From NCBI GenBank assembly GCA_017482195.1, contig JAFUNM010000006.1, positions 1,184-65,183 of the forward strand: a DNA stretch of 64,000 nt, written 5' to 3'. Source of the DNA: Clostridia bacterium. Lineage in GTDB: Bacteria; Bacillota; Clostridia; Oscillospirales; QAKW01. A program made the translations under genes and the position numbers. Positions within the stretch are counted from its first letter, which is position 1, and every line of letters starts with the position of its first letter. Below, in pieces: positions 1-64,000 of the stretch. The notes beneath the pieces are model-generated. The model did no database searches, was not told the DNA's origin, and saw only the letters and a program-made list of their open reading frames with translations.

Positions 1-1089
1 TTGAATATTCTGCACCACCTTTGCAGTAGAGGTTGTCTCTCCTGCATCGCCGCTGCTGACATTCCAGTCGAAATAGCGAAATCCTTTTTCGGTGAGTGCC
101 ACCGACAGACGGGACATAATGCCGGGATTGAACCGACTGACGGTATTGGAGCTACCGCCGGGAAATCGGGTCAGCATGGTCGTGACACCGGTCTGGTTCT
201 GAATGATATTCTGCATAGTATACAAATCATTGAAAAAAGCCTCTTCGCTGGCATAGATCTCCCGGTAGGTATGGGTAGCGGAATGAATGCCGATGGCATG
301 GCCCTCATTGACCATACGGCTCAAGAGATCATAATAACCGTTGTTGATAACAAAAAAAGTGGCTTTAACATTATATTTTGCCAGAATATCCAACAGTTTC
401 GCCGTATAGGGGCCGGGACCGTCATCAAAGGTCAGATAGATCGTCTTTTCTTGAGGCTGTACCGTATTGGGGGCGGTGACGGTGGTTGAAGGTTTTGCCA
501 CCACAACGGGGGCCTTCACCTTGACGGTACGGGTAGCAGAGTGGGCGGCATTGCCGCTGCTATCGGTAACATTATAAGTAAGAGTATAGGTGCCAGCTCT
601 GGAAGTATCCACCTCCCCGGTAACCGTCACCTTTGCAGCAAGATCACCATCATAATTATCTAAAGCGGATACACCGGGATCGGTAAAAGAATCGCCGCGA
701 GTGAGACTCATTTCCGCATCGCCCGCCAAAGTGAGAACGGGGGATTGGGTATCCACCACCGTAACAGTGCGGACGGCAGAGCCAATCTGTTTCCATTTGC
801 GGGCGATATAGTTTACGGTATAGGTGCCCGGTTTTTGGGTATCCACCGCGCCCTCAATATAAGGCACAAAGGCATCGCTTTCTTTCATAAAAAAATTCCC
901 GCGCAGGTATGCATCGGCACCTGCCTCCGTATAAGAAGACCCCACTTCTAAGGTAAGGGTCTCCTCCCCTTTCAATTCCACATCCACATGGAAATCATTG
1001 GCGAAAAACAGCCCGATGCCCGCTCCCGCCAAGATCAGCAGCGCGGCAAGAGTGATGATTCCCCATTTTAATGCAACTTTTGTATTCAT
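1..1089 (-). CDS. Polysaccharide deacetylase (NodB homology domain) with N-terminal membrane anchor and two Ig-like DUF5011-type repeats; 3' end runs off the window
   Basis: The minus-strand frame is open from base 1 to the ATG at 1089-1087. It is absent from the supplied track because no stop lies in the window. My translation: MNTKVALKWGIITLAALLILAGAGIGLFFA (anchor) ... VDTQKPGTYTVNYIARK ... VDTSRAGTYTLTYNVTDSSGNAAHS ... TIYLTFDDGPGPYTAKLLDILAKYNVKATFFV ... GHAIGIHSATH (NodB TFDDG and His motifs). The + ORF 1..489 is its antisense shadow. Confidence 0.85.
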   Translation of the reverse strand, partial: MNTKVALKWGIITLAALLILAGAGIGLFFANDFHVDVELKGEETLTLEVGSSYTEAGADAYLRGNFFMKESDAFVPYIEGAVDTQKPGTYTVNYIARKWKQIGSAVRTVTVVDTQSPVLTLAGDAEMSLTRGDSFTDPGVSALDNYDGDLAAKVTVTGEVDTSRAGTYTLTYNVTDSSGNAAHSATRTVKVKAPVVVAKPSTTVTAPNTVQPQEKTIYLTFDDGPGPYTAKLLDILAKYNVKATFFVINNGYYDLLSRMVNEGHAIGIHSATHTYREIYASEEAFFNDLYTMQNIIQNQTGVTTMLTRFPGGSSNTVSRFNPGIMSRLSVALTEKGFRYFDWNVSSGDAGETTSTAKVVQNIQ

Positions 1090-1108
1090 CAGCCCAACTC
1101 TTTTCTCT

Positions 1109-1148
1109 TCAAAAAATAATGCCGAAAGCGGTTGCTTTCGGCATTATT
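1109..1148 (-). terminator. Rho-independent terminator downstream of the PHP pseudogene
   Basis: Inverted repeat aataatgccgaaagc / gctttcggcattatt (1115-1129 / 1134-1148) with loop ggtt. It is followed on the minus strand by a T-run (A-run 1109-1116 on +). Confidence 0.75.
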
Positions 1149-1170
1149 ATAACATTTATTTTACAGTAAA

Positions 1171-2041
1171 TCAACCTAATTCGCGGCGATAAAGCTTCAT
1201 GAAATTCTCTTCATCGATATAGCCCTCACCGGGATCGGCTTCATGGTAACCGCCCAAAAGACCGCTATGGTCGATGCCGCCCAGTTTATAAAGATTATGC
1301 TCATCGCAGACGCGGTCAAAGAACACCTTTTCCTCGGGATCCATATCAGGATGGTTGACCTCAAATCCCATGACGCCCATTTTGATATACTTTTCGGTCT
1401 CTTCTTTGAAAAAGTAACTCGCTTTTTGGGTAGGATGGGCAATAATGGGAACGCCGCCGGCATTGCGGACGATCTCAATGACCTTCTCCGCCGGCTCCAG
1501 ATCATACCCGTTTCTCCGCTTGATTTCTAATTGGGGTGGCTTTATCACGGGTGAAAAGGGGACAAACCTCTGTTTCGATCTCCTCTTCGGTATAGATGCC
1601 CTTCTCAACCATCAGACGGAAGACCCACTGGTTGCAAAGATAAGTAATATCGGGATAAGCATCCTCCACGTCCTGCCAGGTGATGCCGGGACGCAGAAGC
1701 CCTTTTTCTTCGGCTTCCTTAAAACAGGTCCAGGTATAATCTCTCATGCGGGAGGACTGACGGGCTAGATATGCACGCATCTCTTTATTCTCGGGATCGA
1801 AATCGATGGTGACCAGATGCATTCTTCCGAAAGAGGTGGTCACACTGGGCTCCTCGGCGATCATGGTGAGGATCCCCGCCTTACGGCAGGCGCGCTGAAA
1901 ACGGGCGTAGCCGGCGATGGTATCGTGGTCGGTAAGGAGCATCGCCTTATGACCGATCTGCTGACCCAATTCGACCAATTTTTCGGGACTCCACAATCCG
2001 TCGGAAAGATCGGAATGCAAATGAGTATTGGCAAAATACAT
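1171..2041 (-). pseudogene. PHP-domain phosphoesterase paralog, split by a frameshift
   Basis: Track ORFs 1502..2098 and 1171..1608 are the N- and C-terminal parts of one PHP protein collinear with the intact neighbour 2121..3050. Shared blocks are MYFANTHLHSDLSDG ... GILTM and then, in another frame, GGVPIIAHPTQK ... GVMGFEVNHP ... YKLGGIDHSG ... EGYIDEENFMKLYRRELG. The frame switch maps near the G4/C4 run at 1533-1536. The likely start is ATG 2041-2039, preceded by AGGAGG. Confidence 0.7.
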
Positions 2042-2120
2042 TGAAATCGTCCTCCTGATAATAACAAAATGGCGGAAGGAGTTTCCTTCCGCCATCATTA
2101 TAGCACAGTCTTTTTAAAAA

Positions 2121-3050
2121 TCAACCCAATTCCCGATAATAGAGTTTCATAAAGTTTTCCTCATCGATATAACCTTCGCTGGGGTCTGCTTTTTCATTGG
2201 GAAGGATACCGCCCAAACGATATTTGCTCAGCGCCCAAGGATCGGGGCCGCCCTCGCCGGTAAAGCCGCCGATCACACCGCTATGATCGATACCGCCCAA
2301 TTTATAAAGATTTCTCTCTTCACAGACGCGGTTATAAAACGCCTTTTCTTCTTCGCTCATAATGGGATGGTTGACCTCAAAGCCCATGACACCCATCTTG
2401 ATGTAATTATCCACTTCTTCTTCGAAGAAATACTTAGCAAACTTGGTGGGATGTGCCACAACGGGAACACCGCCGGCATCCCGAATGATGCCGATCAATT
2501 CCTCCGCCTGCAACTGATCATGACACTGCGCCTTGATCGCCATGGCGGTGGCTTTATCTCTCTTAAACAGATCCTCGGTAGCAAGAATCTCCTCCTGAGA
2601 GTAGCCACGCTCGCCCATCAAAGCGGCGATCCAATGGCGGCAGATATAATCCACGCCCTGATCGGCGCAATAATTCTCCACATCGCTCCAGGTAATCCCG
2701 CGCAAAGCGCCCTGCTCCACCGCCTCATTAAACATCACCTTATGGTAATAGGTCATACGGGCAGCGTACTTTGCCACCATCTCCCGAAGACCTTTATTCT
2801 CGGGGTTGAAGTCGATGCCCACAATATGAACACGGCCGAAAGAAGAATAAGCACCGGGCTCGATGGCACGCAGGGTCAGGATCCCCGCCTTGCGGCAGGC
2901 GCGCTCAAAACGGTCAAAGCCCGCCATGGTATCATGATCACTGAGAAGCATTGCCTTATGACCGAACTGCTTTCCCAATTCTACCAAATATTCAGGGCTC
3001 CACACTCCGTCAGAAAAGTACGAATGCATATGGGTATTGGCAAAATACAT
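2121..3050 (-). CDS. PHP-domain metal-dependent phosphoesterase
   Basis: MYFANTHMHSYFSDGVWSPEYLVELG...LLSDHDTMAG (H-x-H ... D-H PHP motifs) and C-terminal GVMGFEVNHP...GGIDHSG. I chose the ATG at 3050-3048 because AAGGAGG lies 7 nt upstream. The track start 3161 adds a non-homologous 37-aa extension that runs into the promoter region. Confidence 0.85.
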   Translation of the reverse strand: MYFANTHMHSYFSDGVWSPEYLVELGKQFGHKAMLLSDHDTMAGFDRFERACRKAGILTLRAIEPGAYSSFGRVHIVGIDFNPENKGLREMVAKYAARMTYYHKVMFNEAVEQGALRGITWSDVENYCADQGVDYICRHWIAALMGERGYSQEEILATEDLFKRDKATAMAIKAQCHDQLQAEELIGIIRDAGGVPVVAHPTKFAKYFFEEEVDNYIKMGVMGFEVNHPIMSEEEKAFYNRVCEERNLYKLGGIDHSGVIGGFTGEGGPDPWALSKYRLGGILPNEKADPSEGYIDEENFMKLYYRELG

Positions 3051-3237
3051 AGAAAATTCCTCCTTATTTTTTCTATTCCCATTATACTTCATTATAACAT
3101 CATTTTCAAGGATTGAAATGTACAAATTCAATAAAAATATGGAGAAATCTCCTGAGTTCAAGACTTATGAAAATTGCTCAATTTTTTAAGCCGGAATCAA
3201 GGATAATTGGCGCCTTGGACGAAATGTTCTTTTTCTA

Positions 3238-3266
3238 TTGACAATTTATTTTAATTATGTTAATGT
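3238..3266 (+). promoter_or_regulatory. Sigma-A type promoter of the lysine/DAP operon
   Basis: TTGACA (3238-3243), a 17-nt spacer, then TAATGT (3261-3266), immediately upstream of the riboswitch. Confidence 0.65.
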
Positions 3267-3275
3267 ATTGATAAT

Positions 3276-3445
3276 GATAGAGGTGCACTTGCATCATCAG
3301 TATTTTTGCCTATGGCGCTTTGCCGAAAGCGAGGCAGGAAGAAAGGGATGGGTGCCGAAGACGGTTTACGGCAAAAAACCGATCTGGCAGCAGAAAATAA
3401 GAGTTCTGTTGCTGTCGCAGGAACTGCGGAGCGCTATCTTCCTAT
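3276..3445 (+). promoter_or_regulatory. Lysine riboswitch (L-box)
   Basis: GATAGAGGTGC at the 5' end, an AGTAT loop-E-like element, GAAAGGGATGGGTGCCGAAG core, and 3' GCTGTCGCAGGAACTGCGGAGCGCTATCT. These match the conserved L-box blocks of the B. subtilis lysC and T. maritima leaders (AGAGGUGC ... GUCGCCGAAG ... CUGUCA..GGAGAGCU). It sits upstream of dapA-dapB-lysC-lysA. The track ORF 3238..3525 is therefore not coding. Confidence 0.85.
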
Positions 3446-3485
3446 ATTTTGGCGGGGATCCTCTGCCAAAAACTTTGTGTAGTAG

Positions 3486-3520
3486 GATAGTTGCCGTTTC
3501 GCAGCTATCTTTTTTGTTTG
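3486..3520 (+). terminator. Riboswitch expression-platform terminator (attenuator)
   Basis: Stem GATAGTTGC / GCAGCTATC (one G-U pair) with loop cgtttc, followed by TTTTTTGTTTG, 17 nt before the dapA ATG. The 3' P1 strand GCTATCTTCC could alternatively pair with GGATAG of the terminator. Confidence 0.75.
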
Positions 3521-3537
3521 TATGAGGAGGAAATACA

Positions 3538-4425
3538 ATGTCCAAAACAATTTTTAAAGGTGTTGCTACTGCTCTGGTGACCCCCATGAATAAGATGGGT
3601 ATAGACTATGAAAACTACGGCAAGCTGCTGAACTGGCAGATCGAAAGCGGCATCAATGCCTTAGTGGCTGCCGGCACCACCGGCGAAGGCTCCACCATGA
3701 GCGATAAAGAGCATCGGGAAATGTTGGAATTCACCATCCGTACCGTAGACGGCAGAGTGCCGGTCATCGCCGGTACCGGCTCCAACGATACCGCCTATGC
3801 TATTGAACTGAGTAAATTCGCCTGCAGCGCAGGAGCCGACGGTCTTTTGATGGTCACGCCTTACTACAACAAAGCCACCCAGGGCGGTTTGATCAAATCT
3901 TATACCGCCGTTGCCGATGTGGTGGATAAGCCCATTATTCTCTATAATGTTCCCTCCCGTACCGGCTGCAACATTCTGCCTGCCACCTGTGCAAAATTGG
4001 CAGAGCATCCCAATATCGCTGCCATCAAAGAGGCCAGCGGAAATATCTCCCAAATTGCTGATACTGCTGCTCTGGTAAAGGGCAAGATGGATATTTATTC
4101 CGGTAACGACGATCAGATCGTACCCATTATGTCTTTAGGCGGTATGGGTGTTATCTCCGTTCTTTCCAATGTATTTCCCAGGGAGACGGTGGAACTGTGT
4201 GACCGGTTCTTCAAAGGCGATCTTGTCGGTGCCTGTGAGATGCAGCTGCACTATCTGCCTTTGATCCACGCCCTTTTCAGCGAAGTCAATCCCATCCCCG
4301 TAAAGGCTGCCATGGCCGCCATGGGATTCGGTGAAAATTACCTGCGGTTGCCGCTGACTCCCATGGAGCCGGAAAATGAGGCAAAGCTCTTAAAACTGAT
4401 GCAGGATGAGGGCTTGAAGGTATGA
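3538..4425 (+). CDS. dapA: 4-hydroxy-tetrahydrodipicolinate synthase
   Basis: AAGTTGEGSTMS, MVTPYYNK, ILYNVPSRTG and AAIKEASGN (Schiff-base Lys context). RBS GAGGAGG lies upstream. Confidence 0.95.
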   Translation: MSKTIFKGVATALVTPMNKMGIDYENYGKLLNWQIESGINALVAAGTTGEGSTMSDKEHREMLEFTIRTVDGRVPVIAGTGSNDTAYAIELSKFACSAGADGLLMVTPYYNKATQGGLIKSYTAVADVVDKPIILYNVPSRTGCNILPATCAKLAEHPNIAAIKEASGNISQIADTAALVKGKMDIYSGNDDQIVPIMSLGGMGVISVLSNVFPRETVELCDRFFKGDLVGACEMQLHYLPLIHALFSEVNPIPVKAAMAAMGFGENYLRLPLTPMEPENEAKLLKLMQDEGLKV

Positions 4426-5165
4426 AGATCATCATCTACGGCGTAGGCGGCCGGATGGGCAAAGAAGTAGCCAAGCTGGCAGAGGAAGGTGTACGCAATG
4501 CCTCTCTTCACGCAGGGGTAGACATCGGCGGAAACGACAGCGGTTTTCCCTGCTTTGCCACTTTAGAGCAGGTGCCTCAAGGAGCCGACTGCATCATTGA
4601 TTTTTCCCATCATTCAGCCACCAGAGCGCTTCTGAACTATGCCAAAAAAGCAAAAATACCGGTGGTTCTTTGCACCACCGGACATACCGAGAAAGAGCTC
4701 TCTCTTATTGAGGAGACCGCCAAGGAGATCCCGATCTTTTTCTCGGCTAACATGTCGGTAGGTGTGGCCCTTTTAGCAGAGCTTGCTAAAAAAACCGCCT
4801 CCATCTATCCCCACGCAAACATCGAGATCGTGGAGACCCATCACAACCGCAAGCTGGATGCCCCCAGCGGTACGGCACTGATGATCGCCAAAGCCATCAA
4901 GGAGGTCCGTAAGGCGGCCAACTTTATGATGGGCCGCAGCGGACAAGCCAAGCGCACCGAGGAGGAGATCGGCATTCACGCCATCCGGATGGGCAATATT
5001 GTGGGCACTCACGAGGTATTGGTGGGCACCGACAATGAGACCATCACCTTAAAGCATGAGGCTCACAGCCGTTCACTTTTTGCCGACGGCGCCATGGCCG
5101 CCGCAGAGTTTCTCTGCAAGCAGCCTGCCGGGCTTTACAATATGCACGATATGATTGTACTCTAA
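4422..5165 (+). CDS. dapB: 4-hydroxy-tetrahydrodipicolinate reductase
   Basis: MKIIIYGVGGRMG (NAD(P) fold) and VETHHNRKLDAPSGTAL signature. ATGA overlap with dapA. Confidence 0.93.
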   Translation: MKIIIYGVGGRMGKEVAKLAEEGVRNASLHAGVDIGGNDSGFPCFATLEQVPQGADCIIDFSHHSATRALLNYAKKAKIPVVLCTTGHTEKELSLIEETAKEIPIFFSANMSVGVALLAELAKKTASIYPHANIEIVETHHNRKLDAPSGTALMIAKAIKEVRKAANFMMGRSGQAKRTEEEIGIHAIRMGNIVGTHEVLVGTDNETITLKHEAHSRSLFADGAMAAAEFLCKQPAGLYNMHDMIVL

Positions 5166-5183
5166 AAGGAGTTTAACGAATTC

Positions 5184-6506
5184 ATGGTTAAAGTTTTGAA
5201 ATTCGGCGGCAGTTCTCTTGCAGACGCTGAGCAGTTCCGCAAGGTAGCCGCCATCATCAACGCAGAACCGGAGCGGCGGTATGTGGTTGCATCCGCCCCC
5301 GGCAAGCGTTTCTTTGAGGATGAAAAGGTCACGGACCTGCTGCTGCATTGCCATGCATTGGCCACCGACCGCAATCCCTTTGATGAGACCTTCCGCCGCA
5401 TCAGCGACCGGTTCAACGGCATCATCAAGGATCTGGGTCTTTCCCTCAATATTCAGCCGGAGCTGGATCAGGTCAAAGAAGCGATTCAAAACGGAATCGG
5501 CAAGGATTATGTTGCCAGCCGGGGTGAATACTTCAATTCCATGATCTTAGCAGACTTTTTGCAGGTTCCCTTCCTAGATGCCGCTGAGTGCATCTTCTTC
5601 GGAAACGACGGAAAGCTGGACTCCAAAAAGACTCATACGGTATTGGAGAATCGCTTAGCCATGATGCCCCGGGCTGTCATTCCCGGATTTTACGGCATTC
5701 TGCCCGGCGGCGAGATCAAAACCTTCTCCCGGGGAGGCTCCGATATTACCGGCTCTATTGTGGCAGAAGCCATTGAGGCAGACATTTACGAAAACTGGAC
5801 GGATGTATCGGGGATGCTGATGGCAGACCCCCGCATCATCGACAATCCTGCACCCATTGACATTATCACCTACCGGGAGCTGCGGGAGCTTTCTTACATG
5901 GGAGCCACCGTACTCCATGAGGATGCAGTATTTCCGGTACGCAGAAGCGGTATTCCTATCAATATCCGCAACACCAACCGACCTGAGGACAAGGGCACCA
6001 TGATCGTCTCCCACACTGAGGAGAAGAGCAAGGATCGCATCATCACCGGTGTTGCCGGGAAGACCGGCTTCACCGCCATCTATATCGAGCGGGATATGAT
6101 GAACTCCGAGTTAGGCTACGGCCGCAGAGTCTTAGAGACCTTGGAGCGCAGAGGCATCAATTTTGAGCATCTGCCCTCCGGTATTGATACAGTAACCGTG
6201 GTGGTCAACAGTAAGGAACTGGAAGGCAAGCTGGATCTTGTGGTCGCCGATCTGAAACGGGCTGTTCGGCCCGACACCATCCGGGTCTATGAGGATCTGG
6301 CCATGGTAGCGGTGGTCGGCCGCGGCATGATCAGTGAACCCGGTGTTGCTGCTAAAGTCTTTACCGCACTGGCAAAGGAACACATCAATATCCGGATGAT
6401 CGACCAGGGTTCCAGTGAGTTAAACATTATCGTAGGTATTGCAGCAAAGGATTATCTGACCGCACTCAAAGCAATCTATAAGGAATTTGAACCGAAAAAA
6501 CTATGA
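5184..6506 (+). CDS. lysC: Aspartate kinase
   Basis: MVKVLKFGGSSLADAE N-terminal kinase motif, C-terminal ACT-like region (MVAVVGRGM ... NIRMIDQGSSELNI). RBS AAGGAG. Confidence 0.9.
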   Translation: MVKVLKFGGSSLADAEQFRKVAAIINAEPERRYVVASAPGKRFFEDEKVTDLLLHCHALATDRNPFDETFRRISDRFNGIIKDLGLSLNIQPELDQVKEAIQNGIGKDYVASRGEYFNSMILADFLQVPFLDAAECIFFGNDGKLDSKKTHTVLENRLAMMPRAVIPGFYGILPGGEIKTFSRGGSDITGSIVAEAIEADIYENWTDVSGMLMADPRIIDNPAPIDIITYRELRELSYMGATVLHEDAVFPVRRSGIPINIRNTNRPEDKGTMIVSHTEEKSKDRIITGVAGKTGFTAIYIERDMMNSELGYGRRVLETLERRGINFEHLPSGIDTVTVVVNSKELEGKLDLVVADLKRAVRPDTIRVYEDLAMVAVVGRGMISEPGVAAKVFTALAKEHINIRMIDQGSSELNIIVGIAAKDYLTALKAIYKEFEPKKL

Positions 6507-7801
6507 TTTGTAAAAACTTAACCATCAGCACCGAAGGACATCTGCTCTTTGCCGGGCAGGATGTGGCATCTTTGCTCCGTGAATACGGCTCTCCCCTCTA
6601 TCTTTTTGACGAGGATCGCATCCGAGAAAACTGCCGAACTTATTATAACGCCATGAAAGAGGCCTTCGGCGAGAAGGCGCTCCCCCTTTATGCCAGCAAG
6701 GCAGCCTCCTTTAAGGAGATCTACCGCATCGTGAACAGCGAGCAGTTGGGAATTGATGTGGTATCCTGCGGAGAGATCTATACCGCAAAAGCGGCAGGCT
6801 TTGATTTGTCAAAGACTTATTTCCACAGCAACAACAAAACCGATGAGGATATTGCTTTTGCCATTGAAAATGGAATCGGCTACTTTGTGGCAGACAACGA
6901 AGAAGAACTTTATGCCGTTGACCGCATTGCCGCTGAAAAAGGCATTTGCCAGAAGATCTTACTGCGGCTGACCCCCGGCATCGACACTCATACCTATGAA
7001 GCCATCAACACCGGCAAGGTAGACTCCAAATTCGGGTCTGCCATCGAGACCGGACAGGCAGAAGCAATCACCAAGCTCGCTCTGAAACTGCCTCATCTGC
7101 AGTTGATGGGGTTCCATTGCCATGTCGGCTCCCAGGTATTTGACTCCGACACCTTCTTCCGTTCGGCGGAGATCATGCTGAATTTTATGGCCGAGATGGC
7201 AAAAAAGCATCATTATATTGCCGAGGAACTGGATCTGGGCGGCGGCTACGGAGTACGCTATACGGAAAGCGATCCTACCATTGATATTGCCGCCAACATC
7301 CATCAGGTAGCGGACTGTGTAAAAACAAAATGCGCAGCATTGGGTCTCCCCCTCCCTGCTATCCGGCTGGAGCCGGGCAGAAGCATCGTTGCCGATGCCG
7401 GACTGACCCTTTACACAGTGGGCACCATCAAGCAGATCCCCGGATACAAAAACTATGTTTCGGTGGACGGCGGCATGACTGACAATCCCCGCTTTGCCCT
7501 TTATAATGCGCCATACACGGTGGTAGCGGCCGAAAAAATGAACGAAGAGACGGACTTTCATTGCTCGGTGGTAGGACGCTGCTGTGAAAGCGGCGACATC
7601 ATTCAGGAAAATGTAGCACTCCCCTCCACAATCAAAAGAGGAGATGTACTGGCGGTACTGACCACCGGTGCTTATAACTTCTCCATGGCCTCCAATTACA
7701 ACCGCATCCCCCGTCTGCCGGTGGTGATGCTCAAAGAGGGCACCGCCCGCTTAGTGGTCAAAAGAGAAACTTTAGATGATCTCATACGGAATGACATATA
7801 A
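6503..7801 (+). CDS. lysA: Diaminopimelate decarboxylase
   Basis: Fold-III PLP decarboxylase motifs: YASKA, HCHVGSQ, LDLGGGYGVRY, CESGD, GAYNFSMASNYN. ATGA overlap with lysC. Confidence 0.93.
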   Translation: MICKNLTISTEGHLLFAGQDVASLLREYGSPLYLFDEDRIRENCRTYYNAMKEAFGEKALPLYASKAASFKEIYRIVNSEQLGIDVVSCGEIYTAKAAGFDLSKTYFHSNNKTDEDIAFAIENGIGYFVADNEEELYAVDRIAAEKGICQKILLRLTPGIDTHTYEAINTGKVDSKFGSAIETGQAEAITKLALKLPHLQLMGFHCHVGSQVFDSDTFFRSAEIMLNFMAEMAKKHHYIAEELDLGGGYGVRYTESDPTIDIAANIHQVADCVKTKCAALGLPLPAIRLEPGRSIVADAGLTLYTVGTIKQIPGYKNYVSVDGGMTDNPRFALYNAPYTVVAAEKMNEETDFHCSVVGRCCESGDIIQENVALPSTIKRGDVLAVLTTGAYNFSMASNYNRIPRLPVVMLKEGTARLVVKRETLDDLIRNDI

Positions 7802-7829
7802 AAAGCAGGTGCATAACGCACCTGCTTTT
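7801..7829. terminator. Bidirectional terminator between convergent lysA and the LUD-domain gene
   Basis: AAAAGCAGGTGC ataac GCACCTGCTTTT, a perfect 12-bp stem flanked by an A-run and a T-run. Confidence 0.85.
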
Positions 7830-7832
7830 CTA

Positions 7833-8468
7833 TTAATAGCCTAATGTTTCGTTGACGAGAATAACTTTGATCCGTCCGGCCTGGCGCTGAGGGCCCTGCA
7901 CTAGGTAGCTGCAACAAATCCGCTGAGGGCTGGAACAACCGTCAGTCATATCACCGTCGAGGCCCAGACAATGACCGGTTTCTCTGCAATAGGTATCACA
8001 GGAAAGCCGTTGGGCATTGGCAGGGGCGGCAATGGTTTTAATCCGGCGGATGGCAGCCTCCAGATCGGGAACGATCTTGTTGACACCGGCGATAACAATT
8101 ACCGACTTAGGACCGAAGGTGAGGGCGGCGATACGGTTGGCATTACCGTCTACATTCACCAGTTCACCCTTTTCGGTGATCGCATTGGCCGAACCGAAAA
8201 AGCCATCGGCAGCGAAGGTCTGCTCATAGACCTTGCGAATCTCCTCCGGGGTGATCCCTTCGGCACTGCGGTCTAAAAAATTATAGTATCCGCTCTTCAA
8301 AAGATCCATCACACCGGTTTCCTTAACCGTTTGAGAACCACCCACACTAACGGTGGAGCCTTCCGGCATCAGTTCTTTGACCAGGGGGACAACTTCTTCC
8401 TTGGTCTCAACATAATAAGCCTCCATATGATTCTTTTTCAGGGCTTCTAGAACGGTTTGAATATTCAT
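7833..8468 (-). CDS. LUD-domain (LutC/YkgG-like, DUF162) protein with C-terminal Cys-rich tail
   Basis: MNIQTVLEALKKNHMEAYYVETKEE..., GGSQT, VIVIAGVNKIVPDLEAAIRRIK pattern typical of lactate-utilisation C-like proteins. Cys cluster CDTYCRETGHC...GCSSPQRICCSY. Confidence 0.6.
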   Translation of the reverse strand: MNIQTVLEALKKNHMEAYYVETKEEVVPLVKELMPEGSTVSVGGSQTVKETGVMDLLKSGYYNFLDRSAEGITPEEIRKVYEQTFAADGFFGSANAITEKGELVNVDGNANRIAALTFGPKSVIVIAGVNKIVPDLEAAIRRIKTIAAPANAQRLSCDTYCRETGHCLGLDGDMTDGCSSPQRICCSYLVQGPQRQAGRIKVILVNETLGY

Positions 8469-9103
8469 TTTAATTCCTCCAAAAGTTGATCCAATTCCGA
8501 CGCATCCTTTAAAATATAAGCGCCGGTTTTGCTCAAGATCTCCCGGTGCTGATGGCCTTTTGCAATCAGGGCACAGGATGAGCCAACATAATCAGCCAGA
8601 TCACAGTCCGTCGTGAGATCGCCGATAAATAAAACGGTTTCAGGATCGATATCATGCTCTTTTAAGTATGCGGAGGCCGCTTGCTCTTTACCGCCCAAGG
8701 AGCGATCCTGCCGCCCTACGATCCCTTCAAAATAGGCAGCGATCCCCCGTTCTTCGGCCTGCGCTACCAGGGTGTCATGATAGAGAGAGGAAAAAAGCAG
8801 CTGACGCATTCCCTTTTTAGAAAAACGCTCCAGTGCTTCCAGCACTTCGGGAAAAACCGGGCGGGAAAATTTGCGGCATTCCCGCTGAAATTCCTCTGAA
8901 ACATTGACCAGTTTTTCTGTTCTCATATCAAATCCCACACTCTCATAAAAGCGTGTAAGCGGTATCACAAGATGCAGGGTATACCATTCTTCGGTGATCG
9001 GCGGCAATCCCCGGCGGGTGAGCATGGCATTGACCGCCCCCACCGATGCACCCATATCATCCATAACGGTACCGTTAAAATCCCATATTAATGTATTGAT
9101 CAT
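8465..9103 (-). CDS. HAD-superfamily hydrolase (phosphoglycolate-phosphatase-like)
   Basis: Motif I LIWDFNGTVMDD, motif II LLFSS, motif III GGKEQ, motif IV FIGDLTTD. ATGA overlap with the downstream gene. Confidence 0.75.
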   Translation of the reverse strand: MINTLIWDFNGTVMDDMGASVGAVNAMLTRRGLPPITEEWYTLHLVIPLTRFYESVGFDMRTEKLVNVSEEFQRECRKFSRPVFPEVLEALERFSKKGMRQLLFSSLYHDTLVAQAEERGIAAYFEGIVGRQDRSLGGKEQAASAYLKEHDIDPETVLFIGDLTTDCDLADYVGSSCALIAKGHQHREILSKTGAYILKDASELDQLLEELK

Positions 9104-9122
9104 TAACTGTCTCCATAAAATA

Positions 9123-9151
9123 TGAAAAAAGAGGAACCAAAGGGTTCCTCT
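9123..9151 (-). terminator. rpmE terminator
   Basis: AGAGGAACC aaag GGTTCCTCT followed on the minus strand by TTTTTTC. Confidence 0.85.
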
Positions 9152-9157
9152 ATTTCA

Positions 9158-9361
9158 TTACTTATCCAGATTATATCTCTTCTTGAAGCGGTCTACGCGT
9201 CCGCCGGTATCAACCAGCTTCTGCTTGCCGGTAAAGAAAGGATGGCACTTGGAACAAATTTCAACCCGGATCTCGCTCTTGGTGGAACGGGTCTCAAAGG
9301 TATTACCACAGGCACACTTTACAACAGCCTTTTCATAATTGGGATGAATGCCTTCTCTCAT
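9158..9361 (-). CDS. rpmE: 50S ribosomal protein L31 (Zn-ribbon C+ form)
   Basis: [27 protein letters not shown]...[14 protein letters not shown]. The ATG at 9361 is preceded by AGAGGTG. The track start 9415 is an upstream extension. Confidence 0.95.
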
Positions 9362-9405
9362 GATTGTCACCTCTTTTTCGCTTGATACTTCATCATTACT
9401 TAGGT

Positions 9406-9434
9406 ATCTTATCACATTTCATATCTAATGTCAA
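9406..9434 (-). promoter_or_regulatory. rpmE promoter
   Basis: On the minus strand: TTGACA, a 17-nt spacer, then TAAGAT with an upstream TG (extended -10). Confidence 0.6.
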
Positions 9435-9442
9435 ACATTTTT

Positions 9443-10795
9443 TTAAGAATTTTCAGGTCGGACAGGCATCGTTACTACTTCCCGGTAAAGACGGTCGGCG
9501 GGAACGGTGGCACCAAATTGATATACAGCCTGAAAGGCCTCCTCATTGCTGACCAGACGGGCGGTTCCGGTGACATAAACATCCCGGTTGTGCTTAATAA
9601 CGCCCATAGAGGTTTTGCCCATTGCCACATCGTATACATCAACGGCGACTGTAACAGGAGCAGAGAGGGTATCCCCCTGTACACCCAACTGGCCGTTGGT
9701 ATTATCACCCCAAACATAAAGAGTACCGTCGGCGGTAAGAGCAGCGCAGGAATTGCCGTTGACAGAAATTTTGACAACACCTTCTAAAATTTTTTGGTAA
9801 TTGGCATAGTCCCGATTATCGCCGGTGCCCAACTGACCCAGATGATTCCGACCGGCGGCATAAACGATACCGTTTTTAGTAAGAACAATACTAAAATTCC
9901 GACCGGCCTCTGCCTGCCGTACTCCGCTCATCAATTTGATGGGGGTGCTGCTGGCGGCGGTGGTACGGTTGCCCATTTCGGAATAACTGTTGCTGCCGAA
10001 GCCGTAGAGGTTGCCGTAGGCATCCACAACCAATGTATGGGTCTCGCTGACAGAGACGGCAGAAACCTCCTCCAGGATCATCGTACCCTCGGTGCGATTT
10101 CGCTCGGTACCGTCACCCAGGAGTCCAAAGGCATTATAACCCATGGAATAAAGATCGCCTCCGGAAACATAGAACAGATTATTGCTATTGCCGTCAATAA
10201 AAGAACAGTCTCTGCTGATAACCGATTTTTCGAAAGTCGTATCGTCCCGCTCATATTGCAGGTACTCAAAGGTGCCGGAAAGAGTTAGTTTATTTTTTCC
10301 GTCCAACACCGCAAGGAGCCCTTCGCCGCCGGTGATCATAGAGGCCTCCTCATAGGAGAGGCCGTTTCGATAGGAGAAGGTCTCCATCGCATTCCCGTTG
10401 GCATCGGTAGTGACGGTTGCGAACTCCAGATGCCCGTAAACCTTGCCCTTTCCGGTAGTAATATAATAATCATCCTCCACTGCGGTAATGCTCTCGGGCA
10501 AAAAATCGCAGGCCCGCTCGGCATTCTGGGTCTTAAGCGCAGTTTGATATGAATCCACCGGAGAGGTTTCGCTGACAAATTCCTTGAGTTCTGCCTTAGG
10601 AAGTGCCAAAAGCTGCAGTACACCGCCAGCCAGTATAAACAGCACCGCCGCACCGCAATAAAGGCGGCGGAGCAAACGGATCTTTTTACGCACCTTGGCG
10701 CTTTTTTTCTTCATGGAGTTCATAATACTGCCCAGCAGCAAAACCCCAAACAGGGCGGCAAAGCCAAAGCTGATATAACTAACAATCTTCAGCAT
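9443..10795 (-). CDS. Membrane-anchored RCC1-repeat (beta-propeller) protein, paralog B
   Basis: Two N-terminal hydrophobic helices, then repeats LYSMGYNAFGLLGDGT, LYGFGSNSYSEMG, VYAAGRNHLGQLGTGD, LYVWGDNTNGQLG. TAATG overlap with the upstream paralog. Confidence 0.8.
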   Translation of the reverse strand: MLKIVSYISFGFAALFGVLLLGSIMNSMKKKSAKVRKKIRLLRRLYCGAAVLFILAGGVLQLLALPKAELKEFVSETSPVDSYQTALKTQNAERACDFLPESITAVEDDYYITTGKGKVYGHLEFATVTTDANGNAMETFSYRNGLSYEEASMITGGEGLLAVLDGKNKLTLSGTFEYLQYERDDTTFEKSVISRDCSFIDGNSNNLFYVSGGDLYSMGYNAFGLLGDGTERNRTEGTMILEEVSAVSVSETHTLVVDAYGNLYGFGSNSYSEMGNRTTAASSTPIKLMSGVRQAEAGRNFSIVLTKNGIVYAAGRNHLGQLGTGDNRDYANYQKILEGVVKISVNGNSCAALTADGTLYVWGDNTNGQLGVQGDTLSAPVTVAVDVYDVAMGKTSMGVIKHNRDVYVTGTARLVSNEEAFQAVYQFGATVPADRLYREVVTMPVRPENS

Positions 10796-12246
10796 TATGC
10801 CTTCACCTCCTGAACTGTTGCCACCGTACTGAAGCCGCTGTTATCGCGATCCGTACCCAGCTGATAATTCCGACGATCGCCGGCCCCCAAAAGCTTCCCG
10901 CCCTGCGTATAGATCAGGGTGCAGGAGCCGGAGGTATCGAAGAGAGCGGTCTCTTTATGGATAACTGCAGGAGCGGCATAAAACAGCGGATCGCCGCTGC
11001 CCAGTTGATCCACCCGGTTATCCCCCCAACCGTAAAGTTCGGTGCCGAGCAGAGCAAGGGCAGTACTACCGCCTGCATCGATGGCGGTGACACCCACGGG
11101 GATCATCACCTGACCAAAGACCTTGGCAGAGGGCGGGGGAAGCTCTTCTTCGCCGCCCTCGCTATGGACGCCCTCGGCTTCTTCCAGAGGGATCCGTCCC
11201 AATTGACCCAGAGCATTACTGCCTGCGGACCAGACAGTCCCATCGTTTTTCAGCAGCAGAGTGAAATCACTGCCTGCGGCAATATCGCTGCATCCGGTAC
11301 CAATCAGCACCGGAACCGATTGGGTATCGGTGTTGCCCAGTCCAAACTGACCGTATGCATTACTGCCGGTGGCATAAACACTGCCGTCGGCGGTCAAATA
11401 ATACAGAGAACGGGCGGTGACCACGACCTTGGTCACATTCTGCGCCAGGCGGGCATTGGTGTCGGCAATCTTTTCACTCGGCAGCCCCAACTGACCGTAA
11501 ATATTAGAGCCAAACACATAAAGGTTTCCGGTATTTTTGACCACAGCACCTGCGGTTTCCGAGACGGAGAAGTCCTTCACGTCCGGCTCCACCTGCACAA
11601 AGGCATCCAACCAGGCGGCGGTTTGATTGGGAATGATGCCCTTTTGGTTATCGCCCCGGGCATAAAGCACCCCGTCTTTGGTCAGCAAAAAACAGGTATC
11701 TCCTACCGTTTGAACCTTTAATACATTTTCATAAAGCTTTCCGCTCTCATCCAAAGCCGTCATATTCAAAGCGCCCCAGCCATAGAGAGCGCCGCTTTGA
11801 TTAACTGCAAAATTATTCCCGCTGCCTGTAAAAATGCCTGCCACACCGTCGGCAACAGTAGCGGGACAAAGGATCTGCTGATCGCCGGTGCCGGCATTCA
11901 GTTCCTTCTCATGGGCACGGTTTTGCAGATAGGTAGTAAAGCTGGTAGCGAGCAGTGCGCCGCCCACCACGACCACCAAACCCAGAACAAAGATCCAGAC
12001 TACCGCCGGGGAAACAGCAGTCAGCTTTTTAAGGGCCATTTTCACCGGGTTGGTCTCTCCTTCTACCCCTTTGGCATTGGGCAAACAGCAGATGACGATC
12101 AGGCCGATAGCACCAAAAAACAGCGCCAACCAACACCAGGATCGCCTGCGTCCTTTGACAGCGGCGATCTGGACAGCCAAAAAGGTGCAGGTAACGGTAT
12201 AGAAATAAAACAGCACCAGGCCGATGATCAGACCGTATTCCAACAT
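10795..12246 (-). CDS. Membrane-anchored RCC1-repeat (beta-propeller) protein, paralog A
   Basis: Three N-terminal hydrophobic helices, then about 7 RCC1 blades: LYGWGAL, LYARGDNQKG, LYVFGSNIYGQLGL, VYATGSNAYGQFGLGN, VWSAGSNALGQLG, LYGWGDNRVDQLGSG, LLGAGDRRNYQLG. Confidence 0.8.
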   Translation of the reverse strand: MLEYGLIIGLVLFYFYTVTCTFLAVQIAAVKGRRRSWCWLALFFGAIGLIVICCLPNAKGVEGETNPVKMALKKLTAVSPAVVWIFVLGLVVVVGGALLATSFTTYLQNRAHEKELNAGTGDQQILCPATVADGVAGIFTGSGNNFAVNQSGALYGWGALNMTALDESGKLYENVLKVQTVGDTCFLLTKDGVLYARGDNQKGIIPNQTAAWLDAFVQVEPDVKDFSVSETAGAVVKNTGNLYVFGSNIYGQLGLPSEKIADTNARLAQNVTKVVVTARSLYYLTADGSVYATGSNAYGQFGLGNTDTQSVPVLIGTGCSDIAAGSDFTLLLKNDGTVWSAGSNALGQLGRIPLEEAEGVHSEGGEEELPPPSAKVFGQVMIPVGVTAIDAGGSTALALLGTELYGWGDNRVDQLGSGDPLFYAAPAVIHKETALFDTSGSCTLIYTQGGKLLGAGDRRNYQLGTDRDNSGFSTVATVQEVKA

Positions 12247-12259
12247 TCAACTTTCCTCC

Positions 12260-13780
12260 TCATTCACCCAATAAGGTTTTTTCTTCGGCATCCAGGATCG
12301 GGAAGGAAACGGTAACCACCGTTCCTACATGAAGAGTACTCTCGATCTCTAAGCTGCCGCCGTGCAGACGCATGATCTCGTCGGAAATACCAAGACCGAT
12401 ACCGCTGCCGCGTTTTTGAGATTTGCCTTTATAGAACATATCTTTTACATGGGGCAGATCCTCGGCGTCGATCCCTTCGCCGAAGTCCTGCACAATAAAT
12501 AATGCCCGTTGCTCCGCTACCCGGGCGGCGATTTCGATCCGTCCTCCTTTAGGGGAGTGCTTGATGGCATTATCAATAATATTGAAGAAAACCTGCTTGA
12601 CCCGATCTCGATCCACCAGAGCCTGAATGCTGTCTTCCTCAGGAACATACTCAATGATGATCTCCTCGCTCTTAGCACGTTCGGACATCATAAAGACCGT
12701 TTCTTCAAATTCTGCCAGCAGGTCACACTGCTCAACCGTCAGTTTCATATTTCCTGACTGGAGACGGGACATATCCAATAGCTCCTCCACCAGTTTGGAA
12801 AGACGCTCGGTTTCGCTGTAAATGATCTCCACACCCCGATGGGTGGTTTCATCCATTTGCTCCGATGAGGCCAGCATGGTTTCCGTCCAGCCGCGGATCG
12901 CAGTAAGAGGAGTGCGCAGCTCATGGGAGATGGAGGAGATAAACTCATTTTTCAAACGCTCGGTCTGGGACAGCTCCTCCGCCATACGGTTAATGGTTTG
13001 CCCCAGCTGACCGATCTCGTCATTTTTACTATTTTCCTTCACCCGGGCAGTCATATCACCCTCGGTAATTTTCAGGGCCGCATCGTTGATCAAGTTCACC
13101 GGCAATACGATAGATTTAATAAAGTAAGTGCCGGTAAAAGCGGTCAAAGCAACAATAAATAGACCCATGAAAAAGATTCCCAAATTCATATTGGTCAGCG
13201 CCCGATTGACCTGCTCCAAAGAGGACATCATCCGCACGGTACCCACTAATATTCCATCATCGGTATACAGCGGCAGCGAAACGCTGACGATCTGCTCATC
13301 GGCAGAGGCGCTGTAACCGATCCAATGATCGTTTCTTCCGCCCCGGGCGGAGGTTAGGTCGGGAGTCTCATTGATTTCCTCAATAGCAAATCCGGTGGAG
13401 GAAAAGACGATACTGCCGTTTAAGGAAATGACCTGCATTTCCATAACATCCTTATCCTCAAAATCCTCGACCAAGGCCATAAATCCTGCCGAAACGCTAT
13501 GATATTGAGGATAAACATAGCTCTCAAAATACTTGGACATATACTCCCCGCTGGCAGTAAGGGTACTGACGCAGTTATTATAATAAGAATTTTTAATGAT
13601 CGTACTAATGATGGAGAAGGCCAGAACGACCACCAGCAGCGTTACACCGAAGATATTGAGCAGCCAGCGGCGGGTGATGCCGGAAAAAACATGCTTTTTC
13701 AACAGTTCACCGTAGTACTTTCCTTTTTCATAGAGAACAGCGGCCTGGTTTTTCAATTTTTCTAAATATTGCTTATTCAT
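12260..13780 (-). CDS. Sensor histidine kinase (TM - extracytoplasmic loop - TM - HAMP - HisKA - HATPase_c)
   Basis: SHELRTPLTAIRGW (H-box), NIIDNAIKHSP (N-box), DFGEGI (G1), GSGIGLGI (G2). I chose ATG 13780 (MNKQYLEKL), which overlaps the regulator stop as ATGAATAA. Confidence 0.9.
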   Translation of the reverse strand: MNKQYLEKLKNQAAVLYEKGKYYGELLKKHVFSGITRRWLLNIFGVTLLVVVLAFSIISTIIKNSYYNNCVSTLTASGEYMSKYFESYVYPQYHSVSAGFMALVEDFEDKDVMEMQVISLNGSIVFSSTGFAIEEINETPDLTSARGGRNDHWIGYSASADEQIVSVSLPLYTDDGILVGTVRMMSSLEQVNRALTNMNLGIFFMGLFIVALTAFTGTYFIKSIVLPVNLINDAALKITEGDMTARVKENSKNDEIGQLGQTINRMAEELSQTERLKNEFISSISHELRTPLTAIRGWTETMLASSEQMDETTHRGVEIIYSETERLSKLVEELLDMSRLQSGNMKLTVEQCDLLAEFEETVFMMSERAKSEEIIIEYVPEEDSIQALVDRDRVKQVFFNIIDNAIKHSPKGGRIEIAARVAEQRALFIVQDFGEGIDAEDLPHVKDMFYKGKSQKRGSGIGLGISDEIMRLHGGSLEIESTLHVGTVVTVSFPILDAEEKTLLGE

Positions 13781-14474
13781 GGCCCCAACGGTAACCGAAT
13801 CCCCAAACAGTCTGGATATACTGCGGAGAAGACGGATCATCCTCGATCTTGATTCTCAAACGACGGATATTCACATCTACGATCTTATGACGGTCGCCCC
13901 CGAAATTATCGCTCCAAACCTTCCGGAAGATCTCTTCCCGGGAGAAAGCCTTGCCGGGGTGCTCCAAAAAATGCTTCATCAGCTGAAACTCCACCTGGGT
14001 CACCTCGATGGGACGGTCACTTTTGGTCAGCTTACGGCTCTTGACATTCAGTACAAAAGGACCTTCCTTCAGCTCATCGCTATCGGGGATGGCGATCCCC
14101 TTCATCATCTGCACCCGGCGATATAGGTTATCCACCCGCACAGTCAGTTCCAGCGGGGAGAAGGGCTTGGTAACATAATCATCCGCACCGTTCATCAGGC
14201 CTGCTACCTTATCGATCTCCTGGGCTTTAGCGGTAAGCATAATAATACCGATCTTTTGATTGGAGGAACGGATCTTCTGGCAAACCTCCAGCCCGTCGAT
14301 CCCCGGAAGCATCACATCTAACACGGCAATATCAATATCGGGGTTCCGGTCAAAAAGCTCCAATGCTTCCTCCCCGGTGGATGCCTCCACCATTTCATAG
14401 CCTGCCCGCTTTAAGTTCAGTACCACAAAGGCGCGGATGGCTTCTTCGTCTTCTAAAATCAAGATCTTCTTCAT
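13773..14474 (-). CDS. OmpR/PhoB-family response regulator
   Basis: MKKILILEDEE...DIAVLDVMLPGIDG...MLTAK (receiver D/D/K) and C-terminal winged helix VWGFGYRW. AAGGAG RBS. Confidence 0.93.
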   Translation of the reverse strand: MKKILILEDEEAIRAFVVLNLKRAGYEMVEASTGEEALELFDRNPDIDIAVLDVMLPGIDGLEVCQKIRSSNQKIGIIMLTAKAQEIDKVAGLMNGADDYVTKPFSPLELTVRVDNLYRRVQMMKGIAIPDSDELKEGPFVLNVKSRKLTKSDRPIEVTQVEFQLMKHFLEHPGKAFSREEIFRKVWSDNFGGDRHKIVDVNIRRLRIKIEDDPSSPQYIQTVWGFGYRWGHE

Positions 14475-14484
14475 TTTGGACTCC

Positions 14485-15762
14485 TTATCCTATAACACTG
14501 AACAGGCCGTAGACCTGCATGTAGTTGATTCGCATGGAATTATCCGGCTCGCAGTAAACAGCGCAGATATGGTCACTGTCGGAATACAATCGGCGCCAGC
14601 CGGTCTCGCCCAGTTCATTGGAATATTCTGCAAGTGCAAAGATACGAACGGTAAAGAGATTTTCTCCCTTCATCGTTTTAAACACAAAGGAACGGTCAGC
14701 GGTGTTTCCCCGCTCAACGGTGACCTTGCCCACCCAGGAGGAAGGAAAGTCTACCATGATCTTTTCCGTCATATCCACAAAAGAGGCCGATATATCGGTA
14801 AGGGACTTTCCATCGTAATCCGTCCAGCGGGTGAGATAAAGATTCTCGGTAACACCGCTGCGGGTATAGGCAGGCAGCGCCTCCTCTCGGGGAACCTCCA
14901 GGATCCCGTCGCCATTCACATCACGGCAGGTAACCGCTGTATTCCGCATCGTAGCGGTACTTAATTGGGTCAGCAGTTCATTGGTGAGACGGCCTTCCTC
15001 ATTGATGGACAGCACCTCGGTAACGCATTGGCCGTTTTCCTGCTGGCTATCCACATAAACAGCCGGCAAGCCGGCGGTGGTCTTTCCGGTCTCAATGGCC
15101 AGGTAGTCGGTGGTACGGTCATACATGGGAACGGTATTGACTACACCGATCTTTCCGTCCGTCAGCCCCACCAGAGAGGCCGTAACCGACTTCGTGGCGG
15201 AATTACGGCTGATGACCGCCAATTTATTGGGCGCATCCCCCAGCATGGCAAAGCGGGTATACAGACCGGAATAGCGGCTCTCGGCCTCCTTGTCCTCAAT
15301 GGTATAGACATCGTAGCTACCGTCGGTATCCGCATGATATTGCCAACCCACCACGATCTCGGACATTCCGTCACCGTCCATATCACCGAAGGCTACACGG
15401 CCCACAGAGGCGGCCTCACTTTCCCCTTTGGCCAGCATCGCCCAACTCTCCCCTCGGTTTTCCATCACCAAAAAGCAAAGCTGATCCTCCTTGCCGGAGG
15501 GGCGGTAAAAGCAGAGGGCTTCGGTGGTCTTATCGCCGGTGAGATCCACCGAGATGATACCCGTACGGTAAGAGCCTGCCTGGGGATAGACCAACTCATA
15601 CCCTTCTCCGATGGCAGCGTTGATCGCTTGGGAAAGCGCTTCACGGCCTGAACTCATGGCAGGCGGAGTCAGCAGCGTGCGGATCTCCTCGCCGGACATG
15701 GAGCATCCGGAAAGAAACAGCGATATTATTAATATAAATAGGATAAAACTTTTGTTTTTCAT
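14485..15762 (-). CDS. Lipoprotein with FG-GAP/VCBS-like DxDGDG motifs, function unknown
   Basis: MKNKSFILFILIISLFLSGC lipobox from ATG 15762, plus GDMDGDGMSEIVVGW and RDVNGDGILEVP motifs. First gene of the two-component/RCC1 operon. Confidence 0.7.
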   Translation of the reverse strand: MKNKSFILFILIISLFLSGCSMSGEEIRTLLTPPAMSSGREALSQAINAAIGEGYELVYPQAGSYRTGIISVDLTGDKTTEALCFYRPSGKEDQLCFLVMENRGESWAMLAKGESEAASVGRVAFGDMDGDGMSEIVVGWQYHADTDGSYDVYTIEDKEAESRYSGLYTRFAMLGDAPNKLAVISRNSATKSVTASLVGLTDGKIGVVNTVPMYDRTTDYLAIETGKTTAGLPAVYVDSQQENGQCVTEVLSINEEGRLTNELLTQLSTATMRNTAVTCRDVNGDGILEVPREEALPAYTRSGVTENLYLTRWTDYDGKSLTDISASFVDMTEKIMVDFPSSWVGKVTVERGNTADRSFVFKTMKGENLFTVRIFALAEYSNELGETGWRRLYSDSDHICAVYCEPDNSMRINYMQVYGLFSVIG

Positions 15763-15847
15763 ATAATACCCCATAATAATCCATATTAAAAATATTATAC
15801 TATATATATATAATAATTGCAATAATATAAGTTTTTAAAATTGGGTA

Positions 15848-15876
15848 TTTACTTTTTGGAAAAAATGTAGTATAAT
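15848..15876 (+). promoter_or_regulatory. Putative rpsO promoter
   Basis: TTTACT, a 17-nt spacer, then TATAAT (15871-15876). Confidence 0.45.
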
Positions 15877-15974
15877 TCAAAATTGTCAGCGTGACCGAAC
15901 TTAGAAGTACGTCTATTCACCGGACGGCTCCTCGGTTCGTGCCGGACAAATCTATAGAAAGGTGAACGAATGCT

Positions 15975-16241
15975 ATGCTGAAGAAGGATATCAAAGATTC
16001 CGTAATCGCGGCCAACAAGCTGCATGAGAAGGACACCGGTTCTCCCGAAGTCCAGATCGCAATTCTGACCGCTCGGATCAATGAGCTGACGGAGCATCTG
16101 AAGAAGAACCCCAACGACCATCATTCCCGTCGTGGTCTTCTGAAAATGGTTGGTAACAGAAGAAACCTGCTCAACTACCTGACCAAGGTTGACATTAACC
16201 GTTACCGTGCCATCATTGAGAAGCTCAACATCAGAAAGTAA
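15975..16241 (+). CDS. rpsO: 30S ribosomal protein S15
   Basis: [48 protein letters not shown], the canonical S15 sequence. Confidence 0.96.
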
Positions 16242-16250
16242 GCCAAAAGC

Positions 16251-16300
16251 AGGCGGAAAAGGGCGTAGATCAACTCCCTTTTCTGCCTCTTTCCCATTTT
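16251..16300 (+). terminator. rpsO terminator / pnp leader hairpin
   Basis: 13-bp stem AGGCGGAAAAGGG / CCCTTTTCTGCCT (one G-U pair) with a 12-nt loop, followed by a weak T-rich tract. The position is equivalent to the rpsO-pnp intergenic hairpin of other bacteria. Confidence 0.55.
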
Positions 16301-16413
16301 TAGGAGAGACAACTTTAGCAGTTAATCAAATTGCTTTGAGTAAAAGGCAGGTTGATTAAGTGCTAAAAAGTCCTTCTTGGAAATGGGAACAAAAATTTCA
16401 AGGAGGTACAAAA

Positions 16414-18537
16414 ATGTACGAGAATCACAAGATTTACAAGACTGAATTCGCCGGCCGTACCTTAACGGTTGAGACCGGAAAATTTGCTCAGCTGGCCAAC
16501 GGCAGCGCTCTGGTTCGCTACGGCGACACTGTTGTTCTGGCAACGGCTACCGCTTCCGCCAAGCCCCGGGACGGCATCGATTTCTTTCCTCTCTCGGTAG
16601 ACTTTGAGGAAAGAATGTATGCTGCCGGCAAGATCCCCGGCGGATTCTTGAAGAGAGAGGGCCGCCCTTCGGAGAAGGCGATCTTAAGCAGCCGTGTTAT
16701 CGACCGCTCTATCCGTCCCCTCTTCCCCAAGGATATGCGCAATGACGTCAACGTTAACCTGACCATCCTGGCGGTGGATCAGGATTGCATTCCCGAGATC
16801 GTCGGTATGATCGGTGCATCCATTGCCCTCTCCATCTCCGACATTCCCTTTGCCGGCCCCATCAGCGGTGTTTCCGTCGGCCTGGTGGACGGTGAGATCG
16901 TGATGAACCCCACCGAAGAGCAGCGTGAGCGCTCCGAAATGGCTGTTACCGTGGCTTCTTCCGCAAAGAAGGTCACCATGATCGAAGCCGGCGCGAAGGA
17001 AGTTCCCGAGGACAAGATGCTGGAAGCCATCATGGCCGGCCATGCTGCCAACGTTGAACTGATCGGCTTTATCAACAATATCGTTGCCGAGATCGGTAAA
17101 GAGAAATTCGGCTTTGAATCCTATGAAGTTCCCCATGAGATCTTCGATATGGTGAAAGATTATGCCGAGGATATGATGAAGGAAGCTCTTCATACTGCCG
17201 ATAAGATCACCCGCGACAACAATATCAAAGAAGTAACCGCCAAGGTAGAAGAGCGTTTCGCAGAAGAACTGGGCGAGAATGCTTATCTTTTAGGCGACTG
17301 TCTCTACAAGCTGCAGAAATATATCGTGCGCAACTGGATCTCTGAAGAAGGCAAGCGCGTGGACGACCGCGGCCTCAACGATATGCGCCCTCTCTGGGGC
17401 GAGGTTGATCTGCTGCCCAAGGTTCATGGTTGCGGCCTTTTCGCCCGTGGTAAGACCCAGGTTCTAACCATTTGTACTTTAGGCATGGTCAGCGAGGCTC
17501 AAATACTGGACGGTTTGGATAATGTGGATTCCAAGCGCTATATCCACCACTACAATATGCCCGGCTTCACCGTCGGTGAAGCAAAGCCTTCCCGCAGCCC
17601 CGGCCGCCGCGAGATCGGCCACGGTGCTCTGGCAGAGCGTGCTTTGGAGCCGGTGATCCCCTCTGTCGATGAATTCCCCTATACCATTCGTCTGGTCTCC
17701 GATGTATTGACCTCCAACGGCTCCACCTCTCAGGGCGCCATCTGCGGCTCTACCCTGGCACTGATGGATGCAGGTGTGCCCATCAAGGCTCCGGTTGCCG
17801 GTATCTCCTGCGGTCTGATCACCAGACCTGATGATACCTTTGTAACCATGGTAGACATTCAGGGTATCGAAGATTTCTTCGGCGATATGGACTTTAAGGT
17901 AGCCGGTACTAAAAAGGGTATCACCGCCATTCAGATGGATATTAAGGTAGACGGTCTGACCGAGGCCATCATCAAAGAGGCGCTCACCAAGACCCGTGAT
18001 GCCCGTTATCATATTCTGGACAACATTATTGCGCCCGCCATTGCAGAGCCTCGTGCAGACGTAAAGGATTGGGCGCCCAAGATCATCACCCTGAAGATCA
18101 ACCCTGAGAAGATCCGCGAGGTCATTGGTACCGGAGGTAAGGTCATTCAGAAGATCGTTGCCGACACCGGTGCCAAGATCGACATTGAGGATGATGGCTC
18201 CGTATTCATCTCCGCTTCCAATCCTGCTTCTTCCAATCAGGCATTGGAGATCATCAAGGGCATCGTATTTGAGCCCGAAGTCGGCCAGATCTACCGTGCC
18301 AAGGTCGTGAAGATCATGGAGTTCGGTGCGTTTGTTGAATTTGCTCCCGGTAAAGAGGGTCTGGTTCACATTTCCAAGCTGGATAAAAAGCGTGTGGAAA
18401 AGGTGGAAGATCTCTTGAGCGAGGGCGACGAGATCTGGGTCAAGTTCATGGAGGTAGACTCCAAGGGCAGATACAATCTCTCCCGCAAGGACGCTCTGAT
18501 CGACATGGAAAACGCTCAGAAGGCTGCACAGGAATAA
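16414..18537 (+). CDS. pnp: Polyribonucleotide nucleotidyltransferase (PNPase)
   Basis: MYENHKIYKTEFAGRTLTVETGK..., two RNase PH domains, a KH domain (IGTGGKVIQKI) and an S1 domain (GQIYRAKVVKIMEFGAFVEF). ATG 16414 lies 7 nt after AGGAGG. Confidence 0.96.
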   Translation: MYENHKIYKTEFAGRTLTVETGKFAQLANGSALVRYGDTVVLATATASAKPRDGIDFFPLSVDFEERMYAAGKIPGGFLKREGRPSEKAILSSRVIDRSIRPLFPKDMRNDVNVNLTILAVDQDCIPEIVGMIGASIALSISDIPFAGPISGVSVGLVDGEIVMNPTEEQRERSEMAVTVASSAKKVTMIEAGAKEVPEDKMLEAIMAGHAANVELIGFINNIVAEIGKEKFGFESYEVPHEIFDMVKDYAEDMMKEALHTADKITRDNNIKEVTAKVEERFAEELGENAYLLGDCLYKLQKYIVRNWISEEGKRVDDRGLNDMRPLWGEVDLLPKVHGCGLFARGKTQVLTICTLGMVSEAQILDGLDNVDSKRYIHHYNMPGFTVGEAKPSRSPGRREIGHGALAERALEPVIPSVDEFPYTIRLVSDVLTSNGSTSQGAICGSTLALMDAGVPIKAPVAGISCGLITRPDDTFVTMVDIQGIEDFFGDMDFKVAGTKKGITAIQMDIKVDGLTEAIIKEALTKTRDARYHILDNIIAPAIAEPRADVKDWAPKIITLKINPEKIREVIGTGGKVIQKIVADTGAKIDIEDDGSVFISASNPASSNQALEIIKGIVFEPEVGQIYRAKVVKIMEFGAFVEFAPGKEGLVHISKLDKKRVEKVEDLLSEGDEIWVKFMEVDSKGRYNLSRKDALIDMENAQKAAQE

Positions 18538-18597
18538 TCGAAAAGCAAAATCCCCCGACGGGTCAAACACAAATCCGGTAAAAACGGACAATAGACA

Positions 18598-18643
18598 ATC
18601 CCCCCTATTGTAGGATAACACTTACAGTAGGGGGGTATTTTTA
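18598..18643 (+). terminator. pnp terminator
   Basis: ATCCCCCCTATTGTA / TACAGTAGGGGGGTAT stem followed by TTTTT. Confidence 0.8.
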
Positions 18644-18744
18644 TGCCAAAAAGGCATTTAACAATACACTGTAGAACAGTTGCCGCAAAACAAAACGGAC
18701 TTCGCTGAAACAATATTTTTCACTCTTTATTGAAAAAATAGAGC

Positions 18745-18779
18745 ATAAAAAATCCCGTGATGCTTTTGCATCACGGGAT
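18745..18779 (-). terminator. Terminator of the 659-aa SLH protein gene
   Basis: ATCCCGTGATGC tttt GCATCACGGGAT, followed by TTTTTT on the minus strand. Confidence 0.85.
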
Positions 18780-18792
18780 ACCAATTTGAAAC

Positions 18793-20772
18793 TTAGTTTA
18801 CATAGGCTGCCCAAACTGCATTGTTATGATCCAGCCAGAGGGTAACGGTGCCGGCAATGGGCGCTTCGCTATCGTCGGTATAATCAGCAGTCTTGAGGTA
18901 CTTCACTTCGTTGCCGACGATAAAGTAATCATCAGACTCAATGGCGGTCACCTGCAGACGATCTACACCGTAGAGATTGACCTTACCGCCTGCGGTGGTG
19001 GCATATGTGTACCAATCGCCGGGGTTGATCTCACCGGTAGCATTACTGATACGGTCAGTGTCAACGGTCAGATTGACGGTGTTTCCGGTTTCCCGCTCTC
19101 TTGCAACGATATTATAGGACATACCGTCTGCAGCAGGAGTGAGGCTTTCGATCTGGATGGCCGCTTCCTTGGTTTTCATCACTTCCTCCACCGCCAGATA
19201 TGTGGTACGGGTGGAATCCAGAACTGCGATCACAGGACCGGTCATTTCGCTTACCGGACGGCCGCTCTTACTCATAAAATAATGAGGTACATAAGTAGTG
19301 GCCGCAGTTTCCTCTGCGCCTTTACCGGAGAGAATATCTGTATCAGTAAGACCGTATTCATCCAAAACAACAGTACTGCCGGCGGTTATATGAAGCTTAC
19401 CGTTGCTTTCGTAGAAGTTCACGAAATCGCCGGGCTGAGGATTGGCCAATCCGGCAGCCGCGATATCTTTATCCTCATAGGTCATCAGATTGTTATTGTA
19501 GTAATTCAAAATGGAGATATAATTCTCGGAAACATTGACTACCTTACCGGGGATCCACTCTTCTGCCAGAACCAGATCTACATAGGTAGTACCGGTCTGT
19601 ACAAAGGTGAACTTCAGGTTCGGCCGGGCTTTATTTGCACCGGTCACGCTGGTGGTACCGGAATACTGGCTGACCACTTCACTCAGGCGATAAACCGCAT
19701 CGCCGGGCCAAATGTCACCATTAAGATAGAGGGTAGATTGGGGATATACGGAATAGGTCGTACCTTCGATGGAAGCAGTGAAGTAACTATGACCGTAGAA
19801 GGTAATATCGGGGAGCGTGCATTCCACAACGATGGGAGCGGGAATCTCATATGTAATGACCTGCTCATCGTCGGTAATGGTGCCGGAGCCGTCTTTATCC
19901 ATATAAACTACGCGGATGGGGAAGCCGATGCAGGAAGAAAGATCGGCATCCACAGAGAACTGAGCACCGTTCGAAAGAAGGACATCCTCCGTTACTTCAA
20001 AATTCAGCGGAGTTTCGCGGGTGGCACGGATGGTTTGATCGGTAACGGTACAGCCGTAGATCTTCGTGGACAAGCTGTTGAGAGGATTGCCGTCAAAATC
20101 CTTGAACTCGACGAAGGTTTCCTCGGAGATGCTGCCATTAGGATCATAGACCATGGCGCGGGCGACGATCACGGCGGCCTGCTCACGGTTGACGGTCTCG
20201 CTGGAAGCATCCACCTCACTGCCTGTCAGAACTTCATCCTGAAAGGCGGTATAGGCATCGGCATTGTCCTCCTCGGTGGAGATCCCGACCGTTTTTGCGA
20301 TCAGGGTAATAAACTCCTCCCCGGTGATGTTGGCGTTGGGTTGGAACTTTTTATCCGTCACGTACTCAGAATTGATCAGCTGATAGTCCATTGCCCATGC
20401 GAGATAAGGCTTCAACAGAGAAATATCGGAAATATCACCTTCATCGCCGTTTTCATCGAAATCGGTGTTGGTGCTTCCGTACTCGGACAACTCATCATAA
20501 TCATCATGGAGCATCCGATATGCAATCTTGACTGCCTCACCGCGGGTAATGGTAAGCTCAGGCAGGAAGGTATCGTTCTTCAACGCGGAAACGATTCCGA
20601 GAGCATCGGCAAATTTAATATAGACGGTATTGACATCGCTCAGGGTAGTGCCGTATCTTTCGTCAACATCGTCGTAGGTGATTTCTTCATAAACCGCAAA
20701 GGCAGATACGCTCAAGGATGCGATCATCACAACCATAAGAACAGCTGCCAGCAGGCTTTTTAAAGTTCTCAT
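18793..20772 (-). CDS. Secreted cell-surface protein with N-terminal degenerate SLH repeats (possible S-layer/wall protein)
   Basis: Signal peptide MRTLKSLLAAVLMVVMIASLSVSAFA. SLH-like segments ...FLPELTITRGEAVKIAYRML, LKPYLAWAMDYQLI...FQPNANITGEEFITLIAK, VNREQAAVIVARAM. The remaining approx. 450 aa carry no motif I recognise. GGAGG RBS. Confidence 0.6.
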   Translation of the reverse strand: MRTLKSLLAAVLMVVMIASLSVSAFAVYEEITYDDVDERYGTTLSDVNTVYIKFADALGIVSALKNDTFLPELTITRGEAVKIAYRMLHDDYDELSEYGSTNTDFDENGDEGDISDISLLKPYLAWAMDYQLINSEYVTDKKFQPNANITGEEFITLIAKTVGISTEEDNADAYTAFQDEVLTGSEVDASSETVNREQAAVIVARAMVYDPNGSISEETFVEFKDFDGNPLNSLSTKIYGCTVTDQTIRATRETPLNFEVTEDVLLSNGAQFSVDADLSSCIGFPIRVVYMDKDGSGTITDDEQVITYEIPAPIVVECTLPDITFYGHSYFTASIEGTTYSVYPQSTLYLNGDIWPGDAVYRLSEVVSQYSGTTSVTGANKARPNLKFTFVQTGTTYVDLVLAEEWIPGKVVNVSENYISILNYYNNNLMTYEDKDIAAAGLANPQPGDFVNFYESNGKLHITAGSTVVLDEYGLTDTDILSGKGAEETAATTYVPHYFMSKSGRPVSEMTGPVIAVLDSTRTTYLAVEEVMKTKEAAIQIESLTPAADGMSYNIVARERETGNTVNLTVDTDRISNATGEINPGDWYTYATTAGGKVNLYGVDRLQVTAIESDDYFIVGNEVKYLKTADYTDDSEAPIAGTVTLWLDHNNAVWAAYVN

Positions 20773-21026
20773 TCCGTTACCTCCATCTCAGCAGGGATGG
20801 CATATCCCTATTTTCTAATTTATATTATATATAATAATAAAAGAAGTTGCAAGTGTTTTATGTGAATGAAAAAGAAATCCGAAAGAGTTTGTTAAAAAGT
20901 GATAATTTTTAAGCAAAAATTTTGTGAAAAATAACAACATTTTTTTCAACAAAAAATCCCGCTGAACCTGCTTATACAACGGGATTTTACTTTGAATTTA
21001 TTGTGCTTTTATATCACCGGCAGTAC

Positions 21027-21062
21027 ATAAAAATGCAGTGTGCCTTTCGGCACACCGCATTT
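21027..21062 (-). terminator. Terminator of the solute-binding lipoprotein gene
   Basis: AAATGCAGTGTGCC tttc GGCACACCGCATTT (one mismatch), followed by a T-run on the minus strand. Confidence 0.7.
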
Positions 21063-21088
21063 AATAAATATACGAGAGAAGTAAAAAC

Positions 21089-22843
21089 TTACTGTGCAAA
21101 GGCAATACAGTCTTTGACTGCCTGCTCCACAACATTTTCCACTTTGGTATGGACGGTCTGATAATTAAGATTCTTATCAATGATCGCCCAGATCAAGCCT
21201 TCGCCTTCCTTACGCATTGCATCGAAGTTGGCGCCGTCCAGGAAACGCCACTCAAACATCTGCAGTCCGAAGTAGGTATTCTCGATCGCGAACTCAAAAT
21301 ACTCCTTCTTCTGTGCATAGGTAAAGCTATATGCTTGCTGGTTCGTGAAGTAATCAAACATAGCTTCGGTGAAGCGGGTCGCCCACAGCTCCATGAACTT
21401 CACGGCATACGGAATATTGGACTGGTTCTTGACCTTCTTGGGAATTTCCATACAATAGCCGATGTTGAAAGCAACATATTGGCCGTCTTCATAGGGAGAC
21501 TTGGGGAAGGGAACCCAATTATACCGATGGTTCTTCGTATATTCAAAATTATTCAGATCCTGCATTAGAATGGACTTTGTAGCCATCATAACCGAACCTT
21601 CACTGTACATTTCGGTTTCATTACCATCGCCGTAACCTGAGTTAGGCAGACTCTTGATAACATCGGTATAGAAGTTCATTGCCTGGAGCGTTCTTTCATC
21701 CATCCAGTTATTGATCAGGTTCATTTTTTCGCTCTCATTGTCCAGACCGATGGTATACACACCGTTGGTCATGGGCCAGTAGAACCAGTCACGGTTGATG
21801 GAATTTGCCATGGGAGTCAACGCCTTACCGTCGTTGGTAGTGCTGGGAACGCTGGTTACAAAATTACGCCATGCATTCCAATCCCACTGATCGTTCTTCC
21901 AAAGGGTATGGGGATCCTGCAGACCCAGCTCTTCCACCATGGTCTGATTGTACCAAAGCACGTCAATGGTACCGATGGGAGAGATACAGCGATAGCCGCC
22001 GCCGTATTTGGTCTGCTCCAGGGTCATCAGGTCTACGCCGGGAGAATTGCCGAGATTCTGCATATTGATGTAGGGATCCAGAGGCTGAGACAAATTCAGG
22101 AACTGGGGGAATCCACCGATATGGGTGGGAATGATATCCAGAGCTTTACCTGCATTCATATAGGTCAGACACTGGTTGATACTGTCCGTAAAACGGGAAG
22201 CGATATACTTAATGTTAAGGCCGTATTCGCTCTTCATGGCCTCAAACCAAGCCCATTCGTCCACCGTCTCACCTTTTTCGTTCCGATACTCCCAAACACC
22301 GTAACGCAGCGCGGTGATAAGAGTAAAGGTCTTGCCCTTCAAATCCGCCAGCTTGACGTTGTTCTTAACGAAGCCGGTGGAGTCGATATCGAAAGAGGGG
22401 TTGATACCGGTATTGTTCTGTTTGGTCTCTGCCAACAGCGGGTTATGAGCCACTTCATACTTCTTGGTCTCATCGTACTGCTGAACAACCTCATCCTGCG
22501 TGCTGGGAGCGGGTTCTGTCACCTTATCTCCGTCCGTGCCGTCGGAAGAGTTATCCTTGTTGCTATCCTTATCGGATCCGCTATCCTTATCGGAGCCGCT
22601 GTCCTTATCGGAGCCGCTGTCCTTATCGGAATCGGAATCCTTATCGGAATCGCCGTCTACTGCAGTATCCCCGTCGGAATCGCTGTCGCCATCGCCATCG
22701 CCGCTTTCATCGTTGCCAAAGGAATCCCCATCGCTTTGGAGAGTTTCCCACTCATCTTCGTCGCTCTGCTTACAAGCGGTAGCCATGGTCACCAGCATCA
22801 ACACAGCCAGGATCACTGCCAATACTTTGCAAAACTTGTTCAT
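21089..22843 (-). CDS. Extracellular solute-binding lipoprotein (family-1, LplA-like sugar-binding type) with acidic Asp/Ser/Gly/Lys-rich repeat linker
   Basis: MNKFCKVLAVILAVLMLVTMATAC lipobox from ATG 22843 (GGAGA RBS). Low-complexity linker DGDSDKDSDSDKDSGSDKDSGSDKDSGSDKDSNKD. The roughly 450-aa body has the W/Y-rich pattern of large oligosaccharide SBPs. No permease or ATPase genes are adjacent. Confidence 0.6.
   Translation of the reverse strand: MNKFCKVLAVILAVLMLVTMATACKQSDEDEWETLQSDGDSFGNDESGDGDGDSDSDGDTAVDGDSDKDSDSDKDSGSDKDSGSDKDSGSDKDSNKDNSSDGTDGDKVTEPAPSTQDEVVQQYDETKKYEVAHNPLLAETKQNNTGINPSFDIDSTGFVKNNVKLADLKGKTFTLITALRYGVWEYRNEKGETVDEWAWFEAMKSEYGLNIKYIASRFTDSINQCLTYMNAGKALDIIPTHIGGFPQFLNLSQPLDPYINMQNLGNSPGVDLMTLEQTKYGGGYRCISPIGTIDVLWYNQTMVEELGLQDPHTLWKNDQWDWNAWRNFVTSVPSTTNDGKALTPMANSINRDWFYWPMTNGVYTIGLDNESEKMNLINNWMDERTLQAMNFYTDVIKSLPNSGYGDGNETEMYSEGSVMMATKSILMQDLNNFEYTKNHRYNWVPFPKSPYEDGQYVAFNIGYCMEIPKKVKNQSNIPYAVKFMELWATRFTEAMFDYFTNQQAYSFTYAQKKEYFEFAIENTYFGLQMFEWRFLDGANFDAMRKEGEGLIWAIIDKNLNYQTVHTKVENVVEQAVKDCIAFAQ
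22565..22654 (-). repeat. In-frame 18-bp tandem repeat (5 units) encoding the (S/G)DKDS(D/G) linker
   Basis: The units are atccttatcggatccgct, atccttatcggagccgct, gtccttatcggagccgct, gtccttatcggaatcgga and atccttatcggaatcgcc. Confidence 0.9.
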
Positions 22844-22874
22844 CTTCTTTCTCCTTTCCTTATTTTGCATTATC

Positions 22875-22903
22875 ATTATATAACATTTACATTGGAATTT
22901 CAA
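22875..22903 (-). promoter_or_regulatory. Promoter of the solute-binding lipoprotein gene
   Basis: On the minus strand: TTGAAA, a 17-nt spacer, then TATAAT. Confidence 0.6.
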
Positions 22904-23050
22904 GGAAATAAATCATAATGTAAACAAAATGTAAAGAAAAGTTGGCAAAATACACAAAAATTGGTTGCGTTTTTTGTTTTCGGTCATTTTTTGTAAAAAA
23001 TGCGAGATGCTTCAAGCACACCGTATTTGTATTTTTTGCAGGTTACTGCG

Positions 23051-23093
23051 CAAAAAAGAGAGCATTGAGGGGCACTTCCCTTCAATGCTCTCT
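23051..23093 (-). terminator. Terminator of the 1053-aa SLH protein gene
   Basis: 15-bp stem AGAGAGCATTGAGGG / CCTTCAATGCTCTCT, followed by TTTTTTG on the minus strand. Confidence 0.85.
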
Positions 23094-23115
23094 TTTCTTA
23101 TTTTAAATTAAGGAA

Positions 23116-26100
23116 TCATTTCAAAGCTGCAGTTCTGGTACAAATAGCAGCCATCTCCGCACGGGTGATTCCGGCATCGGGAGCCAGAGTTCCGTCTTTA
23201 TTTCCTTCGATCAAGCCGGAGGCGATTACAGCCTGCACTTCGGCATTGGCCCAAGGTGCAACAGAGGCTGCATCCTTAAATGCGCTCAGATCCGCAGTGC
23301 CGGTCAGGTTAAACGCGCGAGCGAACAGAACCATAACTTCCTGACGGGTAATAGAGCTTTCGGGATTGAAATACAGCTCACCGTCGTCAGAGCCCTTCAT
23401 ATAACCTCTGCTGAAGCAGGTTTTAACTGCATCGGCGGCCCAGGGAGCAATCGCGTTACTATCCGCATAAGGCAGCTTGGTTGAGGTATAGTTCGCAGCA
23501 TTGACACCCATCAGGCGAACGATAACCATAGCCACCTCCTGACGGGAGATCGCATCATCCGGTCTGAACTGCCATTGATTGGTGCCGATATTCTCGCCGA
23601 TCAGAAGTCCCTGATCATTGGCTTGCTGAACATAATCATAGAACCAGGCATTAGGATCCTGCACGTCGATATAGTCGCGGGAGATCGCATTCTTGGTGAT
23701 GATCAGTTCATAATCCCGTTTACTGCCGTTCTCGGCGATACATACTACATAGTAATGAGACTCGGAAACGGCGGTGGGAAGGGTGAAGGCTCTGGCATCG
23801 GTATCACGGCCGTTTACAGGGATGATATTAGAAGTATAGGTCATCTTAATGGTCTTTTCCGCATCGGCATAGACTTCACAGACCGCATACTCATTTCTGG
23901 TTTTAAAGGTAACATTGGTGGAATCACCGGAGCCTACAAAGCTGATGGTGTTATCCACGATGGTGGTAGAAACACCTTCTATGCCGGTGATCGCATTATC
24001 GGAAGAAAGCTTGCCGTTTTCCACAGCCAGCGTGAAGGTATTGCTTCTGCCGTATTTATCGGTGACCTTGACGGTGAATTCATTAATGCCGTCCGTCAAT
24101 GTCAATGCCTTCACATCCGTATTGGAGGAAAGCACCGTTGCGCCGCTCTTATCCAAGATCTGATAGGAAGCATTCAAGGTAGCAGTCAGCTTGATAGTTG
24201 CTTCTTTTGCCAGAGAATCCAACTCATAGACCAAGAACTTTATATCATTCTGGATATAAGAGGTACCTGCGGCATCGGCGGTCATATTCAGGATAGCGGG
24301 ATCAAAGGAACCGGCATCCCGGTTGAACCGGACGGTGTACACCTGATCCTGAACGGTTTTATCCTCGGAATTGATCTTTACATAGAATACATAGTTATTT
24401 CCATAAGGAATATAGCTGCCCAGATCATCCAGAGGCTGCTTACAGGCTGCATCCGCATACAGCGCATAAGATGCGCCGGCAGAGGTCTTAATGCTATAGT
24501 TTACGAAAGCATCCTCGGCATTAAAGGTATAGGCAAAGGTTCTGCCGTTTACGGCCTCATCAACGTCAAAGATATTGCCGCTGAAGGTAAGCTTCAGCAA
24601 CTTCGCCTCATTACCGGCCTCACGGCGGACATGGATACGATAAACGACACCGGTGCCGTCCTCATTCTCGATCAGCGCATAGCGATCGGTCTGAGAACCG
24701 TCCAGATACATCACTTTATCCTTGAGCGGAGTATTGAGCGTAGCGTCCTCATACAAACGCCAGGTGCAGTTGGGAGAAACGACCAGCATATTGGCCAGTT
24801 CCAGATAATCAACACCGTCGCCGGTCAGATCCAGGATGACCAGATTCTGATCGTCGTCGATCGTTACTTTTTCAGCATTCAAACCGTTGACATCAACGAC
24901 CTTGCAGCCGCCTTCTTTGACGGCGGTCATGGTTTCATCGGCATACTGAGGATTCAGAACCAGCTCGAGCTCGCCGTCCTGCAGATCGATCTGAGACTTC
25001 TCAATACCGTTAGGATAATAGTTGTAGCCCATATTGAGAACGCCCTTCACGCCAGTGCCTGCAGATACAAGAGTAGCGCCGGGAGTAACATCCAGATAGT
25101 TTTCGTTGATGTTGATCAAATAACGGAAGATCACCGGCTGATTCCAGTTTTTAAGATATGCGAACTGGAAAGGAACTGCACTGGTGCTCAGTTTCTTAAA
25201 GGTATTGCCGATGATACTGATCATGGTACCGGGCAGGTTCTTATCGCCTAAATACCGGTAATAGACCAGGCCGCTGGCGGCGGCAGAACAATCGTCAACC
25301 ACATTGTTGCTGATGGTAACGCCTTGCATAAGAGTATCGTAGGTAGCAGATTCACTAAAGGAATATAGACCCACGGTCTGGGGGAAATAGTTGCGGTCCA
25401 GCAGAATATTATCGCCGATGGAGTTGGATTCTACTGTTTTGGAAATGATCGCAGTCTCGGAAAGGTTGATATAGTTATTCTGAACGGTGACATCCATCGT
25501 AAACCACATTTCCAGCAGATGGCGGCCGTTGAGAACACGGTTGTTCATAAATTCCACATCGCCTGCATAAACGGTTGCAGAGCTGGAAGAGGTCAGATGA
25601 AGGATATTCTCGGAGGTTACATCGAAAATATTGTTCTTAACAAAAATGCCGGTACGGTGCTTATAACCTTGTTGCTGATAGATCAGCGAATTGCCGGAGA
25701 AATAGAAGCCTTCGATGGTGGTCTTCAAGCCGTTGTCCATCAAGGTGATACGGCCAACGATGACCGCTTCGGCCGACAGGTCGACTGCATCGCCGCCTGC
25801 AGCTGCAGGGCGCTTTGCATTAGCAGTAATCAAATCGGCATTATTGGGATTCACACCCGCCATAGGGCCGTAGATCCGGGTATCGTTTCCGTAGACCTCT
25901 ACGCCGCCGGTATAAGTACCGGGAGCAACATAAATGACCTTGCCTGCGGTACTGATCGCGGTATTACCGCTCTGCACAACAGTCGCCTTGGTAGCGTCGG
26001 CAAGGCTGCCGAAAGCCTGAGCACCGAGCCATGCAGAATAGACCTTGCCGTCCAATTTCAAAGCGACTTTGCCGGTCTTGCCAAACCAATCATCATTGAC

Positions 26101-26277
26101 GATGATGACATTGGACGGCAGAGAAGTACCGCCGACAAAATTACCTTCTTCGATGGTCACAGCATAGCCCAAGCCGCTGCCCATATCCGCAGAGGTGCCC
26201 AGCACAAAGCAGGAAAGCATCGAGATCATCATCACGATGCAAAGGAGCACTGCGGAAATTTTTTTAGAGTTCATCAT
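23116..26277 (-). CDS. Large cell-wall-anchored protein: signal peptide, parallel beta-helix-like region, cadherin-like beta-sandwich repeats, three C-terminal SLH domains
   Basis: Signal peptide MMNSKKISAVLLCIVMMISMLSCFVLGTSA. Repetitive N-x-x/I-x-x-N turns (NNIFDV..., FMNNRVLNG, VQNNYINLS, ISNNVVDD). Segments like AKLLKLTFSGNIF...TFAYTFNAE and ILNMTADAAG...FTVKVTDKYGRSNTFTLAV. SLH domains: WFYDYVQQANDQGLLIG...ISRQEVAMVIVRLMG, APWAADAVKTCFSRGYMKG...ITRQEVMVLFARAF, APWANAEVQAVIASGLIEG...ITRAEMAAICTR. Confidence 0.75.
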   Translation of the reverse strand: MMNSKKISAVLLCIVMMISMLSCFVLGTSADMGSGLGYAVTIEEGNFVGGTSLPSNVIIVNDDWFGKTGKVALKLDGKVYSAWLGAQAFGSLADATKATVVQSGNTAISTAGKVIYVAPGTYTGGVEVYGNDTRIYGPMAGVNPNNADLITANAKRPAAAGGDAVDLSAEAVIVGRITLMDNGLKTTIEGFYFSGNSLIYQQQGYKHRTGIFVKNNIFDVTSENILHLTSSSSATVYAGDVEFMNNRVLNGRHLLEMWFTMDVTVQNNYINLSETAIISKTVESNSIGDNILLDRNYFPQTVGLYSFSESATYDTLMQGVTISNNVVDDCSAAASGLVYYRYLGDKNLPGTMISIIGNTFKKLSTSAVPFQFAYLKNWNQPVIFRYLININENYLDVTPGATLVSAGTGVKGVLNMGYNYYPNGIEKSQIDLQDGELELVLNPQYADETMTAVKEGGCKVVDVNGLNAEKVTIDDDQNLVILDLTGDGVDYLELANMLVVSPNCTWRLYEDATLNTPLKDKVMYLDGSQTDRYALIENEDGTGVVYRIHVRREAGNEAKLLKLTFSGNIFDVDEAVNGRTFAYTFNAEDAFVNYSIKTSAGASYALYADAACKQPLDDLGSYIPYGNNYVFYVKINSEDKTVQDQVYTVRFNRDAGSFDPAILNMTADAAGTSYIQNDIKFLVYELDSLAKEATIKLTATLNASYQILDKSGATVLSSNTDVKALTLTDGINEFTVKVTDKYGRSNTFTLAVENGKLSSDNAITGIEGVSTTIVDNTISFVGSGDSTNVTFKTRNEYAVCEVYADAEKTIKMTYTSNIIPVNGRDTDARAFTLPTAVSESHYYVVCIAENGSKRDYELIITKNAISRDYIDVQDPNAWFYDYVQQANDQGLLIGENIGTNQWQFRPDDAISRQEVAMVIVRLMGVNAANYTSTKLPYADSNAIAPWAADAVKTCFSRGYMKGSDDGELYFNPESSITRQEVMVLFARAFNLTGTADLSAFKDAASVAPWANAEVQAVIASGLIEGNKDGTLAPDAGITRAEMAAICTRTAALK

Positions 26278-26517
26278 TCTTATAACCTCCTGTCAGAAAG
26301 TTGAACAAAAAATTATTACACAGCATTATTATATTTTATAAATACCTAAAAGTCAATAAGTGAGCGGCGAATTTAACGGTTTTTTCGGCGGTAATTTTTT
26401 CTTTTGGTGAAATCCGCCAAATTGTGACTTTGAATTTTGGTAAAGATGACTTTCTTTTTTGCATAAATTAAATCTGCACAGAAAAAAATATGGAAAAAGG
26501 ATCAAAGGAGTTTTTAT

Positions 26518-28278
26518 ATGTGCGGAATAATGGGATATACCGGAGATCGGGATGCCAAAGACATCCTGATCGGCGGATTAAAAAAACTGGAATATCGCGG
26601 TTATGACTCGGCCGGCATTGCCCTTGCCGCCGATGGAACCATCGAAATTTTCAAGGACGAGGGAAAAGTCGCGGTGCTGGAAAAGCAGCTGGATCAGGCC
26701 ATGGAAATCTCCAAGACGGGCATCGGCCATACCCGCTGGGCGACCCACGGTGTTCCCTGCAAGAAGAATGCACATCCCCATCGGGCGGGACGGGTCGTTT
26801 TAGTCCATAACGGCATCATCGAAAACGAAAAAGAGCTGCGGGCAGAGCTGGATCGTCAGCCCATCAGCGATACCGATACCGAGATCGCCGCTATTTTGTT
26901 GGATACCCTCTATAACGGAGACCCTTTAACTGCAATTTTTCAGGCAATCAAGCGATTGGAGGGGTCCTATGCTCTGGGCATCCTTTTTGAGGATCAGCCA
27001 CAGACCCTTTATGCGGTACGCAAGGACAGCCCGCTGATCGTTGGCCGGGGCAACGGGGAGAACTTCATTGCCTCGGATATTCCCGCCCTTTTGGAGCATA
27101 CCCGTCAATATTACCTCTTAAATGAGGGTGAGGTGGCGGTGCTGACCAAGGAAAGGATCACATTCTTTACTGCCGACGGGCAGCAGGTCAATAAAGAAGT
27201 ACTGACTGCAGAGCAAGATCTGCAAAGCGCAGAAAAGGGCGGATACGCCCATTTCATGGCCAAGGAGATCCATGAGCAGCCGGAGGCGGTACAGGCAACG
27301 GTCTCCCGCTATTACAAGGATCACACCCTCTTCCCCGGAGAGGAATTCAACATTCAGGGAACCATCCGGATCGTAGCCTGCGGCTCGGCCTACCATGCGG
27401 GACTCTTAGGAAAATACGCCATTGAAAAATGGGCCCGAATCCCCGTAACGGCAGAGATCGCCAGCGAGTTTCGTTATAATGACCCCATCCTATCTAAAGA
27501 GGACTTGATAATCGTCATCTCCCAATCGGGAGAGACGGCGGATTCGGTAGCAGCGCTCCGGCTGGCGAAGGCGCGGGGAGTCCCCACTTTAGCTATTGTA
27601 AACGTATGGGGCAGCACCTTAGCCCGGGAGGCGGATCGGGTCTTTTACACGGCGGCAGGCCCGGAGATCTCTGTGGCCACCACCAAGGCTTATACCTGCC
27701 AGGCGGTGTTGCTTTATCTTCTGGCGCTGAAGCTGGCAGAAAACGAGTTGGCATGCGAAAAGATCGCCGCCCTCCCTTCTTTGCTGGAGCGGGTTTTGGA
27801 ACAGGGAGAGCAATGCCGTGCGCTGGCACAAAAATTCAAGCAGGCTCATCGGCTTTTCTTCATCGGACGAGGACAGGATCATGCTCTTGCTTGCGAAGGG
27901 TCTTTGAAATTAAAAGAGATTTCTTATATCCACAGCGAGGCCTATGCTGCGGGTGAATTGAAGCACGGAACCATCTCTCTCATCGAAGAAGGAACGCCAG
28001 TCATTGCTTTACTGACCGATCGGGAGCGGTTTTCCAAAACCTTAAGCAATGTGAAAGAGGTGAAGGCAAGAGGGGCAACAGTCTTAGCCGTCACCTACGA
28101 AAACGCCGATCTGGCCGGGGTGGCGGACGATATACTGACCCTCCCTCCCTGCTCGGATTTGGAGGCGCCGATGGCAGGGGCAGTCTTGCTGCAATTATTT
28201 GCTTATTATACGGCGGTAGAGCGGGGCAATGATGTGGATCAGCCCCGAAATCTTGCCAAGAGTGTGACGGTGGAGTAA
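26518..28278 (+). CDS. glmS: Glutamine--fructose-6-phosphate aminotransferase
   Basis: MCGIMGYTG N-terminal nucleophile, two SIS domains (IVISQSGETADS), C-terminal DQPRNLAKSVTVE. Confidence 0.96.
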   Translation: MCGIMGYTGDRDAKDILIGGLKKLEYRGYDSAGIALAADGTIEIFKDEGKVAVLEKQLDQAMEISKTGIGHTRWATHGVPCKKNAHPHRAGRVVLVHNGIIENEKELRAELDRQPISDTDTEIAAILLDTLYNGDPLTAIFQAIKRLEGSYALGILFEDQPQTLYAVRKDSPLIVGRGNGENFIASDIPALLEHTRQYYLLNEGEVAVLTKERITFFTADGQQVNKEVLTAEQDLQSAEKGGYAHFMAKEIHEQPEAVQATVSRYYKDHTLFPGEEFNIQGTIRIVACGSAYHAGLLGKYAIEKWARIPVTAEIASEFRYNDPILSKEDLIIVISQSGETADSVAALRLAKARGVPTLAIVNVWGSTLAREADRVFYTAAGPEISVATTKAYTCQAVLLYLLALKLAENELACEKIAALPSLLERVLEQGEQCRALAQKFKQAHRLFFIGRGQDHALACEGSLKLKEISYIHSEAYAAGELKHGTISLIEEGTPVIALLTDRERFSKTLSNVKEVKARGATVLAVTYENADLAGVADDILTLPPCSDLEAPMAGAVLLQLFAYYTAVERGNDVDQPRNLAKSVTVE

Positions 28279-28279
28279 T

Positions 28280-29623
28280 ATGGGTAGATATTTCGGAACA
28301 GACGGTATTCGCGGGGTGGTGCACAAGGCGCTGACCCACGAGCTTGCCTTTCGCTGCGGGGCAGCCTGCGGCTATCTTCTAAAAAAAGAAAATGACCGCT
28401 GCAAGGTCATTATCGGCAGTGACACCAGAGCCTCCAAGGATCTTTTATTGGGAGCGCTGGTAACAGGATTTTGCTATGCGGGGGTGGATGTGGAACACAT
28501 TGGCGTGCTGCCCACCCCGGCGCTGGCCTTTCTCATTGATCGGATGGGGGCAGCGGCGGGAGTAATGATCTCTGCCTCCCACAACCCTTATGAATATAAC
28601 GGTTTGAAGATCATGGCAAAGGGTGGCATCAAGCTGCCCGATGAAAAGGAAGCAGAAGTGGAGCGGCTGATGGAGCCCTTTACCCTTCTTCCCGCTGCAC
28701 GCCCCGGGCAGTTTAGCTATAATCTTAAAGCCAAGGATTTTTACTGTGAGCACATCAAGCAGGCCTGCGAAGAGCAGCCGGAACGGATCAAGGTAGTCTT
28801 TGACTGCTCCAACGGTGCCGCCTCGGAGACTGCGGAACGGATCTTCGGTTCCTTTAACATTGATGCTCGTTTTTACCACAACCGGCCGGATGGCTTTAAT
28901 ATCAACGAGGGCTGCGGCTCCATGCATATGGAGGAGCTGGCGCGGCTGGTCAAGAGAGAAGGCGCAGATCTCGGCTTTGCCTTTGACGGAGATGCAGACC
29001 GCTGCCTGGCCTGTGACCGTTTGGGTCGTCCCATCGACGGAGATTGCATTTTGGCAGTGCTTGCTCTCTATCTCAAGCAGAAAAACCGCCTGAAAAAGAA
29101 CACTCTGGTGGCAACGGTAATGTCAAATTTAGGCCTGATGGAGCGGATGAACAAGGAGGGCATCAATGTTCCTACCGCAAAGGTGGGAGACCGGTATGTT
29201 TTAGAGGAGATGTTGGAACAGGGCTATATCCTGGGCGGTGAGCACAGCGGACACATCATCTTTTTAGAGAAGGCCACCACAGGAGACGGTCAGCTGACGG
29301 CGCTGATGCTCCTTTCCGCCATGAAGGCTTTGGGGATCTCAGGCGAAGAAGTACACGATATTTTTACCCCCTTTCCCCAAGCGCAGATCAATGTATTGGC
29401 GGACGATCTGCAAAAGCGCAAGCTAATGGCCGACGAGGTATTCCTAAAGGATGTCCGCAAGGCAGAATCGTCCTTTGCGGAGCGGGGACGGATCCTGGTG
29501 CGAGCCTCGGGGACAGAGCCTTTTATACGCATTCTGGTGGAGGGGCCGGAAAAGACGGCAGTCCAAGAGGTGGCGCGTGCTTTAGAGGAATCAACAAAGA
29601 TCCGTTTGTCACAATTATTTTAA
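28280..29623 (+). CDS. glmM: Phosphoglucosamine mutase
   Basis: YFGTDGIRG, MISASHNPYEYNGLK (phosphoserine loop), FDGDADR, GGEHSGH. Confidence 0.95.
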   Translation: MGRYFGTDGIRGVVHKALTHELAFRCGAACGYLLKKENDRCKVIIGSDTRASKDLLLGALVTGFCYAGVDVEHIGVLPTPALAFLIDRMGAAAGVMISASHNPYEYNGLKIMAKGGIKLPDEKEAEVERLMEPFTLLPAARPGQFSYNLKAKDFYCEHIKQACEEQPERIKVVFDCSNGAASETAERIFGSFNIDARFYHNRPDGFNINEGCGSMHMEELARLVKREGADLGFAFDGDADRCLACDRLGRPIDGDCILAVLALYLKQKNRLKKNTLVATVMSNLGLMERMNKEGINVPTAKVGDRYVLEEMLEQGYILGGEHSGHIIFLEKATTGDGQLTALMLLSAMKALGISGEEVHDIFTPFPQAQINVLADDLQKRKLMADEVFLKDVRKAESSFAERGRILVRASGTEPFIRILVEGPEKTAVQEVARALEESTKIRLSQLF

Positions 29624-29626
29624 AAG

Positions 29627-29663
29627 AAAAAGCCTTGAAAACACGTGTGTTTTCAAGGCTTTT
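29627..29663. terminator. Bidirectional terminator between glmM and typA
   Basis: AAAAGCCTTGAAAACAC gt GTGTTTTCAAGGCTTTT, a near-perfect 17-bp palindrome. Confidence 0.85.
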
Positions 29664-29665
29664 GA

Positions 29666-31486
29666 TTATTTCAGGCGAGAGAGTTCCTTCATGCGCTGGG
29701 TATTGCTCAGCGTTTGCTTTCTCAGGCGGATATTGGTAGGCGTCACCTCAATAAATTCATCGGGAGCAATGAACTCGATGGACTCCTCCAGGCTCATCTT
29801 CTTGGGAGGAATCAACCGCAGAGCTTCATCGGAACCGCTGGCGCGCATATTAGTGACATGCTTACGCTTGCACACATTGACGGCAATATCGTCACCCTTA
29901 GGGTTCATGCCCACGATCATACCCTCATAGACAGGGGTGCCGGGTTCAATAAAGAGGGCACCCCGTTCCTGGGCATTGAAGAGACCGTAGGTGACGGCTT
30001 CTCCGGTCTCAAAAGCGATCAAGGAACCCATGGAACGGCCGGGGATATCCCCTTTATAAGGCTCATAGCCATGGAAAATCGTATTCATCACGCCCTCGCC
30101 GCGGGTAGCAGTCAAAAAGTCGCTCTTATAGCCGATGAGGCCACGGGCGGGAACCAGATACTGCAGCTTCATACGGGAGCCGTTAGGTTCCATGGAGAGC
30201 ATCTCACCCTTACGGGAGCCCAGACGCTCCACCACCGAACCGACACAATCCTCCGGCACGTCGATAAAGACCTGCTCAATGGGTTCGCATTTAACACCGT
30301 CGATCTCTTTATACAACACATGGGGCATGGAGACGGCAAATTCATAGCCCTCCCGCCGCATAGTCTCGATCAAGATGGAAAGGTGCATTTCACCGCGGCC
30401 GGCCACCTTAAAGGTATCGGCGGTCTCCCCTTCTTCCACCCGCAAAGAGACATCTTTCAAAAGTTCTCTCATTAAACGGTCACGAATATGGCGAGAGGTG
30501 ACAAATTTACCCTCACGGCCCGCAAAGGGGCTGTTGTTGACCATAAAATTCATTTCCAGAGTAGGCTCACTGATCTTGACAAAGGGCAGCGGTTCGGGAC
30601 AATCGGTACTGCAGAGAGTCTCGCCGATGGTCACACCCTCGATTCCGGAGAAGCAGACGATATCGCCCACCTTGGCTTCGGTAACGGGAACGCGGTTCAG
30701 ACCTTCGATGGCGAAAAGCGCCTGAACGCGGCCTTTACGGATAATTCCCTGCTCATGGAAGTTACAAACGGCAACCTCTTCATTCTGATGGATCACACCC
30801 CGCTCGATACGACCGATGCCGATCCGGCCCACGAAATCATTATAGTCGATGGAAGAGACCAGCATCTGCAAAGGCTGATCCTCCTCCCCTTCGGGGGCAG
30901 GGATCTGGTCTAAAATTTTATCAAACAGAGGAGCAAGATCGGTACCCTTTTCTTCGGGAGTGAGAGAGGCAGTACCCTCTCTGCCGGAGCAGAAGAGGAT
31001 AGGACTGTCCAGTTGCTCGTCGCTGGCACCCAGCTCGATCAGCAGCTCCAATACTTCGTCTACCACTTCCAAAGGACGGGCATCAGGACGGTCTACTTTA
31101 TTAACCACCACGATGATCTGATGACCCATTTCCAGCGCCTTTTCCAATACAAAGCGGGTCTGGGGCATCGCGCCCTCAAAAGCATCCACCAACAGTAAAA
31201 CGCCGTTGACCATTTTCAGGATTCGCTCTACCTCACCGCTGAAATCGGCATGGCCCGGGGTATCCACGATATTGATCTTCGTCCCCTTCCAATGGGCGGC
31301 CGTATTCTTTGCCAGGATGGTGATCCCGCGTTCCCGCTCCAGATCATTGCTGTCCATGACCCGGTCGGCAACGGCCTGATTATCGCGGAATACACCGCCC
31401 TGCTTAAGCATTTCATCGACCAAGGTGGTCTTTCCGTGATCAACATGGGCGATGATGGCAATATTTCTTAAATCTTCTCTTTTCAT
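29666..31486 (-). CDS. typA: Translational GTPase TypA/BipA
   Basis: [31 protein letters not shown]-motifs, about 606 aa. I chose ATG 31486 (MKREDLRN). The track's TTG at 31507 is an alternative start. Confidence 0.93.
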
Positions 31487-31620
31487 CGAAAAACCTTCTT
31501 TTTTCAAAATAACGAAAAAATTATATCAAACAATACATAAAATTACCATATCTATTTTCGCCAAAATTCTGTATCTTTTTACGGCGAAATACAAACAATA
31601 TAGAAAAAGGAGTTGTTATA

Positions 31621-32400
31621 ATGGCCAAAAGCAAAGAACTGATGATCGCACTGGGCGTGCCGCTGTTGATCGTCAGTATGTTATTTTTGATGAGTGCAGG
31701 CTGGAGCGTCAGCGATACCACCGGCTATGATTGGTATTTTCAACCCAACGAAGAACACACTCAGCCGCAGGTGGCCAATGAGGTCCCCTTGGGAGATTAT
31801 TCGGTCATCTACTGCGGAACGGAAAATGAAAAGAAGGTCTCCATCACCTTTGACGCCGGCTACGACAACGGATATCATACCCCCATCTTAGATATTTTAA
31901 AGGAAAAGGGCGTTTCGGCAGCCTTCTTTTTAGACGGCAACTTTGTGAAACAAAACGGAGAACTGGTACAGCGAATGGCAGCAGAGGGACACATTGTGGG
32001 CAACCACACCCTCAACCATGCCGACATGACCAAGCTGACCGATCTTGCCACCTATCAAAAGCAGATCGACGGCTGGAATGATTTGGTGACCCAATTGGGG
32101 CTGACCCCTTCCGGCTATTTCCGTTTTCCCTGCGGACGGTTTTCCACACGAGCGCTGGAATACAATGAAAAGCTGGGACTGACCTCCGTTTTCTGGACAT
32201 TCGCATATTATGACTGGGTGCAGGAGGATCAGCCCGCCCCCGATAAGGCTTTGGAAAAGATCATGAGTCGGATGCACAACGGCTGCGTCTTACTGCTGCA
32301 CTCCACCTCGGCTACAAATGCACAGATATTGGGTACTTTGATTGATAATCTAAGAGCAGAAGGCTATGAAATCGTTCCTCTGAATGAAATGCAACAATAA
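31621..32400 (+). CDS. pdaA: Polysaccharide deacetylase, PdaA-like (delta-lactam-biosynthetic de-N-acetylase family)
   Basis: Collinear with B. subtilis PdaA: ITFDAGYDNGYHTPILDILKEKGVSAAFF, GHIVGNHTLNHADM, FRFPCGRFS, VFWTFAYYDW, LLLHSTS. N-terminal signal/anchor. GGAG RBS. Confidence 0.75.
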   Translation: MAKSKELMIALGVPLLIVSMLFLMSAGWSVSDTTGYDWYFQPNEEHTQPQVANEVPLGDYSVIYCGTENEKKVSITFDAGYDNGYHTPILDILKEKGVSAAFFLDGNFVKQNGELVQRMAAEGHIVGNHTLNHADMTKLTDLATYQKQIDGWNDLVTQLGLTPSGYFRFPCGRFSTRALEYNEKLGLTSVFWTFAYYDWVQEDQPAPDKALEKIMSRMHNGCVLLLHSTSATNAQILGTLIDNLRAEGYEIVPLNEMQQ

Positions 32401-32423
32401 ACCTATTTTTGAAAAACAGAAGC

Positions 32424-32459
32424 AAAAAGAATCGGTGTAAATTTACACCGATTCTTTTT
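32424..32459. terminator. Bidirectional terminator (36-nt perfect palindrome)
   Basis: AAAAAGAATCGGTGTAAA|TTTACACCGATTCTTTTT between the convergent pdaA-like and DUF3810-like genes. Confidence 0.8.
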
Positions 32460-33580
32460 TAAGCTTCGTTAAAGTCTCTATAATAGGCTAACAATAAATC
32501 TACCATCTCTCCATAGCTCTTAATTCCGGATTCTTGATTATTGGATTGGAGATATTGATCGTAAATCTCCGAGGAGGCGTTGCTGACGACCGTATCACGG
32601 TAGGGTTCCCAATAAGCATCCTCCCATTCGATATCCCGCAGCATCCCCTCATCGCAAAGCTGAGCGATCTTGCGAGCCAACTCAATATCCTCGTCATAAA
32701 GGGCATTAAAGGCATAGCCAAAGGCCAGCAGACTGCCGCTGTAACGAAAATCCGCCTGTTCCGATTTCATACAGGCAAGGTAGCCTAAAAAGTTGGCTTC
32801 TTCCTCCCGCATAAACCCGCGGAAATGGGTCAGCTCATGGCACATGGTTGCAGGAATGGTATGGGCGGGAACATCCACATTGATGCCCGATTCAAAGGGC
32901 ACATAGATCCCGGTGGTCAACACCATGGAAAAAAGCTTGGAGGTCAACAGCGGCTTATTACGCACATTGGCCGCTTGCAGAACGGGGATCTCCTCCTCGA
33001 GAGCGGCATAGGCCTCTCTTGCGGCATTGGCGGTATCATAAAAGGAGTCGTCCTGCAAGGAGGCAATTCCCTCTTTTTCCTCCAATTGCTCCCGATAGAA
33101 ATTGCAGTCATAGACCAGTAACTCGCAGAGATCATAAAGTTCCTCTTTGGTACTTTTCTGCACCGTCAGCTCCAAATAATCGGTAATGGGTGCCCGATAA
33201 TAATTAAGGCCCATAAACAGCACAAAGAACAAATAACCCACGCTGGCCGTGCCCAAAAGATTCAATCCGAAGCGATAAAGACGTCCCTTTCTTCCCTCTT
33301 TGATCCGGATCGCCTGCACAATCGTCCGAACGATATAAAAAAGCAGTCCTGCGCCCAAAAAGATGACCAGGATCTCCAATACACCGAAAGGCACTAAAGA
33401 AAGCAATCCACCCAAAGTATTGGCAAACAAGGGATAGACATAGCGGGAATGGATCTGCTCTACCCAGGTGCTGTCCACCTTGGCGGAAAGGGTCAAAATC
33501 AATCCCAAAGGAGCCAAAAGCAGCAACCATATTCTTTTATACTTAAAAATACGATTTAACATAGCACGAACCTCACTCAT
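32459..33580 (-). CDS. Membrane protein with HExxH motif (DUF3810-like putative metalloprotease)
   Basis: Three N-terminal TM helices. MCHELTHFRGFMREEEANFLGY contains HELTH. The start is ambiguous: ATG 33580, or ATG 33562 with a GAGG upstream. Confidence 0.55.
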   Translation of the reverse strand: MSEVRAMLNRIFKYKRIWLLLLAPLGLILTLSAKVDSTWVEQIHSRYVYPLFANTLGGLLSLVPFGVLEILVIFLGAGLLFYIVRTIVQAIRIKEGRKGRLYRFGLNLLGTASVGYLFFVLFMGLNYYRAPITDYLELTVQKSTKEELYDLCELLVYDCNFYREQLEEKEGIASLQDDSFYDTANAAREAYAALEEEIPVLQAANVRNKPLLTSKLFSMVLTTGIYVPFESGINVDVPAHTIPATMCHELTHFRGFMREEEANFLGYLACMKSEQADFRYSGSLLAFGYAFNALYDEDIELARKIAQLCDEGMLRDIEWEDAYWEPYRDTVVSNASSEIYDQYLQSNNQESGIKSYGEMVDLLLAYYRDFNEA

Positions 33581-33654
33581 TAGAAAGTATACCTGGAATT
33601 ACGGTGAATGTCAAAGAAACAATTGTAAACATAGAAATAAACGAGGTGATAAAG

Positions 33655-34242
33655 ATGGAATTCTACTTAGAGACCACCGAAGGCCCCTTTCGTTATCCTG
33701 CCGACTGTACGGGAAAGTGGACTCTTCTTTTTTACTACGGCGGAGATTTTCTGCCTGTGAGCGCCACCGAGCTTTTGGAGCTCTCCTCCCTACAAGGAGA
33801 GTTTACCGAAGGAAACTGCCGCATTCTTTGCCTCAGCGAGGATCGGCTTTCGGTGCATTTGGCCTTTTTGGAAACCCTCTCCCGCTACCGTTTGGGAAAG
33901 CATGTGCCGATCCGATTTCCGTTGGGTTGCGATTTAAAGGGAATTTTACGAGAGCAGATGGGTCTCGGAGAAGGCAAAAAGTATCTTTGGCTACTCTCCC
34001 CCGACGGCACGCCTCATGCGCATTTTTCCTATCCCAATGAGATCGGGGTCAACTTTACCGAGGTTTTACGCACGCTGCTGGCACTTCAGACCCGCCGCCC
34101 CACACCCTGCAGTTGGGTGCCGGGCGAACCCAATCTTCTGCCGCCGCCTGCCACCCGCCGGGAGAGCATCGATTATATGCAAAAACAGGAGCAGGCAGGG
34201 CATATTTGCATAGACTGGTATTTATGCTTTTCGGAGCAATAA
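33655..34242 (+). CDS. Peroxiredoxin-6-type (1-Cys Prx) homologue lacking the peroxidatic cysteine
   Basis: GKWTLLFYYGGDFLPVSATEL aligns with the Prx motif LFSHPADFTPVCTTE (Cys replaced by Ser). The C-terminal CIDWYLCF matches the CxDWYFC tail of bacterial Prx6-type enzymes. ATG 33655 follows GAGGTG. Confidence 0.65.
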   Translation: MEFYLETTEGPFRYPADCTGKWTLLFYYGGDFLPVSATELLELSSLQGEFTEGNCRILCLSEDRLSVHLAFLETLSRYRLGKHVPIRFPLGCDLKGILREQMGLGEGKKYLWLLSPDGTPHAHFSYPNEIGVNFTEVLRTLLALQTRRPTPCSWVPGEPNLLPPPATRRESIDYMQKQEQAGHICIDWYLCFSEQ

Positions 34243-34268
34243 AAAAGTGAGCCATCGGCTCACTTTTT
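34242..34268. terminator. Bidirectional terminator between the Prx-like gene and asnA
   Basis: AAAAAGTGAGCC atc GGCTCACTTTTT. Confidence 0.85.
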
Positions 34269-34271
34269 ATC

Positions 34272-35285
34272 TTATAAAATAGGGATGCCGGCTTCTTTGC
34301 AGGCTTTCAGGGTATCTTCGTCCCAGATGGAGGATTGTACCTCACCGATATGGGCGCTACCCAAAAGCAACATGCAAAGACGGCTCTGGCCGATACCGCC
34401 GCCGATGGTCAGCGGCAGTTCTCCGGCCAGAAGAGCCTTATGGAAGGGCAGTTCCCGCCGATCATCGCAGCCGGCGATCTTCAATTGACGCGAAAGGCTC
34501 TCAGGGCTGACACGAATGCCCATAGAGGAAATCTCAAAGGCCTGCTGCAGAGTATCGTTCCAGAGAAGGATATCTCCGTTGAGCTGCCAATCGTCATAGT
34601 CAGGCGCACGGCCGTCATGGGGTTTTCCGGACTTGAGGACACCGCCGATCTCCATCAGGAACACAGCGCCGCACTCTTTTACAATCGCATTCTCCCGCTC
34701 CTTGGCAGTAAGTTCCGGATAGCGATCCTCCAGTTCCTGGGTCGTAATATAGGTAATCTCCCGCTTTAAGGCAGGGCGGGCATTCAGTTGGGGAAACATG
34801 ATCCGAAGGGTCTGCTCGGTATCGCAGATAGCGCCTACGATCTTATCCACTACACTCTTTAGATATTCCTTGGTTCGCTCCTCTTCAGAGATAATCTTCT
34901 CCCAATCCCATTGATCCACATAGATGGAATGGAGGTTGTCCAGTTCTTCATCCCGGCGGATGGCGTTCATATCGGCATAAAGGCCGGTATCATGGGCAAA
35001 GCCGTAGTCCCGAAGGGCCTGGCGCTTCCATTTTGCCAGAGAATGGACAACCTCGGCATAGGTGCCGGTATCCTTCAAATCAAAGGAAACCGGACGCTCC
35101 ACGCCATTAAGATTGTCATTGAGGCCGGAAGATGCGGTAACAAACAGCGGTGAAGATACGCGCCGCAGATTCAATGCTCCGCAAAGCATATCTTCAAACA
35201 GCCGTTTGATCAGACCAATGGCCTTTTGAGTATCATAAAGGGATAATGCCGGCCGATAGCCTGCGGGGATGGTTACTTTGCTCAT
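34272..35285 (-). CDS. asnA: Aspartate--ammonia ligase
   Basis: [43 protein letters not shown], collinear with E. coli AsnA. Confidence 0.94.
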
Positions 35286-36484
35286 TGGAGTTCCTTTCTT
35301 TCTCTGCGTAAAATACTATAAGGCGGGAGGGAGAAGGGCAGTTTTACCTTCATTTCCGCATGGGGTGCGCTCTCAATGGGCAACCCCTTTTCATCGTACA
35401 TTTCATGGATAACAACCGAATAAGGCTCCTCATGAGGAGTCAAAACCCAGAGGGTCTCACCGACGGAAAACTTATTCTTTTGGAGCAGGGTACCCGGTTG
35501 CTCGGTAGCAACAGCCACCACATCAGTCCGGCGAATATAGCCGCCTGTTTTCGGTTCCTGAGCCTCAGCGCCGGGAACGCCGTACAAAAAACCGGTGGTA
35601 TAGTCCCGATGGGAAACGGCCCGCAGCTCCTCCAAAAGAGCGGGGTCAAAGGATTTGCCGGCTGCCAGATCATCCAGTGCTCTGCGATAGGCGCGGGTAA
35701 CACAGGCGGCATAGTAAAAGCTCTTCATCCGACCCTCGATCTTCAAGGAGGCGATACCGGCCTCCTCCATTTCCTTTAAATGCTCGATCAGGCACAGATC
35801 CTTGGAGTTCATGATATAGGTGCCGCGGCCGTCCTCCTCAATGGGGGAATACGCACCGGGGCGTTTTTCCTCCATTAAAGCATAATTCCAGCGACAGGGA
35901 TGAGCACAGGCTCCCCGGTTGCCGCTGCGGCCGGTCATGGCTGCCGAAAGCAGGCAGCGACCGGAATAAGAGATGCACATGGCCCCATGAACAAAGCACT
36001 CCAGCTCCACCGCCGCAGGCAGATTTGCCCGCAAAAGGCAGATTTCCTCCAATGGCATTTCTCTTGCCAAAACAATGCGTTTGGCGCCCAGCTCTGCCAG
36101 CACCTTAGCGGTCTCATGATTGGTGACATTGGCCTGGGTAGAAACATGGATGGGGATCTCAGGAGCGTAGCGCTTGGCTAAGGTCATAACACCCAAATCA
36201 GCGATAATCATACCGTCCGGTTTCAGCGTTGCGAGCATTTCAAAAAAAGCGGGCATTGCTGCAAGATCCTTGGAATCGGGATAAATATTAACAGTTATGT
36301 AGATCTTCTTGCCGCGGACATGGCAATAGTCGATGGCTTCCTTTAGGCCTTGCTCATCGAAATTTTCACCTGCTGCCCGAAGGCCGAAGGAGCGATAGGC
36401 GGCGTAAACAGCATCGGCGCCGTATTCCAACGCGTAACGCAGTTTTTCAAAATTCCCTGCGGGAGCTAAAAGTTCCATACTCAA
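35282..36484 (-). CDS. Peptidase U32 family protein (YegQ/TrhP-YrrO-like)
   Basis: [26 protein letters not shown]-terminus, Cys-rich ...[14 protein letters not shown]...[16 protein letters not shown] overlaps on both sides. Confidence 0.85.
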
Positions 36485-37800
36485 AGGACCGTCCCCGTTC
36501 CCCGGACACCCTCGCCGGTGGATTTCAGATTCTTCAGGTGGTCGGCATTGGAGACGGCAAACACCGTAACACCGTCCTGCCCCACAGCGAAATACCGGGC
36601 ATCGGTGGTCTCAGGGGTCAATACCGCTGCGATAGCCTCCGGGCCGGGATTGGCAATAGGACCCGGAGTAAGACCCTGAACACGGTAGGTATTATAAGCA
36701 TCATTGGTTTTGATATCTGCGGCGGTAACAGTACTGCCGGCCGGCAGAATATAAGCCACGGTGGCGGAGGATTCCAGATAGGGGAAATCACTCTTCAGGC
36801 GGTTATAATAAACGCCGGCCTCCTTAGCGAAGGCATTTCCGCCCTCCTTTTGCAATACAGAGGCTAAGGTGATCAGTTGATCCAGCGTATAGCCGGAGGC
36901 ACCGATCTTCTTTTGATTCTCTGCGGTGAGCACCTGGGTCTGGAAGGCATCCAGGATCCGCTGAACAACAGCCAGCGCCGATTCGCCCTCATACATTTCA
37001 TAGGTACCGGGAAGAAGATAGCCCTCCAGACGATAGTTGCGGGCGGGCAGACCGTTCAAGAAGGTATAATCGGAGAAATCATAGTTTTGCAGTACATCCT
37101 CCAGCTCTTCCCGCTCCAGATACTTTAAGGTATCACACAGATTGGTCACCAGATCCTCCTGAGTATCCCCTGCACCGATAGTGAAGGACACGGAGGTCTT
37201 ATTAGAAGGAGAGCGCTTCAAAGCGGAGATCAGCTGATTATAGTCCCGTTTGCAATTGAGGGTATATTCGCCGAATTTAAACGCTCCGTCCGCTTTTTTC
37301 AGCATACAGTAAACTCTGAAAACATAAGGATGATCGATCACGCCTGCCTCTTTCAGGCTTTTGGCGATCTCCATTGTAGAGCTACCCTCAGCGATCTCCA
37401 CGGTATATTCCTTATCAGGTCGGATGAGACCCAACACCTCATTGCCGATATGGCAGCACCAGGAGGCCAGTACCACGCTAAGCACCAAAACGCAGGAATA
37501 GAAAGCCAGGCTCTTCCAATACTTACCCCAAAGCGTCTTCATAAAATCGGGGGTAAAGCGGGAGCGGTTCTTTTTGACCGGTCTTTCCGTCTTTTTAACG
37601 GAAGCTTCTGCCTTTTGAGGCGCAGTTTTCCAGAACACCGTCTCGCCGCTGACGGGAGTCTCTTCTTTTACAGGCTCTGCCACCGGAAAGCGTTTTTTTC
37701 CGGGATAAGAGCCGGCCGGATTGACCCGTTTGGGACGGTTCTGTCCGCCTGCTCCGGGATAAGAGCCGGTGATATTTCGTTTATTGTTATTTTCACTCAT
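36481..37800 (-). CDS. mltG: Endolytic murein transglycosylase MltG (YceG-like) with long basic N-terminal tail
   Basis: AYNTYRVQGLTPGPIANPGPEAIAAVLTPE signature, a single TM (LAFYSCVLVLSVVLASWCC), and an N-terminal tail with duplicated GSYPG. Confidence 0.9.
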   Translation of the reverse strand: MSENNNKRNITGSYPGAGGQNRPKRVNPAGSYPGKKRFPVAEPVKEETPVSGETVFWKTAPQKAEASVKKTERPVKKNRSRFTPDFMKTLWGKYWKSLAFYSCVLVLSVVLASWCCHIGNEVLGLIRPDKEYTVEIAEGSSTMEIAKSLKEAGVIDHPYVFRVYCMLKKADGAFKFGEYTLNCKRDYNQLISALKRSPSNKTSVSFTIGAGDTQEDLVTNLCDTLKYLEREELEDVLQNYDFSDYTFLNGLPARNYRLEGYLLPGTYEMYEGESALAVVQRILDAFQTQVLTAENQKKIGASGYTLDQLITLASVLQKEGGNAFAKEAGVYYNRLKSDFPYLESSATVAYILPAGSTVTAADIKTNDAYNTYRVQGLTPGPIANPGPEAIAAVLTPETTDARYFAVGQDGVTVFAVSNADHLKNLKSTGEGVRGTGTVL

Positions 37801-37843
37801 AGTAAAATCTCCTTCTCAAGAGATATTATAGTCATACAGCATA

Positions 37844-37872
37844 ATTATACTATATATTTTTCAGAAAGTAAA
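37844..37872 (-). promoter_or_regulatory. Putative mltG operon promoter
   Basis: On the minus strand: TTTACT, a 17-nt spacer, then TATAAT (preceded by ATATATAG). Confidence 0.45.
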
Positions 37873-37874
37873 GT

Positions 37875-37905
37875 AAAAAACACACTCAGTACCGAGTGTG
37901 TTTTT
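37875..37905 (-). terminator. Terminator of the beta-CASP gene
   Basis: AAAAAACACACTC agtacc GAGTGTGTTTTT. Confidence 0.85.
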
Positions 37906-37909
37906 GAAC

Positions 37910-39511
37910 TTATTTTTCCATTTTATCACATAGGTTATTGATTTGATCTGCATATTTGGCTAATTCTTTATTGCTTCTGCCGCGCATACCTTCAATGACT
38001 TTCAAAAGACGTTTTGCAGCGCCTAACAGTCGATCAAAAACCAGATCGGCCTTAGTTTTGGCCGGCTTTTTCTTCTCCAGGCGAACCCGGTTGCCTTCCT
38101 CCAGCATAAGATCAACGACAGGGTCATAGACCGCGCCGTTATAGGGCGCGGTGGCCGGGAAACCCAAGCGTCCGGTAATAATAGAAGCAAATTCATCGCA
38201 AACCAGATCGTCGCCATGATTGACATAAACACGGGTAGGTCTATTCTGCAGAGCACCCAGCCAATCCAGCATGATCTGCTGATCAGCATGACCGCTGATG
38301 CCGTCCATGGTGGCGATCTTCGCCTTAACCTGCACCGTTTCGCCGAAGAGCTTGACAGTTTCGGCACCGTCCTGCAGCAGGCGGCCGACAGTGCCTAAAG
38401 CCTGATAGCCCACAAACAGCACCGTACTATCAGCGCGCCAAAGATTATGTTTTAAATGATGGCGGATCCGTCCCGCCTCGCACATACCGCTGGCGGAAAG
38501 GATAACCTTGGGGGTCTTATTCTCATTGATCGCCATGGACTCCTCGGCAGTCACCGAAACCTGCAGACCGGGGAACTCCAGAATATTAATGCCCTGCTCA
38601 ATGAGAGCGAGCATCTCTTCATCGTAATACTCAGTGAGATCATCGAAATAGATCTTGGTAGCTTCTACCGCCAGGGGACTATCTACAAAGACGGGAAAGT
38701 TTTCATGTCCCTTCACAAGCCCTTTATCCTTGATCTCCCTTAAAAGATACAAAAATTCCTGAGTCCTGCCCACTGCAAAGGAGGGAATCACCACATTGCC
38801 GCCCCGGTCAAAGGTCTCCTGCAAGACCGCGGTCAGCTGACCGATATAATCCTTACGCTCGCCATGGAGGCGGTTGCCGTAAGTAGATTCAATAATAACC
38901 GTATCGGCATAGTCCGGATTTTGAGGATCCCGGATCAGCGGACGGCCCACATTTCCAAGATCACCGGAGAAGAGCAGCACATGCTTTTTGCCCTCTTCCA
39001 AAACGGTGATCTCGATACTGGCAGAGCCCATCAGGTGCCCGGCGTCGAGAAACCGCAGGGCAATGCCATCGGCAACGGCATATTCCTGCCGATAGGAGCA
39101 GGGCTCAAAAAGGGACATGGTATGTAATGCATCCTCCACCGTATAGAGAGGGACATATTCCGGTTCGCCGGAGCGCTGGGCTTTTCGGTTGCGCCAAACT
39201 GCCTCCTGCTCCTGGATATGGGCGGAATCCTGTAGCATGATGCCGCAGAGCTTCACCGTTGCCCCGGTGGCATAGATGGGACCGCGGAAGCCTTGGGAAA
39301 CCAGCATGTGAATCTTACCCGAATGGTCGATATGTGCATGGGTCAACAGCACCATATCTACTTCGGAGGGCAGGATAGGCAGGCTGCAGTTTTCATAGAT
39401 ATCGCCCCCCTGCTCCATACCGCAGTCGACGAGGATTCGCTTGCCTGCCGCCTCTAAGAGGGTACAGGAGCCGGTCACCTCATGGGCGGCGCCTAAAAAT
39501 TTCAGTTTCAT
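37910..39511 (-). CDS. MBL-fold / beta-CASP family RNA-metabolising hydrolase
   Basis: MKLKFLGAAHEVTGSC, VLLTHAHIDHSG (HxHxDH), later ESTYG and SGHAD motifs. 533 aa. Confidence 0.85.
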   Translation of the reverse strand: MKLKFLGAAHEVTGSCTLLEAAGKRILVDCGMEQGGDIYENCSLPILPSEVDMVLLTHAHIDHSGKIHMLVSQGFRGPIYATGATVKLCGIMLQDSAHIQEQEAVWRNRKAQRSGEPEYVPLYTVEDALHTMSLFEPCSYRQEYAVADGIALRFLDAGHLMGSASIEITVLEEGKKHVLLFSGDLGNVGRPLIRDPQNPDYADTVIIESTYGNRLHGERKDYIGQLTAVLQETFDRGGNVVIPSFAVGRTQEFLYLLREIKDKGLVKGHENFPVFVDSPLAVEATKIYFDDLTEYYDEEMLALIEQGINILEFPGLQVSVTAEESMAINENKTPKVILSASGMCEAGRIRHHLKHNLWRADSTVLFVGYQALGTVGRLLQDGAETVKLFGETVQVKAKIATMDGISGHADQQIMLDWLGALQNRPTRVYVNHGDDLVCDEFASIITGRLGFPATAPYNGAVYDPVVDLMLEEGNRVRLEKKKPAKTKADLVFDRLLGAAKRLLKVIEGMRGRSNKELAKYADQINNLCDKMEK

Positions 39512-39521
39512 GGGCTACTCC

Positions 39522-40079
39522 TTAACTCCAGGCCTTATCATTAGTAGAGGATACGGCAACGGCACCGGCAGAAAGGGCATTCTGCACATCCTCCTTATCG
39601 CGGATCATCCCGCCGGCGATAATGGGCTTTCCGGTGGTCTCCACCAGATGACGAATGATTTTGGGCATGACGCCGGGCAGCACCTCTAAAAAGTCGGCAG
39701 GGCAGCCGGTGCGGGACAGATTGTCCAGCACTCTGGAATCCAGCAGAAAATACCGCTGGATGGTCAGCATCCCCTTTTGATTGGCATACCGGATCAGGGC
39801 GCTCTTAGTGGTGATGATCCCATCTGCCTCGGTGGCGCTTTCAATAAAATCTACGCTGACATCCTTAGGAGCAAGACCGTCGATCAGATCCAGATGGACA
39901 ATCGCCATCTTCCCCGCCTCTTTAACCCGCCGCACCATGGATGCGATGGTACAGATATCACCGAACAACAAAAAAATTACCCGGCTGCGGCTTTTTAAGC
40001 ATTGCTCCAATTCCGCTTCGCTTTTCGCCGCCGCCACGATGGGCACCTCTTTAAAACATTGCAACAGTTTTTCTCTCAC
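39522..40079 (-). CDS. glpP: GlpP-family (glycerol-3-phosphate responsive) antiterminator-like protein
   Basis: Collinear with B. subtilis GlpP: IVHLDLIDGL, DGIITTKS, IQRYFLLDS, DFLEVLPGVMPKII, IIAGGMIRDKEDVQNALSAGAVAVSSTN. Confidence 0.8.
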   Translation of the reverse strand: MREKLLQCFKEVPIVAAAKSEAELEQCLKSRSRVIFLLFGDICTIASMVRRVKEAGKMAIVHLDLIDGLAPKDVSVDFIESATEADGIITTKSALIRYANQKGMLTIQRYFLLDSRVLDNLSRTGCPADFLEVLPGVMPKIIRHLVETTGKPIIAGGMIRDKEDVQNALSAGAVAVSSTNDKAWS

Positions 40080-41581
40080 CGGTCCGCCTCCTTCTTCTTT
40101 CTATTAGATATTATAATATCTTTTTGAGGAAGTGTCAACCAATAGAACATGGCATAGGTCAAACACCATACTGCTGCACCGAGGACCATCTGCAAAACAG
40201 TTCCTCTTAAGGGCAGTAATGCCCAGACCACCGTTGCCATGCCACAGCCGCATAAGGGCTTCAAAACCCAATCCTTCCATTGAAAGCTCAGCTTGCAGGC
40301 ATGCAGCAGGGTACCGATATTCAGCGAACAGATCAAAATATTGCTGAAAACCATGACTCCTAAAAAGCCATAAATACCGAAAAAAGGAACGGTTAGGGCG
40401 ATCAGCAGGATTCGCAAAATGGAGTCGATGGTATTATTGCGAAGGGCGGCACTCTGGCGATCCAGTCCTTTTAAGAGTCCATCGGCAATGGTATCCATAT
40501 ACATAAAGGGGGTAATAGGTGCCAAGACCTTCAGCATCATGCTGACGGTCTCGCTATGAAACAGCACCTCTCCCAAGAAATCCCCGTAGATAAAAAACAC
40601 ACCGGAAATCATCACTGAAAGGGTAACAGTGATCCCCAGTGCTCTTGCTACGATCCCACGGGTAGACCGCCAATCGGCGCGGGCAGCGGAATCGGTGACC
40701 TCCGGCACCAAAAGAGAGGAAAGGGCGGTTAAAAAAGAGGCGGGAAAAAAGAGCAGTGGGATCGCCATGCCTTTGAGAGCGCCAAACTGCGCCAGACCCA
40801 GGGAATAATCCCCCGTATAGCGGGCGATAGCCACAGGAATCAGCATATTTTCGGTAGAATGGAGAGCAGTGGAAAGATAGCGAGATGCTGCTACCGGCAA
40901 AGCAATGCGGCGGATGGCACCCTTTTCCGGCGGGATAGGCGTTCCCTTGGGACGCTCCCGTTTGCAGCGGATGGCTAAAAAGAGACAGGAAACCCCCTCC
41001 GACAGAGTATTGGAAAAAACGATCATCCCTAAAAGGATCTCGGTGCCGGCTCCTCGAAACAACACCACCATTACCGCGCAGATCAGTAGCCGTACCGCCT
41101 GCTCCATGGTCTGAGCAAGGCAGGTGGGGCGCACCTGACGGCGACCCATAAAATAGCCGGAAAAGCAGCCGGAGACCGCCATAAAGGGCAGCGACAATGC
41201 CAACACCTTTAAGGCAAAGCCACAGCCCACATTACCGATCCAGCGGTCTGCCAGAAAGCCGGAGCCTAAAAACAGTACAAAAGCAGAGGCGGTGCTCAAC
41301 AGAAGCGCCCATAAAAGGCAGGATTGCAGGGCACCCTTGACTCGCCGTTCGTCTTTTAGTGCCAGATGTTGCGCCACCAGACGGGTCACCGCGATACCGA
41401 TCCCCGATTGGGCAAGGGTTATGAAAAGATTATAGACGGTAAAGGTCAGGGAATAAAGCCCCATGCCTTCCTCTCCTAATACATTGGCGATCAGGACCCG
41501 CAGCAAAAGACCTGCCGCACGAAGCAGCAGGCCGGTTCCGGTCAGGAGCGCTGCATTTTCCAAAAAATTACGGTTGTTCAT
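40076..41581 (-). CDS. MOP-superfamily polysaccharide/lipid-II flippase (SpoVB/MurJ-like)
   Basis: About 14 predicted TM segments, N-terminus MNNRNFLENAALLTGTGLLLRAAGLLLRVLIANVLGEEGMGLY typical of SpoVB-type proteins. ATG 41581. Confidence 0.75.
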   Translation of the reverse strand: MNNRNFLENAALLTGTGLLLRAAGLLLRVLIANVLGEEGMGLYSLTFTVYNLFITLAQSGIGIAVTRLVAQHLALKDERRVKGALQSCLLWALLLSTASAFVLFLGSGFLADRWIGNVGCGFALKVLALSLPFMAVSGCFSGYFMGRRQVRPTCLAQTMEQAVRLLICAVMVVLFRGAGTEILLGMIVFSNTLSEGVSCLFLAIRCKRERPKGTPIPPEKGAIRRIALPVAASRYLSTALHSTENMLIPVAIARYTGDYSLGLAQFGALKGMAIPLLFFPASFLTALSSLLVPEVTDSAARADWRSTRGIVARALGITVTLSVMISGVFFIYGDFLGEVLFHSETVSMMLKVLAPITPFMYMDTIADGLLKGLDRQSAALRNNTIDSILRILLIALTVPFFGIYGFLGVMVFSNILICSLNIGTLLHACKLSFQWKDWVLKPLCGCGMATVVWALLPLRGTVLQMVLGAAVWCLTYAMFYWLTLPQKDIIISNRKKKEADR

Positions 41582-41640
41582 TGATCTCACCCCATAATAC
41601 TTTATGCAAACAGAGCAAAGAACCATGACAACGGTAAATA

Positions 41641-41663
41641 AAAAAGACCCTTTGGGTCTTTTT
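41641..41663 (-). terminator. Terminator after the ABC importer operon
   Basis: AAAAAGACCC ttt GGGTCTTTTT overlapping the ATPase stop codon. Confidence 0.75.
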
Positions 41664-42396
41664 ATTGATAGATCTCTCTGGTTTTACGGGTAACCCCGAA
41701 CACCTCTTCAACAAGGCCGCTTTGGCGGCAAGCCTCTGCCGAACCGCTGAAGCAGAGTCTTCCGTTTTCCAGCAGCAGAAGTTCATCCGCATAGTCCATA
41801 GCCGCATTCAGGTCATGAAAAACAGTCAAGACTGTTTTATGCTGCTCCTTTTGCAGGCGACGGAGAAGTTTCAAAAAGGAACGGGTGACCTCCACATCCA
41901 TAAAAGCAGTGGGTTCGTCCAACAAAAGCAGTTCCGCATTCTGGGCAAGGACCATAGCCAAATAGGCTCTTTGGCGCTCACCGCCGGAAAGTTCCGAAAG
42001 AAAACGATCCCGCAGCCGAAGCACATCCGTTTGTTCCATCGCCGTTTCGACCTGCTCTCGATCTTCGGCCTTTAATCGGCCGGTCAGATCCAGATAAGGT
42101 GTTCTCCCCATGGCCGCCAGCCGCTCCACTGTTAGGGAAGCATTTGGAAGAAGCTGAGGCAGCAAGGCCCGAAGCTGTGCCAGCTCTTTGGAAGAATAGC
42201 CTTTTAGCGGACGGCCTTTAAGAAAGATCTCTCCGTCAAATGAAAGAAGTCCGGCAGCAGCAGAAAGCAGGGTAGATTTACCGCTGCCGTTTTTTCCGAT
42301 CAGGGCGGTGAACTTTCCTTGCTTCAGCGAAAATGAAATGTTTTTAAGGATTTCCGTTTTACCGTAGGAAACGGTCGTATTTTTAAATCGAAGCAT
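41662..42396 (-). CDS. ABC transporter ATP-binding protein (FecE/BtuD type)
   Basis: Walker A GKNGSGKST, signature LSGGERQR, Walker B LLLLDEP. Confidence 0.92.
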   Translation of the reverse strand: MLRFKNTTVSYGKTEILKNISFSLKQGKFTALIGKNGSGKSTLLSAAAGLLSFDGEIFLKGRPLKGYSSKELAQLRALLPQLLPNASLTVERLAAMGRTPYLDLTGRLKAEDREQVETAMEQTDVLRLRDRFLSELSGGERQRAYLAMVLAQNAELLLLDEPTAFMDVEVTRSFLKLLRRLQKEQHKTVLTVFHDLNAAMDYADELLLLENGRLCFSGSAEACRQSGLVEEVFGVTRKTREIYQ

Positions 42397-43366
42397 AACG
42401 TTTCCTCCGTATTAAAAGATAAAAGAAGAAGGGAGCACCGATCAACGCCGTCAAAATGCCTACAGGGAGCTCCGACGGAGCAAAAAGCACCCGCCCCAAC
42501 AGATCGGCAAGGACCAGCAAAACACCGCCCAAAAGAGCCGCACAGACCGTTTGCAGCCGGAAACAAACCGGAGCCAGTCTCCGGGCTATATGCGGCACCA
42601 TCAGACCGACAAAACCCAATAAGCCGGCAAAGCTGACTGCTGCAGCAGCGCAAGCGCTTGCCAGAATCAGGCATAGCGCACGTAAAGACCCTACCCGCAC
42701 ACCTAAAGAGGATGCAACAGCATCCCCCAGGGAAAGACAGTCGATCCGGGAACCGAACAGTAATATTATCAAAAAACAGATCCCGATCAGCAGGGCAGGG
42801 AGCAGCAATTCCTTCGTCTGCACCCCGGAGAGACCGCCGATGGAAAAATGATTATAGGAAGCCAACACATCGGGATCCAGCAATGAAAAAAAGGAGATTC
42901 CCGCATTTAAAAGGGCGCTGATGGAAACCCCCGCCAAGATCACCGTGCTTTTAGAACGGTGATAAGCAAAACCCACAATCAACAGAGTCGCCAAAAATGC
43001 ACCGCCAAAGGCGGTGATCGGCAACAGTAATACCAAAGTGGGCGCAAAAAACAAAGTCAGCATCACCCCAAAGCCTGCGCCGGCATTCACGCCGATAATA
43101 TTAGGGCCGGCCAGGGCATTGCCGGTCACTTTTTGAAGCAGTAAGCCCGAAAATGAAAGACCGGATCCCGCAATCAACGCGCCAAACAAACGAGGCAGGC
43201 GGATCTCATAGAGGATCAGCGATTCGGTGGAAAAACCGTCCGTACCCAAAAGACCGCCCCAAAATTCACGGCCGCTCAAGAAAACACTGCCCACACGCAG
43301 AGAAAGACAACAGACCGCGCATAATAAAAGCGGCAGCACCCATAAAATTCGATTCTTTTTATTCAT
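42383..43366 (-). CDS. FecCD/BtuC-family ABC permease
   Basis: About 9-10 TM helices, RLPRLFGALIAGSGLSFSGLLLQ and C-terminal PVGILTALIGAPFFFYLL, both typical of FecCD. Confidence 0.9.
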   Translation of the reverse strand: MNKKNRILWVLPLLLCAVCCLSLRVGSVFLSGREFWGGLLGTDGFSTESLILYEIRLPRLFGALIAGSGLSFSGLLLQKVTGNALAGPNIIGVNAGAGFGVMLTLFFAPTLVLLLPITAFGGAFLATLLIVGFAYHRSKSTVILAGVSISALLNAGISFFSLLDPDVLASYNHFSIGGLSGVQTKELLLPALLIGICFLIILLFGSRIDCLSLGDAVASSLGVRVGSLRALCLILASACAAAAVSFAGLLGFVGLMVPHIARRLAPVCFRLQTVCAALLGGVLLVLADLLGRVLFAPSELPVGILTALIGAPFFFYLLIRRKRYASI

Positions 43367-44306
43367 CGGCGAAGGTCTCCGGATAAAGCAATTCTGCTAA
43401 ATATTCGTAAGCCTCTGCCCATCGTGCGTTCGGTTTATACTGAAACAGGTCTTTGGGAAGATAATTATAGCTTCCGTTTTGAACCGCCGAAAGAGCCTGC
43501 CAGGAAGGCTGCTCCAGCAGACTGTTCATATAGGTCTTCGCCGCCGTCTCATCCCCCATGGTGGAAACAAAAATCACCGCCGGATCCTCTCTCAAGATCG
43601 CTTCTAAACTCAAGCCGTCCAACAAAACGGGGGCATCATCGGCAATATTATAAGCACCCAACTCCTCCAGCATCGCGGCAGCAAAATGCTGTCCGGCGGT
43701 TTTGGCCTTAGCAGAGCTTGCTCCGGAGCCGGAACGGATAAAGAGTACCCGCGGCTCTTCTGCAAGAGCAGATATTCGGGTCAGCAGCTCATCGATCTTT
43801 TGCTGTACCCCGATCCCGTAGGTCATATAAGCATCGGAATCACCGGTAATATCAGTACAGATCTGAAGCATACGCAGATAATCTCCAAAGGTCTCCGTTC
43901 GAAAGAGAGCACAGGGGATCCCGGCATTTTTCAGTAATGCAGCGGTTTCCGCATGGGCCTCAATATCAGCGGAACCAATTACCAGATCCGGTTCATAGGA
44001 AAGCAACCGTTCCGTATCAATGGTTTTTCCGGCACCGTTATCAACCAAAAGGGTATCGGCATCACAAAAACCTCTTTCTACACTCTCGCCCACCGAGATG
44101 GCCACCTCACCCCCTGCCAAATTCCAGACCTCGGCAAAAGAGGAAAAGAGAACAGCGACCTTCTGCGGCGCTGCAGAAAGACCTACGATATTGCCCGCAT
44201 CGTCGCTGAAGGCATAAAGGATCTCTTCCTTTTCAGCCTGCGGTGCGCATCCGGCCGAAAGAACAAGGATCCATATTAACGCGATAGCAGGAAGGAATTT
44301 TTTCAT
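43359..44306 (-). CDS. Class-8 periplasmic-binding-protein lipoprotein (BtuF/FhuD-like)
   Basis: Lipobox LVLSAGC. PQKVAVLFSSFAEVW ... YEPDLVIGS ... pattern of the iron-siderophore/cobalamin/heme SBP family. Confidence 0.8.
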   Translation of the reverse strand: MKKFLPAIALIWILVLSAGCAPQAEKEEILYAFSDDAGNIVGLSAAPQKVAVLFSSFAEVWNLAGGEVAISVGESVERGFCDADTLLVDNGAGKTIDTERLLSYEPDLVIGSADIEAHAETAALLKNAGIPCALFRTETFGDYLRMLQICTDITGDSDAYMTYGIGVQQKIDELLTRISALAEEPRVLFIRSGSGASSAKAKTAGQHFAAAMLEELGAYNIADDAPVLLDGLSLEAILREDPAVIFVSTMGDETAAKTYMNSLLEQPSWQALSAVQNGSYNYLPKDLFQYKPNARWAEAYEYLAELLYPETFADE

Positions 44307-45205
44307 TTTTCCGCCCCCAGCAAGGACGTTTCTACTTTTTCAAAGCCGAGACGTGCTACTGTATCGGCGAAACGCTCCCCGGGGGTGCCGTTTTCTTTAA
44401 AGAAAAGGATGGTCCGTTCCACCACATTCAAGACCTCTTCCATATCCGTAAAAATCTTGGAAAGAGGAATGCCGCGGACGGCTTTCTTCCCCCATCTTCC
44501 GCCGATATACACCCGATAACCCGTGGTTTCTTCCATGACGGCACCGAAAGGACATTTAGAGATACAGCGACCGCATCGGTTACAATCGGTCCCCAGTACC
44601 ACCTTTCCTTCTGTTCGTTTTGCATTACCGATAGGACAGGCCTTTTCGATCTGGCAGATCTTACAGTCGCGGCAAAGCGCTTCCTCTACCTTCGGGATCC
44701 GTTGGCCGACGATACCCAAATCATTGATGTCGGGCTTCACGCAGTTATTGGGGCAACCGCCTACTGCGATCTTAAATTTGTGGGGTAGTTTTACATCATG
44801 ATAGCCTTTATAAAAACGCTCATGGATCGCCTCGGAGAGGGCAAAGGTATCGATCAGACCGAACTGACAGGTTGTTCCCTTACAAGAGACCACCGGCCGT
44901 ACCTTTGGACCGGTTCCGCCGGTCTCCAGTCCGTATTGTGCCAGGTATTCCCGCAACGGCTCGATCTTTTCATAAGGAACCCGCTGAATCTCCACAGTCA
45001 GGCGGGAGGTCATGGCCACCTCCCCGTTACCGAATTGCTCAGAGGCCTCAGCAATGGCTTTACATTCTGCAGCAGTGATCTTTCCGTTTCGGGTAATTAC
45101 TCTGCCGTTAAAGCAATCCAAAGTAGTCTTATCTCTTAAAAATCCAAGGCCCTTGACTCTTGCCACCTCTTCGGGAGCAACATTGCACTTTACCGTTTTA
45201 TTCAT
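44303..45205 (-). CDS. Small nitrite/sulfite-reductase-family Fe-S protein with inserted 2x[4Fe-4S] ferredoxin motifs (AsrC/aSiR-like)
   Basis: SCKGTTCQFG and AVGGCPNNC (siroheme-coupled cluster Cys pattern), plus CRDCKICQIEKACP and CNRCGRCISKCP. ATG 45205 follows GAGGAGA. Confidence 0.65.
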   Translation of the reverse strand: MNKTVKCNVAPEEVARVKGLGFLRDKTTLDCFNGRVITRNGKITAAECKAIAEASEQFGNGEVAMTSRLTVEIQRVPYEKIEPLREYLAQYGLETGGTGPKVRPVVSCKGTTCQFGLIDTFALSEAIHERFYKGYHDVKLPHKFKIAVGGCPNNCVKPDINDLGIVGQRIPKVEEALCRDCKICQIEKACPIGNAKRTEGKVVLGTDCNRCGRCISKCPFGAVMEETTGYRVYIGGRWGKKAVRGIPLSKIFTDMEEVLNVVERTILFFKENGTPGERFADTVARLGFEKVETSLLGAEK

Positions 45206-45239
45206 TTTACCATTCTCCTCGCGGTTTACTTCTATCAAA

Positions 45240-45268
45240 AGTATAAATCCGCATGAAAGGAAAGTCAA
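45240..45268 (-). promoter_or_regulatory. Promoter of the SiR-like/ABC importer operon
   Basis: On the minus strand: TTGACT, a 17-nt spacer, then TATACT. Confidence 0.55.
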
Positions 45269-45278
45269 TAAAAAGCCG

Positions 45279-45307
45279 TTGAAAAACGGCAGCGGCAACG
45301 ATATAAT
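45279..45307 (+). promoter_or_regulatory. Promoter of the 1-phosphofructokinase gene
   Basis: TTGAAA, a 17-nt spacer, then TATAAT, back-to-back with the divergent promoter. Confidence 0.6.
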
Positions 45308-45332
45308 AAAATAGAAATGGAGGATGCAGCCA

Positions 45333-46229
45333 ATGATCTATACCGTCACTTTGAATCCGGCTTTGGACTACATATTATATACCGAAGAATTTGTTTTAGG
45401 CAGAACCAATCGCTCTGTCAAAGAAACTCTCTATTACGGCGGAAAGGGGATCAATGTTTCTGCCGTATTAACGGAATTGGGCGTAGAATGTACGGCGCTC
45501 GGCTTTATCGCCGGCTTTACCGGAAATGAATTGAAGCGGCTCGTAAAAGAAAACGGTCTGCAAACAGATTTTATTCCTTTAAAGAAGGGGGCCACCCGCA
45601 TCAACATTAAGCTCAAAGGAACGGAAGAAACCGAGATCAACGCCCAAGGGCCCGCCATTGATGACACCGATCTGCAACTGCTCTTTCAAAAATTGGACAA
45701 GATGAAAGAGGGGGATACTCTGGTCTTAGCCGGAAGCGTACCCCCAACCCTCCCACAGGATATTTATGAACAGATCGCTGAAAGGCTCGGCGGCAAAGGC
45801 ATCCGCCTGGCAGTAGATGCGGCGGGTGAACTGCTGAAAAGTGTATTGCCCCACCGTCCCTTTTTGATCAAGCCCAATAAACAGGAATTGGAGGGACTGG
45901 CGGGAAGACACCTCTCCACCGAAGCGGAGATCGCCGCAGCGGCAAAGGAACTGCAACAAATGGGTGCCGAATATGTTTTGGTTTCCTTAGGCGCTGAGGG
46001 CGCTTTGCTCCTGGATCAAAACGGCTATATAAAGAAACCGGCCTTTACGGGAACAGCGATCAATACGGTCGGAGCCGGAGACTCCATGGTTGCCGGATTT
46101 CTGGCAGGCATCGATCATGGAAAAGAATATGCCTTAAAGCTGGGCATTGCCGCCGGCTGCGCCACTGCTTTTTCCGAAAGGCTGGCATCAAAAGAAGAAA
46201 TCTTTGCCTTATTTGCGAAGAAAGTGTAA
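45333..46229 (+). CDS. fruK: 1-phosphofructokinase (PfkB family)
   Basis: MIYTVTLNPALDY, GGKGINVS and C-terminal VGAGDSMVAGF. ATG 45333 lies 9 nt after GGAGGA. Confidence 0.8.
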   Translation: MIYTVTLNPALDYILYTEEFVLGRTNRSVKETLYYGGKGINVSAVLTELGVECTALGFIAGFTGNELKRLVKENGLQTDFIPLKKGATRINIKLKGTEETEINAQGPAIDDTDLQLLFQKLDKMKEGDTLVLAGSVPPTLPQDIYEQIAERLGGKGIRLAVDAAGELLKSVLPHRPFLIKPNKQELEGLAGRHLSTEAEIAAAAKELQQMGAEYVLVSLGAEGALLLDQNGYIKKPAFTGTAINTVGAGDSMVAGFLAGIDHGKEYALKLGIAAGCATAFSERLASKEEIFALFAKKV

Positions 46230-46327
46230 TTTTACACTTCCAAATTCAGGGATGGGAGCACTTGATTTACCCCTTTTAATATGTTAAAATAATAAAAGTA
46301 AAAACCAAAAGAGAAAGAGGAAAAACC

Positions 46328-46921
46328 ATGAAAAAGCAACAAACTCTGCAATTGGTGCAGCTGGCGATTCTGCTGGCGTTGACCATTGTGTTGCAAACAG
46401 TAGGAAATAACTTTAAGATCGGACCGGTCAGTATCAGCCTGGTATTGATCCCCATTGTTTTGGGCGGCATTTTACACGGACCTCTTGCCGGCGGTCTTTT
46501 AGGACTGGTCTTCGGACTCATCACCTTGGGAGAACCCATGGCGCAGACCCTTTTGCCCCTCTCCCCCATCATGACGGTGGTGATCTGCGTTGGCAAAGGA
46601 ACTCTGGCAGGTATGGGTTCCGGGTTCTTTTATCGGCTGGTCGCCATAAAAAATAAAAAAGGTGCCCTCTTTGCTGCAGCAGCAGCGGCACCGGTCATCA
46701 ATACCCTGTTCTTTATCGCCGGCTGCACCGTTATTGCCGATACGGTCATCGCATCGGGCACCTTCGGCGCCATCCCGGCCGACACCCCTTGGTGGATGTT
46801 TTTCCTGATGGTGGCAGCCGGGGTATCCATCAATTTCATCGCCGAACTGATTGTAAATCTTCTGGCGGCGCCGGCACTGCACCGGGTCATCGAAACCATT
46901 GAAAAGAGGTTAAAAAAATGA
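46328..46921 (+). CDS. ECF-transporter S component (substrate unknown)
   Basis: About 6 TM helices, 197 aa, N-terminus LVQLAILLALTIVLQ typical of S components. No EcfA/T genes in the window. Confidence 0.65.
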   Translation: MKKQQTLQLVQLAILLALTIVLQTVGNNFKIGPVSISLVLIPIVLGGILHGPLAGGLLGLVFGLITLGEPMAQTLLPLSPIMTVVICVGKGTLAGMGSGFFYRLVAIKNKKGALFAAAAAAPVINTLFFIAGCTVIADTVIASGTFGAIPADTPWWMFFLMVAAGVSINFIAELIVNLLAAPALHRVIETIEKRLKK

Positions 46922-48036
46922 ACGCAATCAAAAATGTAAGAATCGTTAGAGACGGAAAGGTTTTGCCGGAAAGCGTATTTCTTTATGAAGGCGACCGGAT
47001 CATCGGCGTTTCCCATGAGATTCCCGCGGGGGCCAAGATCACTGACGGCGGCGGATTGTATCTCTCTGCCGGCTTGATCGACCAGCATATTCATGGCTAC
47101 GCCGGAGAAGACACCATGACCCATTCCCCCGCCAAAGCGGCGGAGGAACTTGTAAAAAACGGTGTTACCGCCTTTTTGCCTACCACCATGACCATGGATA
47201 AGGAAACCATTGCCGCCGCCATGGAGCGCATCCGCACCTGCATGAGCGGCACCAAGGGTGCTCGAGTCATCGGTTGTCATATGGAAGGACCCTTTATCCA
47301 TCCCGCCAAGAAAGGTGCCCAGAACGGGGACTATATCGTTGCGCCCGCCATAGAGATGGTGGAGCCCTTTGAAGATGTTATTAAGATCGTCACCTATGCC
47401 CCCGAGCAGGATGAGGGTCATGCCTTCGCCAAAGTGCTGAGCGCCAAGGGCATCGTTCCCTCGGTGGGGCATACCACCGCAAACTATGACACCGCCAAAG
47501 GCGCCTATGAAGCCGGTGCCAAAAGCACCACCCATTTCTTCAACGCCATGCCTCCGCTCCATCATCGGGATCCTGCGGTTATCGGCGCAGCGCTGGAGGG
47601 GGATGCCTATATCGAGCTGATTGCCGATACCATCCATGTGAACCCTCACCTCTTCCCTATTCTCACCCGCTTGAAGAAAGAGCGGCTCTGCCTCATTACC
47701 GACTGCATGGAGGCAGGCGGCTTGCCCGACGGACGCTACGCCCTGGGCGGTCAGCCGGTGGAAGTGAAAGATCGGCAGGCACGGCTGCTGGACGGAACCC
47801 TCGCCGGTTCGGTGCTGAAACTCAACGAGGGTGTTCGCAATATGGCAACCTACGGAGAGGTGACACTCCCCGAAGCACTGATGATGGCAACTGAAAATCC
47901 CGCCCGTCTTTTAGGGATCGGCGATCAAATGGGCACTTTACTGCCCGGCACCCTGGCAGACTTCATCCTGCTGGATGAGGCATGCAATATCCGCGCCACC
48001 TTTATCGGCGGAGAATGTGTGTGGTGCAACGAATGA
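46918..48036 (+). CDS. nagA: N-acetylglucosamine-6-phosphate deacetylase
   Basis: GLIDQHIHGYAG, HMEGPF, TTHFFNAM, ITDCMEA. Confidence 0.9.
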   Translation: MNAIKNVRIVRDGKVLPESVFLYEGDRIIGVSHEIPAGAKITDGGGLYLSAGLIDQHIHGYAGEDTMTHSPAKAAEELVKNGVTAFLPTTMTMDKETIAAAMERIRTCMSGTKGARVIGCHMEGPFIHPAKKGAQNGDYIVAPAIEMVEPFEDVIKIVTYAPEQDEGHAFAKVLSAKGIVPSVGHTTANYDTAKGAYEAGAKSTTHFFNAMPPLHHRDPAVIGAALEGDAYIELIADTIHVNPHLFPILTRLKKERLCLITDCMEAGGLPDGRYALGGQPVEVKDRQARLLDGTLAGSVLKLNEGVRNMATYGEVTLPEALMMATENPARLLGIGDQMGTLLPGTLADFILLDEACNIRATFIGGECVWCNE

Positions 48037-48494
48037 AAAGAATTGCCAGTTTTACCGTAAACCATGACATTTTAGAGCCCGGCATGTATCTCTCCCGTAT
48101 CGACGGCGACGCAGTGACCTATGACATCCGGATGAAGAAACCCAACGGCGGTGTTTATTTAGAGAACGCCGCCATGCATACCATCGAGCATCTTTTTGCC
48201 ACCTATGCCCGCAATTCCGCCAATCAGGATCAGATCCTTTATGTGGGACCCATGGGCTGCCGCACCGGATTCTATCTTTTAGTGCGGGATCAGATATCCC
48301 ATCAGGATGCCATCGAGCTGGTGCGGCAGGCGATGGAGTTTACCGCCTCTTTCGAGGGAGAGATTCCCGGCACCAACAGGATCGAATGCGGCAACTATTT
48401 GGAGCATGATCTTGCGGGCGCAAAAAAAGAGGCCGCCGCCATGGCAGCCATCCTCAAAGAATGGACGCCTGCCATGCTGCAATATAAAGAATAG
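48033..48494 (+). CDS. luxS: S-ribosylhomocysteine lyase
   Basis: FTVNHDILEPGMY, HTIEHLFA (HxxEH) and GPMGCRTGFYL. ATGA overlap with nagA. Confidence 0.93.
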   Translation: MKRIASFTVNHDILEPGMYLSRIDGDAVTYDIRMKKPNGGVYLENAAMHTIEHLFATYARNSANQDQILYVGPMGCRTGFYLLVRDQISHQDAIELVRQAMEFTASFEGEIPGTNRIECGNYLEHDLAGAKKEAAAMAAILKEWTPAMLQYKE

Positions 48495-48533
48495 TTTTTT
48501 GCATTAAATATTTAGAAAAAGGAAAGAAGATGA

Positions 48534-49940
48534 ATGGGGTTTATCATTAAAATCATTTCTGCTGTTTATAACTTTTTATGGGGCGACCTGATCACCATCC
48601 CCCTCCCCGGGGGCAATGCATTGGGTCTGCCTCTTTTAGTTCTTCTGCTGATCCCGGCGGGGATCTATTTTACCATTCGCACCAGAGTGCTGCCGATCCG
48701 GCTCTTTCCCGAGATGCTGAAGGTCTCCATGGAAAAAGGGCAAAAAGAGTCCGGCGCTATCTCCGGCTGGCAATCGCTGATCGTTTCCACCGCCACCCGA
48801 GTGGGCATGGGCAATCTGGTGGGTGTGGTTGCCGCCATTTCCGCCGGCGGTGCCGGCGCGGTATTCTGGATGTGGATCACAGCCCTCATCGGTTCCGCCA
48901 CCGCCTTTATTGAAGCCACTTTGGCGCAAATACATAAAGAAGAGGATCCCCTCTACGGCGGATACCGGGGCGGTCCGGCATACTATATTCAAGATTTTGC
49001 CAAAAAGAAATTGAAGACCCCCTTTAAAAAATCCATTCTTGCCATCCTTTTTGCTGCGTCGGGTCTGATCTGCTGGTGCGGAATCAGCCAAGTCATCGGA
49101 AACTCGGTGTCTGAAGCATTTATGAATTCCTTTGATATCCCGGCGCTGTATACCTCTATCATCGTAACAGCCCTTGCCGCTATTATCGTGCTCCGCAAGA
49201 ATACAACGGTGAAGGTGCTGGATATCATGGTGCCCATCATGGCTGCCCTCTATTTCTGCTTCACCCTCTTTATCATCTTTAAGAATATCGGTCAGTTACC
49301 CGATGTGTTCAGCCGTATCTTCACCGAAGCATTCGGTATCCGCCAGATTGCGGCAGGCGGCTTCGGCGCGGTTTTGATGAACGGTGTAAAACGCGGACTC
49401 TTCTCCAACGAGGCAGGCAGCGGCTCCGCCCCTTGCGCGGCGGCTGCCGCCGAGACCGACCATCCGGTGAAGATCGGTCTTCTGCAGGCGCTGGGTGTTT
49501 TTATCGATACCATTGTGATCTGCAGCTGCACCGCCTTTATCATGCTGTTGGTACCTGCTGAAAAGCTGGAAGGGCTCTCCGGTCTTGCTCTGCTGCAAAC
49601 TTCCATGGAGCACCATCTGGGTGCCTTTGGCTCCGTCTTTGTGGCGATCATTCTGTTTTTGTTCAGTTTTTCCACCTTTATCGGCGTACTGTATTATGCC
49701 CGCTCCAATGTGGCATTCCTTTTCGGCGATAACCGCATCAGCCAGACAGTCTATAAGATCCTTGCACTGATCATGCTCTTTATCGGCGGACTTGCTGCCT
49801 ATACCTTTGTGTGGGAGTTGGGCGATGTAGGCATCGGTCTGATGACTATTGTGAATCTGGCAATCATTATTCCCGGCTGCAAACCGGCGCTCACCGCTTT
49901 AAAGGATTACGAAGCAATTCGCAAGCAAGAAAGAAACTGA
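48534..49940 (+). CDS. Alanine/glycine:cation symporter (AGCS family)
   Basis: GGAGAVFWMWITALIGSATAFIEATLAQ, FSNEAGSGSAP. About 11 TM segments. Confidence 0.88.
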   Translation: MGFIIKIISAVYNFLWGDLITIPLPGGNALGLPLLVLLLIPAGIYFTIRTRVLPIRLFPEMLKVSMEKGQKESGAISGWQSLIVSTATRVGMGNLVGVVAAISAGGAGAVFWMWITALIGSATAFIEATLAQIHKEEDPLYGGYRGGPAYYIQDFAKKKLKTPFKKSILAILFAASGLICWCGISQVIGNSVSEAFMNSFDIPALYTSIIVTALAAIIVLRKNTTVKVLDIMVPIMAALYFCFTLFIIFKNIGQLPDVFSRIFTEAFGIRQIAAGGFGAVLMNGVKRGLFSNEAGSGSAPCAAAAAETDHPVKIGLLQALGVFIDTIVICSCTAFIMLLVPAEKLEGLSGLALLQTSMEHHLGAFGSVFVAIILFLFSFSTFIGVLYYARSNVAFLFGDNRISQTVYKILALIMLFIGGLAAYTFVWELGDVGIGLMTIVNLAIIIPGCKPALTALKDYEAIRKQERN

Positions 49941-49947
49941 AAATAAG

Positions 49948-49979
49948 AAAACCGTTCCCTGTTTGGGGAGCGGTTTTTT
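49948..49979 (+). terminator. AGCS gene terminator
   Basis: AAAACCGTTCCC tgtttg GGGAGCGGTTTT followed by TTC. Confidence 0.8.
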
Positions 49980-50012
49980 CGGGTGTTTTCGCAGATTTTC
50001 GCCGAAAAAGGC

Positions 50013-50041
50013 TTGAAAGTTGAAAAAAGATGCTATATAAT
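50013..50041 (+). promoter_or_regulatory. Promoter of the NifU-like/GGGtGRT pair
   Basis: TTGAAA, a 17-nt spacer, then TATAAT. Confidence 0.65.
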
Positions 50042-50087
50042 AAAAGCGTATGTGCAAATAGCATAATTTTTGGAAGGAGAATCAATC

Positions 50088-50780
50088 ATGAACTACTCAC
50101 ATGAGGTTGAAAGTATGTGCGTAGTAGCCAAGGGTCCCCATCATGGTCCCGCTCCCATTCCCGAAGAGGGAAAATGGGTAAAGGCTACCCAGATCAGCGA
50201 TATCAGCGGTCTTTCCCACGGTATCGGCTGGTGCGCACCCCAGCAGGGCTGCTGCAAGCTGACCCTGAATGTTAAGGAAGGCATCATCGAAGAGGCTCTG
50301 GTAGAGACCCTGGGCTGCTCCGGTATGACCCACTCTGCTGCTATGGCTGCTGAGATCCTTCAGGGCAAGACCCTGTTGGAAGCTCTGAATACCGACCTGG
50401 TCTGCGATGCCATTAATGTGGCAATGCGCGAGATCTTCAAGCAGTTGGTATACGGCCGCACTCAGACCGCCTTCTCCGAGAACGGTCTCCCTATCGGCGC
50501 CTCTCTGGAGGACCTGGGCAAGGGCTTACGTTCCCAGATCGGTACCATGTTTGCTACCAAGGTAAAGGGCGTTCGTTACATGGAAATGGCAGAAGGTTAC
50601 ATTCTGAAAGTAGCTCTGGATGCCAACAATGAGTGCATTGGTTATCAGTTTGTTCACCTGGGCAAGATGATGGATATGATCCGCAAGGGCGCCGACCCCA
50701 AGGATGCTTACGAGAAGAATGTGGGCACCTACGGTCGTTTCGATGAAGCGGTCAAATACATCGATCCCAGAGAAGAATAA
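50088..50780 (+). CDS. NifU/IscU-N-like Fe-S scaffold domain protein with C-terminal extension
   Basis: GLSHGIGWCAPQQGCCKLTLNVKEGIIEEALVETLGCSGMTHSAAMAAEILQGKTLLEAL follows the IscU pattern (G..C..C.L.L.V....I..A.F...GC....AS.S...E...GK...EA). ATG 50088 follows GGAAGGAGA. Confidence 0.65.
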   Translation: MNYSHEVESMCVVAKGPHHGPAPIPEEGKWVKATQISDISGLSHGIGWCAPQQGCCKLTLNVKEGIIEEALVETLGCSGMTHSAAMAAEILQGKTLLEALNTDLVCDAINVAMREIFKQLVYGRTQTAFSENGLPIGASLEDLGKGLRSQIGTMFATKVKGVRYMEMAEGYILKVALDANNECIGYQFVHLGKMMDMIRKGADPKDAYEKNVGTYGRFDEAVKYIDPREE

Positions 50781-50797
50781 GGAAGGAGGAATATTCA

Positions 50798-51796
50798 ATG
50801 GCTACTTTTGAAGGTTATGAGAGAAGAATCGGCAAGATCCAGCCCGTATTGGAGCAGTATGGCTTCGCTACCCTGGATGAGGCAAATGAGTATTGTTTGT
50901 CCAAGGGCATTGATGTTGCCTCCATCGTAAAAGGCGTTCAGCCCATCGCGTTTGAGAATGCTTGCTGGGCATACACCCTGGGTGTTGCCATCGCGCTGAA
51001 GAACGGCGATAAGTCCGCTCCCGACGCAGCAAGAGACATCGGTATCGGTCTGCAGGCGTTCTGCATCCCCGGTTCCGTTGCTGAGACCAGAAGCGTAGGC
51101 TTGGGTCACGGTAATCTGGCTGCTATGCTGCTGGAAGAAGAGACCAAATGTTTCTGCTTCCTGGCAGGTCATGAGTCCTTCGCTGCTGCGGAAGGCGCCA
51201 TCGGTATTGCCAGAACCGCCAATAAGGCTCGTAAGGAGCCCCTGCAGGTCATCCTGAACGGTCTGGGCAAGGATGCTGCTTACATCATCTCCAGAATCAA
51301 CGGTTTCACCTATGTAGAGACCGATTATGATTTCTACACCGGTGACCTGAAGATCGTCAACACCACCGCTTATTCCGACGGTGACAAGGCAAAGGTTCGC
51401 TGCTACGGTGCAAATGATGTTTCCGAGGGCGTTGCAATTATGAAGCATGAGCACGTGGATGTATCCATCACCGGTAACTCCACCAACCCCACCCGCTTCC
51501 AGCACCCCGTTGCCGGCACCTATAAGAAATGGTGCGGCGAGAACGATAAGAAGTACTTCTCCGTTGCTTCCGGCGGCGGTACCGGCAGAACCCTGCACCC
51601 CGACAATATGGCTGCAGGCCCCGCTTCCTACGGTCTGACCGATACCATGGGCAGAATGCACGGTGACGCACAGTTCGCCGGCTCTTCTTCCGTTCCTGCT
51701 CACGTTGAAATGATGGGTCTCATCGGCGCTGGTAATAACCCCATGGTCGGTATGACTGTGGCTTGTGCTGTTGCTGTTATGGAAGCCCTGAAGTAA
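50798..51796 (+). CDS. GGGtGRT-family protein (function unknown)
   Basis: Contains the eponymous motif in ...YFSVASGGGTGRTLHPDN.... 332 aa, which I recall as typical for this family. AAGGAGG RBS. Confidence 0.8.
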   Translation: MATFEGYERRIGKIQPVLEQYGFATLDEANEYCLSKGIDVASIVKGVQPIAFENACWAYTLGVAIALKNGDKSAPDAARDIGIGLQAFCIPGSVAETRSVGLGHGNLAAMLLEEETKCFCFLAGHESFAAAEGAIGIARTANKARKEPLQVILNGLGKDAAYIISRINGFTYVETDYDFYTGDLKIVNTTAYSDGDKAKVRCYGANDVSEGVAIMKHEHVDVSITGNSTNPTRFQHPVAGTYKKWCGENDKKYFSVASGGGTGRTLHPDNMAAGPASYGLTDTMGRMHGDAQFAGSSSVPAHVEMMGLIGAGNNPMVGMTVACAVAVMEALK

Positions 51797-51815
51797 GTTT
51801 TTACTTGAAACATTT

Positions 51816-51852
51816 TAAAAACCTCTTTGGCAACCGCCAAAGAGGTTTTTTT
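51816..51852 (+). terminator. Terminator after the GGGtGRT gene
   Basis: AAAAACCTCTTTGGC aacc GCCAAAGAGGTTTTT followed by TTTC. Confidence 0.85.
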
Positions 51853-51864
51853 CGGAGAGATAAA

Positions 51865-52257
51865 ATGAATAAAAAAATTGAAGAAGCAATGAAATTGCAT
51901 GATATGGGTTTCAACTGTGCCCAGGCGGTGGCAATTCCTTTTTGCGAGGAACTGGGCGTAGACCGCAAGACTGCTATGATGGCAATGGAGGGCTTTGGTG
52001 CCGGCATGGGCGGAAGAACCCAGACCTGCGGTGCCCTTTCGGGCGTAATCTTTCTGGCAGGTCTTAAGAACAGCGACGGCAATTTAGAAGTCCCCACCTC
52101 CAAGAAGAACACCTACGCCATCTGCGCGGACCTTTGCAAAAAATTTGAAGCCGAATGCGGCTCCACCGTTTGCCAAGAGATCAAGAGCCTCAATAAGCGC
52201 TCCTGCAATGAGTGCATCGGCGATGGCATTGCCTTGGCGGAAGAACTCTTGAAGTAA
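51865..52257 (+). CDS. C_GCAxxG_C_C-family putative redox-active protein
   Basis: GFNCAQAV ... GGRTQTCGALSGVIFLAG ... ECGSTVCQEI ... RSCNECI. ATG 51865 follows GGAGAGA. Confidence 0.65.
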   Translation: MNKKIEEAMKLHDMGFNCAQAVAIPFCEELGVDRKTAMMAMEGFGAGMGGRTQTCGALSGVIFLAGLKNSDGNLEVPTSKKNTYAICADLCKKFEAECGSTVCQEIKSLNKRSCNECIGDGIALAEELLK

Positions 52258-52258
52258 A

Positions 52259-52534
52259 ATGAACACCTTTCTCAAATTAGAAAAACTGACTGCCCTTGCC
52301 AAAGGCGATGAGAACCTGCGCCGCGCATTATTGGCAACCGCGAAAACTGAAGAGCCTCTTTGGACATTTTGCAAAATCGCCCAAGAAGCAGGCATCGACC
52401 TCTTCCCGGGGGAGCTTTTTGCCATCGGGCAGGAATATTCCGACAACCAATGCAAAAGCACCAACGGCGGAAATCCCTCCCCTTACTCTGCCTTTGACGA
52501 TGCTTATGAGAATTTCATCGAATCGTTGAGATAG
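52259..52534 (+). CDS. Small Nif11-domain protein (leader-peptide-like, with internal Gly-Gly)
   Basis: LEKLTALAKGDENLRRALLATAKTEEPLWTFCKIAQEAGIDLFPGEL fits the Nif11 N-terminal domain pattern, followed by ...QCKSTNGG|NPSPYSAFDDAYENFIESLR. The ATG lies 1 nt after the stop of the upstream gene. Confidence 0.55.
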   Translation: MNTFLKLEKLTALAKGDENLRRALLATAKTEEPLWTFCKIAQEAGIDLFPGELFAIGQEYSDNQCKSTNGGNPSPYSAFDDAYENFIESLR

Positions 52535-52553
52535 TGTAAATTTACACCGATAG

Positions 52554-52582
52554 AAACGCCTCTTTTGAGGCGTTTTTCTTTT
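52554..52582 (+). terminator. Terminator after the Nif11-like ORF
   Basis: AAACGCCTC tttt GAGGCGTTT followed by TTCTTTT. Confidence 0.85.
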
Positions 52583-52600
52583 ATTTGCATAAGATAGAAT

Positions 52601-53236
52601 ATGAAACTATCACAACTTTTTGAACGGTGCCTAAGTGTGCCATATATACGGATCGAAGGCGATATTGACTATGCCACCGAGCGCTTGGGGCAGACCTTAC
52701 ACATCTATTTCGAAGCCTCCAACGGCACCACCGATTGGGAGAATAATTTAGACTTTCCTGCCAAGCCCTACGGGCGGATGAATGATGCGATCTGGTTTGC
52801 CCATCGGGGGTTCTTGAAGGTCTGGAAAGCGGTAGAGGATCGCATTGCAGCGGAAATTCAAGACCGCCGGATCCGGCGAATCATCACCGTCGGTTACTCT
52901 CACGGAGCGGCACTGGCGATCCTCTGCCATGAATACATCTGGTTTCACCGCCCGGATCTTCGAAACCATATGGAAGGTTACGGCTTCGGCTGTCCGCGGG
53001 TGATATGGGGTATCTTACCGCCTAAGGTCAAGGGGCGATGGGAGCGATTTACGGTGATCCGGAACATGGATGACATTGTGACCCATCTGCCGCCCTTTGC
53101 TTTGGGTTATACCCACGTGGGGCAAATGCTGAAGATCGGGGAAAAAGAAAAATATTCTCCCATCGATGCCCATCGACCGGAAAATGTTTTAACAGAATTA
53201 CGTCACTATGAAATAAACAACGAAATCGCGCAATAA
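52601..53236 (+). CDS. Class-3 lipase family protein
   Basis: HRGFLKVW and nucleophile elbow ITVGYSHGAALA (GxSxG). 211 aa. The 3' end overlaps the convergent LysE gene by 31 nt. Confidence 0.7.
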   Translation: MKLSQLFERCLSVPYIRIEGDIDYATERLGQTLHIYFEASNGTTDWENNLDFPAKPYGRMNDAIWFAHRGFLKVWKAVEDRIAAEIQDRRIRRIITVGYSHGAALAILCHEYIWFHRPDLRNHMEGYGFGCPRVIWGILPPKVKGRWERFTVIRNMDDIVTHLPPFALGYTHVGQMLKIGEKEKYSPIDAHRPENVLTELRHYEINNEIAQ

Positions 53237-53790
53237 ATCAGTAACAAGGCCATCACCGTATTGACAACTTTCGTATGCTTGGAAAACAGCCAACGGAACA
53301 CAGAGCCGAATGCAGACCAAGCCAGTGTAAAAACAAAACCGATCAATGCCAGCAACAGAGCAAAACTCAACAGCACCCCGGTCTGCCCTTGAAAATAAGG
53401 CAAAATATATGCTTCCATCGACATAATACAATAAATATAGATTTTTGGATTGATAAACTGCAGAAAGGCGCCCGCCCAAAAACCATCTTTTTCATTTTTT
53501 GTTTCCAGCTCACCGGAGCTGCGGAAGGTCTCCCACGCCAGATACAGCATATAAGCGGCACCTAATAGCAGCATCGGCAGACGGAGTTTCGGGATCCAGA
53601 CTGCAAGTGCATTGCAAAAAAGGGTACAAAGCACCATCACAACGGAAAAGCCTAGCCAGATTCCAAGATTAAAGGGCAGCGCCCCTCTAAAACCTTTTTT
53701 ACTGCCGTTGGACATGGACATAATATTATTAGGTCCCGGAGTAACGGCGGTGATTACTGCATAGGTAAGAAACGAGATCCAATCAAACAT
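53206..53790 (-). CDS. LysE/RhtB-family amino-acid exporter
   Basis: MFDWISFLTYAVITAVTPGPNN N-terminal signature, 6 TM helices. ATG 53790 follows GAGGAGG. Confidence 0.85.
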   Translation of the reverse strand: MFDWISFLTYAVITAVTPGPNNIMSMSNGSKKGFRGALPFNLGIWLGFSVVMVLCTLFCNALAVWIPKLRLPMLLLGAAYMLYLAWETFRSSGELETKNEKDGFWAGAFLQFINPKIYIYCIMSMEAYILPYFQGQTGVLLSFALLLALIGFVFTLAWSAFGSVFRWLFSKHTKVVNTVMALLLIYCAISLFIS

Positions 53791-53823
53791 ATTTGACAAT
53801 CCTCCTCTGATATGATAAGATAC

Positions 53824-53865
53824 GATTAGTACAATATATTGTATTTCCATTATATTGTACTAATC
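53824..53865. promoter_or_regulatory. Putative operator: 15-bp perfect inverted repeat in the divergent LysE / XRE-cupin intergenic region
   Basis: GATTAGTACAATATA (53824-53838) and TATATTGTACTAATC (53851-53865), separated by 12 nt. The left arm also contains the palindrome TACAATATATTGTA. Confidence 0.55.
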
Positions 53866-53893
53866 ATATAGTATTTTGTCAATAGAGGTTTTT

Positions 53894-54445
53894 ATGGATA
53901 TTACAAATACCATCGCTGCTAATGTGAAAGCCATGCGGGAACAGAAAAAACTGACATTAGATATAGCAGCGGAAGTAACCGGTGTTTCCAGAAGCATGCT
54001 GGCACAGATTGAAAAAGGAGATGTAAATCCCACCATCTCAGTACTCTGGAAGATCGCCAACGGCTACAAGGTCTCTTTCACCGCACTGGTGGAACAGAAA
54101 AAAAGCGGTGTGGACCATATAAAAGGTGCCGACATCCCGCCCCTTACCGAGGATGACGGACGGTACCGCATCTATCCCACCTTCTCCTTTGACGAGCAGA
54201 AACTTTTTGAGGTCTACCGGGTGGAAATTGATCCCCGGGGAGCACTCACTGCCCAACCCCATATGAAAGGTGCCGAGGAATTCATTACAGTATTCTCCGG
54301 CACCGCCGAGATCACTGTTGACGAAAACATCTATCGGCTGAAAGCAGGCGATTCCATCCGTTTCTATGCCGATGTCCCCCATGGATACCGCAATGCAGGG
54401 CTCAGCCCGGTGCAGATGACCATGATGATCTATTACAACAAATAA
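53894..54445 (+). CDS. XRE-family HTH transcriptional regulator with C-terminal cupin domain
   Basis: LTLDIAAEVTGVSRSMLAQIEKGDVNPTISVLWKIA (HTH_3) plus cupin GAEEFITVFSG...GDSIRFYADVPHGYRN. Confidence 0.88.
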   Translation: MDITNTIAANVKAMREQKKLTLDIAAEVTGVSRSMLAQIEKGDVNPTISVLWKIANGYKVSFTALVEQKKSGVDHIKGADIPPLTEDDGRYRIYPTFSFDEQKLFEVYRVEIDPRGALTAQPHMKGAEEFITVFSGTAEITVDENIYRLKAGDSIRFYADVPHGYRNAGLSPVQMTMMIYYNK

Positions 54446-54468
54446 AAAATCCCCGAAGGGGATTTTTT
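54444..54468. terminator. Bidirectional terminator
   Basis: AAAAAATCCCC gaa GGGGATTTTTT between convergent genes. Confidence 0.85.
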
Positions 54469-55414
54469 ATTTTACGACATTTTGCGGTTTGCCCGCCAGA
54501 AAGGTGCGAATATTCTCCGCCACCACCGTCATCAGCCGGTTGCGGGTCTCCAGCCCCGCCCAGGCGATATGGGGCGTAAGGTAGCAATTGGGCGCATCCA
54601 GCAACGGGCAATCGGGGGTCATGGGTTCCTTGCGAAGCACATCAATACCGGCGCCTAAAAGATGGCCGGAATCCAGGGCAACGCGCAAGGCGTTCTCATC
54701 CACCAGTCCGCCCCGGGCGGTATTGATAAAGACCGATCCTTTTTTCATTTTGTCAAATGCTGCGGCATCCATCATCCCTTTGGAATCCTCGTTCAAGGGG
54801 CAATGGAGGGAAACTACATCGGATTCCCTCAAGAGAGTATCCAGATCCGTTTGGGTCACAGTATCATCCTCTACCTTCCTGCGGTTGCAAATCAAAACCC
54901 GCATACCGAAGGCTTTGGCAATGGCTGTCACCCGCCGACCGATGGAGCCATAGCCCACGATTCCGACGGTCTTTCCCGCCAATTCATAAAGAGGAAAGGG
55001 AAAGTAAGAAAAGGTACGGCTTTTGATCCAATCGCCCTCTTTGACTGTTTGGTTATACTCCCCCACCCGATTGAGGATCGCCAACATCAGTGCAACGGCA
55101 TGCTGCGCCACCGCCTCGGTGGAATAACCGGGTGCGTTGCAAACGGTGATGCCATGATCGGCGGCATACGCCACATCGATGTTATTATAGCCGGTGGCAA
55201 ACAGCCCGATATATTTCAGTTTTTTCGCCTTTTGCAGCAGTTCCGCGGTCAGCGGGGTCTTGTTGCAGAGGATCATCTCCGCATCAGCGATCTGCGTTTC
55301 TAAATCGGCAGGCTCGGAAAGACCGCAGACCGTCAGTTCCCCGAATTCCTTTAAAAAATCGGGGGTGACATTGGTATCGAAAACGGTATCGGCATCGGTA
55401 ATTAAGATCTTCAT
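54467..55414 (-). CDS. D-isomer-specific 2-hydroxyacid dehydrogenase (glycerate/hydroxypyruvate reductase-like)
   Basis: GKTVGIVGYGSIGRRV (NAD fold), INTARGGLVDE, PHIAWA (catalytic His). ATG 55414. Confidence 0.88.
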   Translation of the reverse strand: MKILITDADTVFDTNVTPDFLKEFGELTVCGLSEPADLETQIADAEMILCNKTPLTAELLQKAKKLKYIGLFATGYNNIDVAYAADHGITVCNAPGYSTEAVAQHAVALMLAILNRVGEYNQTVKEGDWIKSRTFSYFPFPLYELAGKTVGIVGYGSIGRRVTAIAKAFGMRVLICNRRKVEDDTVTQTDLDTLLRESDVVSLHCPLNEDSKGMMDAAAFDKMKKGSVFINTARGGLVDENALRVALDSGHLLGAGIDVLRKEPMTPDCPLLDAPNCYLTPHIAWAGLETRNRLMTVVAENIRTFLAGKPQNVVK

Positions 55415-55424
55415 AAAAACTCCA

Positions 55425-55456
55425 TAAAAAAGTGCGTGGCAAGCCACGCACTTTTG
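55425..55456 (-). terminator. thrS terminator
   Basis: AAAAGTGCGTGGC aa GCCACGCACTTTT with a T-run on the minus strand. Confidence 0.85.
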
Positions 55457-55458
55457 AT

Positions 55459-57408
55459 TTACTTTTTGGCTTTGGTGTCGATGACTTCCTTGATCAAGGT
55501 AATGAAATCGGCAACGGGCATGGTACCCAAATCGCCATCATGGCGGCTGCGAACAGAGACAGTCCCCGCCTCGGCTTCCTTTTCGCCGATGATGACCATA
55601 TAAGGAACCTTCTGCAGCTGGGCTTCACGGATCTTATAGCCGATTTTTTCATTACGCTCATCCAGTTCTACCCGCAGACCTGCATTGCGAAGAGTTGTAT
55701 AAACATCATTTGCCTTATCCATGGTCTTTTCGCTGATAGGCAGTACCCGCACCTGAATGGGAGCCATCCAGGTAGGTAAAGCACCGGCATACTTCTCAAT
55801 GAGATAAGCCAGAGTACGCTCATAGCAGCCCATAGAAGTACGGTGGATGATATAGGGGCGGACCTTCTGGCCGTTCTGATCAATATAGGTCATGTCAAAC
55901 TGCTCTGCCAGCAGTTGGTCCACCTGAATGGTCACGATGGTATCTTCCTTACCGAATACATTGTGATACTGAATATCCAGCTTGGGACCGTAAAACGCGG
56001 CCTCATCGATCCCAACGGTATAATCTACACCCAGATCATCTAAGATCTTACCCATAATACTCTGGGCTTCATCCCATTGCTCGGGGGTGCCGATATATTT
56101 TTCGGTATTATTAGGATCCCATTGAGAGAAACGGAAAGTGCAATCCTCCAGCATTCCAAGGGTATCCAGACAATATTTTGCCAGCTCCAGGCAACCTTTA
56201 AACTCTTCTTCCAGCTGATTGGGGCGAAGAATCAAGTGCCCCTCGGAGATCGTGAACTGGCGAACGCGGATCAAGCCATGCATCTCGCCGCTGTCTTCAT
56301 TCCGGAAGAGGGTCGAAGTCTCACCCAGTCTCATAGGCAGATCACGGTAAGAACGCATCCGATTGAGATAGACCTGATACTGGAAGGGGCAGGTCATGGG
56401 GCGCATGGCGAAACATTCCTTGGTCTCATCGGTGGGGTCGCCCAAAACAAACATTCCGTCCAGATAATGATCCCAATGGCCGGAGATCTTATAGAGATCG
56501 CTCTTGGCCATCAGAGGAGTCTTGGTCAGCAAATAGCCGCGTTTTTCCTCTTCATCCTCGATCCAGCGCTGCAGGGTCTGGATGACCTTGGCGCCTTTGG
56601 GCAGTAAAATAGGCAAGCCCTGGCCGATCACGTCGGAGGTGGTAAAATATTCCAGCTCTCGCCCCACTTTATTGTGGTCGCGCTTGCGGGCTTCCTCCAG
56701 CTGCGCCAGATGCTCTTCCAGCTCGGCGGCTTTCATAAAGGATACGCCGTAAATTCTCTGGAGCATGGTGCGGTTGGAATCGCCTCTCCAATAAGCACCC
56801 GTAGCGCTCAGAAGGGCGATGGCTTTAATCTTGGATACATCAAAGAGATGAGGACCGGCGCAAAGGTCGGTAAAATCGCCCTGACGGTAGAACGAAATAT
56901 TTTCGCCCTTTCCGGCGTGCTCCTCGATGAGCTCTAATTTATAAGGCTCGTCCATCATCAGTTCCTTGGCTTCCGTTGCGGTAAGCTCAAAGCGCTCCAA
57001 ACGAAGACGCTCCTTCACGATCTTTTTCATTTCAGCCTGGATCTTGGTCAGATCCTCGGCGGTAAAGGGTTTTTCAACCTCGAAATCATAATAGAAACCG
57101 CTGTCAATGGCGGGACCGATGGCGAGCTTTGCCTCCGGGAACAAACGCTTGACCGCCTGCGCCAGCACATGGGATGTGGTGTGCCAGAAGACCTTTCTTG
57201 CCCGCTCGTCTGCAAAAGTCAGGGTAGTGACCTCATCCCCTTCATTCGGAACATAAGTCAATTCCCGCACCTCTTCTCCCACTAGGCAGCAAAGTGCCTC
57301 GCGAGCAACAGCAGGGTCCAGAGCAAAGGCTGCATCAAAGGCAGTTTTGCCCGCTTCCAGTTCGATCATCTGACCGTTAAGTTTAACTTGCATTTCTTTT
57401 TTCACCAC
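55459..57408 (-). CDS. thrS: Threonine--tRNA ligase
   Basis: N-terminal TGS domain, class-II motifs (FRNEDSGEMHGLIRVRQFT, GFYGPKLD-like AAFYGPKLD) and a C-terminal anticodon-binding domain. Start is GTG 57408 or ATG 57393, neither with a clear SD. Confidence 0.93.
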   Translation of the reverse strand: MVKKEMQVKLNGQMIELEAGKTAFDAAFALDPAVAREALCCLVGEEVRELTYVPNEGDEVTTLTFADERARKVFWHTTSHVLAQAVKRLFPEAKLAIGPAIDSGFYYDFEVEKPFTAEDLTKIQAEMKKIVKERLRLERFELTATEAKELMMDEPYKLELIEEHAGKGENISFYRQGDFTDLCAGPHLFDVSKIKAIALLSATGAYWRGDSNRTMLQRIYGVSFMKAAELEEHLAQLEEARKRDHNKVGRELEYFTTSDVIGQGLPILLPKGAKVIQTLQRWIEDEEEKRGYLLTKTPLMAKSDLYKISGHWDHYLDGMFVLGDPTDETKECFAMRPMTCPFQYQVYLNRMRSYRDLPMRLGETSTLFRNEDSGEMHGLIRVRQFTISEGHLILRPNQLEEEFKGCLELAKYCLDTLGMLEDCTFRFSQWDPNNTEKYIGTPEQWDEAQSIMGKILDDLGVDYTVGIDEAAFYGPKLDIQYHNVFGKEDTIVTIQVDQLLAEQFDMTYIDQNGQKVRPYIIHRTSMGCYERTLAYLIEKYAGALPTWMAPIQVRVLPISEKTMDKANDVYTTLRNAGLRVELDERNEKIGYKIREAQLQKVPYMVIIGEKEAEAGTVSVRSRHDGDLGTMPVADFITLIKEVIDTKAKK

Positions 57409-57443
57409 GCATTAAAAAATTTAGCATTTTGCGCTATTTGACA

Positions 57444-57472
57444 ATTATATCACTTTAAAATTTAAAAAGCAA
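57444..57472 (-). promoter_or_regulatory. Putative thrS promoter (extended -10)
   Basis: On the minus strand: TTGCTT, a 17-nt spacer, then TGaTATAAT. This leaves only an approx. 30-nt leader. Confidence 0.5.
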
Positions 57473-57476
57473 TAGT

Positions 57477-58679
57477 TTATTCTCCAATTCCGAGTGCCGC
57501 CAGACCGCCCTCAGAGGTCTCCCGATAGGCGGCATGGATATCCTTTCCGGTACGGCGCATGGCCACGATGACCTTGTCCAGCGAGATCTTGCGGGTGCTG
57601 CTCAAAAAGCTTGCCAGATTCACCGCGTTGATGGCGCGCATGGCCGCCACCGCGTTACGCTCAATACAGGGGATCTGCACCAATCCGCCGATGGGATCAC
57701 AAGTAAGCCCCAAATGGTGCTCGATAGCGATCTCAGCCGCATACTCGATCTTGTCCATATGCAGACCGAACAATTCACCCAAAGCCGCTGCCGCCATGGC
57801 GCAGGCGGTGCCGATCTCAGCCTGACAGCCGGCCTCAGCGCCGGAGATGGAGGCGTTGGTCTTAATAAGATTCCCGATAATACCGCCGGCAGCTAAGGCT
57901 TGGCAAATTTCCAGGTCGGTAAAGCCGTGCTTTTGCTGTTGATAATAAAGCACCGCAGGAACGACACCGGAGGCACCGCAGGTAGGGGCCGTTACGATCG
58001 TTTCGCCGGAGGCATTCTGTTCGCTGACCGCAAAGGCATAGGAGCAGACGACCCGATTTTCTCTTGTTTCGGCCGATTCATCGATATGCTGCATTTCATA
58101 GAGATATTTTGCTTTTTTCTGTACCTCAAGACCTCCCGGAAGCGTGCCTTCATCCTCAAGGCCCCGCTCAACGGCAGCCTTCATGGCATTCCAAACATTT
58201 TGCAGATGCTCCCAGATCTCCCGGCCCTCGATCCGCTCCACATATTGCCAAAGGCGCAGACGGTTGACCTTGCAATAGGCGGCAATATCCTCAAAGCTCC
58301 GGTGGGGATAGACGGTGGGGGCGCACTTGGCGGGATCGTCCTCAAAGGCGATCCGTCCGCCGCCTACGCTGAACACCCGCGCCTGACCCTGATGCTGTTC
58401 AGATTGATAAGCAAACAGTTCCATCGTATTGGGATGGGGCAGGTCGGTCTTTTCTAAATTGAACTCCACTTCACAAGGAACGGGGGCAAAGGTACGGCGG
58501 ATGACTTCATCGGTGCCGTGCCCTTTTCCGGTTTTTGCCAGAGAGCCGTAGAGGATCACCCGGAAGGTGTCGGCCTCCGGGTATTTTTCTTTAAAATACA
58601 GGCAGGCCCGCTCCGGGCCCATGGTATGGGAGCTGGAGGGGCCTCTGCCGATCTTATAAAGCTGATTTAAGGATTCCAT
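57477..58679 (-). CDS. sdaA: L-serine ammonia-lyase, Fe-S dependent (single-chain form)
   Basis: [17 protein letters not shown]-terminus, [37 protein letters not shown]. Confidence 0.9.
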
Positions 58680-59578
58680 TATTTTTTACCTCGTTTCAAA
58701 AAAGAAAAACGCAGAGTTTTGCCGCCGACGGTCTCGGACACATCGCCCACCGACATAAAGGCCTCCGGTTCAAATTCCATCACGGTGCGTTTGACTCTTC
58801 CCAGTTCAAAGCGATTGACCACGCAATAGATCATCATCTTTTCTTCGCCGGAATAGCCGCCATAGGACTCCAACACCGTAACGCCCCGACCCAATTCCTC
58901 CGAAAGAAGAGCGGGCAGATCGGAGGTACGTTTGGCTACAATAAAGACGGAATTTCCTTTATCAAAGCCATCTACCACATAGTCGATGGTCTTATTCCCG
59001 ATGGCATAGGCAATGATGGAATAAAGAGGGATATTCCAGCTTTGGAAAATCAATGCTGCAACCGAATACAAAATCACATTATACACCATCATGAAGGTAC
59101 CCACCGTCATCCCCAGCTTTTTGGCAAAGAGGACGGCCATGACCTCCACTCCGTCGATAGCGCCGCCGAAGCGGATGACCATACCGCTTCCGATGCCCGA
59201 AAGCAGTCCGCCGAAGAGGGCGCCCAACAGAATATCATTCCCCACAAAAGGCGAGCCATTGGTGAAATCGATGGGCAAAATATTCTGGAACAGAAAGGCG
59301 CTGCCGGAATAGACGGCAATGGCATATAACGAATAGATAATGAAATGCCATCCGACTTTCTTATAGGCCAGCAGGAAGAAGGGGACATTCAGCACAATCA
59401 GGAACATACCCAGCATCAGGTATTCGGGGGTAAGAACGTCCAGCAAAAAAGCGGTACCGGAGATTCCGCTGTCAAAAAGGCGCAAAGGCGCTAAAAAGAG
59501 GGTCACCCCCACTGCGTTGATGATACCTGCAAAAAACAGCGGGATAAAATAAACCCAACGAATCTTAAAGCGTTTCAT
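58679..59578 (-). CDS. YitT-family membrane protein (DUF161 repeats + DUF2179)
   Basis: [17 protein letters not shown]... and C-terminal [30 protein letters not shown] overlap with sdaA. Confidence 0.8.
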
Positions 59579-59642
59579 TCCGATACTCCTTTCTATTTTC
59601 TATCTTTATATTTTAACACAATTGAAATTTAGTGTCAATAAA

Positions 59643-60140
59643 CTACGCGGGAAGAATGATTCCGCAGGCCATCTTTGTGCCGGAATTTCCTGCGGGCTGG
59701 GTATGGAAATCATCGGGATCGGTATGGAGAACGGCTGTTTTGCCCAATACCTCACGCACCTCCAGCTGGCCGGCCAACACGGCCATAAAGCCTTTGCCGT
59801 CCTCTTCCATCAGGGGCGGCAGGTCTCCGGCATGCTGAGGATGCCAGCATTGATCAGGATTATAATGGGTACCGCTTTCGGCAAAGGGATCCTCAGCGGT
59901 ACCGGGTCCGCAGCGACCGCCGCTATGGATATGGAAACCGAAAAAGTGGTTTTCACAGATCCCCTCATGATGGGGAAGACCCTCCGCCCTGACCGCGATC
60001 AGGCAGCCGAAGGGGGTGTCCCAAAAGCAGACCCAGCCATCGATTTCCGGATAGACAGCGCTGCCTTTCAGACGGGCAATAGCCTGAGGCGGACGGGTGA
60101 GCATCCGTCCGAAATATTCCATGGAAAAATCTTCTCTCAT
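59643..60140 (-). CDS. Cu/Zn superoxide dismutase-like protein without signal peptide
   Basis: FGFHIHSGG, GTHYNP, HPQHAGDLP, VLHTDPDD, GNSGTKMACGII, the full SodC ligand pattern. ATG 60140 overlaps the feoB stop (ATGA). The N-terminus MREDFSMEYFGRML is not hydrophobic. Confidence 0.75.
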   Translation of the reverse strand: MREDFSMEYFGRMLTRPPQAIARLKGSAVYPEIDGWVCFWDTPFGCLIAVRAEGLPHHEGICENHFFGFHIHSGGRCGPGTAEDPFAESGTHYNPDQCWHPQHAGDLPPLMEEDGKGFMAVLAGQLEVREVLGKTAVLHTDPDDFHTQPAGNSGTKMACGIILPA

Positions 60141-62209
60141 AGTAAACCAAGTCCTTTCGTAAGAGTTGCGATGATAAAACAGACCGCCATACCCAAAAGG
60201 GTGGGCAGTAGGGCGGCGGCTGCTGTCCAGCCCCAGCTGCCGGTCTCTTTCCTGACGGTCAGGAGGGTGGTGGAGCAGGGCCAATGGAACAGGGAAAACA
60301 GCATGGTACAAAGAGCGGTGACGGAAGTCCAGCCGTTGGCCACCAGAATTTCACGGATCTCCAAAAGGCTGCCTGCCTCGGAAAGAGTGCCCCGAGAAAG
60401 ATAGATCATCAGGATGATGGGCAGCACGATCTCATTGGCGGGAAAGCCTAAAACAAAGGCAATAAGAATGGCACCGTCCATTCCCAGAAGTTTTCCAAAA
60501 GGATCCAAAAAGGCGGCGATATGGGCCAGAAGACTCAGTTCCCCCACTGTAATATTGGCAAGCAGCCAAAGGATCAGTCCGGCCGGTGCTGCCACCGCAG
60601 CCGCTCGGCCCAAAACAAAGAGGGTACGATCTAAAATCGAGCGGATCAGCACCTTACCCACCTGAGGCTTGCGATAAGGTGGCAGTTCCAAAGTAAAGGA
60701 AGAAGGCGTCCCCTTTAAAAGAGTGGCGGAAAGCAGACGGGAGACTCCAAAGGTGGCCAGGATCCCCAGAAGAATGATACCGGTCAGTAAAATTGCCGAC
60801 CATACCGACCCCAAGGTACCGCTCTGTACCCCCACAAAAAAGACGGTGATCAAGGTAATGAGAGTGGGAAAACGGCCATTGCAGGGAACAAAGCTATTGG
60901 TGAGGATGGCGATCATCCGTTCCCGGGGAGAGTCGATGATCCGGCAGCCCGTGACCCCCACCGCATTGCAACCGAAACCCATGCACATGGTCAGTGCCTG
61001 CTTGCCGCAGGCTCTGCATTTCTGGAAGGGTTTATCCAGATTATAGGCAATACGGGGCAGGTAGCCTGCATCCTCCAGCAGGGTAAAAAGTGGGAAAAAG
61101 ATCGCCATAGGCGGCAGCATCACCGCCACCACCCAACTAAGTACCCGGAAAGCACCCTGCACCAAAGCGCCGATCAACCATTCGGGAGCCTGCCAATAGA
61201 CCAACAGGCCGTTCAACCTTTCCTCCACCCAAAGCAAGGCATCGGACAGCAGCGACGAGGGATAATTCGCGCCGGTAATGGTCAGCCAAAGGACGGCCGC
61301 TAAAAGCCCGATCATTACCAAATAGCCATAGCGGCGGCCGGTGAGTACCCGATCCAGCTTACGGTCCAGGCAGCGATATCCCTCCTGCTGAACGAGTACG
61401 ACTCCGCGGCACAGTTCCTCAGCAGCGGTGACCACCGATCCCACCAGCCGATCCTTTAGTTCCTCGGCAGAAATACCGGCCTCAGCAAGGCGGGTACGAG
61501 CGGTCTCCAAAGCACAGGAAATGACCTGATCGGCCAGAAGATCCCGCTCAAAATAGCGGTTCAACTCCGCCAGCAGAGTCTCCTCTCCTTCCAGAAGGCG
61601 CAGAGCCAGCCAGCGGGGGTTCAACGAAGTTTGAAGGCGGTCGGCCAGCACCGGAGTCAGCAGCTCCGCCGCCTCCTCCAACGGATGATCATAGCGTACC
61701 TGATAGGAGCAGGGCGGAGAACTCTCCATCATCCGATCCAGGCGTTCACAGAGGGTTTTCAGGCTTTTCTTTTTTTGAGCTACCGTTTCCACCACCGGTA
61801 CCCCTAACCGCTTGGAAAGCTCTGCCGAATCGATGCAGATTCCTTTGCGCTTGGCTTCGTCCATCAGGTTGATGCAGACCAACACCTTTGGACAAAGCTC
61901 CATCGTCTGCAACACCAGGTTGAGATTTCGCTCCAGGCAGGTGGCATCGCACACCACCACCGCCGCATCCGGCTCTTCAAAGCAGAGGTAATTACGCGCC
62001 ACCTCCTCTTCAGCCGAATGGGCCATCAGGGAATAAGTACCGGGGAGATCCACCAAATCATATCGATGCGCGGCGGTGGAAAAGACGCCTTGGGCGAGGG
62101 CGACGGTCTTGCCCGGCCAGTTGCCGGTATGCTGGTGCATACCGGTGAGAGCATTAAACACGGTGCTTTTTCCTACATTGGGATTTCCTGCAAGGGCGAT
62201 TTGTTTCAT
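60137..62209 (-). CDS. feoB: Ferrous iron transporter FeoB
   Basis: MKQIALAGNPNVGKST (G1), DLPGTYS, NLMDEA, followed by a polytopic membrane domain. 690 aa. Confidence 0.95.
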   Translation of the reverse strand: MKQIALAGNPNVGKSTVFNALTGMHQHTGNWPGKTVALAQGVFSTAAHRYDLVDLPGTYSLMAHSAEEEVARNYLCFEEPDAAVVVCDATCLERNLNLVLQTMELCPKVLVCINLMDEAKRKGICIDSAELSKRLGVPVVETVAQKKKSLKTLCERLDRMMESSPPCSYQVRYDHPLEEAAELLTPVLADRLQTSLNPRWLALRLLEGEETLLAELNRYFERDLLADQVISCALETARTRLAEAGISAEELKDRLVGSVVTAAEELCRGVVLVQQEGYRCLDRKLDRVLTGRRYGYLVMIGLLAAVLWLTITGANYPSSLLSDALLWVEERLNGLLVYWQAPEWLIGALVQGAFRVLSWVVAVMLPPMAIFFPLFTLLEDAGYLPRIAYNLDKPFQKCRACGKQALTMCMGFGCNAVGVTGCRIIDSPRERMIAILTNSFVPCNGRFPTLITLITVFFVGVQSGTLGSVWSAILLTGIILLGILATFGVSRLLSATLLKGTPSSFTLELPPYRKPQVGKVLIRSILDRTLFVLGRAAAVAAPAGLILWLLANITVGELSLLAHIAAFLDPFGKLLGMDGAILIAFVLGFPANEIVLPIILMIYLSRGTLSEAGSLLEIREILVANGWTSVTALCTMLFSLFHWPCSTTLLTVRKETGSWGWTAAAALLPTLLGMAVCFIIATLTKGLGLL

Positions 62210-62220
62210 CGTTTTCCCTC

Positions 62221-62451
62221 CTATTCAATCAGGATATTCTTACTGTCCGCCGACCGAATGGCGATGACTGCGCCTCGAATATAATAAGCGCTGGGGTCTC
62301 CGCCCGGACTGCGGCCGATGCATTCCACCGTTGTGTTTTCAATCAAACCGATATCTAAAAGTCTTCTGCGGATACTGCCGGTGGAGAGCAGAGCTTTTAC
62401 CCTTCCCTGCTGCCCCGGGGCAAGCTCCGAAAGACGATGCATATATTCCAT
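62221..62451 (-). CDS. feoA: FeoA-family protein
   Basis: LSELAPGQQGRVKAL...RRLLDIGLIENTTVE...GDP, an SH3-like FeoA of 76 aa. Confidence 0.9.
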   Translation of the reverse strand: MEYMHRLSELAPGQQGRVKALLSTGSIRRRLLDIGLIENTTVECIGRSPGGDPSAYYIRGAVIAIRSADSKNILIE

Positions 62452-62512
62452 TTCAAAACCGCCTTTTCGTAATCTGGGTTAATTCATCTTATGGCGAAGG
62501 GCGATACTTGGT

Positions 62513-62545
62513 GAAAAATAAAAAGGGCTGAAAACTCAGCCCTTT
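62513..62545 (-). terminator. queH terminator
   Basis: AAAGGGCTGA aaac TCAGCCCTTT (contains the queH stop), followed on the minus strand by TTTTTATTTTTC. Confidence 0.8.
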
Positions 62546-63102
62546 GAAAACTTCTTTTGATCCTTTTCAATTTTGCTTTGATAACGATCCTCTTCGGAAT
62601 AAATACAGCCGCAGTATTTCTGCATGTACATTTCCAGCTCCCGCGCTTCATTCTGTCCCTCCCTGAAATGAGGAGAAAAATCATAGGGCAGGAATTTGAT
62701 TCCGTATTTTTTTGCAGCCTTTTCCCCGATCTCAAAGATCAGCGGACGGTTCTGATAGGGGGATACCGTGAGGGTGGTGGCGATGGCAGTAAAGCCATGC
62801 TCTTTTGCGTAGCGAGCGGTCTCTTCAAGGCGCACCGCATAACAATATTCACAGCGGTTTTCCGGATGATCAGCCACCGCCTTCGTGAACTTTTTCAAGC
62901 CGTATTCATCCCGGATCTCCAAAGCCAGATCAATGGATTTCGCATATTCAATCAAGGTTTCCCGCCGGGCACGGTATTCCATATACGGATGAATATTGGG
63001 ATTATACCAAAAGCCGATGGGCTCCACCCCCTCCTGACGCAGCTGCTTGATGCAGGCTACCGCACAGGGAGCACAGCAAATATGCAGTAATAATTTTTCC
63101 AT
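62536..63102 (-). CDS. queH: Epoxyqueuosine reductase QueH (DUF208)
   Basis: MEKLLLHICCAPCAV, NPNIHPY, RCEYCY, CGCIYSEE. ATG 63102 follows AGGAGG. Confidence 0.88.
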   Translation of the reverse strand: MEKLLLHICCAPCAVACIKQLRQEGVEPIGFWYNPNIHPYMEYRARRETLIEYAKSIDLALEIRDEYGLKKFTKAVADHPENRCEYCYAVRLEETARYAKEHGFTAIATTLTVSPYQNRPLIFEIGEKAAKKYGIKFLPYDFSPHFREGQNEARELEMYMQKYCGCIYSEEDRYQSKIEKDQKKFSKG

Positions 63103-63156
63103 TATCCCGCCTCCTTTTTTCATAAAGGATACCATACTTTCTTCCGCTTTTCAATA

Positions 63157-63185
63157 TTGACAAAATATTTACAGATTGATATAAT
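63157..63185 (+). promoter_or_regulatory. Consensus sigma-A promoter of metY
   Basis: TTGACA (63157-63162), a 17-nt spacer, then TATAAT (63180-63185). Confidence 0.75.
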
Positions 63186-63227
63186 TTTTAATCATGCAGT
63201 TTCAGCTCCAAAGGAGGAGATTTTATA

Positions 63228-64000
63228 ATGAAAGACCAAAGAATCGAAACCAAATGCGTGCAAGGGGGCTACACTCCCGGAAACGGTGAGCCCCGCCAGG
63301 TTCCCATCATTCAAAGCACCACCTTTAAATATGCCACCAGCGAAGATATGGGCAAGCTCTTCGACTTAGAGGCCAGCGGCTATTTCTATTCCCGTCTGCA
63401 AAACCCCACCTGCGATACAGTGGCAGCCAAAATCTGCGAATTGGAAGGCGGCTCTGCCGCCATGCTGACCGGTTCCGGCCAGGCAGCCTCCTTTTTTGCG
63501 GTATTCAATATTGCCTCCATCGGTGATCATGTAGTGGCCAGCTCTGCCATCTACGGCGGTACCTACAATCTCTTTGCCGTCACCATGAAGCGGATGGGCA
63601 TTGAATTTACATTTGTTTCTCCCGATTGCTCCGATGAAGAGCTGGAGGCTGCTTTCCGTCCCAATACCAAAGCGGTATTCGGCGAAACCATTGCCAACCC
63701 CGCCTTGAATGTATTGGATATCGAGCGGTTTGCCAACGCTGCCCATGCTCACGGTGTTCCCCTTATTATTGATAATACCTTTGCCACACCGATCAATTGC
63801 CGCCCCATCGAATGGGGGGCGGATATCGTGACTCACTCCACCACGAAGTATATGGACGGCCACGGTGCGGCAGTAGGCGGCTGTATTGTGGATTCCGGTA
63901 AATTCGACTGGACCAAATATCCCGATAAATTCCCCGGTCTTTGCACTCCCGACAACAGCTACCACGGTGTTACCTACACCGAGCGCTTCGGCCTTGAAGG
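63228..64000 (+). CDS. metY: O-acetylhomoserine sulfhydrylase / aminocarboxypropyltransferase (PLP-dependent); 3' end off window
   Basis: Not in the supplied track because there is no stop in the window. ATG 63228 follows AAGGAGGAGA. My translation: MKDQRIETKCVQGGYTPGNGEPRQVPIIQSTTFKY...YSRLQNPT...DNTFATP...VTHSTTKYMDGHG (PLP Lys). The minus-strand ORF 63366..63965 is its shadow. Confidence 0.88.
   Translation, partial: MKDQRIETKCVQGGYTPGNGEPRQVPIIQSTTFKYATSEDMGKLFDLEASGYFYSRLQNPTCDTVAAKICELEGGSAAMLTGSGQAASFFAVFNIASIGDHVVASSAIYGGTYNLFAVTMKRMGIEFTFVSPDCSDEELEAAFRPNTKAVFGETIANPALNVLDIERFANAAHAHGVPLIIDNTFATPINCRPIEWGADIVTHSTTKYMDGHGAAVGGCIVDSGKFDWTKYPDKFPGLCTPDNSYHGVTYTERFGLE

Follow-up and report, generated by a model that had tools for sequence, protein, structure and literature searches.

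A WalA-WalR-WalK-like sensor triad followed by a pair of RCC1 propeller genes in uncultured gut Clostridia

A 64,000-nucleotide stretch of DNA from a Clostridia bacterium (the window) contains two genes for membrane proteins with RCC1 propellers, located directly behind a lipoprotein gene and a two-component system. This arrangement raises the question of whether the propellers serve the kinase or constitute a module of their own. The locus (positions 9443-15762) consists of five minus-strand genes, which a first-pass annotation had delimited in the same way and which the ORFs and direct reading of the sequence confirm, junctions included. The lipoprotein and regulator genes are separated by 10 nt, with an AAGGAG that overlaps the TAA stop of the lipoprotein gene, and the regulator and kinase ORFs share 8 nt (ATGAATAA). 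Between the kinase gene and RCC1A lie 13 nt that include a GGAGG, while RCC1A and RCC1B share a single nucleotide (TAATG). Since the -8 overlap of regulator and kinase recurs in most loci and the -1 overlap of RCC1A and RCC1B in nearly all relatives (24 evaluable loci compared), this packing is not a matter of chance.

Transcription signals were predicted by scanning. A promoter-like site, TTGCAA-17-TATAAT (15822-15794, minus strand; 10/12 consensus matches), is predicted ahead of the lipoprotein gene, in the intergenic region between it and the divergent rpsO. The scan of the cluster found neither a kinase-proximal promoter nor a strong terminator, and no minus-strand terminator-like site with more than five G-C pairs. 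The downstream boundary (9130..9434, minus strand) comprises a promoter-like site (9434-9406) for rpmE, rpmE itself (9158-9361; ribosomal protein L31) and the first strong predicted intrinsic terminator (9151-9130). Co-transcription of the five genes is likely; the single transcript already proposed on first reading agrees with the tight junctions and the lack of a strong predicted internal terminator.

The first gene (14485..15762, minus strand) encodes a WalA-like lipoprotein of 425 aa with an FG-GAP/VCBS-type β-propeller (Pfam FG-GAP_3, E 1.5e-7). Translation starts at the ATG of MKNKSF, whereas the mechanically called ORF begins at a TTG at 15822. The lipobox L-S-G-C is encoded at nt 15703-15714, and its cysteine, Cys20, is invariant in two alignments, A1 and A2. 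The closest PDB entries, the PL11 β-propeller lyases YesW and YesX, match weakly. The family profile yields 6,575 matches, of which 1,743 clusters reach E<=1e-30, and regulator and kinase genes follow the lipoprotein gene in every context sampled. The OmpR-family response regulator (13773..14474, minus strand; 233 aa; Pfam Response_reg and Trans_reg_C) has VanR, RpaB and YycF as its top NCBIfam matches, each below its own cut-off. The best PDB match of its DNA-binding domain is B. subtilis YycF/WalR (2d1v), with OmpR nearly tied, and pairwise identity within the clade averages 85%. The sensor histidine kinase (12260..13780, minus strand; 506 aa) contains two TM helices flanking a sensor loop (nt 13184-13582), followed by HAMP, HisKA and HATPase_c domains. 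Analysis of TM helices and loop charges puts this extracytoplasmic loop at about 136 aa rather than the roughly 150 aa given earlier. A sub-threshold dCache_1 match, but no PAS domain, was found with Pfam, and the top NCBIfam match, WalK, covers only the C-terminal half at 234.5 bits, compared with a cut-off of 725.

Compared by gene order and domain architecture, the triad resembles WalA-WalR-WalK of C. difficile, encoded in the operon walA-walR-walK-truA2 (Muh, Ellermeier & Weiss 2022, PMC9210968), a similarity that the first-pass annotation does not mention. Lipoprotein, regulator and kinase come in identical order. WalA contains a β-propeller-lyase-like domain, comparable to the FG-GAP_3 and weak YesW/YesX matches found here, and both kinases combine an external Cache-like loop with HAMP, HisKA and HATPase domains and no cytoplasmic PAS domain. 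Both operons carry additional genes at the 3' end, but different ones, truA2 in C. difficile and RCC1A and RCC1B here, with an additional PAP2 gene in relatives. WalA was described as unique to C. difficile (PMC9210968), whereas the lipoprotein family found here exceeds 1,700 clusters.

In RCC1A (10795..12246, minus strand; 483 aa), three hydrophobic segments (nt 11935-12246), with one conserved loop of the form KGRRRxWGW and another reading LPNAKGVxGETNP, lead via a stalk into a seven-bladed RCC1 propeller (nt 10813-11877). RCC1B (9443..10795, minus strand; 450 aa) has two hydrophobic segments, which form a TM hairpin around a very basic loop (nt 10601-10795), and likewise a seven-bladed propeller (nt 9521-10498). 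The "2 to 3 N-terminal TM helices" of the first-pass annotation can thus be specified as three segments for RCC1A and two for RCC1B. Pfam detects RCC1 and RCC1_2 in both proteins (RCC1 in RCC1B at 88.5 bits, cut-off 21.7) and WD40_RLD in RCC1A (154.6 bits, cut-off 150). AlphaFold2 models both as seven-bladed RCC1-type propellers (pLDDT 86.9 for RCC1A and 89.1 for RCC1B), and Foldseek finds matches for both, with UVR8, RPGR, HERC2 and RCC1 at the top for RCC1A. A complete propeller in each paralogue, as claimed before, is thereby supported, all RCC1 motifs quoted at the time are present, and Pfam also agrees with the proposed identity of the lipoprotein, the OmpR-type regulator and the HAMP-HisKA-HATPase kinase. 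The RCC1B loop contains 8-12 K/R and 0-1 acidic residues in 27/27 close-clade sequences scored, and its propeller is confidently predicted, from sequence, to lie outside the membrane.

The RCC1A and RCC1B families (about 68 and 69 clusters) share the same narrow distribution, RCC1A being restricted to uncultured Clostridia without exception, and their genes are always paired. Their distance matrices show the strongest correlation of all (r 0.92, partial r 0.81). The two genes are also coupled in translation.

In one uncultured gut clade, the lipoprotein-regulator-kinase triad and the RCC1 pair are adjacent in 24/24 evaluable loci. A PAP2 phosphatase gene separates the kinase gene from RCC1A in 14 of these and is missing from the sub-clade of the window; the kinase-RCC1A gap measures 11-35 nt, or PAP2 overlaps RCC1A. 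This coupling is kept although RCC1A identity falls to 42-79%. The flanking genes pnp, rpsO, rpmE, HAD and LUD are equally conserved in the clade, however, and for this reason its synteny says little about a link between the modules. Outside the clade they separate. The triad keeps its order in five different genomic contexts. In the sister clade, the only locus of sufficient length (L036) reads lipoprotein-regulator-kinase-PAP2, followed by convergent mfd, and has no RCC1 genes. They are likewise absent where the triad lies between cdaA and DUF1385-prmC (L038 and L043), where it follows FtsW/RodA and transpeptidase genes (L040), and in a further context, L042. Conversely, the RCC1 pair was found alone in just two loci, which represent separate deeper lineages with RCC1A proteins 42% identical to each other and the same conserved membrane motifs as in the clade. 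In L046, RCC1A-RCC1B-rpmE follows divergent purA, and genes for a regulator, a kinase or a lipoprotein are missing within 7 kb of the pair. In L037, where the sequence extends only 250 nt beyond the pair on this side, the same three genes come after an AT-rich intergenic stretch and a divergently oriented gene, and no kinase gene directly precedes them. The gene rpmE lies downstream of RCC1B in all related loci, including these two. The first-pass annotation had called the link hard-wired, which is too strong, and had named missing synteny in relatives as evidence against it: synteny with the two-component pair is kept in every evaluable clade locus and breaks outside the clade, in both directions.

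These observations lead us to lean towards a composite operon of two separable modules, in which the propellers are no obligate part of the kinase's sensing, because related lineages have either module with the other missing from its neighbourhood. The first module would be an envelope-sensing two-component system of the C. difficile WalA-WalR-WalK type, with the lipoprotein β-propeller on the outer face of the membrane, the kinase with its Cache-like loop as the probable signal sensor and the OmpR-type regulator as output. The second would be the RCC1A/RCC1B bicistron, whose polytopic products, with one seven-bladed propeller each, most likely assemble into a membrane hetero-complex with at least the RCC1B propeller turned towards the cell wall. 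In the gut clade this second module lies directly behind the first, in most relatives with the PAP2 lipid-phosphatase gene in between, which would place all genes under one promoter and in one envelope-homeostasis programme. As related lineages have the RCC1 pair without the sensor, its role in signalling stays conjectural. Adjacency and tight coupling, perfectly kept within the clade, speak against separable modules, as do the distance correlations and the RCC1A conservation pattern described below and the small number of stand-alone RCC1 loci found.

The same adjacency, maintained with translational coupling in every evaluable clade locus, would also be expected if RCC1A and RCC1B were dedicated accessories of the kinase, comparable to WalH/WalI (YycH/YycI), which serve Bacillus WalK, or to LpqB, which serves MtrB. 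In this picture the TM helices of RCC1A and RCC1B would pack against those of the kinase, while the propellers would bind a ligand or protein from the wall and adjust the kinase/phosphatase balance. RCC1 distances follow the lipoprotein and kinase-sensor distances (r 0.72-0.86) more closely than they follow those of housekeeping genes in the flanks (r 0.50-0.75; partial r about 0.5-0.66), as expected of physical partners, although mirror-tree correlations easily give false positives. RCC1A is best conserved in its membrane part (61-64% identity, compared with 51% in the propeller), a pattern that contact with a second membrane protein, for instance the kinase, would explain, and the RCC1B propeller probably lies on the same side as the kinase loop and the lipoprotein. 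Lineage-specific membrane accessory genes are, moreover, typical of Wal operons (PMC9210968). We nevertheless regard this explanation as appreciably less probable than separable modules: in two deeper lineages the pair has no kinase gene directly before it and keeps its conserved membrane motifs, the triad lacks RCC1 genes in many lineages, the clade synteny is uninformative, the RCC1A propeller may be cytoplasmic, and no similarity of RCC1A/B to YycH/YycI was found in sequence or fold (Pfam). At the other extreme, the RCC1 pair could merely ride on the transcript while serving an unrelated membrane or wall function, just as truA2 was accepted as a passenger gene of the C. difficile wal operon by Muh et al. 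(PMC9210968). Separation of the modules in both directions fits this idea, as does the deeper conserved neighbour of the pair, which is rpmE and not the kinase. Happenstance is unlikely, however, given that all products, six when PAP2 of the relatives is counted, are membrane or envelope proteins, that the coupling survives the divergence of RCC1A and that RCC1 distances correlate with lipoprotein and kinase.

The orientation of RCC1A bears on a further idea. Both propellers had been taken to be extracytoplasmic, which is well supported for RCC1B, but in RCC1A the charge rules conflict and its propeller may be outside or cytoplasmic. The charges flanking TM1 favour an N-out orientation with loop 1 inside, which, with three full spans, would leave the propeller in the cytoplasm, and AlphaFold2 models TM2 as a membrane-spanning helix with a kink rather than as a hairpin. 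With RCC1B robustly outside and the two genes always paired, the proteins would then form a two-faced transmembrane device and could relay binding on the outside to a partner in the cytoplasm, perhaps the regulator or the core of the kinase. We consider this highly improbable: loop 2 matches loop 1 in basicity and in L037 and L046 equals or exceeds it, the flanks of TM3 resemble a type II signal anchor, as do those of TM2 in RCC1B, and BLASTP aligns TM2-loop2-TM3 of RCC1A with TM1-loop-TM2 of RCC1B, a pairing that would place both propellers outside.

Related arrangements are known in other bacteria. The B. subtilis walRK-walH-walI (yycFGHI) and actinobacterial mtrA-mtrB-lpqB operons also combine an envelope two-component system with co-transcribed, membrane- or lipid-anchored extracytoplasmic accessory proteins, which modulate the kinase. 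LpqB is a lipoprotein, and MtrB, like the kinase described here, has no PAS domain (PMC9210968). The present kinase, however, stays well under the NCBIfam equivalog cut-offs for WalK and MtrB, and its neighbours encode polytopic RCC1 propellers, unlike walH/walI and lpqB. A literature search retrieved no description of RCC1 propellers operonic with a histidine kinase, in line with the first-pass annotation. RCC1A and RCC1B share fold and repeat family with UVR8, RPGR, HERC2, RCC1 and bacterial BLIP-II, a secreted RCC1-like propeller that appears among the matches of either model (ranks 43 and 45), but differ from known RCC1-like propellers in their two to three N-terminal TM segments, their family-specific conserved loops and their obligate gene pairing. 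Outer-face propellers tied to a signalling kinase occur in Bacteroides hybrid two-component systems, where extracytoplasmic Reg_prop twin propellers are fused to the kinase, and in M. tuberculosis PknD, which carries an extracytoplasmic NHL propeller. The hybrid systems also share the number of two propellers with this locus, but in both cases the propeller is part of the kinase polypeptide, whereas RCC1A and RCC1B are encoded apart from the kinase and belong to another repeat family.

The cluster under study consists of five minus-strand genes, and the ORF call agrees exactly with the coordinates in the first-pass annotation. A lipoprotein gene (14485-15762) is followed by genes for an OmpR-type regulator (13773-14474) and a HAMP-HisKA kinase (12260-13780), a trio referred to here as the triad, and then by the genes for two membrane-anchored RCC1 propeller proteins, RCC1A (10795-12246) and RCC1B (9443-10795). 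The gaps and overlaps claimed earlier can all be read directly in the sequence: the lipoprotein and regulator genes stand 10 nt apart, and the lipoprotein stop codon is overlapped by an AAGGAG; the regulator and kinase genes share 8 nt, ATGAATAA; kinase and RCC1A are separated by 13 nt containing GGAGG; and RCC1A and RCC1B overlap by 1 nt, in TAATG. A consensus scan of the cluster predicted neither a strong internal terminator nor a kinase-proximal promoter; it placed promoter-like sites on the minus strand 5' of the lipoprotein gene (15822-15794) and before rpmE (9434-9406), and the first strong terminator 3' of rpmE (9151-9130, minus strand). On one side the cluster is flanked by divergent rpsO-pnp, on the other by rpmE and by genes encoding a HAD hydrolase and a protein with a LUD domain. 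As already proposed, the five genes very likely form one operon, judging from this arrangement.

The N-terminus of the lipoprotein, MKNKSFILFILIISLFLSGC, contains a lipobox of the form [LVI][ASTVI][GAS]C, and the lipobox Cys20 is invariant in 18 of 18 diverse homologues. The protein carries a Pfam FG-GAP_3 domain, and the best PDB matches of its family profile are the PL11 β-propeller lyases YesW and YesX, in a weak match (E 1.5e-4) covering part of the profile. The regulator belongs to the OmpR family, with a receiver domain (PF00072, Response_reg, 96.3 bits) and a winged-helix domain (PF00486, Trans_reg_C, 87.0 bits). Its score against the WalR (YycF) equivalog NF040534 is 199.3 bits, below the cut-off of 340, and the VanR and RpaB models rank ahead of it, leaving it in third place. 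The best PDB match of its DNA-binding domain is B. subtilis YycF (2d1v, 68.6 bits), in a near tie with OmpR (68.0 bits), and for the full-length protein RegX3, BaeR, RpaA and MtrA all rank ahead of YycF.

In the kinase, HAMP, HisKA and HATPase_c are clear in Pfam, and the same search found no PAS domain. An external loop is present as described in the first-pass annotation, at about 136 residues and not the roughly 150 given there; it shows a sub-threshold match to dCache_1 (19.4 bits, cut-off 45, E 8e-4), and a similar weak match occurs in one relative. WalK is the best NCBIfam model for the kinase, but the match is confined to the catalytic half (positions 366-594 of the Bacillales-type equivalog NF033092) and, at 234.5 bits, lies far under the cut-off of 725; otherwise the kinase matches generic catalytic cores only. 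NCBIfam and PDB ranking of the regulator and kinase did not single out WalRK. For YycH and YycI, the accessory proteins of the earlier analogy, none of the five proteins shows a match to either Pfam domain at E<=0.01.

The closest parallel is the walA-walR-walK operon of C. difficile, which has the same order of lipoprotein, regulator and kinase genes. The upstream lipoprotein of that operon contains a predicted 'beta-propeller lyase domain', WalK combines an external Cache domain with HAMP, HisKA and HATPase domains and lacks a PAS domain, and unrelated genes lie at the 3' end (Muh et al., PMC9210968). The counterpart of the lyase-like domain of WalA is, in the window lipoprotein, the FG-GAP_3 domain with its weak PL11 lyase match. 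The two-component part of the cluster is called Wal-like for its architecture, as distinct from demonstrated orthology, and the support is modest. In Firmicutes, remodelling of the cell wall is under the control of Wal-type systems, which are regarded as antibiotic targets, and how the PAS-less version of the Clostridia senses its signal with a lipoprotein partner is a question raised for C. difficile.

Both RCC1 proteins were assigned to RCC1-like propellers by the gathering scores of Pfam PF00415, PF13540 and PF25390. RCC1A scores 81.5 bits for RCC1 (cut-off 21.7), 95.2 for RCC1_2 (cut-off 22) and 154.6 for WD40_RLD (cut-off 150), and RCC1B scores 88.5 for RCC1, 80.9 for RCC1_2 and 128.1 for WD40_RLD, the last under its cut-off of 150. 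AlphaFold2 models built from family alignments (pLDDT 86.9 for RCC1A and 89.1 for RCC1B) both show complete seven-bladed RCC1 propellers. The best Foldseek matches of both models are UVR8, RPGR, HERC2 and RCC1 (E ~1e-24, target TM-scores 0.7-0.77), and BLIP-II, a secreted bacterial protein, is found at ranks 43 and 45. RCC1A and RCC1B are distant paralogues (23-33% identical). About 68 full-length relatives of RCC1A were found at 39-79% identity, all in MAGs of uncultured Clostridia, after which scores drop to generic RCC1 proteins; the distribution of RCC1B (~69 clusters) is similar. Residues ~351-375 of RCC1A (window 11140-11200) form a low-complexity acidic or Lys/Glu-rich insertion in one propeller loop, with pLDDT <60 and a length that varies among orthologues from ~10 to >50 residues.

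The first-pass annotation had taken both propellers to be extracytoplasmic. For RCC1B, which is anchored by a TM hairpin, a location outside the membrane is confidently predicted here as well, because the connecting loop is strongly basic: each of the 27 close-clade rows scored has 8-12 Lys/Arg there and hardly any acidic residues. For RCC1A, the claim is borne out neither way. This protein has three hydrophobic segments, and positive-inside counting is ambiguous because both loops are basic: loop 1 (KGRRRxWGW) has 4-6 basic residues and loop 2 (LPNAKGVxGETNP...RK) has 3-6, with more in distant homologues. The flanks of TM1 favour an outside N-terminus with loop 1 inside, and those of TM3 resemble a type II signal anchor; with three full spans, the two preferences are incompatible, and the odds for a propeller inside or outside the membrane are roughly even. 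A re-entrant TM2 was considered and rejected, the AlphaFold2 secondary structure with its single-residue kink arguing against it. The membrane part of RCC1A is more conserved than its propeller (mean pairwise identity 61-64% versus 51%), a pattern that is reversed in RCC1B. Pfam searches of the N-terminal membrane regions of both proteins at E<=10 returned nothing meaningful.

A profile scan with a closer set of lipoproteins, taking one genome per species, retrieved 32 loci, mostly from a single group of uncultured gut Clostridia to which the window belongs. When four loci fetched via protein identity were added, there were 24 non-redundant evaluable clade loci, including the window. The RCC1 genes adjoin the two-component genes in every one of them, so the synteny in the first-pass annotation extends across the clade; outside it, each module is found separately from the other. 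Gene order in every close-clade locus of sufficient length is pnp, rpsO (divergent), lipoprotein, regulator, kinase, PAP2 (in some), RCC1A, RCC1B, rpmE, HAD and LUD. The -8 regulator/kinase and -1 RCC1A/RCC1B overlaps are almost invariant among clade loci, and this conserved packing supports clade-wide co-transcription. In 15 loci, a gene for a PAP2-family phosphatase is found between kinase and RCC1A (for example at 7478-8008 in locus L003); 14 of these 15 also have RCC1A, whose start is overlapped by PAP2 in 10 of them. The sub-clade of the window is without PAP2 and has kinase-RCC1A gaps of 11-35 nt. In several loci, the PAP2 gene also overlaps the kinase stop, and its product may act as a phosphatase on a lipid carrier or on phospholipids, in connection with the envelope sensor.

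Outside the clade, the triad occurs alone. In a sister clade (loci L034-L036; lipoprotein 30-33% and regulator 73-77% identical), the order is lipoprotein-regulator-kinase-PAP2, and in L036, the single sister-clade locus long enough to judge, PAP2 (13408-13959) is followed by a convergent mfd and RCC1 genes are absent. RCC1 genes are likewise missing where the triad follows cdaA and precedes DUF1385 and prmC (L038 and L043), where it follows FHA, FtsW/RodA and transpeptidase genes (L040), and in a further context (L042). Triad gene order is constant in five different genomic contexts. A search of 1.84 billion proteins with the lipoprotein profile gave 6,575 representatives, 1,743 of them at E<=1e-30 and nearly all full length; the few named members are from Oscillospiraceae and Clostridiales. 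A triad of C. difficile-like architecture is widespread in Clostridia, its named members being Oscillospiraceae and unclassified Clostridiales. WalA has been called unique to C. difficile (Muh et al. 2022, PMC9210968); if it belongs to this lipoprotein family, that statement needs revision, and the family offers comparative material for key residues.

The RCC1 pair also occurs alone. On a 136-kb contig (L046), RCC1A-RCC1B lies between a divergent purA and rpmE (RCC1A 34% and rpmE 91% identical), and genes for a regulator, kinase or lipoprotein are absent within 7 kb of the pair. In a further locus (L037), the pair has upstream of it an intergenic region rich in A and T, together with a gene on the opposite strand that is transcribed divergently. 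The two represent separate lineages, since their RCC1A proteins are only 42% identical; the conserved membrane motifs are kept in both. rpmE, encoding ribosomal protein L31, is located directly 3' of RCC1B in every lineage with the pair, including these two, in which no kinase gene lies immediately upstream (251-3218 in L037, 6986-10085 in L046 and 9158-10795 in the window), after a gap of 67-153 nt and with its own promoter-like site. Because stand-alone pairs still adjoin rpmE, the deeply conserved neighbour of the RCC1 pair is rpmE and not the kinase. As judged from these neighbourhoods, RCC1A and RCC1B are an older, self-standing module of two genes, which in a single clade became joined to a Wal-like operon.

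Adjacency within the clade says little about function, because all flanking genes are equally conserved. In distance matrices from 20 species, the RCC1 proteins correlate with the lipoprotein and the kinase sensor at r 0.72-0.86, versus 0.50-0.75 with HAD, LUD and pnp, and partial r is ~0.5-0.66 once these three controls are regressed out; the strongest pair is RCC1A-RCC1B itself (r 0.92, partial r 0.81). These mirror-tree correlations are weak evidence, compatible with interaction or with common cell-surface exposure, and are not taken as evidence of interaction, because the pairs are non-independent, pnp is too conserved as a control and such analyses readily yield false positives. That RCC1A and RCC1B are true accessories of the kinase is a less likely but serious alternative. 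Pure happenstance is quite improbable: counting PAP2, the six products all belong to the envelope, which argues against a random passenger gene. Slightly favoured is co-expression, in which a membrane RCC1 hetero-complex would be produced together with an envelope-sensing system. An unlikely elaboration would make RCC1A and RCC1B a heteromeric twin-propeller co-receptor that docks on the Wal-like kinase via the highly conserved membrane segments of RCC1A, with the RCC1A propeller perhaps cytoplasmic and that of RCC1B outside; if true, one gut Clostridia clade would have kinase accessory proteins of a new class, made from RCC1 repeats.

A literature search on RCC1 with histidine kinases, WalK or Firmicutes found nothing relevant, and the combination of RCC1 propellers and a histidine kinase in one operon appears undescribed, as the first-pass annotation had suggested; its further reading, that the two-component system is hard-wired to the propellers, overstates the link. 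The cluster is best seen as a Wal-type operon that carries accessory genes specific to its lineage. The additions in this gut clade, whose window member is uncultured, comprise the PAP2 phosphatase and the pair of membrane RCC1 propellers. Should they modulate the kinase, they would be accessory proteins of a new kind, and bacterial RCC1 repeats would gain one of their rare assigned roles; otherwise, the RCC1 pair still represents an envelope module that is conserved and uncharacterised.

Elsewhere in the window, a scan for WalR boxes (TGTWAH-N5-TGTWAH) gave seven matches versus 4.2 expected, which is not significant, and none upstream of the operon. Three WalR-box-like direct repeats, one of them exact (TGTAAACAAAATGTAAA), lie within 60 bp at 22875-22935, just upstream of a minus-strand lipoprotein gene (21089-22843) with an Asp/Ser-rich linker; the window-wide count is not above chance. 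The source organism probably has an SLH-anchored surface layer, because two large secreted proteins encoded on the minus strand carry SLH domains, N-terminal in one (18793-20772, 659 aa) and C-terminal in the other (23116-26277, 1053 aa). A lysine riboswitch on the plus strand (3270-3444; Rfam RF00168, 92.8 bits) is followed by dapA, dapB, an aspartokinase gene with ACT domains and lysA (3538-7801).

What the first reader, a model, noticed from the sequence alone, without database searches (positions are those of the whole stretch)
50013..52582. Cluster of four uncharacterised Cys-rich families: NifU-like, GGGtGRT, C_GCAxxG_C_C and a Nif11-like small ORF
A consensus promoter (TTGAAA-17-TATAAT) drives two genes:
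- A 230-aa protein whose core follows the IscU/NifU-N scaffold pattern (WCAP..GCCKL..GCSG).
- 17 nt downstream, a 332-aa protein carrying the literal GGGTGRT motif that names a family of unknown function. It also has conserved-looking Cys/His (FCIPGS, KCFCFLAGHES, HGDAQFAGSSSVPAH).

After a strong terminator come two more genes:
- A C_GCAxxG_C_C-type putative redox protein (NCAQ, TCGALSG, C..C).
- A 91-aa Nif11-domain ORF that starts 1 nt after the previous gene's stop.

None of these families has an experimentally defined role as far as I know. Their adjacency suggests a metallocluster- or redox-dependent system in which the scaffold-like protein serves the GGGtGRT protein, but this is inference. 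I rank this as the best candidate in the window for undescribed biochemistry.
Basis: partly seen in the sequence, partly recalled or inferred. Interest (0 to 1): 0.7.

Follow-up and report, generated by a model that had tools for sequence, protein, structure and literature searches.

The report
Conserved IscU-like/GGGtGRT gene pair, function unknown
Two of the four genes form a strongly conserved, probably highly expressed operon (an iron-sulfur-scaffold-like protein plus the "GGGtGRT" protein) whose function is still unknown, while the other two genes are chance neighbours found only in this species.

Summary
Three family assignments hold: NifU_N (borderline), GGGtGRT (full length) and C_GCAxxG_C_C. 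The "Nif11" call for the 91-aa ORF is below threshold.

The four-gene "system" is not supported. In 80 loci from other species the IscU-like gene lies directly upstream of GGGtGRT in 79, and the 80th is cut by a contig end. The C_GCAxxG_C_C gene and the 91-aa gene are present in none. In a sister species synteny ends exactly at the GGGtGRT stop codon.

The real unit is promoter, IscU-like gene (230 aa), GGGtGRT gene (332 aa), terminator.
- It is under extreme purifying selection: dN/dS 0 and 0.007, against 0.08-0.13 for neighbouring genes. Isolates from other phyla are 67-74% identical.
- It has the strongest codon bias of 48 long ORFs in the window.
- Published omics show it is abundant and repressed in low iron in two phyla. 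Papers from 2024-2025 still call its function unknown.

GGGtGRT has no solved homologue by sequence or fold. Its partner has an IscU fold and invariant Cys49/77/106, but lacks the labile Asp, the LPPVK motif and a neighbouring desulfurase gene.

Best reading (about 0.4): an obligate two-subunit Fe-S enzyme. Main rival (about 0.3): a new Fe-S assembly or carrier module. It is a known unknown, not new to this window.

The parts
50013..50041 (+). sigma-70-type promoter TTGAAA-17-TATAAT of the A-B operon
   Evidence: It matches 11 of 12 consensus bases. The exact pattern occurs 4 times in the window against 0.02 expected. It lies 47 nt upstream of the A start codon and after the terminator of the upstream symporter gene (49946-49979).
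50072..50079 (+). ribosome-binding site GGAAGGAG of gene A
   Evidence: Read directly from the sequence, 8 nt before the ATG at 50088.
50088..50780 (+). gene A: 230-aa IscU-fold protein with an N-terminal extension and a C-terminal domain of about 110 aa
   Evidence: - Family scores: NifU_N 23.5 bits against a cutoff of 22. hhalign to E. coli IscU gives 86% probability over residues 56-104.
- Fold: the 46 best Foldseek matches are all IscU or SufU.
- Conserved residues: C49, C77, C106 and H44 are invariant; C56 and H82 are at 99%.
- Selection and expression: identical in protein to the sister-species copy, dN/dS 0. ENC 37.3, rank 2 of 48.
50781..50789 (+). ribosome-binding site GGAAGGAGG of gene B, inside the 17-nt A-B spacer
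   Evidence: Read directly from the sequence. The tight spacing is repeated in the related loci.
50798..51796 (+). gene B: 332-aa GGGtGRT protein (PF14057)
   Evidence: - Family: 641.8 bits over the full model.
- Model: AF2 pLDDT 77, pTM 0.79. It shows a helical N-terminal domain, a Rossmann-like alpha/beta domain, and a low-confidence segment at 257-299 that carries GGGTGRT...HPDN...RMH.
- Solved relatives: no Foldseek match in the PDB at E <= 0.001. No PDB relative by sequence or profile.
- Conserved residues: H104, H125, H267, H288 and H302 are invariant. No Cys is invariant.
- Selection and expression: dN/dS 0.007. ENC 32.2, rank 1 of 48.
51817..51852 (+). intrinsic terminator ending the A-B operon
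   Evidence: A perfect 15-bp stem with a 4-nt loop and a U run; -24.4 kcal/mol, z = -5.4, and 0 of 200 shuffles fold as well. Synteny with the sister species ends at the B stop codon just upstream.
51865..52257 (+). gene C: 130-aa C_GCAxxG_C_C protein. A neighbour, not part of the conserved unit
   Evidence: PF09719 98.1 bits and TIGR01909 57.9 bits, both above cutoff. Absent near the pair in 80 of 80 other loci. ENC 47.7. No sigma-70-type promoter was found between B and C.
52259..52534 (+). gene D: 91-aa conserved hypothetical protein of Clostridia, with a sub-threshold Nif11-like N-terminus. A neighbour, not part of the conserved unit
   Evidence: 243 homologues were found, none with a Pfam domain. 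The core DNQCKSTNGGNP-PY is invariant. Nif11 matches are all below cutoff. Homologues elsewhere have no C gene next to them.
52552..52577 (+). intrinsic terminator after gene D
   Evidence: Stem of 11 pairs followed by a T run.

Best explanation
**The unit.** It is a self-contained two-gene operon: promoter 50013-50041, gene A, gene B, terminator 51817-51852. I propose that it encodes an obligate two-subunit iron-sulfur protein made in large amounts when iron is plentiful.

**Subunit A.** It uses an IscU-type fold to hold an Fe-S cluster. The likely ligands are the invariant C49, C77 and C106, with C56, H44 or H82 completing the site. The labile Asp ligand of true scaffolds is replaced, and the chaperone-docking LPPVK loop is deleted. 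I therefore infer that the cluster is held permanently, as a redox or catalytic centre, rather than passed on.

**Subunit B (GGGtGRT).** It would supply the substrate site. The predicted Rossmann-like sheet carries invariant Gly-rich loops at its strand ends (AGHES, NGLGKD, ITGNST, SGGGTGRT), and five His are invariant. This suggests that B binds a phosphorylated metabolite or cofactor.

**The disordered but conserved segments.** The most conserved segments of both proteins are the ones a monomer model cannot place. I infer that they fold only in the A-B complex or around the cofactor.

**What is shown and what is inferred.**
- Shown: the operon structure, the obligate pairing, the IscU fold, the residue conservation, the purifying selection and the codon bias. 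The iron-dependent abundance is shown by published work.
- Inferred: cluster binding by A, complex formation, and an enzymatic rather than an assembly role.
- I put about 0.75 on "two-subunit Fe-S protein" and about 0.4 on "enzyme with a permanent cluster".

**Genes C and D.** They are unrelated passengers.
For: **Obligate pairing**
- A lies directly upstream of B on the same strand in 79 of 80 loci. The exception is truncated 64 nt upstream of B.
- The same holds in Vibrio and Parabacteroides, and in the 52-55% identical divergent pair, where the two genes overlap.
- No third gene is conserved nearby: the best Pfam family covers 5 of 135 neighbouring proteins, and the most frequent blastp cluster (PduL-like) occurs in 9 of 80 loci.

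**Fe-S binding by A**
- The fold is IscU-like.
- C49, C77, C106 and H44 are invariant.
- IscU Asp39 aligns with Cys or Ala, and A has no 11-residue LPPVK-His segment between NTD and Cys106.

**Behaviour as an abundant iron consumer**
- Clostridium pasteurianum: GGGtGRT is 7.1-fold and the adjacent NifU-related protein 2.4-3.7-fold higher with excess iron. PFOR, hydrogenase and rubrerythrin move the same way, and flavodoxin the opposite way (PMC5395762).
- Bacteroides thetaiotaomicron: BT0173-74 falls 11- to 12.8-fold on iron depletion (PMC10434189).
- In this window, B and A have the strongest codon bias of 48 ORFs and lower dS than their neighbours.

**Enzyme-like features of B**
- 102 of 332 positions are invariant, including 5 His and the Gly-rich loops that follow the predicted strands.

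**Metabolic hints**
- Transposon hits in BT0173-4 came out of the same screen as pfkA (bioRxiv 10.64898/2026.04.10.717545).
- The divergent pair is flanked by two phosphoglycerate-mutase-type genes. This is a single locus.
Against: - No IscU-fold protein is known to me to serve as a permanent cluster subunit. Every characterised member acts in Fe-S assembly or sulfur transfer.
- No substrate can be named. There is no conserved metabolic neighbour.
- B. thetaiotaomicron insertion mutants grow normally on glucose, and the regulatory effect is only 2-fold.
- The model of A is poor (pLDDT 54), and the motif region of B is unmodelled. The geometry of the cluster site and of the ligand site is therefore not established.
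- No relation of B to PfkA, FtsZ or MogA was detectable. "Phosphate-binding loop" rests on topology alone.
- Repression in low iron also fits a housekeeping assembly system, such as E. coli ISC (background knowledge).
Confidence: 0.4

Rival explanations
1. A-B is an unrecognised Fe-S cluster assembly, carrier or repair module of anaerobes. A would be a true IscU-type scaffold that builds or carries a transient cluster. B would be its dedicated non-PLP partner, acting as iron donor through its invariant His and carboxylates, or as a loading or release factor. It would be the iron-replete counterpart of SUF.
For: - The IscU fold is known only from Fe-S biogenesis, and all of the top 46 fold matches are IscU or SufU.
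- Three Cys are invariant, as in IscU.
- The extreme conservation resembles that of the ISC core, which contacts many clients (background knowledge).
- The pair is dispensable in B. thetaiotaomicron, which I recall has SUF (background knowledge, not checked here).
- It falls in low iron, as E. coli ISC does.
- B has five invariant His.
Against: - No cysteine desulfurase family is among the 25 most frequent Pfam families of the 135 immediate neighbours.
- A has no LPPVK motif, no His105 equivalent, and no labile Asp39.
- The NCBIfam scaffold equivalogs score far below cutoff.
- The abundance and codon bias are those of a bulk metabolic protein.
- B resembles no known biogenesis factor.
Confidence: 0.3
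2. A-B is an abundant protective or storage protein of anaerobes. It might buffer iron or sulfide, or defend against oxygen, peroxide or nitrosative stress, as rubrerythrin or ferritin do. It would not be a metabolic enzyme.
For: - It is induced by iron, as storage and protective iron proteins are.
- It is abundant yet dispensable in vitro.
- In Parabacteroides it is flanked by TlpA, OsmC and nitroreductase genes.
- Flavodiiron-type neighbours occur in 3 of 135 neighbouring proteins.
Against: - The neighbour associations are rare and were not tested statistically.
- No PerR, Fur or Rex operator is enriched upstream.
- The large number of invariant polar residues in B looks more like a specific active site than a storage surface.
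Confidence: 0.12
3. One reading: all four genes (NifU-like, GGGtGRT, C_GCAxxG_C_C and the 91-aa ORF) form one metallocluster or redox system.
For: - All four genes lie on the same strand within 2.5 kb.
- No separate sigma-70 promoter was found for C-D, whose ATG lies 13 nt after the terminator hairpin. Some read-through co-transcription in this strain therefore cannot be excluded.
Against: - C and D are absent near the pair in 80 of 80 loci and in relatives whose B is 99%, 95% and 86% identical.
- Synteny breaks at the B stop codon.
- A strong terminator separates the two gene pairs.
- Their codon-bias classes differ.
- D homologues occur without C.
Confidence: 0.03

Closest known systems
IscU / NifU-N / SufU Fe-S scaffold and sulfur-transfer proteins (PF01592)
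   Same: - The core fold of A (residues about 40-125) matches: Foldseek probability 1.00, with about 2.5 Å rmsd over about 96 columns to Methanothrix IscU.
- A is 45% identical to E. coli IscU over 49 columns.
- The GC(S/G) Cys that aligns with IscU Cys63 is invariant, and there are three invariant Cys in all.
   Different: - A is 230 aa against about 130. It has a conserved N-terminal extension and a C-terminal domain of about 110 aa.
- IscU Cys37 aligns with Gln, and the nearby invariant Cys is shifted to position 49.
- Asp39 is replaced.
- The LPPVK-His105 segment is deleted.
- The equivalog models fail (26.6 bits against 187.9).
- The partner gene is GGGtGRT, not a cysteine desulfurase.
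GGGtGRT family (PF14057), e.g. B. thetaiotaomicron BT0173 and C. pasteurianum F502_05012
   Same: - B is a full-length, high-scoring member (641.8 bits).
- It has the same adjacent NifU-like partner as BT0173-74 and F502_05012/05017.
   Different: Nothing functional distinguishes this copy. The family itself has no assigned function, no solved structure and no detectable superfamily.
C_GCAxxG_C_C putative redox proteins (PF09719 / TIGR01909)
   Same: Gene C passes both curated cutoffs.
   Different: It is not linked to the A-B pair outside this species. The family is itself uncharacterised.
Nif11 domain / Nif11-type RiPP leader peptides (PF07862 / TIGR03798)
   Same: The helical N-terminal 45 residues or so of D give weak matches in 18 of 32 family members, and a GG lies in the conserved core.
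   Different: - All scores are below cutoff.
- The C-terminal "core" is invariant, not hypervariable.
- No maturase or peptidase-transporter gene lies next to it in the three contexts examined.

Membership tests
GGGtGRT (PF14057) | Full-length match to the Pfam model above the gathering score | tested here: met
   641.8 bits against a cutoff of 27. Residues 4-330 match model positions 1-327 of 327.
GGGtGRT (PF14057) | Literal GGGTGRT motif | tested here: met
   Residues 259-265. G259-G261, G263, R264 and T265 are invariant in alignment A6; P0386, which departs from the motif, looks frameshifted.
IscU/NifU-N scaffold (PF01592; TIGR01999, TIGR03419) | Score above the curated cutoffs | tested here: inconclusive
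   Pfam gives 23.5 bits against 22, over 46 residues only. Most close relatives carry no precomputed Pfam hit. The NCBIfam equivalogs score 26.6, 23.4 and 19.9 bits against cutoffs of 187.9, 192.4 and 92.5, so they are not met.
IscU/NifU-N scaffold | IscU three-dimensional fold | tested here: met
   The Foldseek top 46 matches are all IscU or SufU, E down to 3e-5 and probability 1.00. This comes from a low-confidence model (pLDDT 54, core 55-69).
IscU/NifU-N scaffold | Three cluster-ligand Cys (E. coli C37, C63, C106) | tested here: inconclusive
   C77 aligns with C63. C49 and C106 are invariant, but they are not in register with C37 and C106: C37 aligns with Gln53, and C106 follows an 11-residue deletion.
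IscU/NifU-N scaffold | Labile Asp39 ligand, His105, and the LPPVK chaperone-binding motif | tested here: not met
   The Asp39 position is Cys in the window and Ala in most relatives. NTD is followed directly by LV-C106, with no LPPVK and no His.
IscU/NifU-N scaffold | Genomic association with a cysteine desulfurase (IscS, NifS or SufS) | tested here: not met
   No aminotransferase class V family is among the 25 most frequent Pfam families of the 135 immediate neighbours. The invariable neighbour is GGGtGRT.
IscU/NifU-N scaffold | Binds and transfers an Fe-S cluster | not testable with these tools
   This needs anaerobic biochemistry.
C_GCAxxG_C_C (PF09719 / TIGR01909) | Score above the curated cutoffs, with the Cys pattern | tested here: met
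   98.1 bits against 27, and 57.9 against 47.4. NCAQ, TCGALSG and the C-terminal Cys pair are present.
Nif11 domain / Nif11-leader RiPP precursor | Score above the curated cutoffs | tested here: not met
   PF07862 scores 13.1 bits against 23.8, and TIGR03798 scores 14.8 against 32.3. 18 of 32 relatives give weak hits, the best at E = 0.0038.
Nif11 domain / Nif11-leader RiPP precursor | Variable core peptide and adjacent maturation or export genes | tested here: not met
   The core DNQCKSTNGGNP-PY is invariant. The neighbours are a lipase, a P-type ATPase, an unknown protein and others, with no maturase.

The most novel reading that the evidence does not exclude
The IscU-like/GGGtGRT pair is a new kind of iron-sulfur machinery that is widespread in anaerobes. 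One form would be a desulfurase-independent Fe-S assembly or carrier system, with GGGtGRT as a new type of iron- or cluster-handling partner. The other would be a very abundant Fe-S enzyme with a new fold, acting on a central phosphorylated metabolite. In either case a major protein of gut and rumen bacteria would gain a function.
Probability: 0.3. Interest if true: 0.85.

Novelty: new member of a known kind. Interest (0 to 1): 0.5.

Why it matters
GGGtGRT and its IscU-like partner are repeatedly detected, and in one study reported as highly expressed, in gut and rumen metaproteomes. They respond strongly to iron in two phyla. They are conserved at a level comparable to translation factors. 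Even so, they have no function, no solved structure and no detectable superfamily.

This work shows three things. The unit is exactly two genes. The putative cluster ligands lie in the IscU-like subunit and not in GGGtGRT. The flanking "redox" genes are irrelevant. Together these results narrow the experiment to co-expression of two proteins. Solving the pair would either add a new branch to Fe-S biogenesis or fill a gap in anaerobic central metabolism. The window itself adds no new kind of element: the pair is already annotated in many genomes.

Tried and rejected
**The four-gene system.** Rejected.

**A conserved third partner or informative neighbourhood.**
- blastp clustering and a Pfam scan of 135 flanking proteins found nothing.
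- The most frequent blastp cluster, PduL-like, is in 9 of 80 loci.
- The best Pfam families, SecA and PduL (PTAC), are at 5 of 135 proteins.

**Natural A-B fusions, for modelling the complex.**
- The longer database entries (P0002, P0003, P0013, P0014, P0126) are assembly chimeras with internal duplications.

**Relating the GGGTGRT loop to known motifs.**
- I tested the tubulin/FtsZ GGGTG(S/T)G motif, the PFK/NAD-kinase GGDG(S/T) motif and the MogA GGTG motif. hhalign probabilities were 1% or less.
- The Foldseek matches to PFK, USP and MGS-type alpha/beta domains are generic: TM 0.27 or less and E 0.05 or more.

**Sequence and profile searches of the PDB for B.** Only a chance guanylyl-cyclase hit, at E 0.018-0.14.

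**Sub-domain Pfam scans at E <= 10.** Nothing found.

**Known operator motifs upstream of 62 orthologous operons** (Rex, Fur, PerR, FNR/CRP, HcpR, IscR, CodY, cre, NsrR).
- The apparent Rex and IscR enrichments were AT-rich noise and the reverse complement of the ribosome-binding site.

**Rfam.** No riboswitch or RNA element near the locus.

**The structure model of A.** Too poor (pLDDT 54) to interpret beyond the IscU core.

**P0386, a "47% identical" representative.** It looks frameshifted and was not used.


Full report
**1. What is in the sequence**

The region holds four ORFs on the + strand, exactly as described.
- A: 50088-50780, 230 aa.
- B: 50798-51796, 332 aa.
- C: 51865-52257, 130 aa.
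- D: 52259-52534, 91 aa.

The A-B spacer is 17 nt and contains GGAAGGAGG. D starts 1 nt after C's stop. All quoted peptide motifs are present.

The promoter TTGAAA-17-TATAAT lies at 50013-50041 and matches 11 of 12 consensus bases. The exact pattern occurs four times in the window against 0.02 expected, so it is a real promoter form in this genome. It follows the terminator of the upstream sodium:alanine symporter gene (49946-49979).

After B there is a perfect 15-bp hairpin with a U run at 51817-51852. It folds at -24.4 kcal/mol, z = -5.4. A second terminator follows D (52552-52577).

No sigma-70-type promoter was found between B and C. C's ATG lies only 13 nt past the hairpin, so C-D may depend on read-through or on a promoter type that the scan does not see. 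The only Rfam element in the window is a lysine riboswitch far away.

**2. Family assignments**

- B is a full-length GGGtGRT protein: PF14057, 641.8 bits.
- C passes both C_GCAxxG_C_C models: 98.1 bits against 27, and 57.9 against 47.4.
- A is borderline for NifU_N. It scores 23.5 bits against 22 over residues 57-102 only, and it is far below every NCBIfam scaffold equivalog.
  - Its core does have the IscU fold. PDB sequence hits are all IscU, NifU or SufU.
  - hhalign to E. coli IscU gives 86% probability and 45% identity over 49 columns.
  - The 46 best Foldseek matches to the model, which is of low confidence, are all IscU or SufU.
- D has no Pfam hit. Nif11 and the Nif11-leader model stay below cutoff for D and for all 32 relatives scanned.
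  - D is nevertheless a real, conserved small protein of Clostridia.
  - It has 243 homologues and an invariant core, DNQCKSTNGGNP-PY.

**3. What belongs together**

A scan of one genome per species found at least 598 GGGtGRT loci. The best 80 were kept.
- In 79 of the 80, an A homologue (E about 1e-108 to 1e-137 where complete) lies immediately upstream on the same strand. The exception is cut by the contig end 64 nt upstream of B.
- None of the 80 has a C or D homologue within 6 kb.
- No other neighbour recurs.
  - The most frequent blastp cluster is PduL-like, in 9 of 80 loci.
  - The best Pfam families cover 5 of 135 flanking proteins.

The pairing also holds in a Vibrio chromid and in Parabacteroides, where a 63-aa ORF is annotated between the two genes. 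It holds in the most divergent pair found, where A' is 55% and B' 52% identical and the two genes overlap.

Close relatives show that C and D are passengers.
- A sister species is 82% identical in DNA over 5 kb. It has the same upstream genes and the A-B pair, but synteny ends exactly at the B stop codon.
- Relatives whose B is 95% and 86% identical also lack the C-D arrangement.
- D homologues at about 65% identity sit next to unrelated genes, without C.

The conserved unit is therefore A-B only. The four-gene cluster is a local accident.

**4. Properties of the pair**

*Conservation*
- Against 1.84 billion 50%-identity representatives, the top 150 hits contain only two or three full-length clusters. 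The rest are fragments or chimeras.
- Isolates from other phyla are 67-74% identical: Collinsella, Parabacteroides, Bacteroides, Persicobacter and Vibrio.
- Against the sister species, A is 100% and B 99.4% identical in protein.
- The neighbouring genes NagA, LuxS and the symporter are 79-87% identical.
- dN/dS is 0 for A and 0.007 for B, against 0.08-0.13 for the neighbours. dS is also lower, 0.4-0.47 against 1.05-1.2.

*Expression*
- B (ENC 32.2) and A (ENC 37.3) rank first and second for codon bias among 48 long ORFs in the window. The median is 46.3. C scores 47.7 and D 55.5.

*Published behaviour*
- C. pasteurianum: GGGtGRT is 7.1-fold and the adjacent NifU-related protein 2.4-3.7-fold higher under iron excess. 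PFOR, hydrogenase, aconitase and rubrerythrin change the same way (PMC5395762).
- B. thetaiotaomicron: BT0173-74 falls 11- to 12.8-fold on iron depletion (PMC10434189).
- B. thetaiotaomicron: transposon insertions in BT0173-4 raise a Cur-dependent reporter 2-fold in glucose without a growth defect. They came from a screen that also hit pfkA (bioRxiv 10.64898/2026.04.10.717545).
- It was detected in a rumen metaproteome (PMC7035244).
- A monoclonal antibody raised against Segatella copri recognises it (PMC12078515).
- The 2024 paper calls the protein poorly characterised, and the 2025 paper states that its function remains unclear.

**5. Anatomy**

*B*
- The model has pLDDT 77 and pTM 0.79.
- It shows a helical N-terminal domain (residues 1-112) and a Rossmann-like alpha/beta domain (118-257).
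- Strands in the alpha/beta domain are followed by invariant loops: AGHESFAAAEG, NGLGKDAA, ITGNSTNP and SGGGTGRT.
- The segment 257-299 (GGGTGRTLHPDN...GRMH.DAQFAGSSSVPAH) is the most conserved part of the protein, but it is modelled with pLDDT about 30.
- No PDB structure matches at E <= 0.001, and TM is 0.27 or less. Sequence and profile searches of the PDB find nothing.
- Across 85 sequences no Cys is invariant: C118 99%, C33 95%, C89 94%, C202 92%, C120 41%.
- H104, H125, H267, H288 and H302 are invariant.

*A*
- C49, C77, C106 and H44 are invariant. C56 and H82 are at 99%, H19 at 96% and C11 at 83%.
- Against IscU, Cys63 aligns with C77, Cys37 aligns with Gln53, and Asp39 aligns with position 55, which is Cys here and Ala in most relatives.
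- The LPPVK-His105 segment between NTD and the last Cys is missing.
- The conserved N-terminus (1-40) and the linker (121-169) are also unmodelled.

**6. Interpretation**

The cluster-binding residues lie in A, not in B. The two proteins are made from one tightly spaced operon and co-vary in every genome examined. Their most conserved segments cannot be folded as monomers. I conclude that they form an obligate complex carrying an Fe-S cluster on the IscU-like subunit (about 0.75).

I favour a holoenzyme with a permanent cluster (about 0.4) over a transient scaffold (about 0.3). My reasons are:
- the loss of the labile Asp, of LPPVK and of any desulfurase linkage;
- an abundance and codon bias typical of bulk metabolic proteins;
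- iron-sparing regulation in step with Fe-S enzymes;
- the enzyme-like density of invariant polar residues in B.

The assembly rival remains serious. The IscU fold has no known non-biogenesis use, ISC components are similarly hyper-conserved, and the pair is dispensable in B. thetaiotaomicron, which I recall has SUF (not checked here). A protective or storage role (about 0.12) rests on sparse neighbour hints.

The metabolic hints are suggestive only. They are the pfkA co-isolation and the phosphoglycerate-mutase-type genes that flank the one divergent pair.

**7. Comparison with what is known, and novelty**

This copy is an ordinary member of PF14057, with its usual NifU-like partner. The adjacency is already visible in the annotation of B. 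thetaiotaomicron, C. pasteurianum and Parabacteroides. The window therefore contains a new member of a known, uncharacterised kind.

A should not be filed as an IscU or NifU scaffold. Several defining features were tested and not met: the equivalog scores, Asp39, His105 with LPPVK, and the desulfurase neighbour. It may still work like one.

**8. Verdict**

The coordinates, motifs, promoter, terminators and three of the four family calls hold.
The pair is real; the four-gene system is not.
- Interest is 0.5. It is a well-defined, important known unknown, sharpened here to a two-protein problem, but neither surprising nor specific to this window.

Noticed in passing
window 52259-52534 (gene D) and alignment A4: D belongs to a small family confined to Clostridia, with 243 hits. 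It has a weakly Nif11-like helical N-terminus and an absolutely invariant C-terminal core, DNQCKSTNGGNP(S/T)PY..F.D.Y. The genomic context varies and no maturase lies nearby. This is the reverse of the RiPP pattern, in which the leader is conserved and the core varies. The function is unknown.
   Followed up: partly
window 3270-3444 (+): Lysine riboswitch aptamer: Rfam RF00168, 92.8 bits, full length.
   Followed up: no
window 3081-3109 (-), 22875-22903 (-), 45279-45307 (+), 50013-50041 (+): The exact pattern TTGAAA-N17-TATAAT occurs four times in 64 kb against 0.02 expected by chance. These are probably strong promoters of this organism.
   Followed up: no
window 51797-51865: C's start codon lies 13 nt after the terminator hairpin of the A-B operon, and no sigma-70-type promoter was detected for C-D. 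Synteny with a sister species (L090) ends exactly at the B stop codon. C-D and the lipase gene may therefore be an insertion expressed by read-through.
   Followed up: partly
L091 1581-7589: The most divergent pair (A' 55%, B' 52% identical) sits between an ApgM-type phosphoglycerate mutase-like gene (PF01676 and PF10143) and a His_Phos_1 phosphatase or mutase gene. Two unannotated genes of 304 aa and 326 aa are tightly packed around it, and an IS66 transposase lies nearby. This is a single locus, so it is only a lead towards phospho-metabolite chemistry.
   Followed up: partly
L087 4800-4991 (Parabacteroides distasonis): An extra 63-aa hypothetical ORF is annotated between the NifU-like and GGGtGRT genes. 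The operon is flanked by TlpA disulfide reductase, OsmC and nitroreductase genes.
   Followed up: no
P0002, P0003, P0013, P0014, P0126 (database proteins): The over-long GGGtGRT and NifU-like entries in metagenome assemblies contain internal duplications of near-identical segments. They are assembly chimeras of co-occurring strains, not fusions. Many "representatives" at 50% identity are fragments or are frameshifted, for example P0386.
   Followed up: yes
window 50088-51796 against L090: Synonymous divergence of A and B (dS 0.40-0.47) is less than half that of the adjacent genes (1.05-1.20). This fits selection on codon usage in very highly expressed genes. Recent recombination of the pair between species was not excluded.
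   Followed up: partly
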